A DNA stretch of 64,000 bases from Auanema rhodensis (GCA_964057225.1 OZ059897.1:9362001-9426000), one strand, 5' to 3'. Numbered from the stretch's first letter, positions 1 through 64,000 are shown. A program made the numbers and translations. Notes: a model not told the origin generated them from the letters alone.

Positions 1-317
1 CCTCAAAAATGCTTCGAGTTCGGGTAACAGAGTATTTGATGTTAACAGCAAGGATATAAAAATTGTTGGGTTCAGACAGACAGAAAATTGTGAACAAACG
101 GGAAAATATAACTTCAGTTTCAAAAAATATAAAATCCATCTCCAAAAGGAGTGGTCCTTGCATCTGTTCCCTTTTAAACGTTGTTGGCCCCACCGTATTG
201 TGTTAAGACATGGAGTAGATGGTGTAGAGATATAAGAGAATTCAGATTCAATGAAATGTAGTAAAAATAACGAAATATAAGAGAAAATAGTCAAGAAATC
301 AAGATAAAAATGTTCGA

Positions 318-330
318 GGTGGAACCTCCA
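318..330 (-). promoter_or_regulatory. Primer-binding site TGGAGGTTCCACC (tRNA-Gln 3' end complement)
   Basis: Directly abuts the LTR and begins TGG (pairs with CCA). Matches the typical eukaryotic tRNA-Gln 3' end ...GGTGGAACCT-CCA. Confidence 0.8.
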
Positions 331-667
331 CGTTCCGTTATGCTCTCACATCGATCCTATAGACCAATAAAGCCTACAAGATGAGTGTGATAGTATTCCA
401 GATGTAGCGGTAGATAAAGAGCATAATGGATAAACATAAGACTCGAGAAAGAAAGGTTTATTATGTCTACATGATTACAATACGTTATATAAGTCTACAT
501 AAAGATATAAAGTGAAAGAGAGCTAAGAAAGGAAGACCAACCATCCATAGTCATTCCATAAGGCAAAGCTGAAGTCTGTGTTCCATATGAAGGGCGTGTC
601 GTCCTCTCTCAGCCTCATGTCGTCTGATTCTAACCCGCCTGCTACGCATTGATTTCCGAATGGAACG
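331..667 (-). repeat. LTR of element C (337 bp), CGTTCC...GGAACG terminal inverted repeat
   Basis: Termini and several internal motifs (gcataa, ataaga...gaaag.tttatta) align by eye with the B LTR. Confidence 0.85.
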
Positions 668-739
668 GCATAAAGATCCAGTAGAAAATTACCTTTGCTC
701 CGAGCATCTAAATGCTTCAATACAATATTAGAAATCACA

Positions 740-812
740 GCCCGGTTAGCTCAGTCGGTAGAGCACCAGACTCTTAATCTGGCTGTCGCGGGTTCGAGCC
801 CCGCATCGGGCT
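740..812 (+). tRNA. trnK-CTT: tRNA-Lys (anticodon CTT), first copy and representative of all array copies
   Basis: Acceptor stem GCCCGGT/ATCGGGC, D arm GCTC/GAGC, anticodon arm CCAGA-CT[CTT]AA-TCTGG, T arm GCGGG-TTCGAGC-CCCGC. No encoded CCA, discriminator T, and a TTTT run a few nt downstream (Pol III terminator). Confidence 0.97.
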
Positions 813-3800
813 TCAAGTTTTACCTTTTATTTGAAATTTGAAAGTTTATTTTGAAAATTCATTTCTAACCTCTTTCTGATCAGATAGAATTCTGTAGATG
901 TAACATTGTTTCAGTTCTTAGAACTCTGTTTAAGTGTTTTCAAACTTTGTATAGATAACAAGAAAAATAAAATGATAGAGATAGAACACTTCTAAGATCT
1001 TGATCTAAGGTTTTTCTGACGGACTGAGCCATTAGAACCAAAGATTACAAGAATTATTCTGATTTCACCTGCATAAAGATCCAGTAGAAAATTACATTAT
1101 GCTCTGAACATCTAAATGATTCAATACAATATTAGAAATCACAGCCCGGTTAGCTCAGTCGGTAGAGCACCACACTCTTAATCTGGCTGTCGCGGGTTCG
1201 AGCCCCGCATCGGGCTTTAAGTTTTACCTTTTATTTGAAATTATAACGTTTATTTTGAAAATTCATTTCTAACCTCTTTCTGATCAGATAGAATTCTGTG
1301 GATGTAACTATGCTTCTGCCCTTTGAACTTTGTTTAAGTGTTTTCAAACTTTGTTTAGATAACAAGAAAAATAAAATGATAGAGATAGAACACTTCTAAG
1401 ATCTCGATCCAAAATATTCCCGACGGACTGAGCCATTAGAACCAAAGATTACAAGAATTATTCTGATTTCACCTGCATAAATATCCAGTAGAAAATTACG
1501 TTATGCTCCGAGCATCTAAATGATTCAATACAATATTAGAAATCACAGCCCGGTTAGCTCAGTCGGTAGAGCACCAGACTCTTAATCTGGCTGTCGCGGG
1601 TTCGAGCCCCGCATCGGGCTTTAAGTTTTACCTTTTATTTGAAATTATAACGTTTATTTTGAAAATTCATTTCTAACCTCTTTCTGATCAGATAGAATTC
1701 TGTGGATGTAACATTGCTTCTGCCCTTTGAACTTTGTTTAAGTGTTTTCAAACTCTGTTTAGATAACAAGAAAAATGAAATGATAGAGATAGAACACTTC
1801 TAAGATCTCGATCCAAAATATTCCCGACGGACTGCGTCATTAGAACCAAAGATTACAAGAATTATTCTGATTTCACCTGCATAAAGATCCAGTACAAAAT
1901 TACGTTATGCTCTGAACATCTAAATGATTCAATACAATATTAGAAATCACAGCCCGGTTAGCTCAGTCGGTAGAGCACCAGACTCTTAATCTGGCTGTCG
2001 CGGGTTCGAGCCCCGCATCGGGCTTTAAGTTTTACCTTTTATTTGCAATTATAACGTTTATTTTGAAAATTTATTCCTAACCTCTTTCTGATCAGATAGA
2101 ATTCTGTAGATGTAACAATGTTTCAGTTCTTAGAACTCTGTTTTAGTGTTTTCAAACTTTGTATAGACACCAAGAAAAATGAAATGAGTGAGATAGAACA
2201 CTTCTAAGATCTTGATCCAAGGTTTTTCTGACAGACTGATCCATTAGAACCAAAGATTACAAGAATTATTCTGATTTTACCTGCATGAAGATCCAGTAGA
2301 AAATTACCTTTTGCTCTGAACATCTAAATGATTCAATACATGATTAGAAATCACAGCCCGGTTAGCTCAGTCGGTAGAGCACCAGACTCTTAATCTGGCT
2401 GTCGCGGGTTCGAGCCCCGCATCGGGCTTTAAGTTTTACCTTTTATTTGAAATTTGAAAGTTTATTTTGAAAATTCATTTCTAACCTCTTTCTGATCAGA
2501 TAGAATTCTGTGGATGTAACAATGTTTCAGTTCTTAGAACTCTGTTTAAGTGTTTTCAAACTTTGTATAGACACCAAGAAAAATGAAATGAGAGAGATAG
2601 AACACTTCTAAGATCTTGATCCAAGGTTTTTCTGACAGACTGATCCATTAGAACCAAAGATTACAAGAATTATTCTGATTTCACCTGCATAAAGATCCAG
2701 TAGAAAACTACCTTTTGCTCTGAACATCTAAATGATTCAATACAATATCAGAAATCACAGCCCGGTTAGCTCAGTCGGTAGAGCACCAGACTCTTAATCT
2801 GGCTGTCGCGGGTTCGAGCCCCGCATCGGGCTTTAAGTTTTACCTTTTATTTGAAATTATAACGTTTATTTTGAAAATTTATTCCTAACCTTTTTCTGAT
2901 CAGATAGAATTCTGTAGATGTAACATTGTTTCAGTTCTTAGAACTCTGTTTAAGTGTTTTCAAACTTTGTATAGATACCAAGAAAAATGAAATGATAGAG
3001 ATAGAACACTTCTAAGATCTCGATCCAAAATATTCCCGACGGACTGCGTCATTAGAACCAAAGATTACAAGAATTATTCTGATTTCACCTGCATAAAGAT
3101 CCAGTAGAAAACTACCTTTTGCTCTGAACATCTAAATGATTCAATACAATATCAGAAATCACAGCCCGGTTAGCTCAGTCGGTAGAGCACCAGACTCTTA
3201 ATCTGGCTGTCGCGGGTTCGAGCCCCGCATCGGGCTTTAAGTTTTACCTTTTATTTGAAATTATAACGTTTATTTTGAAAATTTATTCCTAACCTTTTTC
3301 TGATCAGATAGAATTCTGTAGATGTAACATTGTTTCAGTTCTTAGAACTCTGTTTAAGTGTTTTCAAACTTTGTATAGATACCAAGAAAAATGAAATGAT
3401 AGAGATAGAACACTTCTAAGATCTTGATCCAAGGTTTTTCTGACGGACTGATCCATTAGAACCAAAGATTACAAGAATTATTCTGATTTCACCTGCATAA
3501 AGATCCAGTAGAAAATTACCTTTTGCTCTGAACATCTAAATGATTCAATAGAATATCAGAAATCATAGCCCGGTTAGCTCAGTCGGTAGAGCACCAGACT
3601 CTTAATCTGGCTGTCGCGGGTTCGAGCCCCGCATCGGGCTTTAAGTTTTACCTTTTATTTGAAATTATAACGTTTATTTTGAAAATTCATTTCTAACCTC
3701 TTTCTGATCAGATAGAATTCTTAAGATGTAACATTGTTTCAGTTCTTAGAACTTTGTTTAAGTGTTTTCAAACTTTGTATAGATACCAAGAAAAATGAAA

Positions 3801-6800
3801 TGATAGAGATAGAACACTTCTAAGATCTCGATCCAAAATATTCCCGACGGACTGCGTCATTAGAACCAAAGATTACAAGAATTATTCTGATTTCACCTGC
3901 ATAAAGATCCAGTAGAAAATTACGTTATGCTCTGAACATCTAAATGATTCAATACAATATTAGAAATCACAGCCCGGTTAGCTCAGTCGGTAGAGCACCA
4001 GACTCTTAATCTGGCTGTCGCGGGTTCGAACCCCGCATCGGGCTTTAAGTTTTACCTTTTATTTGCAATTATAACGTTTATTTTGAAAATTTATTCCTAA
4101 CCTTTTTCTGATCAGATAGAATTCTTAAGATGTAACATTGTTTCAGTTCTTAGAACTTTGTTTAAGTGTTTTCAAACTTTGTATAGATAACAAGAAAAAT
4201 GAAATGATAGAGATAGAACACTTCTAAGATCTTGATCTAAAATTTTTCTGACGAACTGATCCATTAGAACCAAAGATAACAAGAATTATTCTGATTTCAC
4301 CTGCATAAAGATCCAGTAGAAAATTACGTTATGCTCTGAACATCTAAATGATTCAATACATGATTAGAAATCACAGCCCGGTTAGCTCAGTCGGTAGAGC
4401 ACCAGACTCTTAATCTGGCTGTCGCGGGTTCGAGCCCCGCATCGGGCTTTAAGTTTTACCTTTTATTTGAAATTATAACGTTTATTTTGAAAATTCATTT
4501 CTAACCTCTTTCTGATCAGATAGAATTCTTAAGATGTAACATTGTTTCAGTTCTTAGAACTTTGTTTAAGTGTTTTCAAACTTTGTATAGATACCAAGAA
4601 AAATGAAATGATAGAGATAGAACACTTCTAAGATCTTGATCCAAGGTTTTTCTGACGAACTGATCCATTAGAACCAAAGATAACAAGAATTATTCTGATT
4701 TCACCTGCATAAAGATCCAGTAGAAAATTACGTTATGCTCTGAACATCTAAATGATTCAATACATGATTAGAAATCACAGCCCGGTTAGCTCAGTCGGTA
4801 GAGCACCAGACTCTTAATCTGGCTGTCGCGGGTTCGAGCCCCGCATCGGGCTTTAAGTTTTACCTTTTATTTGAAATTATAACGTTTATTTTGAAAATTC
4901 ATTTCTAACCTCTTTCTGATCAGATAGAATTCTTAAGATGTAACATTGTTTCAGTTCTTAGAACTTTGTTTAAGTGTTTTCAAACTTTGTATAGATACCA
5001 AGAAAAATGAAATGATAGAGATAGAACACTTCTAAGATCTTGATCCAAGGTTTTTCTGACGAACTGATCCATTAGAACCAAAGATAACAAGAATTATTCT
5101 GATTTCACCTGCATAAAGATCCAGTAGAAAATTACGTTATGCTCTGAACATCTAAATGATTCAATACATGATTAGAAATCACAGCCCGGTTAGCTCAGTC
5201 GGTAGAGCACCAGACTCTTAATCTGGCTGTCGCGGGTTCGAGCCCCGCATCGGGCTTTAAGTTTTACCTTTTATTTGAAATTTGAAAGTTTATTTTAAAA
5301 TTCATTTCTAACCTCTTTCTGATCAGATAGAATTCTGTAGATGTAACATTGTTTCAGTTCTTAGAACTCTGTTTAAGTGTTTTCAAACTTTGTATAGATA
5401 ACAAGAAAAATGAAATGATAGAGATAGAACACTTCTAAGATCTTGATCCAAGGTTTTTCTGACGAACTGATCCATTAGAACCAAAGATTACAAGAATTAT
5501 TCTGATTTCACCTGCATAAAGATCCAGTAGAAAATTACGTTATGCTCTGAACATCTAAATGATTCAATACAATATTAGAAATCACAGCCCGGTTAGCTCA
5601 GTCGGTAGAGCACCAGACTCTTAATCTGGCTGTCGCGGGTTCGAGCCCCGCATCGGGCTTTAAGTTTTACCTTTTATTTGAAATTTGAAAGTTTATTTTA
5701 AAATTCATTTCTAACCTCTTTCTGATCAGATAGAATTCTGTAGATGTAACATTGTTTCAGTTCTTAGAACTCTGTTTAAGTGTTTTCAAACTTTGTATAG
5801 ATAACAAGAAAAATGAAATGATAGAGATAGAACACTTCTAAGATCTCGATCCAAAATATTCCCGACGGACTGAGCCATTAGAACCAAAGATTACAAGAAT
5901 TATTCTGATTTCACCTGCATAAAGATCCAGTAGAAAATTACGTTATGCTCTGAACATCTAAATGATTCAATACAATATTAGAAATCACAGCCCGGTTAGC
6001 TCAGTCGGTAGAGCACCAGACTCTTAATCTGGCTGTCGCGGGTTCGAGCCCCGCATCGGGCTTTAAGTTTTACCTTTTATTTGAAATTATAACGTTTATT
6101 TTGAAATTTCATTTCTAACCTCTTTCTGATCAGATAGAATTCTGTAGATGTAACATTGTTTCAGTTCTTAGAACTCTGTTTAAGTGTTTTCAAACTTTGT
6201 ATAGATAACAAGAAAAATGAAATGATAGAGATAGAACACTTCTAAGATCTTGATCCAAGGTTTTTCTGACGAACTGATCCATTAGAACCAAAGATTACAA
6301 GAATTATTCTGATTTCACCTGCATGAAGATCCAGTAGAAAATTACCTTTTGCTCTGAACATCTAAATGATTCAATACAATATCAGAAATCACAGCCCGGT
6401 TAGCTCAGTCGGTAGAGCACCAGACTCTTAATCTGGCTGTCGCGGGTTCGAGCCCCGCATCGGGCTTTAAGTTTTACCTTTTATTTGAAATTATAACGTT
6501 TATTTTGAAATTTCATTTCTAACCTCTTTCTGATCAGATAGAATTCTGGAGATGTAACATTGTTTCAGTTCTTAGAACTCTGTTTAAGTGTTTTCAAACT
6601 TTGTATAGATAACAAGAAAAATGAAATGATAGAGATAGAACACTTCTAAGATCTTGATCCAAGGTTTTTCTGACGGTCTGATCCATTAGAACCAAAGATT
6701 ACAAGAATTATTCTGATTTCACCTGCATGAAGATCCAGTAGAAAATTACCTTTTGCTCTGAACATCTAAATGATTCAATACAATATCAGAAATCACAGCC

Positions 6801-9800
6801 CGGTTAGCTCAGTCGGTAGAGCACCAGACTCTTAATCTGGCTGTCGCGGGTTCGAGCCCCGCATCGGGCTTTAAGTTTTACCTTTTATTTGAAATTATAA
6901 CGTTTATTTTGAAAATTCATTTCTAACCTCTTTCTGATCAGATAGAATTCTGTGGATGTAACATTGCTTCTGCCCTTTGAACTTTGTTTAAGTGTTTTCA
7001 AACTCTGTTTAGATAACAAGAAAAATGAAATGATAGAGATAGAACACTTCTAAGATCTCGATCCAAAATATTCCCGACGGACTGCGTCATTAGAACCAAA
7101 GATTACAAGAATTATTCTGATTTCACCTGCATAAAGATCCAGTACAAAATTACGTTATGCTCTGAACATCTAAATGATTCAATACAATATTAGAAATCAC
7201 AGCCCGGTTAGCTCAGTCGGTAGAGCACCAGACTCTTAATCTGGCTGTCGCGGGTTCGAGCCCCGCATCGGGCTTTAAGTTTTACCTTTTATTTGCAATT
7301 ATAACGTTTATTTTGAAAATTTATTCCTAACCTCTTTCTGATCAGATAGAATTCTGTAGATGTAACAATGTTTCAGTTCTTAGAACTCTGTTTTAGTGTT
7401 TTCAAACTTTGTATAGACACCAAGAAAAATGAAATGAGTGAGATAGAACACTTCTAAGATCTTGATCCAAGGTTTTTCTGACAGACTGATCCATTAGAAC
7501 CAAAGATTACAAGAATTATTCTGATTTTACCTGCATGAAGATCCAGTAGAAAATTACCTTTTGCTCTGAACATCTAAATGATTCAATACAATATTAGAAA
7601 TCACAGCCCGGTTAGCTCAGTCGGTAGAGCACCAGACTCTTAATCTGGCTGTCGCGGGTTCGAGCCCCGCATCGGGCTTTAAGTTTTACCTTTTATTTGA
7701 AATTATAACGTTTATTTTGAAAATTCATTTCTAACCTCTTTCTGATCAGATAGAATTCTGTGGATGTAACATTGCTTCTGCCCTTTGAACTTTGTTTAAG
7801 TGTTTTCAAACTCTGTTTAGATAACAAGAAAAATGAAATGATAGAGATAGAACACTTCTAAGATCTCGATCCAAAATATTCCCGACGGACTGCGTCATTA
7901 GAACCAAAGATTACAAGAATTATTCTGATTTCACCTGCATAAAGATCCAGTACAAAATTACGTTATGCTCTGAACATCTAAATGATTCAATACAATATTA
8001 GAAATCACAGCCCGGTTAGCTCAGTCGGTAGAGCACCAGACTCTTAATCTGGCTGTCGCGGGTTCGAGCCCCGCATCGGGCTTTAAGTTTTACCTTTTAT
8101 TTGCAATTATAACGTTTATTTTGAAAATTTATTCCTAACCTCTTTCTGATCAGATAGAATTCTGTAGATGTAACATTGTTTCAGTTCTTAGAACTCTGTT
8201 TAAGTGTTTTCAAACTTTGTATAGATACCAAGAAAAATGAAATGATAGAGATAGAACACTTCTAAGATCTTGATCCAAGGTTTTTCTGACGGACTGATCC
8301 ATTAGAACCAAAGATTACAAGAATTATTCTGATTTCACCTGCATAAAGATCCAGTAGAAAATTACCTTTTGCTCTGAACATCTAAATGATTCAATAGAAT
8401 ATCAGAAATCATAGCCCGGTTAGCTCAGTCGGTAGAGCACCAGACTCTTAATCTGGCTGTCGCAGGTTCGAGCCCCGCATCGGGCTTTAAGTTTTACCTT
8501 TTATTTGAAATTATAACGTTTATTTTGAAAATTCATTTCTAACCTCTTTCTGATCAGATAGAATTCTTAAGATGTAACATTGTTTCAGTTCTTAGAACTT
8601 TGTTTAAGTGTTTTCAAACTTTGTATAGATACCAAGAAAAATGAAATGATAGAGATAGAACACTTCTAAGATCTTGATCCAAGGTTTTTCTGACGAACTG
8701 ATCCATTAGAACCAAAGATAACAAGAATTATTCTGATTTCACCTGCATAAAGATCCAGTAGAAAATTACGTTATACTCTGAACATCTAAATGATTCAATA
8801 CATGATTAGAAATCACAGCCCGGTTAGCTCAGTCGGTAGAGCACCAGACTCTTAATCTGGCTGTCGCGGGTTCGAGCCCCGCATCGGGCTTTAAGTTTTA
8901 CCTTTTATTTGAAATTTGAAAATTTATTTTAAAATTCATTTCTAACCTCTTTCTGATCAGATAGAATTCTTAAGATGTAACATTGTTTCAGTTCTTAGAA
9001 CTTTGTTTAAGTGTTTTCAAACTTTGTATAGACACCAAGAAAAATGAAATGATAGAGATAGAACACTTCTAAGATCTCGATCCAAAATATTCCCGACGGA
9101 CTGAGCCATTAGAACCAAAGATTACAAGAATTATTCTGATTTCACCTGCATAAAGATCCAGTAGAAAATTACGTTATGCTCTGAACATCTAAATGATTCA
9201 ATACATGATTAGAAATCACAGCCCGGTTAGCTCAGTCGGTAGAGCACCAGACTCTTAATCTGGCTGTCGCAGGTTCGAGCCCCGCATCGGGCTTTAAGTT
9301 TTACCTTTTATTTGAAATTATAACGTTTATTTTGAAAATTCATTTCTAACCTCTTTCTGATCAGATAGAATTCTTAAGATGTAACATTGTTTCAGTTCTT
9401 AGAACTTTGTTTAAGTGTTTTCAAACTTTGTATAGATACCAAGAAAAATGAAATGATAGAGATAGAACACTTCTAAGATCTCGATCCAAAATATTCCCGA
9501 CGGACTGAGCCATTAGAACCAAAGATTACAAGAATTATTCTGATTTCACCTGCATAAAGATCCAGTAGAAAATTACGTTATGCTCTGAACATCTAAATGA
9601 TTCAATACATGATTCTTAGAACTTTGTTTAAGTGTTTTCAAACTTTGTATAGATAACAAGAAAAATAAAATGATAGAGATAGAACACTTCTAAGTTCTTG
9701 ATCCAAGGTTTTTCTGACGAACTGATCCATTAGAACCAAAGATAACAAGAATTATTCTGATTTCACCTGCATAAAGATCCAGTAGAAAATTACGTTATGC

Positions 9801-12800
9801 TCTGAACATCTAAATGATTCAATACATGATTAGAAATCACAGCCCGGTTAGCTCAGTCGGTAGAGCACCAGACTCTTAATCTGGCTGTCGCAGGTTCGAG
9901 CCCCGCATCGGGCTTTAAGTTTTACCTTTTATTTGAAATTATAACGTTTATTTTGAAAATTTATTCCTAACCTTTTTCTGATCAGATAGAATTCTGTAGA
10001 TGTAACATTGTTTCAGTTCTTAGAACTCTGTTTAAGTGTTTTCAAACTTTGTATAGACACCAAGAAAAATGAAATGAGTGAGATAGAACACTTCTAAGAT
10101 CTTGATCCAAGGTTTTTCTGACAGACTGATCCATTAGAACCAAAGATTACAAGAATTATTCTGATTTTACCTGCATGAAGATCCAGTAGAAAATTACCTT
10201 TTGCTCTGAACATCTAAATGATTCAATACAATATTAGAAATCACAGCCCGGTTAGCTCAGTCGGTAGAGCACCAGACTCTTAATCTGGCTGTCGCGGGTT
10301 CGAGCCCCGCATCGGGCTTTAAGTTTTACCTTTTATTTGAAATTATAACGTTTATTTTGAAAATTTATTCCTAACCTTTTTCTGATCAGATAGAATTCTG
10401 TAGATGTAACATTGTTTCAGTTCTTAGAACTCTGTTTAAGTGTTTTCAAACTTTGTATAGATACCAAGAAAAATGAAATGATAGAGATAGAACACTTCTA
10501 AGATCTTGATCCAAGGTTTTTCTGACGGACTGATCCATTAGAACCAAAGATTACAAGAATTATTCTGATTTCACCTGCATAAAGATCCAGTAGAAAATTA
10601 CCTTTTGCTCTGAACATCTAAATGATTCAATAGAATATCAGAAATCATAGCCCGGTTAGCTCAGTCGGTAGAGCACCAGACTCTTAATCTGGCTGTCGCA
10701 GGTTCGAGCCCCGCATCGGGCTTTAAGTTTTACCTTTTATTTGAAATTATAACGTTTATTTTGAAAATTCATTTCTAACCTCTTTCTGATCAGATAGAAT
10801 TCTTAAGATGTAACATTGTTTCAGTTCTTAGAACTTTGTTTAAGTGTTTTCAAACTTTGTATAGATACCAAGAAAAATGAAATGATAGAGATAGAACACT
10901 TCTAAGATCTTGATCCAAGGTTTTTCTGACGAACTGATCCATTAGAACCAAAGATAACAAGAATTATTCTGATTTCACCTGCATAAAGATCCAGTAAAAA
11001 ATTACGTTATACTCTGAACATCTAAATGATTCAATACATGATTAGAAATCACAGCCCGGTTAGCTCAGTCGGTAGAGCACCAGACTCTTAATCTGGCTGT
11101 CGCGGGTTCGAGCCCCGCATCGGGCTTTAAGTTTTACCTTTTATTTGAAATTTGAAAATTTATTTTAAAATTCATTTCTAACCTCTTTCTGATCAGATAG
11201 AATTCTTAAGATGTAACATTGTTTCAGTTCTTAGAACTTTGTTTAAGTGTTTTCAAACTTTGTATAGACACCAAGAAAAATGAAATGAGAGAGATAGAAC
11301 ACTTCTAAGATCTTGATCTAAGGTTTTTCTGACAGACTGATCCATTAGAACCAAAGATAACAAGAATTATTCTGATTTCACCTGCATAAAGATCCAGTAG
11401 AAAATTACGTTATACTCTGAACATCTAAATGATTCAATACATGATTAGAAATCACAGCCCGGTTAGCTCAGTCGGTAGAGCACCAGACTCTTAATCTGGC
11501 TGTCGCAGGTTCGAGCCCCGCATCGGGCTTTAAGTTTTACCTTTTATTTGAAATTATAACGTTTATTTTGAAAATTCATTTCTAACCTCTTTCTGATCAG
11601 ATAGAATTCTTAAGATGTAACATTGTTTCAGTTCTTAGAACTTTGTTTAAGTGTTTTCAAACTTTGTATAGATACCAAGAAAAATGAAATGATAGAGATA
11701 GAACACTTCTAAGATCTTGATCCAAGGTTTTTCTGACAGACTGATCCATTAGAACCAAAGATTACAAGAATTATTCTGATTTCACCTGCATGAAGATCCA
11801 GTAGAAAATTACCTTTTGCTCTGAACATCTAAATGATTCAATACAATATCAGAAATCACAGCCCGGTTAGCTCAGTCGGTAGAGCACCAGACTCTTAATC
11901 TGGCTGTCGCGGGTTCGAGCCCCGCATCGGGCTTTAAGTTTTACCTTTTATTTGCAATTATAACGTTTATTTTGAAATTTCATTTCTAACCTCTTTCTGA
12001 TCAGATAGAATTCTGTAGATGTAACATTGTTTCAGTTCTTAGAACTTTGTTTAAGTGTTTTCAAACTTTGTATAGACACCAAGAAAAATGAAATGAGAGA
12101 GATAGAACACTTCTAAGATCTCGATCCAAAATATTCCCGACGGACTGAGCCATTAGAACCAAAGATTACAAGAATTATTCTGATTTCACCTGCATAAAGA
12201 TCCAGTAGAAAATTACGTTATGCTCTGAACATCTAAATGATTCAATACATGATTAGAAATCGCAGCCCGGTTAGCTCAGTCGGTAGAGCACCAGACTCTT
12301 AATCTGGCTGTCGCGGGTTCGAGCCCCGCATCGGGCTTTAAGTTTTACCTTTTATTTGAAATTTGAAAGTTTATTTTAAAATTCATTTCTAACCTCTTTC
12401 TGATCAGATAGAATTCTGTAGATGTAACATTGTTTCAGTTCTTAGAACTCTGTTTAAGTGTTTTCAAACTTTGTATAGACACCAAGAAAAATGAAATGAG
12501 AGAGATAGAACACTTCTAAGATCTTGATCTAAGGTTTTTCTGACAGACTGATCCATTAGAACCAAAGATTACAAGAATTATTCTGATTTCACCTGCATGA
12601 AGATCCAGTAGAAAATTACCTTTTGCTCTGAACATCTAAATGATTCAATACAATATCAGAAATCACAGCCCGGTTAGCTCAGTCGGTAGAGCACCAGACT
12701 CTTAATCTGGCTGTCGCGGGTTCGAGCCCCGCATCGGGCTTTAAGTTTTACCTTTTATTTGCAATTATAACGTTTATTTTGAAATTTCATTTCTAACCTC

Positions 12801-13071
12801 TTTCTGATCAAATAGAATTCTGTAGATGTAACATTGTTTCAGTTCTTAGAACTCTGTTTAAGTGTTTTCAAACTTTGTATAGATAACAAGAAAAATGAAA
12901 TGAGAGAGATAGAACACTTCTAAGATCTTGATCCAAAGTTTTTCTGACGAACTGATCCATTAGAACCAAAGATAACAAGAATTATTCTGATTTCACCTGC
13001 ATAAAGATCCAGTAGAAAATTACGTTATGCTCTGAACATCTAAATGATTTAATACAATATTAGAAATCACA

Positions 13072-13121
13072 GCCCGGTTAGCTCAGTCGGTAGAGCACCA
13101 GACTCTTAATCTGGCTGTCGC
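13072..13121 (+). pseudogene. 3'-truncated tRNA-Lys (first 50 nt; no B box/T arm)
   Basis: ...GGCTGTCGC joins directly to spacer CTGATTTCATCTGCAT; the next tRNA starts 135 bp after this one. Confidence 0.93.
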
Positions 13122-15225
13122 CTGATTTCATCTGCATAAAGATCCAGTAGAAAATTACCTTTTGCTCTGAACATCTAAATGATTCAATACAATATCAGAA
13201 ATCACTGCCCGGTTAGCTCAGTCGGTAGAGCACCAGACTCTTAAACTGGCTGTCGCGGGTTCGAGCCCCGCATCGGGCTTTAAGTTTTACCTTTTATTTG
13301 AAATTATAACGTTTATTTTGAAAATTCATTTCTAACCTCTTTCTGATCAGATAGAATTCTGTGGATGTAACATTGTTTCAGTTCTTAGAACTTTGTTTAA
13401 GTGTTTTCAAACTTTGTATAGATAACAAGAAAAATAAAATGATAGAGATAGAACACTTCTAAGATCTTGATCTAAGGTTTTTCTGACGGACTGATCCATT
13501 AGAACCAAAGATAACAAGAATTATTCTGATTTCACCTGCATAAAGATCCAGTAGAAAATTACGTTATGCTCTGAACATCTAACTGATTCAATACAATATT
13601 AGAAATCACAGCCCGGTTAGCTCAGTCGGTAGAGCACCAGACTCTTAATCTGGCTGTCGCGGGTTCGAGCCCCGCATCGGGCTTTAAGTTTTACCTTTTA
13701 TTTGAAATTATAACGTTTATTTTGAAAATTCATTTCTAACCTCTTTCTGATCAGATAGAATTCTTAAGATGTAACATTGTTTCAGTTCTTAGAACTTTGT
13801 TTAAGTGTTTTCAAACTTTGTATAGATACAGAGAAAAATGAAATGATAGAGATAGAACACTTCTAAGATCTTGATCCAAGGTTTTTCTGACGAACTGATC
13901 CATTAGAACCAAAGATAACAAGAATTATTCTGATTTCACCTGCATAAAGATCCAGTAGAAAATTACGTTATGCTCTGAACATCTAAATGATTCAATACAT
14001 GATTAGAAATCACAGCCCGGTTAGCTCAGTCGGTAGAGCACCAGACTCTTAATCTGGCTGTCGCGGGTTCGAGCCCCGCATCGGGCTTTAAGTTTTACCT
14101 TTTATTTGAAATTATAACGTTTATTTTGAAAATTCATTTCTAACCTCTTTCTGATCAGATAGAATTCTTAAGATGTAACATTGTTTCAGTTCTTAGAACT
14201 TTGTTTAAGTGTTTTCAAACTTTGTATAGATACCAAGAAAAATGAAATGATAGAGATAGAACACTTCTAAGATCTCGATCCAAAATATTCCCGACGGACT
14301 GAGCCATTAGAACCAAAGATTACAAGAATTATTCTGATTTCACCTGCATAAAGATCCAGTAGAAAATTACGTTATGCTCTGAACATCTAAATGATTCAAT
14401 ACATGATTAGAAATCGCAGCCCGGTTAGCTCAGTCGGTAGAGCACCAGACTCTTAATCTGGCTGTCGCGGGTTCGAGCCCCGCATCGGGCTTTAAGTTTT
14501 ACCTTTTATTTGAAATTTGAAAGTTTATTTTAAAATTCATTTCTAACCTCTTTCTGATCAGATAGAATTCTGTAGATGTAACATTGTTTCAGTTCTTAGA
14601 ACTCTGTTTAAGTGTTTTCAAACTTTGTATAGACACCAAGAAAAATGAAATGAGAGAGATAGAACACTTCTAAGATCTTGATCTAAGGTTTTTCTGACAG
14701 ACTGATCCATTAGAACCAAAGATTACAAGAATTATTCTGATTTCACCTGCATGAAGATCCAGTAGAAAATTACCTTTTGCTCTGAACATCTAAATGATTC
14801 AATACAATATCAGAAATCACAGCCCGGTTAGCTCAGTCGGTAGAGCACCAGACTCTTAATCTGGCTGTCGCGGGTTCGAGCCCCGCATCGGGCTTTAAGT
14901 TTTACCTTTTATTTGCAATTATAACGTTTATTTTGAAATTTCATTTCTAACCTCTTTCTGATCAGATAGAATTCTGTAGATGTAACATTGTTTCAGTTCT
15001 TAGAACTCTGTTTAAGTGTTTTCAAACTTTGTATAGATAACAAGAAAAATGAAATGAGAGAGATAGAACACTTCTAAGATCTTGATCCAAAGTTTTTCTG
15101 ACGAACTGATCCATTAGAACCAAAGATAACAAGAATTATTCTGATTTCACCTGCATAAAGATCCAGTAGAAAATTACGTTATGCTCTGAACATCTAAATG
15201 ATTTAATACAATATTAGAAATCACA

Positions 15226-15275
15226 GCCCGGTTAGCTCAGTCGGTAGAGCACCAGACTCTTAATCTGGCTGTCGC
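15226..15275 (+). pseudogene. 3'-truncated tRNA-Lys
   Basis: Same junction as 13072-13121. Confidence 0.93.
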
Positions 15276-18200
15276 CTGATTTCATCTGCATAAAGATCCA
15301 GTAGAAAATTACCTTTTGCTCTGAACATCTAAATGATTCAATACAATATCAGAAATCACTGCCCGGTTAGCTCAGTCGGTAGAGCACCAGACTCTTAAAC
15401 TGGCTGTCGCGGGTTCGAGCCCCGCATCGGGCTTTAAGTTTTACCTTTTATTTGAAATTATAACGTTTATTTTGAAAATTCATTTCTAACCTCTTTCTGA
15501 TCAGATAGAATTCTGTAGATGTAACATTGTTTCAGTTCTTAGAACTCTGTTTAAGTGTTTTCAAACTTTGTATAGATAACAAGAAAAATAAAATGATAGA
15601 GATAGAACACTTCTAAGTTCTTGATCCAAGGTTTTTCTGACGAACTGATCCATTAGAACCAAAGATAACAAGAATTATTCTGATTTCACCTGCATAAAGA
15701 TCCAGTAGAAAATTACGTTATGCTCTGAACATCTAAATGATTCAATACAATATTAGAAATCACAGCCCGGTTAGCTCAGTCGGTAGAGCACCAGACTCTT
15801 AATCTGGCTGTCGCGGGTTCGAGCCCCGCATCGGGCTTTAAGTTTTACCTTTTATTTGAAATTTGAAAGTTTATTTTGAAAATTCATTTCTAACCTCTTT
15901 CTGATCAGATAGAATTCTGTGGATGTAACATTGCTTCTGCCCTTTGAACTTTGTTTAAGTGTTTTCAAACTCTGTTTAGATAACAAGAAAAATGAAATGA
16001 TAGAGATAGAACACTTCTAAGATCTCGATCCAAAATATTCCCGACGGACTGCGCCATTAGAACCAAAGATTACAAGAATTATTCTGATTTCACCTGCATA
16101 AAGATCCAGTAGAAAATTACGTTATGCTCTGAACATCTAAATGATTCAATACATGATTAGAAATCACAGCCCGGTTAGCTCAGTCGGTAGAGCACCAGAC
16201 TCTTAATCTGGCTGTCGCGGGTTCGAGCCCCGCATCGGGCTTTAAGTTTTACCTTTTATTTGAAATTTGAAAGTTTATTTTGAAAATTCATTTCTAACCT
16301 CTTTCTGATCAGATAGAATTCTGTGGATGTAACATTGCTTCTGCCCTTTGAACTTTGTTTAAGTGTTTTCAAACTCTGTTTAGATAACAAGAAAAATGAA
16401 ATGATAGAGAACAAGAATTATTCTGATTTCACCTGCATAAAGATCCAGTAGAAAATTACGTTATGCTCTGAACATCTAAATGATTCAATACATGATTAGA
16501 AATCACAGCCCGGTTAGCTCAGTCGGTAGAGCACCAGACTCTTAATCTGGCTGTCGCGGGTTCGAGCCCCGCATCGGGCTTTAAGTTTTACCTTTTATTT
16601 GAAATTTGAAAGTTTATTTTGAAAATTCATTTCTAACCTCTTTCTGATCAGATAGAATTCTGTGGATGTAACATTGCTTCTGCCCTTTGAACTTTGTTTA
16701 AGTGTTTTCAAACTCTGTTTAGATAACAAGAAAAATGAAATGATAGAGATAGAACACTTCTAAGATCTCGATCCAAAATATTCCCGACGGACTGCGCCAT
16801 TAGAACCAAAGATTACAAGAATTATTCTGATTTCACCTGCATGAAGATCCAGTAGAAAATTACGTTATGCTCTGAACATCTAAATGATTCAATACAATAT
16901 TAGAAAACACAGCCCGGTTAGCTCAGTCGGTAGAGCACCAGACTCTTAATCTGGCTGTCGCGGGTTCGAGCCCCGCATCGGGCTTTAAGTTTTACCTTTT
17001 ATTTGAAATTTGAAAGTTTATTTTAAAATTCATTTCTAACCTCTTTCTGATCAGATAGAATTCTTAAGATGTAACATTGTTTCAGTTCTTAGAACTTTGT
17101 TTAAGTGTTTTCAAACTTTGTATAGATACCAAGAAAAATGAAATGATAGAGATAGAACACTTCTAAGATCTCGATCCAAAATATTCCCGACGGACTGAGC
17201 CATTAGAACCAAAGATTACAAGAATTATTCTGATTTCACCTGCATAAAGATCCAGTAGAAAATTACGTTATGCTCTGAACATCTAAATGATTCAATACAA
17301 TATTAGAAATCACAGCCCGGTTAGCTCAGTCGGTAGAGCACCAGACTCTTAATCTGGCTGTCGCGGGTTCGAGCCCCGCATCGGGCTTTGAGTTTTACCT
17401 TTTATTTGAAATTATAACGTTTATTTTGAAAATTCATTTCTAACCTCTTTCTGATCAGATAGAATTCTGTGGATGTAACATTGTTTCAGTTCTTAGAACT
17501 TTGTTTAAGTGTTTTCAAACTTTGTATAGATAACAAGAAAAATAAAATGATAGAGATAGAACACTTCTAAGTTCTTGATCCAAGGTTTTTCTGACGAACT
17601 GATCCATTAGAACCAAAGATAACAAGAATTATTCTGATTTCACCTGCATAAAGATCCAGTAGAAAATTACGAAAAATTTATTTGAAATTTGAAAGTTTAT
17701 TTTGAAAATTCATTTCTAACCTCTTTCTGATCAGATAGAATTCTGTGGATGTAACATTGCTTCTGCCCTTTGAACTTTGTTTAAGTGTTTTCAAACTCTG
17801 TTTAGATAACAAGAAAAATGAAATGATAGAGAACAAGAATTATTCTGATTTCACCTGCATAAAGATCCAGTAGAAAATTACGTTATGCTCTGAACATCTA
17901 AATGATTCAATACATGATTAGAAATCACAGCCCGGTTAGCTCAGTCGGTAGAGCACCAGACTCTTAATCTGGCTGTCGCGGGTTCGAGCCCCGCATCGGG
18001 CTTTAAGTTTTACCTTTTATTTGAAATTTGAAAGTTTATTTTGAAAATTCATTTCTAACCTCTTTCTGATCAGATAGAATTCTGTGGATGTAACATTGCT
18101 TCTGCCCTTTGAACTTTGTTTAAGTGTTTTCAAACTCTGTTTAGATAACAAGAAAAATGAAATGATAGAGATAGAACACTTCTAAGATCTCGATCCAAAA

Positions 18201-18736
18201 TATTCCCGACGGACTGCGCCATTAGAACCAAAGATTACAAGAATTATTCTGATTTCACCTGCATGAAGATCCAGTAGAAAATTACGTTATGCTCTGAACA
18301 TCTAAATGATTCAATACAATATTAGAAAACACAGCCCGGTTAGCTCAGTCGGTAGAGCACCAGACTCTTAATCTGGCTGTCGCGGGTTCGAGCCCCGCAT
18401 CGGGCTTTAAGTTTTACCTTTTATTTGAAATTTGAAAGTTTATTTTAAAATTCATTTCTAACCTCTTTCTGATCAGATAGAATTCTTAAGATGTAACATT
18501 GTTTCAGTTCTTAGAACTTTGTTTAAGTGTTTTCAAACTTTGTATAGATACCAAGAAAAATGAAATGATAGAGATAGAACACTTCTAAGATCTCGATCCA
18601 AAATATTCCCGACGGACTGAGCCATTAGAACCAAAGATTACAAGAATTATTCTGATTTCACCTGCATAAAGATCCAGTAGAAAATTACGTTATGCTCTGA
18701 ACATCTAAATGATTCAATACATGATTAGAAATCGCA

Positions 18737-18786
18737 GCCCGGTTAGCTCAGTCGGTAGAGCACCAGACTCTTAATCTGGCTGTCGC
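18737..18786 (+). pseudogene. 3'-truncated tRNA-Lys
   Basis: Same junction. Confidence 0.93.
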
Positions 18787-21700
18787 CTGATTTCATCTGC
18801 ATAAAGATCCAGTAGAAAATTACCTTTTGCTCTGAACATCTAAATGATTCAATACAATATCAGAAATCACTGCCCGGTTAGCTCAGTCGGTAGAGCACCA
18901 GACTCTTAAACTGGCTGTCGCGGGTTCGAGCCCCGCATCGGGCTTTAAGTTTTACCTTTTATTTGAAATTATAACGTTTATTTTGAAAATTCATTTCTAA
19001 CCTCTTTCTGATCAGATAGAATTCTGTGGATGTAACATTGTTTCAGTTCTTAGAACTTTGTTTAAGTGTTTTCAAACTTTGTATAGATAACAAGAAAAAT
19101 AAAATGATAGAGATAGAACACTTCTAAGTTCTTGATCCAAGGTTTTTCTGACGAACTGATCCATTAGAACCAAAGATAACAAGAATTATTCTGATTTCAC
19201 CTGCATAAAGATCCAGTAGAAAATTACGAAAAATTTATTTGAAATTTGAAAGTTTATTTTGAAAATTCATTTCTAACCTCTTTCTGATCAGATAGAATTC
19301 TGTGGATGTAACATTGCTTCTGCCCTTTGAACTTTGTTTAAGTGTTTTCAAACTCTGTTTAGATAACAAGAAAAATGAAATGATAGAGAACAAGAATTAT
19401 TCTGATTTCACCTGCATAAAGATCCAGTAGAAAATTACGTTATGCTCTGAACATCTAAATGATTCAATACATGATTAGAAATCACAGCCCGGTTAGCTCA
19501 GTCGGTAGAGCACCAGACTCTTAATCTGGCTGTCGCGGGTTCGAGCCCCGCATCGGTCTTTAAGTTTTACCTTTTATTTGAAATTTGAAAGTTTATTTTG
19601 AAAATTCATTTCTAACCTCTTTCTGATCAGATAGAATTCTGTGGATGTAACATTGCTTCTGCCCTTTGAACTTTGTTTAAGTGTTTTCAAACTCTGTTTA
19701 GATAACAAGAAAAATGAAATGATAGAGATAGAACACTTCTAAGATCTCGATCCAAAATATTCCCGACGGACTGCGCCATTAGAACCAAAGATTACAAGAA
19801 TTATTCTGATTTCACCTGCATGAAGATCCAGTAGAAAATTACGTTATGCTCTGAACATCTAAATGATTCAATACAATATTAGAAAACACAGCCCGGTTAG
19901 CTCAGTCGGTAGAGCACCAGACTCTTAATCTGGCTGTCGCGGGTTCGAGCCCCGCATCGGGCTTTAAGTTTTACCTTTTATTTGAAATTTGAAAGTTTAT
20001 TTTAAAATTCATTTCTAACCTCTTTCTGATCAGATAGAATTCTTAAGATGTAACATTGTTTCAGTTCTTAGAACTTTGTTTAAGTGTTTTCAAACTTTGT
20101 ATAGATACCAAGAAAAATGAAATGATAGAGATAGAACACTTCTAAGATCTCGATCCAAAATATTCCCGACGGACTGAGCCATTAGAACCAAAGATTACAA
20201 GAATTATTCTGATTTCACCTGCATAAAGATCCAGTAGAAAATTACGTTATGCTCTGAACATCTAAATGATTCAATACATGATTAGAAATCGCAGCCCGGT
20301 TAGCTCAGTCGGTAGAGCACCAGACTCTTAATCTGGCTGTCGCGGGTTCGAGCCCCGCATCGGGCTTTAAGTTTTACCTTTTATTTGAAATTTGAAAGTT
20401 TATTTTAAAATTCATTTCTAACCTCTTTCTGATCAGATAGAATTCTGTAGATGTAACATTGTTTCAGTTCTTAGAACTCTGTTTAAGTGTTTTCAAACTT
20501 TGTATAGACACCAAGAAAAATGAAATGAGAGAGATAGAACACTTCTAAGATCTTGATCTAAGGTTTTTCTGACAGACTGATCCATTAGAACCAAAGATTA
20601 CAAGAATTATTCTGATTTCACCTGCATAAAGATCCAGTAGAAAATTACCTTTTGCTCTGAACATCTAAATGATTCAATACAATATCAGAAATCACTGCCC
20701 GGTTAGCTCAGTCGGTAGAGCACCAGACTCTTAATCTGGCTGTCGCGGGTTCGAGCCCCGCATCGGGCTTTAAGTTTTACCTTTTATTTGAAATTATAAC
20801 GTTTATTTTGAAAATTCATTTCTAACCTCTTTCTGATCAGATAGAATTCTGTGGATGTAACATTGTTTCAGTTCTTAGAACTTTGTTTAAGTGTTTTCAA
20901 ACTTTGTATAGATAACAAGAAAAATAAAATGATAGAGATAGAACACTTCTAAGTTCTTGATCTAAAATTTTTCTGACGGACTGATCCATTAGAACCAAAG
21001 ATAACAAGAATTATTCTGATTTCACCTGCATAAAGATCCAGTAGAAAATTACGTTATGCTCTGAACATCTAAATGATTCAATACAATATTAGAAATCACA
21101 GCCCGGTTAGCTCAGTCGGTAGAGCACCAGACTCTTAATCTGGCTGTCGCGGGTTCGAGCCCCGCATCGGGCTTTAAGTTTTACCTTTTATTTGAAATTT
21201 GAAAGTTTATTTTGAAAATTCATTTCTAACCTCTTTCTGATCAGATAGAATTCTGTGGATGTAACATTGCTTCTGCCCTTTGAACTTTGTTTAAGTGTTT
21301 TCAAACTCTGTTTAGATAACAAGAAAAATGAAATGATAGAGATAGAACACTTCTAAGATCTCGATCCAAAATATTCCCGACGGACTGCGCCATTAGAACC
21401 AAAGATTACAAGAATTATTCTGATTTCACCTGCATAAAGATCCAGTAGAAAATTACCTTTTGCTCTGAACATCTAAATGATTCAATAGAATATCAGAAAT
21501 CATAGCCCGGTTAGCTCAGTCGGTAGAGCACCAGACTCTTAATCTGGCTGTCGCGGGTTCGAGCCCCGCATCGGGCTTTAAGTTTTACCTTTTATTTGAA
21601 ATTTGAAAGTTTATTTTGAAAATTCATTTCTAACCTCTTTCTGATCAGATAGAATTCTGTAGATGTAACATTGTTTCAGTTCTTAGAACTCTGTTTAAGT

Positions 21701-24700
21701 GTTTTCAAACTTTGTATAGATAACAAGAAAAATAAAATGATAGAGATAGAACACTTCTAAGATCTTGATCTAAAATTTTTCTGACGGACTGATCCATTAG
21801 AACCAAAGATAACAAGAATTATTCTGATTTCACCTGCATAAAGATCCAGTAGAAAATTACGTTATGCTCTGAACATCTAAATGATTCAATACAATATTAG
21901 AAATCACAGCCCGGTTAGCTCAGTCGGTAGAGCACCAGACTCTTAATCTGGCTGTCGCGGGTTCGAGCCCCGCATCGGGCTTTAAGTTTTACCTTTTTTT
22001 TGAAATTATAACGTTTATTTTGAAATTTCATTTCTAACCTCTTTCTGATCAGATAGAATTCTGTGGATGTAACATTGTTTCAGTTCTTAGAACTTTGTTT
22101 AAGTGTTTTCAAACTTTGTATAGATAACAAGAAAAATAAAATGATAGAGATAGAACACTTCTAAGATCTTGATCCAAGGTTTTTCTGACGGACTGATCCA
22201 TTAGAACCAAAGATTACAAGAATTATTCTGATTTCACCTGCATAAAGATCCAGTAGAAAATTACGTTATGCTCTGAACATCTAAATGATTCAATACAATA
22301 TTAGAAATCACAGCCCGGTTAGCTCAGTCGGTAGAGCACCAGACTCTTAATCTGGCTGTCGCGGGTTCGAGCCCCGCATCGGGCTTTACGTTTTACCTTT
22401 TATTTGAAATTTGAAAGTTTATTTTGAAAATTCATTTCTAACCTCTTTCTGATCAGATAGAATTCTGTGGATGTAACATTGCTTCTGCCCTTTGAACTTT
22501 GTTTAAGTGTTTTCAAACTCTGTTTAGATAACAAGAAAATGAAATGATAGAGATAGAACACTTCTAAGATCTCGATCCAAGGTTTTTCTGACAGACTGAT
22601 CCATTAGAACCAAAGATTACAAGAATTATTCTGATTTCACCTGCATGAAGATCCAGTAGAAAATTACCTTTTGCTCTGAACATCTAAATGATTCAATACA
22701 ATATCAGAAATCACAGCCCGGTTAGCTCAGTCGGTAGAGCACCAGACTCTTAATCTGGCTGTCGCGGGTTCGAGCCCCGCATCGGGCTTTAAGTTTTACC
22801 TTTCATTTGAAATTATAACGTTTATTTTGAAAATTTATTCCTAACCTTTTTCTGATCAGATAGAATTCTGTAGATGTAACATTGTTTCAGTTCTTAGAAC
22901 TCTGTTTAAGTGTTTTCAAACTTTGTATAGATACCAAGAAAAATGAAATGATAGAGATAGAACACTTCTAAGATCTTGATCCAAGGTTTTTCTGACGGAC
23001 TGATCCATTAGAACCAAAGATTACAAGAATTATTCTGATTTCACCTGCATAAAGATCCAGTAGAAAATTACCTTTTGCTCTGAACATCTAAATGATTCAA
23101 TAGAATATCAGAAATCATAGCCCGGTTAGCTCAGTCGGTAGAGCACCAGACTCTTAATCTGGCTGTCGCGGGTTCGAGCCCCGCATCGGGCTTTAAGTTT
23201 TACCTTTTATTTGAAATTTGAAAGTTTATTTTGAAAATTCATTTTAACCTCTTTCTGATCAGATAGAATTCTGTAGATATAACATTGTTTCAGTTCTTAG
23301 AACTCTGTTTAAGTGTTTTCAAACTTTGTATAGATAACAAGAAAAATAAAATGATAGAGATAGAACACTTCTAAGATCTTGATCTAAAATTTTTCTGACG
23401 GACTGATCCATTAGAACCAAAGATAACAAGAATTATTCTGATTTCACCCGCATAAAGATCCAGTAGAAAATTACGTTATGCTCTGAACATCTAAATGATT
23501 CAATACATGATTAGAAATCACAGCCCGGTTAGCTCAGTCGGTAGAGCACCAGACTCTTAATCTGGCTGTCGCGTGTTCGAGCCCCGCATCGGGCTTTAAG
23601 TTTTACCTTTTATTTGAAATTTGAAAGTTTATTTTGAAAATTCATTTCTAACCTCTTTCTGATCAGATAGAATTCTGTGGATGTAACATTGTTTCAGTTC
23701 TTAGAACTTTGTTTAAGTGTTTTCAAACTTTGTATAGATAACAAGAAAAATAAAATGATAGAGATAGAACACTTCTAAGATCTTGATCCAAGGTTTTTCT
23801 GACGGACTGATCCATTAGAACCAAAGATTACAAGAATTATTCTGATTTCACCTGCATAAAGATCCAGTAGAAAATTACGTTATGCTCTGAACATCTAAAT
23901 GATTCAATACAATATTAGAAATCACAGCCCGGTTAGCTCAGTCGGTAGAGCACCAGACTCTTAATCTGGCTGTCGCGGGTTCGAGCCCCGCATCGGGCTT
24001 TAAGTTTTACCTTTTATTTGAAATTTGAAAGTTTATTTTGAAAATTCATTTCTAACCTCTTTCTGATCAGATAGAATTCTGTGGATGTAACATTGCTTCT
24101 GCCCTTTGAACTTTGTTTAAGTGTTTTCAAACTCTGTTTAGATAACAAGAAAATGAAATGATAGAGATAGAACACTTCTAAGATCTCGATCCAAGGTTTT
24201 TCTGACAGACTGATCCATTAGAACCAAAGATTACAAGAATTATTCTGATTTCACCTGCATGAAGATCCAGTAGAAAATTACCTTTTGCTCTGAACATCTA
24301 AATGATTCAATACAATATCAGAAATCACAGCCCGGTTAGCTCAGTCGGTAGAGCACCAGACTCTTAATCTGGCTGTCGCGGGTTCGAGCCCCGCATCGGG
24401 CTTTAAGTTTTACCTTTCATTTGAAATTATAACGTTTATTTTGAAAATTTATTCCTAACCTTTTTCTGATCAGATAGAATTCTGTAGATATAACATTGTT
24501 TCAGTTCTTAGAACTCTGTTTAAGTGTTTTCAAACTTTGTATAGATAACAAGAAAAATGAAATGATAGAGATAGAACACTTCTAAGATCTTGATCCAAGG
24601 TTTTTCTGACGGACTGATCCATTAGAACCAAAGATTACAAGAATTATTCTGATTTCACCTGCATAAAGATCCAGTAGAAAATTACCTTTTGCTCTGAACA

Positions 24701-27700
24701 TCTAAATGATTCAATAGAATATCAGAAATCATAGCCCGGTTAGCTCAGTCGGTAGAGCACCAGACTCTTAATCTGGCTGTCGCGGGTTCGAGCCCCGCAT
24801 CGGGCTTTAAGTTTTACCTTTTATTTGAAATTTGAAAGTTTATTTTGAAAATTCATTTTAACCTCTTTCTGATCAGATAGAATTCTGTAGATATAACATT
24901 GTTTCAGTTCTTAGAACTCTGTTTAAGTGTTTTCAAACTTTGTATAGATAACAAGAAAAATAAAATGATAGAGATAGAACACTTCTAAGATCTTGATCTA
25001 AAATTTTTCTGACGGACTGATCCATTAGAACCAAAGATAACAAGAATTATTCTGATTTCACCCGCATAAAGATCCAGTAGAAAATTACGTTATGCTCTGA
25101 ACATCTAAATGATTCAATACATGATTAGAAATCACAGCCCGGTTAGCTCAGTCGGTAGAGCACCAGACTCTTAATCTGGCTGTCGCGTGTTCGAGCCCCG
25201 CATCGGGCTTTAAGTTTTACCTTTTATTTGAAATTTGAAAGTTTATTTTGAAAATTCATTTCTAACCTCTTTCTGATCAGATAGAATTCTGTGGATGTAA
25301 CATTGCTTCTGCCCTTTGAACTTTGTTTAAGTGTTTTCAAACTTTGTTTAGATAACAAGAAAAATGAAATGATAGAGATAGAACACTTCTAAGATCTCGA
25401 TCCAAAATATTCCCGACGGACTGAGCCATTAGAACCAAAGATTACAAGAATTATTCTGATTTCACCTGCATAAAGATCCAGTAGAAAATTAAGTTATGCT
25501 CTGAACATCTAAATGATTCAATACATGATTAGAAATCACAGCCCGGTTAGCTCAGTCGGTAGAGCACCAGACTCTTAATCTGGCTGTCGCGGGTTCGAGC
25601 CCCGCATCGGGCTTTAAGTTTTACCTTTTTTTTGAAATTTGAAAGTTTATTTTGAAAATTCATTTCTAACCTCTTTCTGATCAGATAGAATTCTGTAGAT
25701 GTAACATTGTTTCAGTTCTTAGAACTCTGTTTAAGTGTTTTCAAACTTTGTATAGATAACAAGAAAAATAAAATGATAGAGATAGAACACTTCTAAGATC
25801 TTGATCTAAAATTTTTCTGACGGACTGATCCATTAGAACCAAAGATAACAAGAATTATTCTGATTTCACCTGCATAAAGATCCAGTAGAAAATTACGTTA
25901 TGCTCTGAACATCTAAATGATTTAATACAATATTAGAAATCACAGCCCGGTTAGCTCAGTCGGTAGAGCACCAGACTCTTAATCTGGCTGTCGCGGGTTC
26001 GAGCCCCGCATCGGGCTTTAAGTTTTACCTTTTTTTTGAAATTATAACGTTTATTTTGAAATTTCATTTCTAACCTCTTTCTGATCAGATAGAATTCTGT
26101 GGATGTAACATTGTTTCAGTTCTTAGAACTTTGTTTAAGTGTTTTCAAACTTTGTATAGATAACAAGAAAAATAAAATGATAGAGATAGAACACTTCTAA
26201 GATCTTGATCCAAGGTTTTTCTGACGGACTGATCCATTAGAACCAAAGATTACAAGAATTATTCTGATTTCACCTGCATAAAGATCCAGTAGAAAATTAC
26301 GTTATGCTCTGAACATCTAAATGATTCAATACAATATTAGAAATCACAGCCCGGTTAGCTCAGTCGGTAGAGCACCAGACTCTTAATCTGGCTGTCGCGG
26401 GTTCGAGCCCCGCATCGGGCTTTAAGTTTTACCTTTTATTTGAAATTTGAAAGTTTATTTTGAAAATTCATTTCTAACCTCTTTCTGATCAGATAGAATT
26501 CTGTGGATGTAACATTGCTTCTGCCCTTTGAACTTTGTTTAAGTGTTTTCAAACTCTGTTTAGATAACAAGAAAATGAAATGATAGAGATAGAACACTTC
26601 TAAGATCTCGATCCAAGGTTTTTCTGACAGACTGATCCATTAGAACCAAAGATTACAAGAATTATTCTGATTTCACCTGCATGAAGATCCAGTAGAAAAT
26701 TACCTTTTGCTCTGAACATCTAAATGATTCAATACAATATCAGAAATCACAGCCCGGTTAGCTCAGTCGGTAGAGCACCAGACTCTTAATCTGGCTGTCG
26801 CGGGTTCGAGCCCCGCATCGGGCTTTAAGTTTTACCTTTCATTTGAAATTATAACGTTTATTTTGAAAATTTATTCCTAACCTTTTTCTGATCAGATAGA
26901 ATTCTGTAGATGTAACATTGTTTCAGTTCTTAGAACTCTGTTTAAGTGTTTTCAAACTTTGTATAGATACCAAGAAAAATGAAATGATAGAGATAGAACA
27001 CTTCTAAGATCTTGATCCAAGGTTTTTCTGACGGACTGATCCATTAGAACCAAAGATTACAAGAATTATTCTGATTTCACCTGCATAAAGATCCAGTAGA
27101 AAATTACCTTTTGCTCTGAACATCTAAATGATTCAATAGAATATCAGAAATCATAGCCCGGTTAGCTCAGTCGGTAGAGCACCAGACTCTTAATCTGGCT
27201 GTCGCGGGTTCGAGCCCCGCATCGGGCTTTAAGTTTTACCTTTTATTTGAAATTTGAAAGTTTATTTTGAAAATTCATTTTAACCTCTTTCTGATCAGAT
27301 AGAATTCTGTAGATATAACATTGTTTCAGTTCTTAGAACTCTGTTTAAGTGTTTTCAAACTTTGTATAGATAACAAGAAAAATAAAATGATAGAGATAGA
27401 ACACTTCTAAGATCTTGATCTAAAATTTTTCTGACGGACTGATCCATTAGAACCAAAGATAACAAGAATTATTCTGATTTCACCCGCATAAAGATCCAGT
27501 AGAAAATTACGTTATGCTCTGAACATCTAAATGATTCAATACATGATTAGAAATCACAGCCCGGTTAGCTCAGTCGGTAGAGCACCAGACTCTTAATCTG
27601 GCTGTCGCGTGTTCGAGCCCCGCATCGGGCTTTAAGTTTTACCTTTTATTTGAAATTTGAAAGTTTATTTTGAAAATTCATTTCTAACCTCTTTCTGATC

Positions 27701-29980
27701 AGATAGAATTCTGTGGATGTAACATTGTTTCAGTTCTTAGAACTTTGTTTAAGTGTTTTCAAACTTTGTATAGATAACAAGAAAAATAAAATGATAGAGA
27801 TAGAACACTTCTAAGATCTTGATCCAAGGTTTTTCTGACGGACTGATCCATTAGAACCAAAGATTACAAGAATTATTCTGATTTCACCTGCATAAAGATC
27901 CAGTAGAAAATTACGTTATGCTCTGAACATCTAAATGATTCAATACAATATTAGAAATCACAGCCCGGTTAGCTCAGTCGGTAGAGCACCAGACTCTTAA
28001 TCTGGCTGTCGCGGGTTCGAGCCCCGCATCGGGCTTTAAGTTTTACCTTTTATTTGAAATTTGAAAGTTTATTTTGAAAATTCATTTCTAACCTCTTTCT
28101 GATCAGATAGAATTCTGTGGATGTAACATTGCTTCTGCCCTTTGAATTTTGTTTAAGTGTTTTCAAACTCTGTTTAGATAACAAGAAAATGAAATGATAG
28201 AGATAGAACACTTCTAAGATCTCGATCCAAGGTTTTTCTGACAGACTGATCCATTAGAACCAAAGATTACAAGAATTATTCTGATTTCACCTGCATGAAG
28301 ATCCAGTAGAAAATTACCTTTTGCTCTGAACATCTAAATGATTCAATACAATATCAGAAATCACAGCCCGGTTAGCTCAGTCGGTAGAGCACCAGACTCT
28401 TAATCTGGCTGTCGCGGGTTCGAGCCCCGCATCGGGCTTTAAGTTTTACCTTTCATTTGAAATTATAACGTTTATTTTGAAAATTTATTCCTAACCTTTT
28501 TCTGATCAGATAGAATTCTGTAGATGTAACATTGTTTCAGTTCTTAGAACTCTGTTTAAGTGTTTTCAAACTTTGTATAGATACCAAGAAAAATGAAATG
28601 ATAGAGATAGAACACTTCTAAGATCTTGATCCAAGGTTTTTCTGACGGACTGATCCATTAGAACCAAAGATTACAAGAATTATTCTGATTTCACCTGCAT
28701 AAAGATCCAGTAGAAAATTACCTTTTGCTCTGAACATCTAAATGATTCAATAGAATATCAGAAATCATAGCCCGGTTAGCTCAGTCGGTAGAGCACCAGA
28801 CTCTTAATCTGGCTGTCGCGGGTTCGAGCCCCGCATCGGGCTTTAAGTTTTACCTTTTATTTGAAATTTGAAAGTTTATTTTGAAAATTCATTTTAACCT
28901 CTTTCTGATCAGATAGAATTCTGTAGATATAACATTGTTTCAGTTCTTAGAACTCTGTTTAAGTGTTTTCAAACTTTGTATAGATAACAAGAAAAATAAA
29001 ATGATAGAGATAGAACACTTCTAAGATCTTGATCTAAAATTTTTCTGACGGACTGATCCATTAGAACCAAAGATAACAAGAATTATTCTGATTTCACCCG
29101 CATAAAGATCCAGTAGAAAATTACGTTATGCTCTGAACATCTAAATGATTCAATACATGATTAGAAATCACAGCCCGGTTAGCTCAGTCGGTAGAGCACC
29201 AGACTCTTAATCTGGCTGTCGCGTGTTCGAGCCCCGCATCGGGCTTTAAGTTTTACCTTTTATTTGAAATTTGAAAGTTTATTTTGAAAATTCATTTCTA
29301 ACCTCTTTCTGATCAGATAGAATTCTGTGGATGTAACATTGCTTCTGCCCTTTGAACTTTGTTTAAGTGTTTTCAAACTTTGTTTAGATAACAAGAAAAA
29401 TGAAATGATAGAGATAGAACACTTCTAAGATCTCGATCCAAAATATTCCCGACGGACTGAGCCATTAGAACCAAAGATTACAAGAATTATTCTGATTTCA
29501 CCTGCATAAAGATCCAGTAGAAAATTAAGTTATGCTCTGAACATCTAAATGATTCAATACATGATTAGAAATCACAGCCCGGTTAGCTCAGTCGGTAGAG
29601 CACCAGACTCTTAATCTGGCTGTCGCGGGTTCGAGCCCCGCATCGGGCTTTAAGTTTTACCTTTTTTTTGAAATTTGAAAGTTTATTTTGAAAATTCATT
29701 TCTAACCTCTTTCTGATCAGATAGAATTCTGTAGATGTAACATTGTTTCAGTTCTTAGAACTCTGTTTAAGTGTTTTCAAACTTTGTATAGATAACAAGA
29801 AAAATAAAATGATAGAGATAGAACACTTCTAAGATCTTGATCTAAAATTTTTCTGACGGACTGATCCATTAGAACCAAAGATAACAAGAATTATTCTGAT
29901 TTCACCTGCATAAAGATCCAGTAGAAAATTACGTTATGCTCTGAACATCTAAATGATTTAATACAATATTAGAAATCACA

Positions 29981-30030
29981 GCCCGGTTAGCTCAGTCGGT
30001 AGAGCACCAGACTCTTAATCTGGCTGTCGC
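29981..30030 (+). pseudogene. 3'-truncated tRNA-Lys
   Basis: Same junction. Confidence 0.93.
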
Positions 30031-30519
30031 CTGATTTCATCTGCATAAAGATCCAGTAGATAATTACGTTATGCTCTGAACATCTAAATGATTCAATACA
30101 ATATTAGAAATCACAGCCCGGTTAGCTCAGTCGGTAGAGCACCAGACTCTTAATCTGGCTGTCGCGGGTTCGAGCCCCGCATCGGGCTTTAAGTTTTACC
30201 TTTTATTTGCAATTATAACGTTTATTTTGAAAATTTATTCCTAACCTCTTTCTGATCAGATAGAATTCTGTAGATGTAACATTGTTTCAGTTCTTAGAAC
30301 TCTGTTTAAGTGTTTTCAAACTTTGTATAGACACCAAGAAAAATGAAATGATAGAGATAGAACACTTCTAAGATCTTGATCCAAGGTTTTTCTGACAGAC
30401 TGATCCATTAGAACCAAAGATTACAAGAATTATTCTGATTTCACCTGCATGAAGATCCAGTAGAAAATTACCTTTTGCTCTGAACATCTAAATGATTCAA
30501 TACAATATCAGAAATCACT

Positions 30520-30569
30520 GCCCGGTTAGCTCAGTCGGTAGAGCACCAGACTCTTAATCTGGCTGTCGC
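30520..30569 (+). pseudogene. 3'-truncated tRNA-Lys
   Basis: Same junction. Confidence 0.93.
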
Positions 30570-31001
30570 CTGATTTCATCTGCATAAAGATCCAGTAGAA
30601 AATTACCTTTTGCTCTGAACATCTAAATGATTCAATACAATATCAGAAATCACTGCCCGGTTAGCTCAGTCGGTAGAGCACCAGACTCTTAATCTGGCTG
30701 TCGCGGGTTCGAGCCCCGCATCGGGCTTTAAGTTTTACCTTTTATTTGCAATTATAACGTTTATTTTGAAAATTTATTCCTAACCTCTTTCTGATCAGAT
30801 AGAATTCTGTAGATGTAACATTGTTTCAGTTCTTAGAACTCTGTTTAAGTGTTTTCAAACTTTGTATAGACACCAAGAAAAATGAAATGAGAGAGATAGA
30901 ACACTTCTAAGATCTTGATCCAAGGTTTTTCTGACAGACTGATCCATTAAAACCAAAGATTACAAGAATTATTCTGATTTCACCTGCATGAAGATCCAGT
31001 A

Positions 31002-31414
31002 TGTTCCATACGTGTCCTATAAGTAGAGCGATTGACAACGTCAATCGCTTATAAAACGGAACATTATAAAAACAAATAGCTGACGCTACATTTGAGAAAC
31101 AGGAATTCAATGCAACAATGAACGAACACTTTTTCATATTAAGTTTAATTAAAGAAAGCCCAATTCAAGCGGAACCAAGTTCCGCGGACCTGATATAACC
31201 ACTTTTTATGCTCGTAAGGAATACTATATAAGGTTTCCTTACGAGTCCTTTGTGCTGCGACTAGGAATCATTATGTAACTTTCATTATTGTAATTTGTAT
31301 ACTTTATCATGAATAAACCTTTCTCTCTATACTCTTTATCATTTATATTTGGAAGAAAAGAAAGTAATTCCATGTGGTTACCCAGCCGGAACCCTGGGGA
31401 ACCACCATGGAACG
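31002..31414 (+). repeat. LTR A1 (413 bp; TGTTCCAT...ATGGAACG)
   Basis: Left end defined by the array junction and by the repeat at 34745 (1-nt ambiguity). Right end inferred from the terminal inverted repeat and adjacent PBS. Contains TATATAA (~31225) and AATAAA (31312). Confidence 0.85.
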
Positions 31415-31435
31415 TGGAGGTTCCGCCGAGATTCG
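31415..31435 (+). promoter_or_regulatory. PBS TGGAGGTTCCGCCGAGATTCG (tRNA-Gln-type, up to 21 nt); repeated at 35158-35178
   Basis: Reverse complement CGAATCTCGGCGGAACCTCCA reads as T-loop end, T-stem, acceptor strand and CCA of a tRNA-Gln. Confidence 0.85.
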
Positions 31436-32033
31436 TCTATAACCGACGAATCTCTAAGAACCATATTTCGCTACATAAATTTAATTTTGTTGTCTTTCAT
31501 ACATCTAATTAAAGAATTATATTTCGATTATGCTATATGAATTTAATTTGAAATCTTTCTCTTCTTTATTTCATTCATTCAAAGAACTTTATTTTGATTT
31601 TGATTCATAAATTAATACTGAAATCTTATATACATTTATTTAAAAAGATATATTTTGAAACAACTTAATTTTGAAATTTTATATTCATTCATTTAAAAGA
31701 AACATTTCGATTTTTATCCATATTCTAAGATCTTTCATTCATTTTTGAGGAAAAACTTTGTTTATAACTATCATAAATTAATTTGAAATTCTTTTATATT
31801 TATTCATTTAAAGAAAGGTATTTCGATATTTTTTTTTCTGTCAATCTTTTCTTTTACTGTTTTTTTTAATCAAAATCTATTCTATCTCTCATAAATTTTT
31901 GTTATAAAGTTTCAAACAATTTTTGAATCAAAAATGAATTAATTTCTTTCATGAATCATCACAAAATTCATTGTTTTATATATATTAAAATTCATTAATT
32001 TCTATTCTATCCTTTAAAAATGTATTACTCATT

Positions 32034-32120
32034 TATATATATATATATATATATATATTTATGTACAAAACTATTCTATACTAGTACTATATTCCTACTA
32101 TATTCCTACTATATTCCTAT
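32034..32120. repeat. (TA)n microsatellite plus 3x TACTATATTCC in the A leader (copy at ~35777-35862)
   Basis: Visible directly. Confidence 0.85.
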
Positions 32121-32838
32121 TTTATTTTTCTTTTATCTTCTTTTAAATTTTTTTTTCCCTCTCTTATTACTATTATTTTTTCTCCTCTTCCTAATATAAC
32201 CCAGAAAACAGTCAAATAATTTTGAAATTTTTTTTATCTGAATCCCGAAACTAAGATTTATAATTTTGCATTTTGATCCTAAAAGTAGCCCGTGAGAAGC
32301 AATACCAGACTGTCTCGAGAACTGAGCGGAGGCAACCACTATTTTTGATATAAGACGTACGCATTCCTGATTTTGAAGATCCCTTTTTTTGGTCCTATTT
32401 TTGCAAATTTGAAAATTACGACAGAATTAGTCGAGAATGAAAGTGTTAGAGTGGTCTCACCATGAAAATCAGGGGAGCAGAATTTCGTTAAGGGAGCGAT
32501 TTCTGTGATTTTTCATAGGCAAGAGAAGTCTGGGAAAGTGAATGTACGAGGCCTGAGCACCTAATCTTGTCAAAAGACTGAAAGGGAATACTGCTTAGAT
32601 CACCGTCGTATATTTCACGCCTATTCGAGAGATGGGAACTTGATCCTAGAAAGGGCGCACCGGTCACAGGCCCGTGTATGTACCCGATTGAGCAATTCTC
32701 CGTTAGAAGATTCGCTGCAGGCTGGCCCCCTAGCAAGCGTCACGCATACAACCCCATATTGCCTCTCACGTTGTATATATATTTTTATAAGATTCGCATC
32801 GTTGGTATAATAATTTCCTTTCCAGGAAAACCAACAAG

Positions 32839-33276
32839 ATGACGGACTCGAAGAGTAAAAATCCTCCGCAGGATAAAACAAATCCACAGAGCGCAGCCCC
32901 CGGTAATGATACGCACGTCGAGCCAGTACTCGAGCGGAATCAAAGAAAAAGAGGACCTCCAAATGTTTATGAGCCGGACACGAAGCGCCGACCTACTGCT
33001 GCAAAGAAACCACCCGCTATACCGGGTACCCCCGCGAAAAAAATAGGCACAACAGCTATCAAAACTTCTCGCCACGCTATTACTCTTAGTAAAATTAAAA
33101 CGTCTATTAACAAACAAACTCCTAAACGCAATTCTAACGTTATCAAAAGCTCTAGCTATGTTAGCACAAATACTTCCCCTTGTAAAGATTATTCTCAAAT
33201 ATCATTTTCATACCCAAATACTGCTATTCTTTCTTCTCCTCTTCCTCGAAATTCACCAAACTATCAGAGAAAATAG
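32839..33276 (+). CDS. Hypothetical K/P/T/S-rich protein, element A ORF1 (possibly joined to ORF2)
   Basis: ATG-initiated 145-aa ORF, GC above flanks; no recognisable domain. Confidence 0.45.
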   Translation: MTDSKSKNPPQDKTNPQSAAPGNDTHVEPVLERNQRKRGPPNVYEPDTKRRPTAAKKPPAIPGTPAKKIGTTAIKTSRHAITLSKIKTSINKQTPKRNSNVIKSSSYVSTNTSPCKDYSQISFSYPNTAILSSPLPRNSPNYQRK

Positions 33277-33296
33277 AAGAAAACGCAAGAAAAGAA

Positions 33297-33575
33297 TTGT
33301 ATGAGGAACGGAAGAAGGAGCCACCCACAATTAAGAAATGGAGTTCAGCACTTAAATTGGCATTGGGATTAGAAGATAATTCTCCTACAACGCCAGCAAA
33401 ACCTTATCATGTGCCGATAAGGTATCACAGCACCATACCAGTAACAGAGCCGAAGAAGAGAGTTTCGAAGAGTCAGATCCCGGACCCAAACTTCGTGGCA
33501 CCAACAGTACCAGTCATCCATAAGAAAAGACCGTCAACAGTTATTGGGACTACAAGTAAGAAGCTAGAACAATAG
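33297..33575 (+). CDS. Element A ORF2 segment (no ATG; probable continuation of ORF1)
   Basis: The frame is open upstream of the TTG start (TKLSEKIEENARKELYEERKK...) and overlaps the ORF1 end in the -1 frame. Confidence 0.4.
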   Translation: MYEERKKEPPTIKKWSSALKLALGLEDNSPTTPAKPYHVPIRYHSTIPVTEPKKRVSKSQIPDPNFVAPTVPVIHKKRPSTVIGTTSKKLEQ

Positions 33576-33937
33576 TAAAAATCCATAATTTCTATATAAA
33601 AATCACAAAAAGTATAATACCATTTTCATAATTTTCATCTAAACTTGAACCTATATATATAATTTTTTTTCTCATTTAAGTAATACATGAAATTCTACAC
33701 AAATTATTGTACATTTTTATTTTTCACTCTCATAAAAATATTGTATCAATAACCAAAATTTCAAAATTAAATTATATATCATACTTGGAATCTTTCAAAA
33801 ATCACCGCAAAGTTTTAATCAACAATCTTCATCATTTTTTCACCTAACTGGTCAAAAAGGAGGCGACAAAAAGGAAGGAACAGACCGACCTAGTTTTAAA
33901 AAGGATAAAAGGACAGAAAACAGTAACAAAGATAACA

Positions 33938-34540
33938 ATGTCCACCCAACTCCCTGAAGCCGTCGAAATTCCCCTCATGATGGCCAAAAAGAGATGGCTT
34001 TCAATTCAACTATTAGTAAGAGAATTGAAGCAGCTAGGCGCCAATACCATCGCCAACCGCCCCAGGAAAGAGAAGATCCTGAAAGAGTTAGTTCAAGGAC
34101 TAACAAGAGCGAACACCAGTACTGAAACGCTCAAAATCCTATGTTACCAATACGACAAGGATCAACTGTCGGAGGTTGACCACTGCATAGGACCATGGAC
34201 CAACATAGCAGGAGTCATCCGAGATGCCATTGCTGAACTAAGGGACCAACTAGGTTATTCACCTAGTTGCGATTCACCAGAACAGCAGACACCAAACTGG
34301 ATTATTGCCGAGACCCATTCGGCCTATCAAGAATGGAGCCTGCAACATTGCAGCGAACTGCCATCCACAGAGGCAAGAAAAAGCATTATAAATGCTCTAC
34401 AAATATTTCTGGCATCACCAGCAACCACTAAGGAAGAAATGGAAAGAAAAACGGATTTATGCAACAAGACTATGGATCTTCTCCACGACCTAGGATCATC
34501 ACCATTACCAGAGATACACCAGTATTATGAAGAAGACTAA
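33938..34540 (+). CDS. Hypothetical 200-aa, probably helical protein, element A ORF3
   Basis: Longest ORF in the window, ATG start, protein-like composition, flanked by AT-rich DNA. No family recognised. Confidence 0.7.
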   Translation: MSTQLPEAVEIPLMMAKKRWLSIQLLVRELKQLGANTIANRPRKEKILKELVQGLTRANTSTETLKILCYQYDKDQLSEVDHCIGPWTNIAGVIRDAIAELRDQLGYSPSCDSPEQQTPNWIIAETHSAYQEWSLQHCSELPSTEARKSIINALQIFLASPATTKEEMERKTDLCNKTMDLLHDLGSSPLPEIHQYYEED

Positions 34541-34744
34541 AAAGAACTTTTGAAAGATTCCCAGTATGATATATGATATATTATTTTGTAATTACATTGT
34601 TTTCCTTTATTTTTTCTCATAAAATTGTTCTGTATTATCAGTATTCTTTTATTTTTTTTGAAACATTTCATACAACTTTCACATTTGCATGGAATTTCAC
34701 TTTCTCGATGTAGCTGAGGTCAGCTACTTTTTCGATATTAGGCA

Positions 34745-35157
34745 TGTTCCATACGTGTCCTATAAGTAGAGCGATTGACAACGTCAATCGCTTATAAAAC
34801 GGAACATTATAAAAACAAATAGCTGACGCTACATTTGAGAAACAGGAATTCAATGCAACAATGAACGAACACTTTTTCATATTAAGTTTAATTAAAGAAA
34901 GCCCAATTCAAGCGGAACCAAGTTCCGCGGACCTGATATAACCACTTTTTATGCTCGTAAGGAATACTATATAAGGTTTCCTTACGAGTCCTTTGTGCTG
35001 CGACTAGGAATCATTATGTAACTTTCATTATTGTAATTTGTATACTTTATCATGAATAAACCTTTCTCTCTATACTCTTTATCATTTATATTTGGAAGAA
35101 AAGAAAGTAATTCCATGTGGTTACCCAGCCGGAACCCTGGGGAACCACCATGGAACG
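34745..35157 (+). repeat. LTR A2 (413 bp)
   Basis: Appears identical to A1 by eye. Confidence 0.87.
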
Positions 35158-36424
35158 TGGAGGTTCCGCCGAGATTCGTCTATAACCGACGAATCTCTAA
35201 GAACCATATTTCGCTACATAAATTTAATTTTGTTGTCTTTCATACATCTAATTAAAGAATTATATTTCGATTATGCTATATGAATTTAATTTGAAATCTT
35301 TCTCTTCTTTATTTCATTCATTCAAAGAACTTTATTTTGATTTTGATTCATAAATTAATACTGAAATCTTATATACATTTATTTAAAAAGATATATTTTG
35401 AAACAACTTAATTTTGAAATTTTATATTCATTCATTTAAAAGAAACATTTCGATTTTTATCCATATTCTAAGATCTTTCATTCATTTTTGAGGAAAAACT
35501 TTGTTTATAACTATCATAAATTAATTTGAAATTCTTTTATATTTATTCATTTAAAGAAAGGTATTTCGATATTTTTTTTTCTGTCAATCTTTTCTTTTAC
35601 TGTTTTTTTTAATCAAAATCTATTCTATCTCTCATAAATTTTTGTTATAAAGTTTCAAACAATTTTTGAATCAAAAATGAATTAATTTCTTTCATGAATC
35701 ATCACAAAATTCATTGTTTTATATATATTAAAATTCATTAATTTCTATTCTATCCTTTAAAAATGTATTACTCATTTATATATATATATATATATATATA
35801 TTTATGTACAAAACTATTCTATACTAGTACTATATTCCTACTATATTCCTACTATATTCCTATTTTATTTTTCTTTTATCTTCTTTTAAATTTTTTTTTC
35901 CCTCTCTTATTACTATTATTTTTTCTCCTCTTCCTAATATAACCCAGAAAACAGTCAAATAATTTTGAAATTTTTTTTATCTGAATCCCGAAACTAAGAT
36001 TTATAATTTTGCATTTTGATCCTAAAAGTAGCCCGTGAGAAGCAATACCAGACTGTCTCGAGAACTGAGCGGAGGCAACCACTATTTTTGATATAAGACG
36101 TACGCATTCCTGATTTTGAAGATCCCTTTTTTTGGTCCTATTTTTGCAAATTTGAAAATTACGACAGAATTAGTCGAGAATGAAAGTGTTAGAGTGGTCT
36201 CACCATGAAAATCAGGGGAGCAGAATTTCGTTAAGGGAGCGATTTCTGTGATTTTTCATAGGCAAGAGAAGTCTGGGAAAGTGAATGTACGAGGCCTGAG
36301 CACCTAATCTTGTCAAAAGACTGAAAGGGAATACTGCTTAGATCACCGTCGTATATTTCACGCCTATTCGAGAGATGGGAACTTGATCCTAGAAAGGGCG
36401 CACCGGTCACAGGCCCGTGTATGT

Positions 36425-36497
36425 ACCCGGTTAGCTCAGTCGGTAGAGCACCAGACTCTTAATCTGGCTGTCGCGGGTTCGAGCCCCGTATCGGGCT
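36425..36497 (+). tRNA. tRNA-Lys(CTT) fused to the truncated element A; G1 replaced by A, native upstream spacer lost
   Basis: ATGTA-CCCG-GTTAGCTCAG; the T-stem also reads CCCGT. Confidence 0.8.
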
Positions 36498-36828
36498 TTA
36501 AGTTTTACCTTTCATTTGAAATTATAACGTTTATTTTGAAAATATAATCCTAACCTCTTTCTGATCAGATAGAATTCTGTAGATGTAACATTGTTTCAGT
36601 TTTTAGAACTCTGTTTGAGTGTTTTCAAACTTTGTATAGATACCAAGAAAAATGAAATGAGAGAGATAGAACACTTCTAAGATCTTGATCCAAGGTTTTT
36701 CTGACGGAATGATCCATTAGAACCAAAGATAACAAGAATTATTCTGATTTCACCTGCATAAAGATCCAGTAGAAAATTACGTTATGCTCTGAACATCTAA
36801 ATGATTCAATACAATATTAGAAATCACA

Positions 36829-36901
36829 GCCCGGTTAGCTCAGTCGGTAGAGCACCAGACTCTTAATCTGGCTGTCGCGGCTTCGAGCCCCGCATCGGGC
36901 T
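36829..36901 (+). tRNA. tRNA-Lys(CTT) with B-box mutation (GGTTCG to GCTTCG)
   Basis: Reads GTCGCGGCTTCGAGCC. Confidence 0.8.
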
Positions 36902-37956
36902 TTAAGTTTTACCTTTTATTTGAAATTATAACGTTTATTTTGAAATTTCATTTCTAACCTCTTTCCGTTCCGTTATGCTCCTGCGTCGATAATATAAACC
37001 ATTGTAGTTTATACTATGACGCGCATAGTATTCCTTGGTGTAGCGGTAAGGAATAAAGAGCATAAGGTCAATCATAAGATAAAAGAGAGAAAGATTTATT
37101 AGCATGAAACTACAACAATAATATACAAAGATAAAGATACAATATAATAAGATAAATATAAGTATAAAGACTAAACTACAAGCCGTCCATGAGCTTGCTA
37201 AGAGGCGAACTCCCGACCAAGGGAACGAGGGAAGGCGGAGCCATTCCTCGGTCCTCTGGTCGTCTGGCTCTAACCCTTCAGCTACATATATGGGGAGTCC
37301 GAATGGAACGTGCCCTTTTTCAAAGATTTTTCGCGTCCGCGCGATATAAAGTGTTTTTAGTGTATATGTAGCTGAGTTTTAGAGTCTAGGAGTTTACAAA
37401 TAAAATTAAAAGTTTCAAAATCTACATGTAGAAAGATATTTAAATGGTATTAATAGGTTTCTTTATGGTATTAAGATAGAATTTGAATACAATAATAGGT
37501 TTTATGTTATTTTGTAATGGAGGATTAGAAAAATAAATTTAGTCATTGTAGTACTGTAATAAAAAAAATTGTTCCATGAATTAGAGATTTATGTGAGATA
37601 ATAAGGAATTATTCAACTTTTTGCGTGCATGGTTACTCGTATCCTAATGATGATGGGGATAAAGATTTTTAGTTATTAATTGTTTTCGTCTTCATGTGTC
37701 TCTCTGAATGAATCCTTGAGTACTAATGGAGGCTACCACTCAGATGGGGTGTGGCTTAGGCGCCTGCCAATTTTCGTCTCTTCTTGGAGATACATATGGA
37801 GCTCAATTTAGTGCGATAGACTATCTCTATCGTCGTAAAGGAGTACGGTAGCCTATTATTTATATTATATTTTCACTTATTCCTTATTTTTGGTTGTTTA
37901 TTCTCTTAATCTCTCATCAAAATTTTTCTAATTCACCGTTACTTTCATTTTACAAT

Positions 37957-38235
37957 CTACAGAAAAGAAAAGAATGTATATAAAAATTTTTTTCTGTCGT
38001 CGGCTATGATGAAGTCCGGATCTTCGTAGGTGTCGTCAGAAGGTGAATATGTTCCTTCTCGGGGAGTATAAAACTGGTCGACTTGCGGCTTCGGCTTCTC
38101 GGCTGGTTGGTGCAGTTTTTCTATTTGAACACTAAGAAGTCGGGTACGGCTTCTGCGACGACTTGCGACAGTAGCGTCACTGTTGGTATCGGACGGGTAA
38201 AGGGCTCGGAAAGCCGATGAGAATCTTTTGGCCAC
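37957..38235 (-). CDS. Sense-strand ORF segment in B1 (low complexity, acidic C-terminus); homologs at 47445-47729 and 51806-52090 (+)
   Basis: Frame conserved between B1 and B2 with several synonymous changes (CTT/CTC, GGA/GGC, TTT/TTC). GTG start only, so probably a fragment. Confidence 0.35.
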   Translation of the reverse strand: MAKRFSSAFRALYPSDTNSDATVASRRRSRTRLLSVQIEKLHQPAEKPKPQVDQFYTPREGTYSPSDDTYEDPDFIIADDRKKFLYTFFSFL

Positions 38236-38636
38236 CTTTATAGGACTCTTGGTTTGGAAAAACCGAGAATGGTGAGCTACGTGTGGGATGTTGACGTAAG
38301 GTGCGTAAGATTCTTTTAGATGTGTGTTGGGAGAGAGAAAGATTCGGGAGCAATAGGATAGTCATGCTTTGCTGGGCGATGCGGAGGGTAAATGAGAGGG
38401 AGTTTTCCAAATCTTGGCCAACAATCTGACTCCGCCTATCTACCGTAAGCTTATTATAGTTAATGGTGTTTATCTCTTCTCAAAAACTTTTTTTTTTATC
38501 CGCTCTTGCACTTTCCGCTTGTACTTCCTTTAATTTCTCTCTTCACTAGTAGCTTTCAATCATGTTTTTGTCCCCCTTTTTTCTCTTGTTTACCAAGCTA
38601 GATTTTATTATTTTTGAGAGCTAAGAATTCTTAAAA

Positions 38637-39180
38637 ATGAGCGTCTAGCCTACTGGAATGACCTTTGTCGTGCAAAAGCTGTATGACGTTATTGTCTTTT
38701 ATGATGCTGAAGAGAGATTGGCTTATAGGCCCCATCCTGATATAATATTAATGGTTGGTGCATTAGTCAATTTCAATTTTCAGTATTTTCTTTTTTCTAT
38801 TTTAGTTTATTGAGGATCTGCAAATGTTCTATTTGGGCAGGGGCCTCGTTAATTTTTCCGCTATGGCGGAAATTGCGCCCGAGATTGAGCTCGTAGGGCG
38901 TCTCTGTCTCCGTGACCTGTGCGCGCATTTTTATGCCGCTCTCCTGTGTGGACTTGTAGGAAGTCCCTGGAGATGGTATACCGAGAGGCAGCCTTTATTC
39001 TATGAATTATTATGTAAAATTTTGTTTAAAATTCATGTATGTTATGATAGCTCTTCGCTTGGATTGCAGCTGAGGACCTCACTGGGGAGAGAGTATCCCG
39101 AATACCTCTCCCCCAGTTACAAGCCTATCTCTCTTGCTGCAGAGTTTGAAAGACAGCTAGCTTTCAAGTGGGGTTTTTGA
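38637..39180 (+). CDS. Antisense cargo gene of B1: exon 1 38637-38753, intron 38754-38805, exon 2 38806-39180; 163 codons, unknown function
   Basis: 52-nt GT...TTTAG phase-0 intron at the same position as in B2. Gap-free homology to the B2 copy. TGA followed by AATAAA (39184-39189). One in-frame TAG at 38646-38648. Confidence 0.8.
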
Positions 39181-40539
39181 CTGAATAAAGCTTGTACTCT
39201 GTTTTTTTTTATTTTTTTTTTTTTTATTTTTTTTTTTTTTTTATGCGCTTTGCTCTGTTTTCGTCAAGAAAATGGACTTATGTTTTCAATCTTTTCCTCA
39301 TTCCTTTTTCCTTAAATAGCATGTTTTGCTCAAAATGTTTTCGACATTGTGCATGCTAATGAGGTTTGAGGAGAGTTATTGAAAAGGCTGTCCCTTTTCT
39401 CGATCAAAATAAGCAAAAGTGCGTTTTCCCAAGCGAATTTCTTTTTTGAAAATGAGAAAAATACGTCTATTTTTAAACATTTCCAATTTACTTAGGATTA
39501 CTGTAGGAGATGAGGGGTATCTTATGAGTTGAAACAACGAAATGATTTGAGGAAGGTGACATAATCTACGGGGATAAAATCCGTAGCAGTTATGCTTCCG
39601 CCAACTTGACCTGACTGTCAAATAAGAGCTGAGAAGTCTTATTGCAGATTTACCAGGCTTTTTCGGACTAGTGTGGTCTCTTTTTATATTCAATTTATGT
39701 AACCGTTTTTGGTTTCCCGCAAAATAATATGTAAAATGATCTTTTACGTCTGAATATAATAATTTCAAAATTCTAGTCCTGACCACAAAATATACAAACT
39801 ATAATCAATTGCGCGCGTCTTATAAATTTTTGTTCCAATAATCAAACTTCTCTATGCCCCCAAAAAAAAATGTGAACAACTATATTTTCTCGTTTGGCGA
39901 AATTGTCCTCTATTTCAATCCAAACGTCCTCAAAATGGCATGAGAAGCGGTACAAGATACGATATAGAAAAGGGTGGACATTCAGACGGTTTTAATTGAG
40001 GACAGCGGGCAAAATTTTTATTGGTCCTATCTCGCATTTAAGCGAGATCCCTTGTATCTGTACCTCAAAACAAATTGGCGCCTTCATTTTGTTGTTTCAA
40101 GTGGAGGAATTTATAATTTAGAATGCAAAAATGGACTTTTACAATAAAAAGAAAATTTTTTTTTTCAAAAGATGAGTTCGAGGTGGAACCTCCACGTTCC
40201 GTTATGCTCCTGCGTCGATAATATAAACCATTGTAGTTTATACTATGACGCGCATAGTATTCCTTGGTGTAGCGGTAAGGAATAAAGAGCATAAGGTCAA
40301 TCATAAGATAAAAGAGAGAAAGATTTATTAGCATGAAACTACAACAATAATATACAAAGATAAAGATACAATACAATAAGATAAATATAAGTATAAAGAC
40401 TAAACTACAAGCCGTCCATGAGCTTGCTAAGAGGCGAACTCCCGACCAAGGGAACGAGGGAAGGCGGAGCCATTCCTCGGTCCTCTGGTCGTCTGGCTCT
40501 AACCCTTCAGCTACATATACGGGGAGTCCGAATGGAACG

Positions 40540-43500
40540 TTTCTGATCAGATAGAATTCTGTAGATGTAACATTGTTTCAGTTCTTAGAACTCTGTTTAA
40601 GTGTTTTCAAACTTTGTATAGATAACAAGAAAAATAAAATGATAGAGATAGAACACTTCTAAGTTCTTGATCTAAAATTTTTCTGACGGACTGATCCATT
40701 AGAACCAAAGATAACAAGAATTATTCTGATTTCACCTGCATAAAGATCCAGTAGAAAATTACGTTATGCTCTGAACATCTAAATGATTCAATACAATAAT
40801 AGAAATCACAGCCCGGTTAGCTCAGTCGGTAGAGCACCAGACTCTTAATCTGGCTGTCGCGGGTTCGAGCCCCGCATCGGGCTTTAAGTTTTACCTTTTA
40901 TTTGAAATTATAACGTTTATTTTGAAATTTCATTTCTAACCTCTTTCTGATCAGATAGAATTCTGTAGATGTAACATTGTTTCAGTTCTTAGAACTCTGT
41001 TTAAGTGTTTTCAAACTTTGTATAGATACCAAGAAAAATAAAATGATAGAGATAGAACACTTCTAAGATCTTGATCCAAGGTTTTTCTGACGGACTGATC
41101 CATTAGAACCAAAGATTACAAGAATTATTCTGATTTCACCTGCATAAAGATCCAGTAGAAAATTACGTTATGCTCTGAACATCTAAATGATTCAATACAA
41201 TATTAGAAATCACAGCCCGGTTAGCTCAGTCGGTAGAGCACCAGACTCTTAATCTGGCTGTCGCGGGTTCGAGCCCCGCATCGGGCTTTGAGTTTTACCT
41301 TTTATTTGAAATTTAACGTTTATTTTGAAAATTCATTCCTAACGTCTTTCTGATAAGATAGAACTCTGTAGATGTAACATTGTTTCAGTTCTTAGAACTC
41401 TGTTTAAGTGTTTTCAAACTTTGTATAGATAACAAGAAAAATAAAATGATAGAGATAGAACACTTCTAAGATCTTGATCTAAAATTTTTCTGACGGACTG
41501 ATCCATTAGAACCAAAGATAACAAGAATTATTCTGATTTCACCTGCATAAAGATCCAGTAGAAAATTACGTTATGCTCTGAACATCTAAATGATTCAATA
41601 CAATATTAGAAATCACAGCCCGGTTAGCTCAGTCGGTAGAGCACCAGACTCTTAATCTGGCTGTCGCGGGTTCGAGCCCCGCATCGGGCTTTAAGTTTTA
41701 CCTTTGATTTGAAATTTGAAAGTTTATTTTGAAAATTCATTTCTAACCTCTTTCTGATAAGATAGAACTCTGTAGATGTAACATTGTTTCAGTTTTTAGA
41801 ACTCTGTTTGAGTGTTTTCAAACTTTGTATAGATAACAAGAAAAATAAAATGATAGAGATAGAACACTTCTAAGATCTTGATCCAAGGTTTTTCTGACGG
41901 ACTGATCCATTAGAACCAAAGATTACAAGAATTATTCTGATTTCACCTGCATAAAGATCCAGTAGAAAATTACGTTATGCTCTGAACATCTAAATGATTC
42001 AATACAATAATAGAAATCACAGCCCGGTTAGCTCAGTCGGTAGAGCACCAGACTCTTAATCTGGCTGTCGCGGGTTCGAGCCCCGCATCGGGCTTTAAGT
42101 TTTACCTTTTATTTGAAATTATAACGTTTATTTTGAAATTTCATTTCTAACCTCTTTCTGATCAGATAGAATTCTGTAGATGTAACATTGTTTCAGTTCT
42201 TAGAACTCTGTTTAAGTGTTTTCAAACTTTGTATAGATACCAAGAAAAATAAAATGATAGAGATAGAACACTTCTAAGATCTTGATCCAAGGTTTTTCTG
42301 ACGGACTGATCCATTAGAACCAAAGATTACAAGAATTATTCTGATTTCACCTGCATAAAGATCCAGTAGAAAATTACGTTATGCTCTGAACATCTAAATG
42401 ATTCAATACAATATTAGAAATCACAGCCCGGTTAGCTCAGTCGGTAGAGCACCAGACTCTTAATCTGGCTGTCGCGGGTTCGAGCCCCGCATCGGGCTTT
42501 GAGTTTTACCTTTTATTTGAAATTTAACGTTTATTTTGAAAATTCATTCCTAACGTCTTTCTGATAAGATAGAACTCTGTAGATGTAACATTGTTTCAGT
42601 TCTTAGAACTCTGTTTAAGTGTTTTCAAACTTTGTATAGATAACAAGAAAAATAAAATGATAGAGATAGAACACTTCTAAGATCTTGATCTAAAATTTTT
42701 CTGACGGACTGATCCATTAGAACCAAAGATAACAAGAATTATTCTGATTTCACCTGCATAAAGATCCAGTAGAAAATTACGTTATGCTCTGAACATCTAA
42801 ATGATTCAATACAATATTAGAAATCACAGCCCGGTTAGCTCAGTCGGTAGAGCACCAGACTCTTAATCTGGCTGTCGCGGGTTCGAGCCCCGCATCGGGC
42901 TTTAAGTTTTACCTTTGATTTGAAATTTGAAAGTTTATTTTGAAAATTCATTTCTAACCTCTTTCTGATAAGATAGAACTCTGTAGATGTAACATTGTTT
43001 CAGTTTTTAGAACTCTGTTTGAGTGTTTTCAAACTTTGTATAGATAACAAGAAAAATAAAATGATAGAGATAGAACACTTCTAAGATCTTGATCCAAGGT
43101 TTTTCTGACGGACTGATCCATTAGAACCAAAGATTACAAGAATTATTCTGATTTCACCTGCATAAAGATCCAGTAGAAAATTGCCTTTTGCTCTGAACAT
43201 CTAAATGATTCAATACAATATCAGAAATCACAGCCCGGTTAGCTCAGTCGGTAGAGCACCAGACTCTTAATCTGGCTGTCGCGGGTTCGAGCCCCGCATC
43301 GGGCTTTAAGTTTTACCTTTCATTTGAAATTATAACGTTTATTTTGAAAATATAATCCTAACCTCTTTCTGATCAGATAGAATTCTGTAGATGTAACATT
43401 GTTTCAGTTTTTAGAACTCTGTTTAAGTGTTTTCAAACTTTGTATAGATACCAAGAAAAATAAAATGATAGAGATAGAACACTTCTAAGATCTTGATCCA

Positions 43501-45163
43501 AGGTTTTTCTGACGGACTGATCCATTAGAACCAAAGATTACAAGAATTATTCTGGTTTCATCTGCATAAAGATCCAGTAGAAAATTACCTTTTGCTCTGA
43601 ACATCTAAATGATTCAATACAATATCAGAAATCACAGCCCGGTTAGCTCAGTCGGTAGAGCACCAGACTCTTAATCTGGCTGTCGCGGGTTCGAGCCCCG
43701 CATCGGGCTTTAAGTTTTACCTTTTATTTGAAATTTGAAAGTTTATTTTGAAAATTTATTCCTAACCTCTATCTGATCAGATAGAATTCTGTAGATGTAA
43801 CATTGTTTCAGTTTTTGAAACTCTGTTTAAGTGTTTTCAAACTTTGTATAGATAACAAGAAAAATAAAATGATAGAGATAGAACACTTCTAAGCTCTTGA
43901 TCCAAGGTTTTTCTGACGGACTGATCCATTAGAACCAAAGATTACAAGAATTATTCTGATTTCACCTGCATAAAGATCCAGTAGAAAATTACCTTTTGCT
44001 CTGAACATCTAAATGATTCAATACAATATCAGAAATCACAGCCCGGTTAGCTCAGTCGGTAGAGCACCAGACTCTTAATCTGGCTGTCGCGGGTTCGAGC
44101 CCCGCATCGGGCTTTAAGTTTTACCTTTTATTTGAAATTTGAAAGTTTATTTTGAAAATTTATTCCTAACCTCTATCTGATCAGATAGAATTCTGTAGAT
44201 GTAACATTGTTTCAGTTCTTAGAACTCTGTTTAAGTGTTTTCAAACTTTGTATAGATAACAAGAAAAATAAAATGATAGAGATAGAACACTTCTAAGATC
44301 TTGATCCAAGGTTTTTCTGACGGACTGATCCATTAGAACCAAAGATTACAAGAATTATTCTGATTTCATCTGCATAAAGATCCAGTAGAAAATTACCTTT
44401 TGCTCTGAACATCTAAATGATTCAATACAATATCAGAAATCACAGCCCGGTTAGCTCAGTCGGTAGAGCACCAGACTCTTAATCTGGCTGTCGCGGGTTC
44501 GAGCCCCGCATCGGGCTTTAAGTTTTACCTTTTATTTGAAATTTGAAAGTTTATTTTGAAAATTTATTCCTAACCTCTATCTGATCAGATAGAATTCTGT
44601 AGATGTAACATTGTTTCAGTTCTTAGAACTCTGTTTAAGTGTTTTCAAACTTTGTATAGATAACAAGAAAAATAAAATGATAGAGTTAGAACACTTCTAA
44701 GATCTTGATCCAAGGTTTTTCTGACGGACTGATCCATTAGAACCAAAGATTACAAGAATTATTCTGATTTCACCTGCATAAAGATCCAGTAGAAAATTAC
44801 CTTTTGCTCTGAACATCTAAATGATTCAATACAATATCAGAAATCACAGCCCGGTTAGCTCAGTCGGTAGAGCACCAGACTCTTAATCTGGCTGTCGCGG
44901 GTTCGAGCCCCGCATCGGGCTTTAAGTTTTACCTTTCATTTGAAATTATAACGTTTATTTTGAAAATATAATCCTAACCTCTTTCTGATCAGATAGAATT
45001 CTGTAGATGTAACATTGTTTCAGTTTTTAGAACTCTGTTTAAGTGTTTTCAAACTTTGTATAGATACCAAGAAAAATAAAATGATAGAGATAGAACACTT
45101 CTAAGATCTTGATCCAAGGTTTTTCTGACGGACTGATCCATTAGAACCAAAGATTACAAGAAT
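40540..45163 (+). repeat. tRNA-Lys(CTT) array block (11 copies)
   Basis: Same unit; tRNAs from 40811 to 44849. Confidence 0.97.
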
Positions 45164-48100
45164 CGTTCCATTCGGACTCCCCATATATGTAGCTGAAGGG
45201 TTAGAGCCAGACGACCAGAGGACCGAGGAATGGCTCCGCCTTCCCTCGTTCCCTTGGTCGGGAGTTCGCCTCTTAGCAAGCTCATGGACGGCTTGTAGTT
45301 TAGTCTTTATACTTATATTTATCTTATTGTATTGTATCTTTATCTTTGTATATTATTGTTGTAGTTTCATGCCAATAAATCTTTCTCTCTTTTATCTTAT
45401 GATTGACCTTATGCTCTGTATTCCTACCGCTACACCAAGGAATACTATTCGCGTCATGGTATAAACTACAATGGTTTATATTATCGACGCAGGAGCATAA
45501 CGGAACGTGGAGGTTCCACCTCGAACTCATCTTTTGAAAAAAAAAATTTTTTTATTGTAAAAGTCCATTTTTGCATTCTAAATTATAAATTCCTCCACTT
45601 GAAACAACAAAATGAAGGCGCCAATTTGTTCTAAGGTACAGATACAAGGGATCTCGCTTAAATGCGAGATAGGACCAATAAAATTTTTGCCCGCCGTCCT
45701 CAATTTAAAACCGTCTGAATGTCCACCCTTTTCTATATCGTATCTTGTACCGCTTCTCATGCCATTTTGAGGACGTTTGGATTGAAATAGAGGACAATTT
45801 CGCCAAACGAGAAATTATAGTTGTTCACATTTTTTTTTGGACATAGAGAAGTTTGATTACTGGAACAAAAATTTATAAGACGCGCGCAATTGATTATAGT
45901 TTGTATATTTTGTGGTCAGGACTAGAATTTTGAAATTATTATATTCAGACGTAAAAGATCATTTTACATATTATTTTGCGGGAAACCAAAATAGGTTACA
46001 TAAATTGAATATAAAAACAGACCACACTAGTCCGAAAAAGCCTGGTAAATCTGCAATAAGACTTCTCAGCTCTTAATTGACAGTCAGGTCAAGTTGGCGG
46101 AAGCATAACTGCTACGGATTTTATCCCCGTAGATTATGTCACCTTCCTCAAATCATTTCGTTGTTTCAACTCATAAGATACCCCTTATCTCCTACAGTAA
46201 TCCTAAGTTAATGGGAAATGTTTAAAAATAGACGTATTTTTCTCATTTTCAAAAAGAAATTCGCTTAGGAAAACGCACTTTTGCTTATTTTGATCAAGAA
46301 AAAGGACAGCCTTTTCAATAACTCTCCTCAAACCTCATTAGCATGCACAATGTCGAAAACATTTTGAGCAAAACATGCTATTTAAGGGAAAAGGAATGAG
46401 GAAAAGATTGAAAACATAAGTCCATTTTCTTGACGAAAACAGAGCAAAGTGCACAAAAATAAAAACAGAGTACAAACTTTATTCAGTCAATACCCATATT
46501 TGATTTGCATCCGAGTTCGAAACTCAGAGGCAAGAAACATAGGAGTTTCGCTCGCAATTAAATCTTCACTATATTCTAAACCTCGCGAAACTCTAAGTTC
46601 CAAACCAAATAATGAGTCATCATAAACAATATAGATTTTAAACAATAATCTATATAATAAATACTAATAAAAATGACTCTTTTCCTGGTACCAGGCCCAA
46701 GGACGTGCGGTTAATAAACCGGCCCTACCATTATATACATGAGCGCATAGATCAACTTAGCACCTTCGACCAACAAGCTCCACTTCGGGAGCTACATCTA
46801 CGAAGGTGGCAAAGTTTATATGGTCCTGCCCCAAATAATACATTTGAAGATCTTCGATAAACTAAAGTAATCAAATAATCAAACATAAAATGGAGATACA
46901 CGAACCATTAAAATTATATCAAGATTTAGCCTATAAGCCAAAACTCCTTCTCCATCGTACTCAACGATGGATTCGTATAATTTCCACAGGACTTAAGTCA
47001 TGCCAGTGGGATTATAACGTTGGAAATCCATTTTTTTCTTTCTATCTTTTCTTTTCTTTTGTTTCTAACCTTAAAATAAATGTCCAAAGGCCGCAAAAGT
47101 ACAAAGGGGACGACATGAATAAAGTTTTTTTTAAAGATTCTAGAGCAGTAAGAAAACAAAATTAGAGGAAAGTGCAAGAGCGGATAAAAATAGTTTTTGC
47201 GAAGAGATAAACATCATTAACTATAATAAGCTTACGGTAGATAGGCGGAGTCAGATTCCTGGCCAGGATTTGAAAAACTCCCTCTCATTTACCCTCCGCA
47301 TCGCCCAGCAAAGCATGACTATCCTATTGCTCCCGAATCTTTCTCTCTCCCAACACACATCTAAAAGAATCTAACGCACCTTGCGTCAACATCCCACACG
47401 TAGCTCACCATTCTCGGTTTTTCCAAACCAAAAGTCCTACAAAGGTGGCCAAAAGATTCTCATCGGCTTTCCGAGCCCTTTACCCGTCCGATATCAACAG
47501 TGACGCTACTGTCGCAAGTCGTACCGGAAGCCGTACCCGACTTCTCAGTGTTCAAATAGAAAAACCGCACCAACCAGACGAGAAGCCGAAGCCGCAAGTC
47601 GACAAATTCTATACTCCCCGAGAAGGCACATATTCACCTTCTGACGACACCGACGAAGATCCGGACTTCATCATAGCCGACGACAGAAAAAATTTTTATA
47701 TACATTCTTTTCTTTTCTGTAAATTGTAAAATGAAAGTAACGGTGAATTAGAAAATTTTTGATGAGAGATTAAGTGAATAAACAACTAAAAACAAGGAAT
47801 AAGCAAAAATATAATAAAAATAAATGACTACCGTAATCCTATACGACCGATAGAGATAATATTTTGCGCTAAACTGAGCTCCATATGTATCTCCAAGAAG
47901 AGACGAACATTGGCAGGCGCCTAAGCCACACCCCATCTGAGTGGTAGCCTCCATTAGTACTCAAGGATTCATTCAGAGAGACATATGGAGACGAGTAAAT
48001 TATTAAATAAAATTATCCCCATCATCATTAGGATACGAGTAACCATGTAACGGAAATGTTTAATAATTCCTTATTATCTCACATAAATCACACATTCATG

Positions 48101-48712
48101 AAACAAAGAATTTTTTTTTATTACAGTACTACAAGGACTAAATTTATTTTCTAATCCTCCGTTACAAAATAACATAAAACCTATTATTGTATTCAAATTC
48201 TATCTTAATACCATAAAGAAACCTATTAAAATTATTTATATATCTTTCTACATGTAGATTTTAAAACTTTTAATTTTATTTGTAAACTCCTAGACTCTAA
48301 AACTCAGCTACATATACACTAAAAACACTTTATATCGCGCGGACGCGAAAAATCTTTGAAAAAGGGCACGTTCCATTCGGACTCCCCATATATGTAGCTG
48401 AAGGGTTAGAGCCAGACGACCAGAGGACCGAGGAATGGCTCCGCCTTCCCTCGTTCCCTTGGTCGGGAGTTCGCCTCTAAGCAAGCTCATGGACGGCTTG
48501 TAGTTTAGTCTTTATACTTATATTTATCTTATTGTATTGTATCTTTATCTTTGTATATTATTGTTGTAGTTTCATGCCAATAAATCTTTCTCTCTTTTAT
48601 CTTATGATTGACCTTATGCTCTGTATTCCTACCGCTACACCAAGGAATACTATTCGCGTCATGGTATAAACTACAATGGTTTATATTATCGACGCAGGAG
48701 CATAACGGAACG
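45164..48712 (+). mobile_element. Element B2: complete non-autonomous LTR retroelement (3549 bp)
   Basis: 344-bp LTRs at 45164-45507 and 48369-48712 (1 difference seen). TSD GAAT at 45160-45163 and 48713-48716. PBS TGGAGGTTCCACC at 45508-45520; GAAAAAGGGCA before the 3' LTR. Confidence 0.95.
46487..47031 (-). CDS. Antisense cargo gene of B2: exon 1 47031-46906, intron 46905-46862, exon 2 46861-46487; 166 codons with 3 in-frame UAR
   Basis: MDFQRYNPTGMT*VLWKLYESIVEYDGEGVLAYRLNLDIILM|FIEDLQMYYLG...KYGY-TGA. 44-nt GT-AG intron. Exon 2 is 375 nt, as in B1. May be a pseudogene if the code is standard. Confidence 0.7.
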
Positions 48713-49524
48713 GAATTATTCTGATTTCATCTGCATAAAGATCCAGTAGAAAATTACCTTTTGCTCTGAACATCTAAATGATTCAATACAATATCAGAAA
48801 TCACAGCCCGGTTAGCTCAGTCGGTAGAGCACCAGACTCTTAATCTGGCTGTCGCGGGTTCGAGCCCCGCATCGGGCTTTAAGTTTTACCTTTTATTTGA
48901 AATTATAACGTTTATTTTGAAAATTTATTCCTAACCTCTTTCTGATCAGATAGAATTCTGTAGATGTAACATTGTTTCAGTTCTTAGAACTCTGTTTAAG
49001 TGTTTTCAAACTTTGTATAGAAACCAAGAAAAATGAAATGATAGAGATAGAACACTTCTAAGATCTTGATCCAAGGTTTTTCTGACGGACTGATCCATTA
49101 GAACCAAAGATTACAAGAATTATTCTGATTTCACCTGCATAAAGATCCAGTAGAAAATTACGTTATGCTCTGAACATCTAAATGATTCAATACAATATTA
49201 GAAATCACAGCCCGGTTAGCTCAGTCGGTAGAGCACCAGACTCTTAATCTGGCTGTCGCGGGTTCGAGCCCAGCATCGGGCTTTAAGTTTTACCTTTTAT
49301 TTGAAATTATAACGTTTATTTTGAAATTTCATTTCTAACCTCTTTCTGATCAGATAGAATTCTGTAGATGTAACATTGTTTCAGTTTTTAGAACTCTGTT
49401 TGAGTGTTTTCAAACTTTGTATAGATACCAAGAAAAATAAAATGATAGAGATAGAACACTTCTAAGATCTTGATCCAAGGTTTTTCTGACGGACTGATCC
49501 ATTAGAACCAAAGATTACAAGAAT
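48713..49524 (+). repeat. tRNA-Lys(CTT) array block (2 copies)
   Basis: tRNAs at 48806 and 49210. Confidence 0.96.
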
Positions 49525-52500
49525 CGTTCCATTCGGACTCCCCATATATGTAGCTGAAGGGTTAGAGCCAGACGACCAGAGGACCGAGGAATGGCTCCGC
49601 CTTCCCTCGTTCCCTTGGTCGGGAGTTCGCCTCTTAGCAAGCTCATGGACGGCTTGTAGTTTAGTCTTTATACTTATATTTATCTTATTGTATTGTATCT
49701 TTATCTTTGTATATTATTGTTGTAGTTTCATGCCAATAAATCTTTCTCTCTTTTATCTTATGATTGACCTTATGCTCTGTATTCCTACCGCTACACCAAG
49801 GAATACTATTCGCGTCATGGTATAAACTACAATGGTTTATATTATCGACGCAGGAGCATAACGGAACGTGGAGGTTCCACCTCGAACTCATCTTTTGAAA
49901 AAAAAAATTTTTTTATTGTAAAAGTCCATTTTTGCATTCTAAATTATAAATTCCTCCACTTGAAACAACAAAATGAAGGCGCCAATTTGTTCTAAGGTAC
50001 AGATACAAGGGATCTCGCTTAAATGCGAGATAGGACCAATAAAATTTTTGCCCGCCGTCCTCAATTTAAAACCGTCTGAATGTCCACCCTTTTCTATATC
50101 GTATCTTGTACCGCTTCTCATGCCATTTTGAGGACGTTTGGATTGAAATAGAGGACAATTTCGCCAAACGAGAAATTATAGTTGTTCACATTTTTTTTTG
50201 GACATAGAGAAGTTTGATTACTGGAACAAAAATTTATAAGACGCGCGCAATTGATTATAGTTTGTATATTTTGTGGTCAGGACTAGAATTTTGAAATTAT
50301 TATATTCAGACGTAAAAGATCATTTTACATATTATTTTGCGGGAAACCAAAATAGGTTACATAAATTGAATATAAAAACAGACCACACTAGTCCGAAAAA
50401 GCCTGGTAAATCTGCAATAAGACTTCTCAGCTCTTAATTGACAGTCAGGTCAAGTTGGCGGAAGCATAACTGCTACGGATTTTATCCCCGTAGATTATGT
50501 CACCTTCCTCAAATCATTTCGTTGTTTCAACTCATAAGATACCCCTTATCTCCTACAGTAATCCTAAGTTAATGGGAAATGTTTAAAAATAGACGTATTT
50601 TTCTCATTTTCAAAAAGAAATTCGCTTAGGAAAACGCACTTTTGCTTATTTTGATCAAGAAAAAGGACAGCCTTTTCAATAACTCTCCTCAAACCTCATT
50701 AGCATGCACAATGTCGAAAACATTTTGAGCAAAACATGCTATTTAAGGGAAAAGGAATGAGGAAAAGATTGAAAACATAAGTCCATTTTCTTGACGAAAA
50801 CAGAGCAAAGTGCACAAAAATAAAAACAGAGTACAAACTTTATTCAGTCAATACCCATATTTGATTTGCATCCGAGTTCGAAACTCAGAGGCAAGAAACA
50901 TAGGAGTTTCGCTCGCAATTAAATCTTCACTATATTCTAAACCTCGCGAAACTCTAAGTTCCAAACCAAATAATGAGTCATCATAAACAATATAGATTTT
51001 AAACAATAATCTATATAATAAATACTAATAAAAATGACTCTTTTCCTGGTACCAGGCCCAAGGACGTGCGGTTAATAAACCGGCCCTACCATTATATACA
51101 TGAGCGCATAGATCAACTTAGCACCTTCGACCAACAAGCTCCACTTCGGGAGCTACATCTACGAAGGTGGCAAAGTTTATATGGTCCTGCCCCAAATAAT
51201 ACATTTGAAAATCTTCGATAAACTAAAGTAATCAAATAATCAAACATAAAATGGAGATACACGAACCATTAAAATTATATCAAGATTTAGCCTATAAGCC
51301 AAAACTCCTTCTCCATCGTACTCAACGATGGATTCGTATAATTTCCACAGGACTTAAGTCATGCCAGTGGGATTATAACGTTGGAAATCCATTTTTTTCT
51401 TTCTATCTTTTCTTTTCTTTTGTTTCTAACCTTAAAATAAATGTCCAAAGGCCGCAAAAGTACAAAGGGGACGACATGAATAAAGTTTTTTTTAAAGATT
51501 CTAGAGCAGTAAGAAAACAAAATTAGAGGAAAGTGCAAGAGCGGATAAAAATAGTTTTTGCGAAGAGATAAACATCATTAACTATAATAAGCTTACGGTA
51601 GATAGGCGGAGTCAGATTCCTGGCCAGGATTTGAAAAACTCCCTCTCATTTACCCTCCGCATCGCCCAGCAAAGCATGACTATCCTATTGCTCCCGAATC
51701 TTTCTCTCTCCCAACACACATCTAAAAGAATCTAACGCACCTTGCGTCAACATCCCACACGTAGCTCACCATTCTCGGTTTTTCCAAACCAAAAGTCCTA
51801 CAAAGGTGGCCAAAAGATTCTCATCGGCTTTCCGAGCCCTTTACCCGTCCGATATCAACAGTGACGCTACTGTCGCAAGTCGTACCGGAAGCCGTACCCG
51901 ACTTCTCAGTGTTCAAATAGAAAAACCGCACCAACCAGACGAGAAGCCGAAGCCGCAAGTCGACAAATTCTATACTCCCCGAGAAGGCACATATTCACCT
52001 TCTGACGACACCGACGAAGATCCGGACTTCATCATAGCCGACGACAGAAAAAATTTTTATATACATTCTTTTCTTTTCTGTAAATTGTAAAATGAAAGTA
52101 ACGGTGAATTAGAAAATTTTTGATGAGAGATTAAGTGAATAAACAACTAAAAACAAGGAATAAGCAAAAATATAATAAAAATAAATGACTACCGTAATCC
52201 TATACGACCGATAGAGATAATATTTTGCGCTAAACTGAGCTCCATATGTATCTCCAAGAAGAGACGAACATTGGCAGGCGCCTAAGCCACACCCCATCTG
52301 AGTGGTAGCCTCCATTAGTACTCAAGGATTCATTCAGAGAGACATATGGAGACGAGTAAATTATTAAATAAAATTATCCCCATCATCATTAGGATACGAG
52401 TAACCATGTAACGGAAATGTTTAATAATTCCTTATTATCTCACATAAATCACACATTCATGAAACAAAGAATTTTTTTTTATTACAGTACTACAAGGACT

Positions 52501-53073
52501 AAATTTATTTTCTAATCCTCCGTTACAAAATAACATAAAACCTATTATTGTATTCAAATTCTATCTTAATACCATAAAGAAACCTATTAAAATTATTTAT
52601 ATATCTTTCTACATGTAGATTTTAAAACTTTTAATTTTATTTGTAAACTCCTAGACTCTAAAACTCAGCTACATATACACTAAAAACACTTTATATCGCG
52701 CGGACGCGAAAAATCTTTGAAAAAGGGCACGTTCCATTCGGACTCCCCATATATGTAGCTGAAGGGTTAGAGCCAGACGACCAGAGGACCGAGGAATGGC
52801 TCCGCCTTCCCTCGTTCCCTTGGTCGGGAGTTCGCCTCTAAGCAAGCTCATGGACGGCTTGTAGTTTAGTCTTTATACTTATATTTATCTTATTGTATTG
52901 TATCTTTATCTTTGTATATTATTGTTGTAGTTTCATGCCAATAAATCTTTCTCTCTTTTATCTTATGATTGACCTTATGCTCTGTATTCCTACCGCTACA
53001 CCAAGGAATACTATTCGCGTCATGGTATAAACTACAATGGTTTATATTATCGACGCAGGAGCATAACGGAACG
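49525..53073 (+). mobile_element. Element B3: duplicate of B2
   Basis: Offset 4361 bp from B2, same GAAT TSD and spacer position. LTRs at 49525-49868 and 52730-53073. Confidence 0.95.
50848..51392 (-). CDS. Antisense cargo gene of B3 (as B2; one Leu-to-Phe change)
   Basis: B2 coordinates +4361; GAT CTT CAA becomes GAT TTT CAA. Confidence 0.7.
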
Positions 53074-56000
53074 GAATTATTCTGATTTCATCTGCATAAA
53101 GATCCAGTAGAAAATTACCTTTTGCTCTGAACATCTAAATGATTCAATACAATATCAGAAATCACAGCCCGGTTAGCTCAGTCGGTAGAGCACCAGACTC
53201 TTAATCTGGCTGTCGCGGGTTCGAGCCCCGCATCGGGCTTTAAGTTTTACCTTTCATTTGAAATTATAACGTTTATTTTGAAAATTTATTCCTAACCTTT
53301 TTCTGATCAGATAGAATTCTGTAGATGTAACATTGTTTCAGTTCTTAGAACTCTGTTTAAGTGTTTTCAAACTTTGTATAGATACCAAGAAAAATGAAAT
53401 GATAGAGATAGAACACTTCTAAGATCTTGATCCAAGGTTTTTCTGACGGACTGATCCATTAGAACCAAAGATTACAAGAATTATTCTGATTTCACCTGCA
53501 TGAAGATCCAGTAGAAAATTACCTTTTGCTCTGAACATCTAAATGATTCAATACAATATCAGAAATCACAGCCCGGTTAGCTCAGTCGGTAGAGCACCAG
53601 ACTCTTAATCTGGCTGTCGCGGGTTCGAGCCCCGCATCGGGCTTTAAGTTTTACCTTTTATTTGAAATTATAACGTTTATTTTGAAAATTTATTCCTAAC
53701 CTCTTTCTGATCAGATAGAATTCTGTAGATGTAACATTGTTTCAGTTCTTAGAACTCTGTTTAAGTGTTTTCAAACTTTGTATAGAAACCAAGAAAAATG
53801 AAATGATAGAGATAGAACACTTCTAAGATCTTGATCCAAGGTTTTTCTGACGGACTGATCCATTAGAACCAAAGATTACAAGAATTATTCTGATTTCACC
53901 TGCATAAAGATCCAGTAGAAAATTACGTTATGCTCTGAACATCTAAATGATTCAATACAATATTAGAAATCACAGCCCGGTTAGCTCAGTCGGTAGAGCA
54001 CCAGACTCTTAATCTGGCTGTCGCGGGTTCGAGCCCAGCATCGGGCTTTAAGTTTTACCTTTTATTTGAAATTATAACGTTTATTTTGAAATTTCATTTC
54101 TAACCTCTTTCTGATCAGATAGAATTCTGTAGATGTAACATTGTTTCAGTTTTTAGAACTCTGTTTGAGTGTTTTCAAACTTTGTATAGATACCAAGAAA
54201 AATGAAATGAGAGAGATAGAACACTTCTAAGATCTTGATCCAAGGTTTTTCTGACGGACTGATTCATTAGAACCAAAGATAACAAGAATTATTCTGATTT
54301 CACCTGCATAAAGATCCAGTAGAAAATTACGTTATGCTCTGAACATCTAAATGATTCAATACAATATTAGAAATCACAGCCCGGTTAGCTCAGTCGGTAG
54401 AGCACCAGACTCTTAATCTGGCTGTCGCGGGTTCGAGCCCCGCATCGGGCTTTAAGTTTTACCTTTTCTTGAAATTTTAACGTTTATTTTGAAAATTTAT
54501 TCCTAACCTCTTTCTGATCAGATAGAATTCTGTAGATGTAACATTGTTTCAGTTCTTAGAACTCTGTTTAAGTGTTTTCAATCTTTGTATAGATAACAAG
54601 AAAAATAAAATGATAGAGATAGAACACTTCTAAGATCTTGATCTAAAATTTTTCTGACGGACTGATCCATTAGAACCAAAGATAACAAGAATTATTCTGA
54701 TTTCACCTGCATAAAGATCCAGTAGAAAATTACGTTATGCTCTGAACATCTAAATGATTCAATACAATATTAGAAATCACAGCCCGGTTAGCTCAGTCGG
54801 TAGAGCACCAGACTCTTAATCTGGCTGTCGCGGGTTCGAGCCCAGCATCGGGCTTTAAGTTTTACCTTTTATTTGAAATTATAACGTTTATTTTGAAATT
54901 TCATTTCTAACCTCTTTCTGATCAGATAGAATTCTGTAGATGTAACATTGTTTCAGTTTTTAGAACTCTGTTTGAGTGTTTTCAAACTTTGTATAGATAC
55001 CAAGAAAAATAAAATGATAGAGATAGAACACTTCTAAGATCTTGATCTAAAATTTTTCTGACGGACTGATTCATTAGAACCAAAGATAACAAGAATTATT
55101 CTGATTTCACCTGCATAAAGATCCAGTAGAAAATTACGTTATGCTCTGAACATCTAAATGATTCAATACAATATTAGAAATCACAGCCCGGTTAGCTCAG
55201 TCGGTAGAGCACCAGACTCTTAATCTGGCTGTCGCGGGTTCGAGCCCCGCATCGGGCTTTAAGTTTTACCTTTTATTTGAAATTATAACGTTTATTTTGA
55301 AAATTTATTCCTAACCTTTTTCTGATCAGATAGAATTCTGTAGATGTAACATTGTTTCAGTTTTTAGAACTCTGTTTAAGTGTTTTCAATCTTTGTATAG
55401 ATAACAAGAAAAATAAAATGATAGAGATAGAACACTTCTAAGATCTTGATCCAAGGTTTTTCTGACGGACTGATCCATTAGAACCAAAGATAACAAGAAT
55501 TATTCTGATTTCACCTGCATAAAGATCCAGTAGAAAATTACGTTATGCTCTGAACATCTAAATGATCCAACACAATATCAGAAATCACAGCCCGGTTAGC
55601 TCAGTCGGTAGAGCACCAGACTCTTAATCTGGCTGTCGCGGGTTCGAGCCCCGCATCGGGCTTTAAGTTTTACCTTTTATTTGAAATTATAACGTTTATT
55701 TTGAAATTTCATTTCTAACCTCTTTCTGATCAGATAGAATTCTGTAGATGTAACATTGTTTCAGTTTTTAGAACTCTGTTTGAGTGTTTTCAAACTTTGT
55801 ATAGATAACAAGAAAAATAAAATGATAGAGATAGAACACTTCTAAGATCTTGATCTAAAATTTTTCTGACGGACTGATTCATTAGAACCAAAGATAACAA
55901 GAATTATTCTGATTTCACCTGCATAAAGATCCAGTAGAAAATTACGTTATGCTCTGAACATCTAAATGATTCAATACAATATTAGAAATCACAGCCCGGT

Positions 56001-59000
56001 TAGCTCAGTCGGTAGAGCACCAGACTCTTAATCTGGCTGTCGCGGGTTCGAGCCCCGCATCGGGCTTTAAGTTTTACCTTTTATTTGAAATTATAACGTT
56101 TATTTTGAAAATTTATTCCTAACCTTTTTCTGATCAGATAGAATTCTGTAGATGTAACATTGTTTCAGTTTTTAGAACTCTGTTTAAGTGTTTTCAAACT
56201 TTGTATAGATACCAAGAAAAATAAAATGATAGGGATAGAACACTTCTAAGATCTTGATCCAAGGTTTTTCTGACGGACTGATCCATTAGAACCAAAGATT
56301 ACAAGAATTATTCTGATTTCATCTGCATAAAGATCCAGTAGAAAATTACCTTTTGCTCTGAACATCTAAATGATTCAATACAATATCAGAAATCACAGCC
56401 CGGTTAGCTCAGTCGGTAGAGCACCAGACTCTTAATCTGGCTGTCGCGGGTTCGAGCCCCGCATCGGGCTTTAAGTTTTACCTTTTATTTGAAATTATAA
56501 CGTTTATTTTGAAAATTTATTCCTAACCTCTTTCTGATCAGATAGAATTCTGTAGATGTAACATTGTTTCAGTTCTTAGAACTCTGTTTAAGTGTTTTCA
56601 AACTTTGTATAGATACCAAGAAAAATAAAATGATAGGGATAGAACACTTCTAAGATCTTGATCCAAGGTTTTTCTGACGGACTGATCCATTAGAACCAAA
56701 GATAACAAGAATTATTCTGATTTCACCTGCATAAAGATCCAGTAGAAAATTACGTTATGCTCTGAACATCTAAATGATTCAATACAATATCAGAAATCAC
56801 AGCCCGGTTAGCTCAGTCGGTAGAGCACCAGACTCTTAATCTGGCTGTCGCGGGTTCGAGCCCCGCATCGGGCTTTAAGTTCTACCTTTTATTTGAAATT
56901 ATAACGTTTATTTTGAAATTTCATTTCTAACCTCTTTCTGATCAGATAGTATTCTGTAGATGTAACATTGTTTCAGTTCTTAGAACTCTGTTTAAGTGTT
57001 TTCAAACTTTGTATAGATACCAAGAAAAATAAAATGATAGAGATAGAACACTTCTAAGATCTTGATCCAAGGTTTTTCTGACGGACTGATCCATTAGAAC
57101 CAAAGATTACAAGAATTATTCTGATTTCATCTGCATAAAGATCCAGTAGAAAATTACGTTATGCTCTGAACATCTAAATGATTCAATACAATATCAGAAA
57201 TCACAGCCCGGTTAGCTCAGTCGGTAGAGCACCAGACTCTTAATCTGGCTGTCGCGGGTTCGAGCCCCGCATCGGGCTTTAAGTTTTACCTTTTATTTGA
57301 AATTATAACGTTTATTTTGAAAATTTATTCCTAACCTCTTTCTGATCAGATAGAATTCTGTAGATGTAACATTGTTTCAGTTCTTAGAACTCTGTTTAAG
57401 TGTTTTCAAACTTTGTATAGATAACAAGAAAAATAAAATGATAGAGATAGAACACTTCTAAGATCTTGATCCAAGGTTTTTCTGACGGACTGATCCATTA
57501 GAACCAAAGATAACAAGAATTATTCTGATTTCACCTGCATAAAGATCCAGTAGAAAATTACGTTATGCTCTGAACATCTAATGATTCAATACAATATTAG
57601 AAATCACAGCCCGGTTAGCTCAGTCGGTAGAGCACCAGACTCTTAATCTGGCTGTCGCGGGTTCGAGCCCCGCATCGGGCTTTAAGTTTTACCTTTCATT
57701 TGAAATTATAACGTTTATTTTGAAAATTTATTCCTAACCTCTTTCTGATCAGATAGAATTCTGTAGATGTAACATTGTTTCAGTTCTTAGAACTCTGTTT
57801 AAGTGTTTTCAAACTTTGTATAGATAACAAGAAAAATAAAATGATAGAGATAGAACACTTCTAAGATCTTGATCTAAAATTTTTCTGACGGACTGATCCA
57901 TTAGAACCAAAGATAACAAGAATTATTCTGATTTCACCTGCATAAAGATCCAGTAGAAAATTACGTTATGCTATGAACATCTAAATGATTCAATACAATA
58001 TTAGAAATCACAGCCCGGTTAGCTCAGTCGGTAGAGCACCAGACTCTTAATCTGGCTGTCGCGGGTTCGAGCCCCGCATCGGGCTTTAAGTTTTACCTTT
58101 TATTTGAAATTATAACGTTTATTTTGAAAATTTATTCCTAACCTCTTTCTGATCAGATAGAATTCTGTAGATGTAACATTGTTTCAGTTCTTAGAACTCT
58201 GTTTAAGTGTTTTCAAACTTTGTATAGATAACAAGAAAAATAAAATGATAGAGATAGAACACTTCTAAGATCTTGATCTAAAATTTTTCTGACGGACTGA
58301 TCCATTAGAACCAAAGATAACAAGAATTATTCTGATTTCACCTGCATAAAGATCCAGTAGAAAATTACGTTATGCTCTGAACATCTAAATGATTCAATAC
58401 AATATTAGAAATCACAGCCCGGTTAGCTCAGTCGGTAGAGCACCAGACTCTTAATCTGGCTGTCGCGGGTTCGAGCCCCGCATCGGGCTTTAAGTTTTAC
58501 CTTTTATTTGAAATTATAACGTTTATTTTGAAAATTTATTCCTAACCTCTTTCTGATCAGATAGAATTCTGTAGATGTAACATTGTTTCAGTTCTTAGAA
58601 CTCTGTTTAAGTGTTTTCAAACTTTGTATAGATACCAAGAAAAATAAAATGATAGGGATAGAACACTTCTAAGATCTTGATCCAAGGTTTTTCTGACGGA
58701 CTGATCCATTAGAACCAAAGATAACAAGAATTATTCTGATTTCACCTGCATAAAGATCCAGTAGAAAATTACGTTATGCTCTGAACATCTAAATGATTCA
58801 ATACAATATCAGAAATCACAGCCCGGTTAGCTTAGTCGGTAGAGCACCAGACTCTTAATCTGGCTGTCGCGGGTTCGAGCCCCGCATCGGGCTTTAAGTT
58901 CTACCTTTTATTTGAAATTATAACGTTTATTTTGAAATTTCATTTCTAACCTCTTTCTGATCAGATAGTATTCTGTAGATGTAACATTGTTTCAGTTCTT

Positions 59001-62000
59001 AGAACTCTGTTTGAGTGTTTTCAAACTTTGTATAGATACCAAGAAAAATGAAATGAGAGAGATAGAACACTTCTAAGATCTTGATCCAAGGTTTTTCTGA
59101 CGGACTGATTCATTAGAACCAAAGATAACAAGAATTATTCTGATTTCACCTGCATAAAGATCCAGTAGAAAATTACGTTATGCTCTGAACATCTAAATGA
59201 TTCAATACAATATCAGAAATCACAGCCCGGTTAGCTCAGTCGGTAGAGCACCAGACTCTTAATCTGGCTGTCGCGGGTTCGAGCCCCGCATCGGGCTTTA
59301 AGTTTTACCTTTTATTTGAAATTATAACGTTTATTTTGAAAATTTATTCCTAACCTCTTTCTGATCAGATAGAATTCTGTAGATGTAACATTGTTTCAGT
59401 TCTTAGAACTCTGTTTAAGTGTTTTCAAACTTTGTATAGATAACAAGAAAAATAAAATGATAGAGATAGAACACTTCTAAGATCTTGATCCAAGGTTTTT
59501 CTGACGGACTGATCCATTAGAACCAAAGATAACAAGAATTATTCTGATTTCACCTGCATAAAGATCCAGTAGAAAATTACGTTATGCTCTGAACATCTAA
59601 TGATTCAATACAATATTAGAAATCACAGCCCGGTTAGCTCAGTCGGTAGAGCACCAGACTCTTAATCTGGCTGTCGCGGGTTCGAGCCCCGCATCGGGCT
59701 TTAAGTTTTACCTTTCATTTGAAATTATAACGTTTATTTTGAAAATTTATTCCTAACCTCTTTCTGATCAGATAGAATTCTGTAGATGTAACATTGTTTC
59801 AGTTCTTAGAACTCTGTTTAAGTGTTTTCAAACTTTGTATAGATAACAAGAAAAATAAAATGATAGAGATAGAACACTTCTAAGATCTTGATCTAAAATT
59901 TTTCTGACGGACTGATCCATTAGAACCAAAGATAACAAGAATTATTCTGATTTCACCTGCATAAAGATCCAGTAGAAAATTACGTTATGCTCTGAACATC
60001 TAAATGATTCAATACAATATTAGAAATCACAGCCCGGTTAGCTCAGTCGGTAGAGCACCAGACTCTTAATCTGGCTGTCGCGGGTTCGAGCCCCGCATCG
60101 GGCTTTAAGTTTTACCTTTTATTTGAAATTATAACGTTTATTTTGAAAATTTATTCCTAACCTCTTTCTGATCAGATAGAATTCTGTAGATGTAACATTG
60201 TTTCAGTTCTTAGAACTCTGTTTAAGTGTTTTCAAACTTTGTATAGATAACAAGAAAAATAAAATGATAGAGATAGAACACTTCTAAGATCTTGATCCAA
60301 GGTTTTTCTGACGGACTGATCCATTAGAACCAAAGATAACAAGAATTATTCTGATTTCACCTGCATAAAGATCCAGTAGAAAATTACGTTATGCTCTGAA
60401 CATCTAAATGATTCAATACAATATTAGAAATCACAGCCCGGTTAGCTCAGTCGGTAGAGCACCAGACTCTTAATCTGGCTGTCGCGGGTTCGAGCCCCGC
60501 ATCGGGCTTTAAGTTTTACCTTTTATTTGAAATTATAACGTTTATTTTGAAAATTTATTCCTAACCTTTTTCTGATCAGATAGAATTCTGTAGATGTAAC
60601 ATTGTTTCAGTTCTTAGAACTCTGTTTAAGTGTTTTCAAACTTTGTATAGATAACAAGAAAAATAAAATGATAGAGATAGAACACTTCTAAGATCTTGAT
60701 CCAAGGTTTTTCTGACGGACTGATCCATTAGAACCAAAGATAACAAGAATTATTCTGATTTCACCTGCATAAAGATCCAGTAGAAAATTACGTTATGCTC
60801 TGAACATCTAAATGATTCAATACAATATTAGAAATCACAGCCCGGTTAGCTCAGTCGGTAGAGCACCAGACTCTTAATCTGGCTGTCGCGGGTTCGAGCC
60901 CCGCATCGGGCTTTAAGTTTTACCTTTCATTTGAAATTATAACGTTTATTTTGAAAATTTATTCCTAACCTCTTTCTGATCAGATAGAATTCTGTAGATG
61001 TAACATTGTTTCAGTTCTTAGAACTCTGTTTAAGTGTTTTCAAACTTTGTATAGATAACAAGAAAAATAAAATGATAGAGATAGAACACTTCTAAGATCT
61101 TGATCCAAGGTTTTTCTGACGGACTGATCCATTAGAACCAAAGATAACAAGAATTATTCTGATTTCACCTGCATAAAGATCCAGTAGAAAATTACGTTAT
61201 GCTCTGAACATCTAAATGATTCAATACAATATTAGAAATCACAGCCCGGTTAGCTCAGTCGGTAGAGCACCAGACTCTTAATCTGGCTGTCGCGGGTTCG
61301 AGCCCCGCATCGGGCTTTACGTTTTACCTTTTATTTGAAATTATAACGTTTATTTTGAAAATTTATTCCTAACCTCTTTCTGATCAGATAGAATTCTGTA
61401 GATGTAACATTGTTTCAGTTCTTAGAACTCTGTTTAAGTGTTTTCAAACTTTGTATAGATAACAAGAAAAATAAAATGATAGAGATAGAACACTTCTAAG
61501 ATCTTGATCCAAGGTTTTTCTGACGGACTGATCCATTAGAACCAAAGATAACAAGAATTATTCTGATTTCACCTGCATAAAGATCCAGTAGAAAATTACG
61601 TTATGCTCTGAACATCTAAATGATTCAATACAATATTAGAAATCACAGCCCGGTTAGCTCAGTCGGTAGAGCACCAGACTCTTAATCTGGCTGTCGCGGG
61701 TTCGAGCCCCGCATCGGGCTTTAAGTTTTACCTTTTATTTGAAATTATAACGTTTATTTTGAAAATTTATTCCTAACCTCTTTCTGATCAGATAGAATTC
61801 TGTAGATGTAACATTGTTTCAGTTCTTAGAACTCTGTTTAAGTGTTTTGAAACTTTGTATAGATAACAAGAAAAATAAAATGATAGAGATAGAACACTTC
61901 TAAGATCTTGATCTAAAATTTTTCTGACGGACTGATCAATTAGAACCAAAGATAACAAGAATTATTCTGATTTCACCTGCATAAAGATCCAGTAGAAAAT

Positions 62001-64000
62001 TACGTTATGCTCTGAACATCTAAATGATTCAATACAATATTAGAAATCACAGCCCGGTTAGCTCAGTCGGTAGAGCACCAGACTCTTAATCTGGCTGTCG
62101 CGGGTTCGAGCCCCGCATCGGGCTTTAAGTTTTACCTTTTATTTGAAATTATAACGTTTATTTTGAAAATTTATTCCTAACCTCTTTCTGATCAGATAGA
62201 ATTCTGTAGATGTAACATTGTTTCAGTTCTTAGAACTCTATTTAAGTGTTTTCAAACTTTGTATAGATAACAAGAAAAATAAAATGATAGAGATAGAACA
62301 CTTCTAAGATCTTGATCTAAAATTTTTCTGACGGACTGATCCATTAGAACCAAAGATAACAAGAATTATTCTGATTTCACCTGCATAAAGATCCAGTAGA
62401 AAATTACGTTATGCTCTGAACATCTAAATGATTCAATACAATATTAGAAATCACAGCCCGGTTAGCTCAGTCGGTAGAGCACCAGACTCTTAATCTGGCT
62501 GTCGCGGGTTCGAGCCCCGCATCGGGCTTTAAGTTTTACCTTTCATTTGAAATTATAACGTTTATTTTGAAATTTCATTTCTAACCTCTTTCTGATCAGA
62601 TAGAATTCTGTAGATGTAACATTGTTTCAGTTCTTAGAACTCTGTTTAAGTGTTTTCAAACTTTGTATAGATAACAAGAAAAATAAAATGATAGAGATAG
62701 AACACTTCTAAGATCTTGATCTAAAATTTTTCTGACGGACTGATCCATTAGAACCAAAGATAACAAGAATTATTCTGATTTCACCTGCATAAAGATCCAG
62801 TAGAAAATTACGTTATGCTCTGAACATCTAAATGATTCAATACAATATTAGAAATCACAGCCCGGTTAGCTCAGTCGGTAGAGCACCAGACTCTTAATCT
62901 GGCTGTCGCGGGTTCGAGCCCCGCATCGGGCTTTAAGTTTTACCTTTTATTTGAAATTATAACGTTTATTTTGAAAATTTATTCCTAACCTCTTTCTGAT
63001 CAGATAGAATTCTGTAGATGTAACATTGTTTCAGTTCTTAGAACTCTGTTTAAGTGTTTTGAAACTTTGTATAGATAACAAGAAAAATAAAATGATAGAG
63101 ATAGAACACTTCTAAGATCTTGATCTAAAATTTTTCTGACGGACTGATCAATTAGAACCAAAGATAACAAGAATTATTCTGATTTCACCTGCATAAAGAT
63201 CCAGTAGAAAATTACGTTATGCTATGAACATCTAAATGATTCAATACAATATTAGAAATCACAGCCCGGTTAGCTCAGTCGGTAGAGCACCAGACTCTTA
63301 ATCTGGCTGTCGCGGGTTCGAGCCCCGCATCGGGCTTTAAGTTTTACCTTTTATTTGAAATTATAACGTTTATTTTGAAAATTTATTCCTAACCTCTTTC
63401 TGATCAGATAGAATTCTGTAGATGTAACATTGTTTCAGTTCTTAGAACTCTGTTTAAGTGTTTTCAAACTTTGTATAGATAACAAGAAAAATAAAATGAT
63501 AGAGATAGAACACTTCTAAGATCTTGATCTAAAATTTTTCTGACGGACTGATCCATTAGAACCAAAGATAACAAGAATTATTCTGATTTCACCTGCATAA
63601 AGATCCAGTAGAAAATTACGTTATGCTCTGAACATCTAAATGATTCAATACAATATTAGAAATCACAGCCCGGTTAGCTCAGTCGGTAGAGCACCAGACT
63701 CTTAATCTGGCTGTCGCGGGTTCGAGCCCCGCATCGGGCTTTAAGTTTTACCTTTTATTTGAAATTATAACGTTTATTTTGAAAATTTATTCCTAACCTC
63801 TTTCTGATCAGATAGAATTCTGTAGATGTAACATTGTTTCAGTTCTTAGAACTCTGTTTAAGTGTTTTCAAACTTTGTATAGATAACAAGAAAAATAAAA
63901 TGATAGAGATAGAACACTTCTAAGATCTTGATCCAAGGTTTTTCTGACGGACTGATCCATTAGAACCAAAGATAACAAGAATTATTCTGATTTCACCTGC
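53074..64000 (+). repeat. tRNA-Lys(CTT) array block (~27 copies), continuing past the right edge
   Basis: Same unit; tRNAs from 53167 to ~63668. Confidence 0.98.

What the first reader, a model, noticed from the sequence alone, without database searches (positions are those of the whole stretch)
38637..39189. Hidden antisense, intron-containing cargo gene in a non-autonomous LTR element
Seen: B1 (+38637-39180) and B2/B3 (-47031-46487) encode homologous 163/166-codon proteins on the strand opposite to the element. Each has an A-rich ATG context, a short phase-0 GT-AG intron at the same codon (DIILM|FIEDLQM), a 375-nt exon 2, and TGA followed by CTGAATAAA. Conserved blocks include APE.ELVGR.C..DLCAH.Y, PW.WY and LFKI...YD, with many third-position changes. 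Established: an antisense intron is not spliced from the genomic RNA, so it survives retrotransposition. Inference: this is a selected accessory gene mobilised by a gag/pol-less element (e.g. anti-silencing, host conflict or targeting). I do not recognise the protein.
Basis: partly seen in the sequence, partly recalled or inferred. Interest (0 to 1): 0.88.

Follow-up and report, generated by a model that had tools for sequence, protein, structure and literature searches.

The report
Antisense spliced gene in LTR retroelement
A small LTR retrotransposon without gag or pol carries, on its opposite strand, a real two-exon gene for an unknown ~160-residue protein that has stayed under purifying selection, although every copy in this window has at least one premature stop.

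Summary
Three copies of a 3.5-kb LTR element lacking gag/pol (two insertion events) sit in a tRNA-Lys array. Each carries, antisense to the strand defined by its primer-binding site and polypurine tract, a two-exon reading frame. It has an A-rich ATG, a phase-0 GT-AG intron at the same codon, a 375-nt second exon and AATAAA just after the stop.

B1 has an in-frame TAG at codon 4. B2/B3 have three in-frame stops.

The coding signal is strong. Third codon positions are saturated, dN/dS is about 0.2, exon indels are whole codons and intron lengths differ freely. An exhaustive search of 1.84 billion proteins found one relative. It is an intact third variant on a 1-kb contig with the same element backbone. 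Pfam, PDB and fold searches gave nothing.

The two window elements are about 96% identical except for a 658-nt patch of about 57% identity, which runs from the core promoter to the last codon. That is a recombinational mosaic.

Best reading: a lineage-old antisense accessory gene, comparable to plant antisense aORFs or retroviral HBZ/ASP. Its biochemical function is unknown. I rate it a new variant of a known kind, of moderate interest.

The parts
36962..36965 (.). Target-site duplication TTTC of element copy A1 (the other copy is at 40540-40543)
   Evidence: Junctions compared with an uninterrupted array unit
36966..37310 (-). 3' LTR of element A1 (345 bp). Termini are CGTTCC...GGAACG, not TG...CA
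   Evidence: 99.4% identical to 40195-40539
37311..37324 (-). Polypurine tract (on the - strand: ..TTGAAAAAGGGCA) abutting the 3' LTR
   Evidence: Read directly from the sequence. Identical in A2
38426..38447 (+). 22-nt block CTGACTCCGCCTATCTACCGTA about 190 nt upstream of the B start codon. Candidate promoter or enhancer element
   Evidence: Exact in all three window copies and in L001; 0 expected by chance
38517..39174 (+). Diverged patch: about 57% identity between A1 and A2, inside a backbone that is about 96% identical. It runs from about 120 nt upstream of the ATG to the last sense codon
   Evidence: Sliding identity; boundary alignments
38637..38753 (+). B1 exon 1 (39 codons). In-frame TAG at 38646-38648; second conserved ATG at 38658
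38754..38805 (+). B1 intron, 52 nt, GTTGGT...TTTTAG, phase 0
   Evidence: Same position in B2 (44 nt) and B4 (68 nt). All are GT-AG, none is a multiple of 3, and identity is low
38806..39180 (+). B1 exon 2: 124 open codons plus TGA
39184..39189 (+). AATAAA polyadenylation signal, followed by a T-rich tract at 39202-39242
   Evidence: Conserved in B2 and B4
40182..40194 (-). Primer-binding site TGGAGGTTCCACC directly after the 5' LTR. It is complementary to the 3' end (with CCA) of tRNA-Gln
   Evidence: The tRNA-Gln(CTG) reverse primer in PMC7744096 contains this 13-mer
40195..40539 (-). 5' LTR of element A1
45164..48712 (+). Element copy A2 (3549 bp). LTRs 45164-45507 and 48369-48712 are 99.7% identical; TSD is ATTC
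46487..47031 (-). B2, a pseudogene. Exon 1 is 47031-46906, the intron 46905-46862, exon 2 46861-46487. In-frame stops lie at 46995-46993, 46759-46757 and 46666-46664
49525..53073 (+). Element copy A3: a duplicate of A2 made by a 4361-bp segmental duplication, with 1 nt difference
50848..51392 (-). B3, a copy of B2 with the same three stops and one extra substitution in exon 2

Best explanation
B is a genuine protein-coding accessory gene of a tRNA-Gln-primed LTR retrotransposon lineage. Here it is carried by a gag/pol-less, non-autonomous form of 3.5 kb.

How it is expressed (inferred): it is transcribed from its own internal promoter on the strand opposite the genomic RNA, spliced once and polyadenylated just after the stop. 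It yields a ~157-163-residue, acidic, aromatic-rich and probably mostly helical protein with no known relatives.

Why the intron persists (inferred from established principle): the intron is antisense to the genomic RNA, so it is never removed from the RNA that is reverse-transcribed. Every new copy therefore inherits it.

Selection (shown): the gene has been with the element since before its subfamilies split. It has been kept by purifying selection acting on source copies, while individual insertions decay. B2/B3 are dead. B1 is damaged only at codon 4.

Mosaic (shown): the gene module has been exchanged between otherwise near-identical backbones. Most likely this happened by template switching at the short conserved blocks that flank it (inferred).

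Function (inferred by analogy only): a trans-acting factor that helps or regulates the family's propagation. Examples would be using a helper element's machinery, nuclear steps, or countering silencing, as proposed for plant antisense aORFs and known for retroviral antisense proteins.
For: Element anatomy:
- 345-bp LTRs are 99.4-99.7% identical.
- TSDs are 4 bp, with a PBS and a PPT.
- The internal 2.9 kb has no frame longer than about 160 codons and no Pfam hit.

Coding signature:
- Among the three variants pN is 0.27-0.30 and pS is 0.66-0.76 (saturated). dN/dS is about 0.21-0.22 for the two pairs where dS can be estimated.
- Identity falls at third positions, p = 1e-7 to 6e-6 in exon 2.
- Shifted frames show no such signal.
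- Exon indels are whole codons only, while introns are 52, 44 and 68 nt.

Independent intact copy: P0001/L001 has the same exon-intron structure, the same upstream backbone blocks, AATAAA after the stop, and no internal stop.

Promoter-like blocks are conserved upstream in all three variants.

Mosaic: A1 against A2 is 94-97% identical on both sides and about 57% in 38517-39174. L001's backbone is 75% identical to A1, while third codon positions are only about 48% identical.

Precedent: conserved antisense aORFs with their own promoter occur in LTR retrotransposons, including non-autonomous Retand elements (PMC7264820, PMC11963269).
Against: - There is no transcript evidence, so splicing and expression are inferred only from comparison.
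- Only three independent sequences exist, and synonymous sites are saturated, so dN/dS is approximate.
- All copies in the window carry at least one premature stop.
- A trans-acting product of a non-autonomous element is not obviously protected from free-riding. The selective rationale is therefore incomplete.
- No homology, domain or usable structure model supports any particular activity.
- The autonomous partner was not found. So 'ancestral aORF' and 'captured cargo' cannot be told apart.
Confidence: 0.55

Rival explanations
1. B is an ancient specificity module kept as several old allelic lineages by balancing or frequency-dependent selection. Possible forms are immunity-type, helper-hijack or host-conflict modules. 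It is swapped as a cassette among near-identical backbones.
For: The patch of about 57% identity is bounded almost exactly by the gene's promoter and its last codon, inside a 96% identical backbone. The three variants are roughly equidistant, although the backbones are not. Variable stretches alternate with strictly conserved blocks.
Against: There are only two independent copies here and one elsewhere. The patch boundaries coincide with the only blocks conserved between subfamilies, which is where template switching would occur anyway. The backbone shows other, milder mosaic zones, for example 37566-37859 at 84-89%. One allele is a pseudogene.
Confidence: 0.12
2. The functional product is the antisense RNA itself. 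It would form double-stranded RNA with the genomic RNA and feed small-RNA copy-number control. The reading frame is incidental.
For: The B transcript would be fully complementary to the element's genomic RNA. This role has been proposed for antisense transcripts of other retrotransposons (PMC7264820).
Against: An RNA-only function does not explain saturation at third positions with conserved first and second positions, whole-codon indels, a conserved start, stop and splice phase, or an intact ORF in L001. The two roles are not mutually exclusive.
Confidence: 0.1
3. B is a passively transduced fragment of a host gene, now decaying.
For: All window copies have premature stops. Gene capture by LTR elements is known (PMC7264820).
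Against: No host homologue appears among 1.84 billion representatives or 5.8 billion clusters. The gene is complete with promoter blocks, intron and poly(A) signal. It is element-borne in three deeply diverged lineages and under purifying selection.
Confidence: 0.08
4. The genome reads TAA/TAG as sense codons, so all copies are intact.
For: All four premature stops are TAA or TAG. B1 and B2 end in TGA, and B4's TAA is immediately followed by TGA. B2 has no frameshift.
Against: B4's TAA sits at the homologous stop position. Three other long open frames in the window (161, 129 and 230 codons) contain no TAA or TAG and are each closed by one. The B2 branch has more changes than the others (78 against 64 and 59) and is GC-to-AT biased, as expected of a decaying copy.
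Confidence: 0.03

Closest known systems
Antisense additional ORFs (aORF-3R) of plant Ty3/gypsy LTR retrotransposons: Grande gene23, RIRE2, Retand (TRP28 domain), PvRetro13
   Same: A conserved ORF antisense to the element's genomic strand, present in most copies. It has its own internal promoter and no clear homologues, and its function is unknown but presumed regulatory. It is also retained in some non-autonomous elements (PMC7264820, PMC11963269).
   Different: No sequence relation: no Pfam hit and therefore none to TRP28. The host is not a plant-like genome (introns of 44-68 nt, PBS identical to the mammalian tRNA-Gln 3' end). The element has no pol, so 'between pol and 3' LTR' cannot be assessed. 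A conserved intron and a cassette-like mosaic are documented here.
Retroviral antisense proteins (HTLV-1 HBZ, HTLV-2 APH-2, HIV-1 ASP)
   Same: Protein encoded on the minus strand of an LTR element. HBZ is spliced, and the proteins act in trans on the element's life cycle.
   Different: Those are transcribed from the 3' LTR of autonomous viruses. B has an internal promoter region about 1.3 kb from the LTR, shows no bZIP or other known domain, and sits in a non-autonomous element.
Gene-carrying non-autonomous LTR elements (for example maize Bs1) and LARD/TRIM elements
   Same: LTR, PBS and PPT are present but gag/pol is absent, so mobilisation must depend on a helper. Bs1-type elements carry extra coding sequence.
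   Different: LARD and TRIM elements are non-coding by definition. Transduced genes are usually recognisable host fragments found in one or a few copies and lacking introns. B is an orphan, intron-bearing, antisense gene that is ancient within the lineage. (The Bs1 comparison rests on my own knowledge and was not checked with tools.)

Membership tests
LTR retrotransposon, non-autonomous | Two long direct terminal repeats in the same orientation | tested here: met
   345-bp LTRs are 99.4% (A1) and 99.7% (A2) identical
LTR retrotransposon, non-autonomous | Short target-site duplication | tested here: met
   4 bp: TTTC (A1) and ATTC (A2), checked against intact array units
LTR retrotransposon, non-autonomous | PBS complementary to a tRNA 3' end next to the 5' LTR, and a polypurine tract next to the 3' LTR | tested here: met
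   TGGAGGTTCCACC abuts the LTR. It equals the complement of the tRNA-Gln(CTG)+CCA 3' end as printed in PMC7744096. GAAAAAGGGCA abuts the other LTR
LTR retrotransposon, non-autonomous | TG...CA LTR termini | tested here: not met
   Termini are CGTTCC...GGAACG, a 6-bp inverted repeat that is not canonical
LTR retrotransposon, non-autonomous | No gag/pol coding capacity | tested here: met
   The internal region is 2.9 kb. The longest open frames are about 124-160 codons, and there are no Pfam hits
Antisense aORF of LTR retrotransposons | ORF on the strand opposite the genomic RNA, present in all or most copies of the family | tested here: met
   Antisense to the PBS/PPT-defined strand. Present in 3/3 window copies and in L001
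Antisense aORF of LTR retrotransposons | Located between pol and the 3' LTR of an autonomous element | not testable with these tools
   No autonomous relative was found. DNA-pattern scans of metagenome and viral collections were empty
Antisense aORF of LTR retrotransposons | Transcribed from its own promoter | not testable with these tools
   There are only conserved upstream blocks and no expression data
Retand-type TRP28 antisense protein | Transposase_28 (PF04195) domain | tested here: not met
   No Pfam family at E <= 1 for B1 exon 2 or P0001
Transduced host gene | A recognisable host paralogue outside the element | tested here: not met
   The single hit in 1.84 billion representatives is itself element-borne. 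The source genome itself could not be searched

The most novel reading that the evidence does not exclude
B is a swappable specificity cassette. Several ancient allelic types of an orphan protein would be kept by balancing selection and moved as a promoter-to-stop module between near-identical non-autonomous LTR backbones. This would be a retrotransposon counterpart of the immunity regions of temperate phages, mediating conflict between elements or between element and host.
Probability: 0.12. Interest if true: 0.8.

Novelty: new variant of a known kind. Interest (0 to 1): 0.5.

Why it matters
Antisense accessory ORFs of LTR retrotransposons have been known for decades, mostly in plants, yet none has a demonstrated function. 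This example is compact and clearly selected. It comes from a non-plant genome and sits in an element that has lost every other gene, so whatever B does is the only protein-level contribution the element makes. That makes it a clean system for asking what such genes are for.

The contrast between a diverged gene module and a nearly identical backbone also bears on how non-autonomous elements evolve by recombination.

Tried and rejected
- **Alternative genetic code (TAA/TAG as sense).** I considered it because all premature stops are TAR. I rejected it as unlikely because other long frames in the window are TAR-free and closed by TAR, and B4 stops with TAA at the homologous position.
- **Region-specific hyperediting.** Double-stranded RNA and ADAR, or a RIP/APOBEC-like process, could in principle explain the diverged patch. 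Lineage-specific substitutions are only about 45-50% transitions with no dominant class, so I rejected this.
- **Homology searches.** Pfam gave nothing. The word-indexed search of 5.8 billion clusters found nothing or only P0001. PDB sequences gave nothing. Exact look-up of window ORFs gave nothing. The sense-strand 134-codon frame gave nothing.
- **Structure.** Two AlphaFold2 runs on exon 2 gave pLDDT 51 and 45. A Foldseek PDB search on the better model gave only E >= 3. I discarded both.
- **Searches for more copies.** Two exact DNA patterns scanned against metagenome and viral contigs found nothing.
- **tRNA array as 'Helenus' elements.** I asked whether the array is a tandem array of tRNA-bearing 'Helenus' miniature LTR elements. 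The published consensus sequences hold only a chance match to one mollusc family. This remains undecided.
- **Sense-strand frame as coding.** The frame next to B (37960-38361) is conserved with L001 at the nucleotide level, has no ATG, and has a stop in L001. A cis element is more likely.
- **Source organism.** It could not be identified. The SRA run number does not occur in the literature library.

Full report
**Context.** The 64-kb window is a tandem array of a 404-bp unit. Each unit carries a tRNA-Lys(CTT)-type gene (114 ARAGORN calls; Rfam scores of 59-70 bits for the full copies). Overall GC is about 35%. A few insertions between 30.7 and 53.1 kb interrupt the array.

I do not take this contig for human. 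The tRNA-Lys sequence differs from my recollection of the canonical animal one, introns here are 44-68 nt, and none of its ORFs occurs in the public protein collections. The source organism stays unidentified. The PBS described below is identical to the 3' end of mammalian tRNA-Gln. That suggests an animal host but does not prove one.

**The element.**
- Self-comparison shows three copies of one element: A1 at 36966-40539, A2 at 45164-48712 and A3 at 49525-53073. A2 and A3 are inverted relative to A1.
- A2 and A3 differ by one base. They lie in a 4361-bp segmental duplication made of the element, its target-site duplication and two array units. There are therefore only two independent insertions.
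- Each copy has 345-bp LTRs that are 99.4-99.7% identical, and a 4-bp target-site duplication (TTTC for A1, ATTC for A2). I checked the duplications against uninterrupted array units.
- On the - strand of A1, the LTR is followed at once by TGGAGGTTCCACC. This 13-mer is the complement of the 3' end plus CCA of tRNA-Gln(CTG), as printed in a published primer (PMC7744096).
- The other LTR is preceded by GAAAAAGGGCA, a polypurine tract. The opposite orientation offers nothing comparable.
- LTR termini are CGTTCC...GGAACG rather than TG...CA.
- The 2.9-kb interior has no open frame beyond about 160 codons and no Pfam hit. The element is non-autonomous.

**The gene as it stands.**
- B1 has an ATG at 38637 in an AAAAATG context. 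Exon 1 runs to 38753.
- Its intron is 52 nt and GT-AG. Exon 2 is 38806-39180 and ends in TGA. AATAAA lies at 39184-39189, followed by a T-rich tract.
- B2 matches this layout at 47031-46487, with a 44-nt intron at the same codon.

- B1 has TAG at codon 4. A second ATG at 38658, conserved in all variants, leaves a 157-codon open reading across the splice.
- B2 and B3 have three in-frame stops (46995-46993, 46759-46757, 46666-46664). Each lies where the other variants have sense codons.
- I left these copies as they are. In scripts I read the breaks as X.

**Is it coding?** Yes.
- Between B1 and B2, exon 2 aligns over 125 codons without an indel. The DNA is only about 57% identical.
- Identity is 66%, 69% and 42% at codon positions 1, 2 and 3. 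In-frame pN/pS is 0.42 with pS saturated at 0.75. The two shifted frames give 1.2-1.3 and are full of stops.
- The introns differ in length and are poorly alignable. All exon indels among the variants are whole codons.
- Exon 1 shows the same trend more weakly (p = 0.004 to 0.15).

**A third variant.**
- A profile of B1 and the B2 pieces, run against 1.84 billion representative proteins, returned exactly one hit: P0001, E = 7.6e-38.
- P0001 lies on a 1035-bp Logan contig, L001, from run SRR31646600. I call this variant B4.
- L001 has the complete gene: ATG in a GAAAATG context, a 40-codon exon 1, a 68-nt GT-AG intron at the same codon, a 122-codon exon 2 and a stop followed by AATAAA. It has no internal stop.
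- Upstream it carries the same backbone blocks as A1 and A2, including the exact 22-mer CTGACTCCGCCTATCTACCGTA and TCTTGCACTTT. B4 is therefore also element-borne.
- The three proteins are 50-56% identical and roughly equidistant. pN is 0.27-0.30 and pS is 0.66-0.76. dN/dS is about 0.21-0.22 where dS can be estimated.
- The B2 branch has somewhat more changes (78 against 64 and 59), with a GC-to-AT bias. That fits recent decay.

**Genetic code.**
- All four premature stops are TAA or TAG, and B1 and B2 end in TGA. I therefore tested whether TAA and TAG might be sense codons here.
- The window argues against it. Three other long frames (161, 129 and 230 codons, at 32791-34537) contain no TAA or TAG and are each closed by one. 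B4 also ends with TAA at the homologous stop position.
- I put this reading at about 3%.

**The mosaic.**
- A1 and A2 are 94-97% identical over 1.56 kb on one side of the gene and 1.31 kb on the other. Between 38517 and 39174 identity drops to about 57%.
- The patch begins just after the conserved block CTTGCACTTTCC, about 120 nt upstream of the ATG. It ends at the last sense codon. The stop, AATAAA and downstream sequence are again nearly identical.
- L001's backbone is 75% identical to A1, while third codon positions of B are only about 48% identical.
- The B variants are thus older than the backbones that now carry them. The simplest cause is recombination between co-existing subfamilies, by template switching during reverse transcription or by gene conversion. 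The breakpoints would fall in the only stretches that stay conserved between subfamilies.
- Milder mosaic zones elsewhere (37566-37859, 84-89%) fit this.
- Hyperediting of the sense-antisense duplex does not fit. The substitution spectrum has no dominant class.
- Whether selection favours exchange or long persistence of distinct B types cannot be decided from two copies. That is the most novel reading left open.

**What the protein is.** Unknown.
- It is about 160 residues, acidic (pI 4.9-5.6) and rich in aromatic residues (15-17%). I saw no evident signal peptide or membrane segment; this is by eye and was not tested with a tool.
- Conserved blocks are FxEDLxMFYLG, C-x4-C-A-H, PWxWY, LFKI, EY, and EF with a K-(W/Y)-G-(F/Y) C-terminus.
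- Pfam, PDB sequences and two protein-database searches give nothing.
- AlphaFold2 on exon 2, the only part that can be submitted by reference, reached pLDDT 51 and 45. The models were mostly helical, and the fold search returned only noise.

**Interpretation.**
- Shown: a complete gene module sits antisense in a non-autonomous LTR element. It comprises promoter-like blocks, start codon, intron, stop and poly(A) signal. It is conserved under purifying selection across three deeply diverged element lineages and decays in individual insertions.
- Inferred: the intron persists because the reverse-transcribed RNA comes from the other strand. This is an established principle, and it fits three retrotransposed lineages keeping the intron.
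- Also inferred: selection acts on source copies because the protein contributes in trans to the family's propagation or regulation.
- This places B beside the antisense aORFs of plant LTR retrotransposons. Those are also orphan or plant-specific proteins with their own promoter, also occur in non-autonomous elements, and also have unknown function (PMC7264820, PMC11963269). More loosely, it sits beside retroviral antisense proteins.
- It is not a member of the TRP28 family (no Pfam hit). 'Between pol and 3' LTR' cannot be tested without an autonomous relative.

**Verdict.** This is a real and well-delimited feature. It is a new variant of a known but poorly understood kind. Interest is moderate (0.5). 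It would rise considerably if the cassette-exchange or specificity reading were borne out.

Noticed in passing
window 1-30730, 40541-45163, 48713-49524, 53074-64000: The whole window is a tandem array of a 404-bp unit, each with a tRNA-Lys(CTT)-type gene (114 copies). The tRNA seems to differ from the canonical animal Lys-CTT by paired stem changes (judged from memory). Whether this is a genuine tRNA gene array or a tRNA-derived satellite is undecided. No real match to published 'Helenus' tRNA-bearing miniature LTR elements.
   Followed up: partly
window 31001-36435: 1693-bp direct repeats (31001-32693 and 34744-36435, 99.9% identical) flank 2050 bp of unique DNA. Three long + strand frames at 32791-33273, 33186-33572 and 33848-34537 have no Pfam hit. 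The left repeat starts with TGTTCCATACG, which resembles the A-element LTR terminus. The right repeat ends inside the 5' end of a tRNA. It is an unknown gene or element.
   Followed up: partly
window 44352-49524 and 48713-53885: A 4361-bp segmental duplication (99.3% identical) consists of element A2, its TSD and two array units. It was presumably made by unequal exchange within the array. A2 and A3 differ by one base, in B exon 2 (46849/51210).
   Followed up: yes
window 13072-13149, 15226-15303, 18737-18814, 30520-30597: Some array units carry a 135-bp internal duplication that gives an extra, weak tRNA hit (30 bits).
   Followed up: no
window 38240-38300 (- strand); L001 1-110: A backbone block next to the B promoter is conserved at the nucleotide level between element subfamilies that are otherwise about 75% identical. 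As a sense-strand frame it reads ..VNIPHVAHHSRFFQTKS.. but has no ATG, and L001 has a stop upstream. A cis-acting element is more likely than coding sequence.
   Followed up: partly
window 36966, 45164, 31001 (insertion points): The three insertions sit at different offsets of the 404-bp unit (138, 316 and 346 from the tRNA start), and the two A-element insertions lie in opposite orientations. There is no fixed distance from the tRNA gene, unlike Ty3- or DGLT-A-type targeting.
   Followed up: partly
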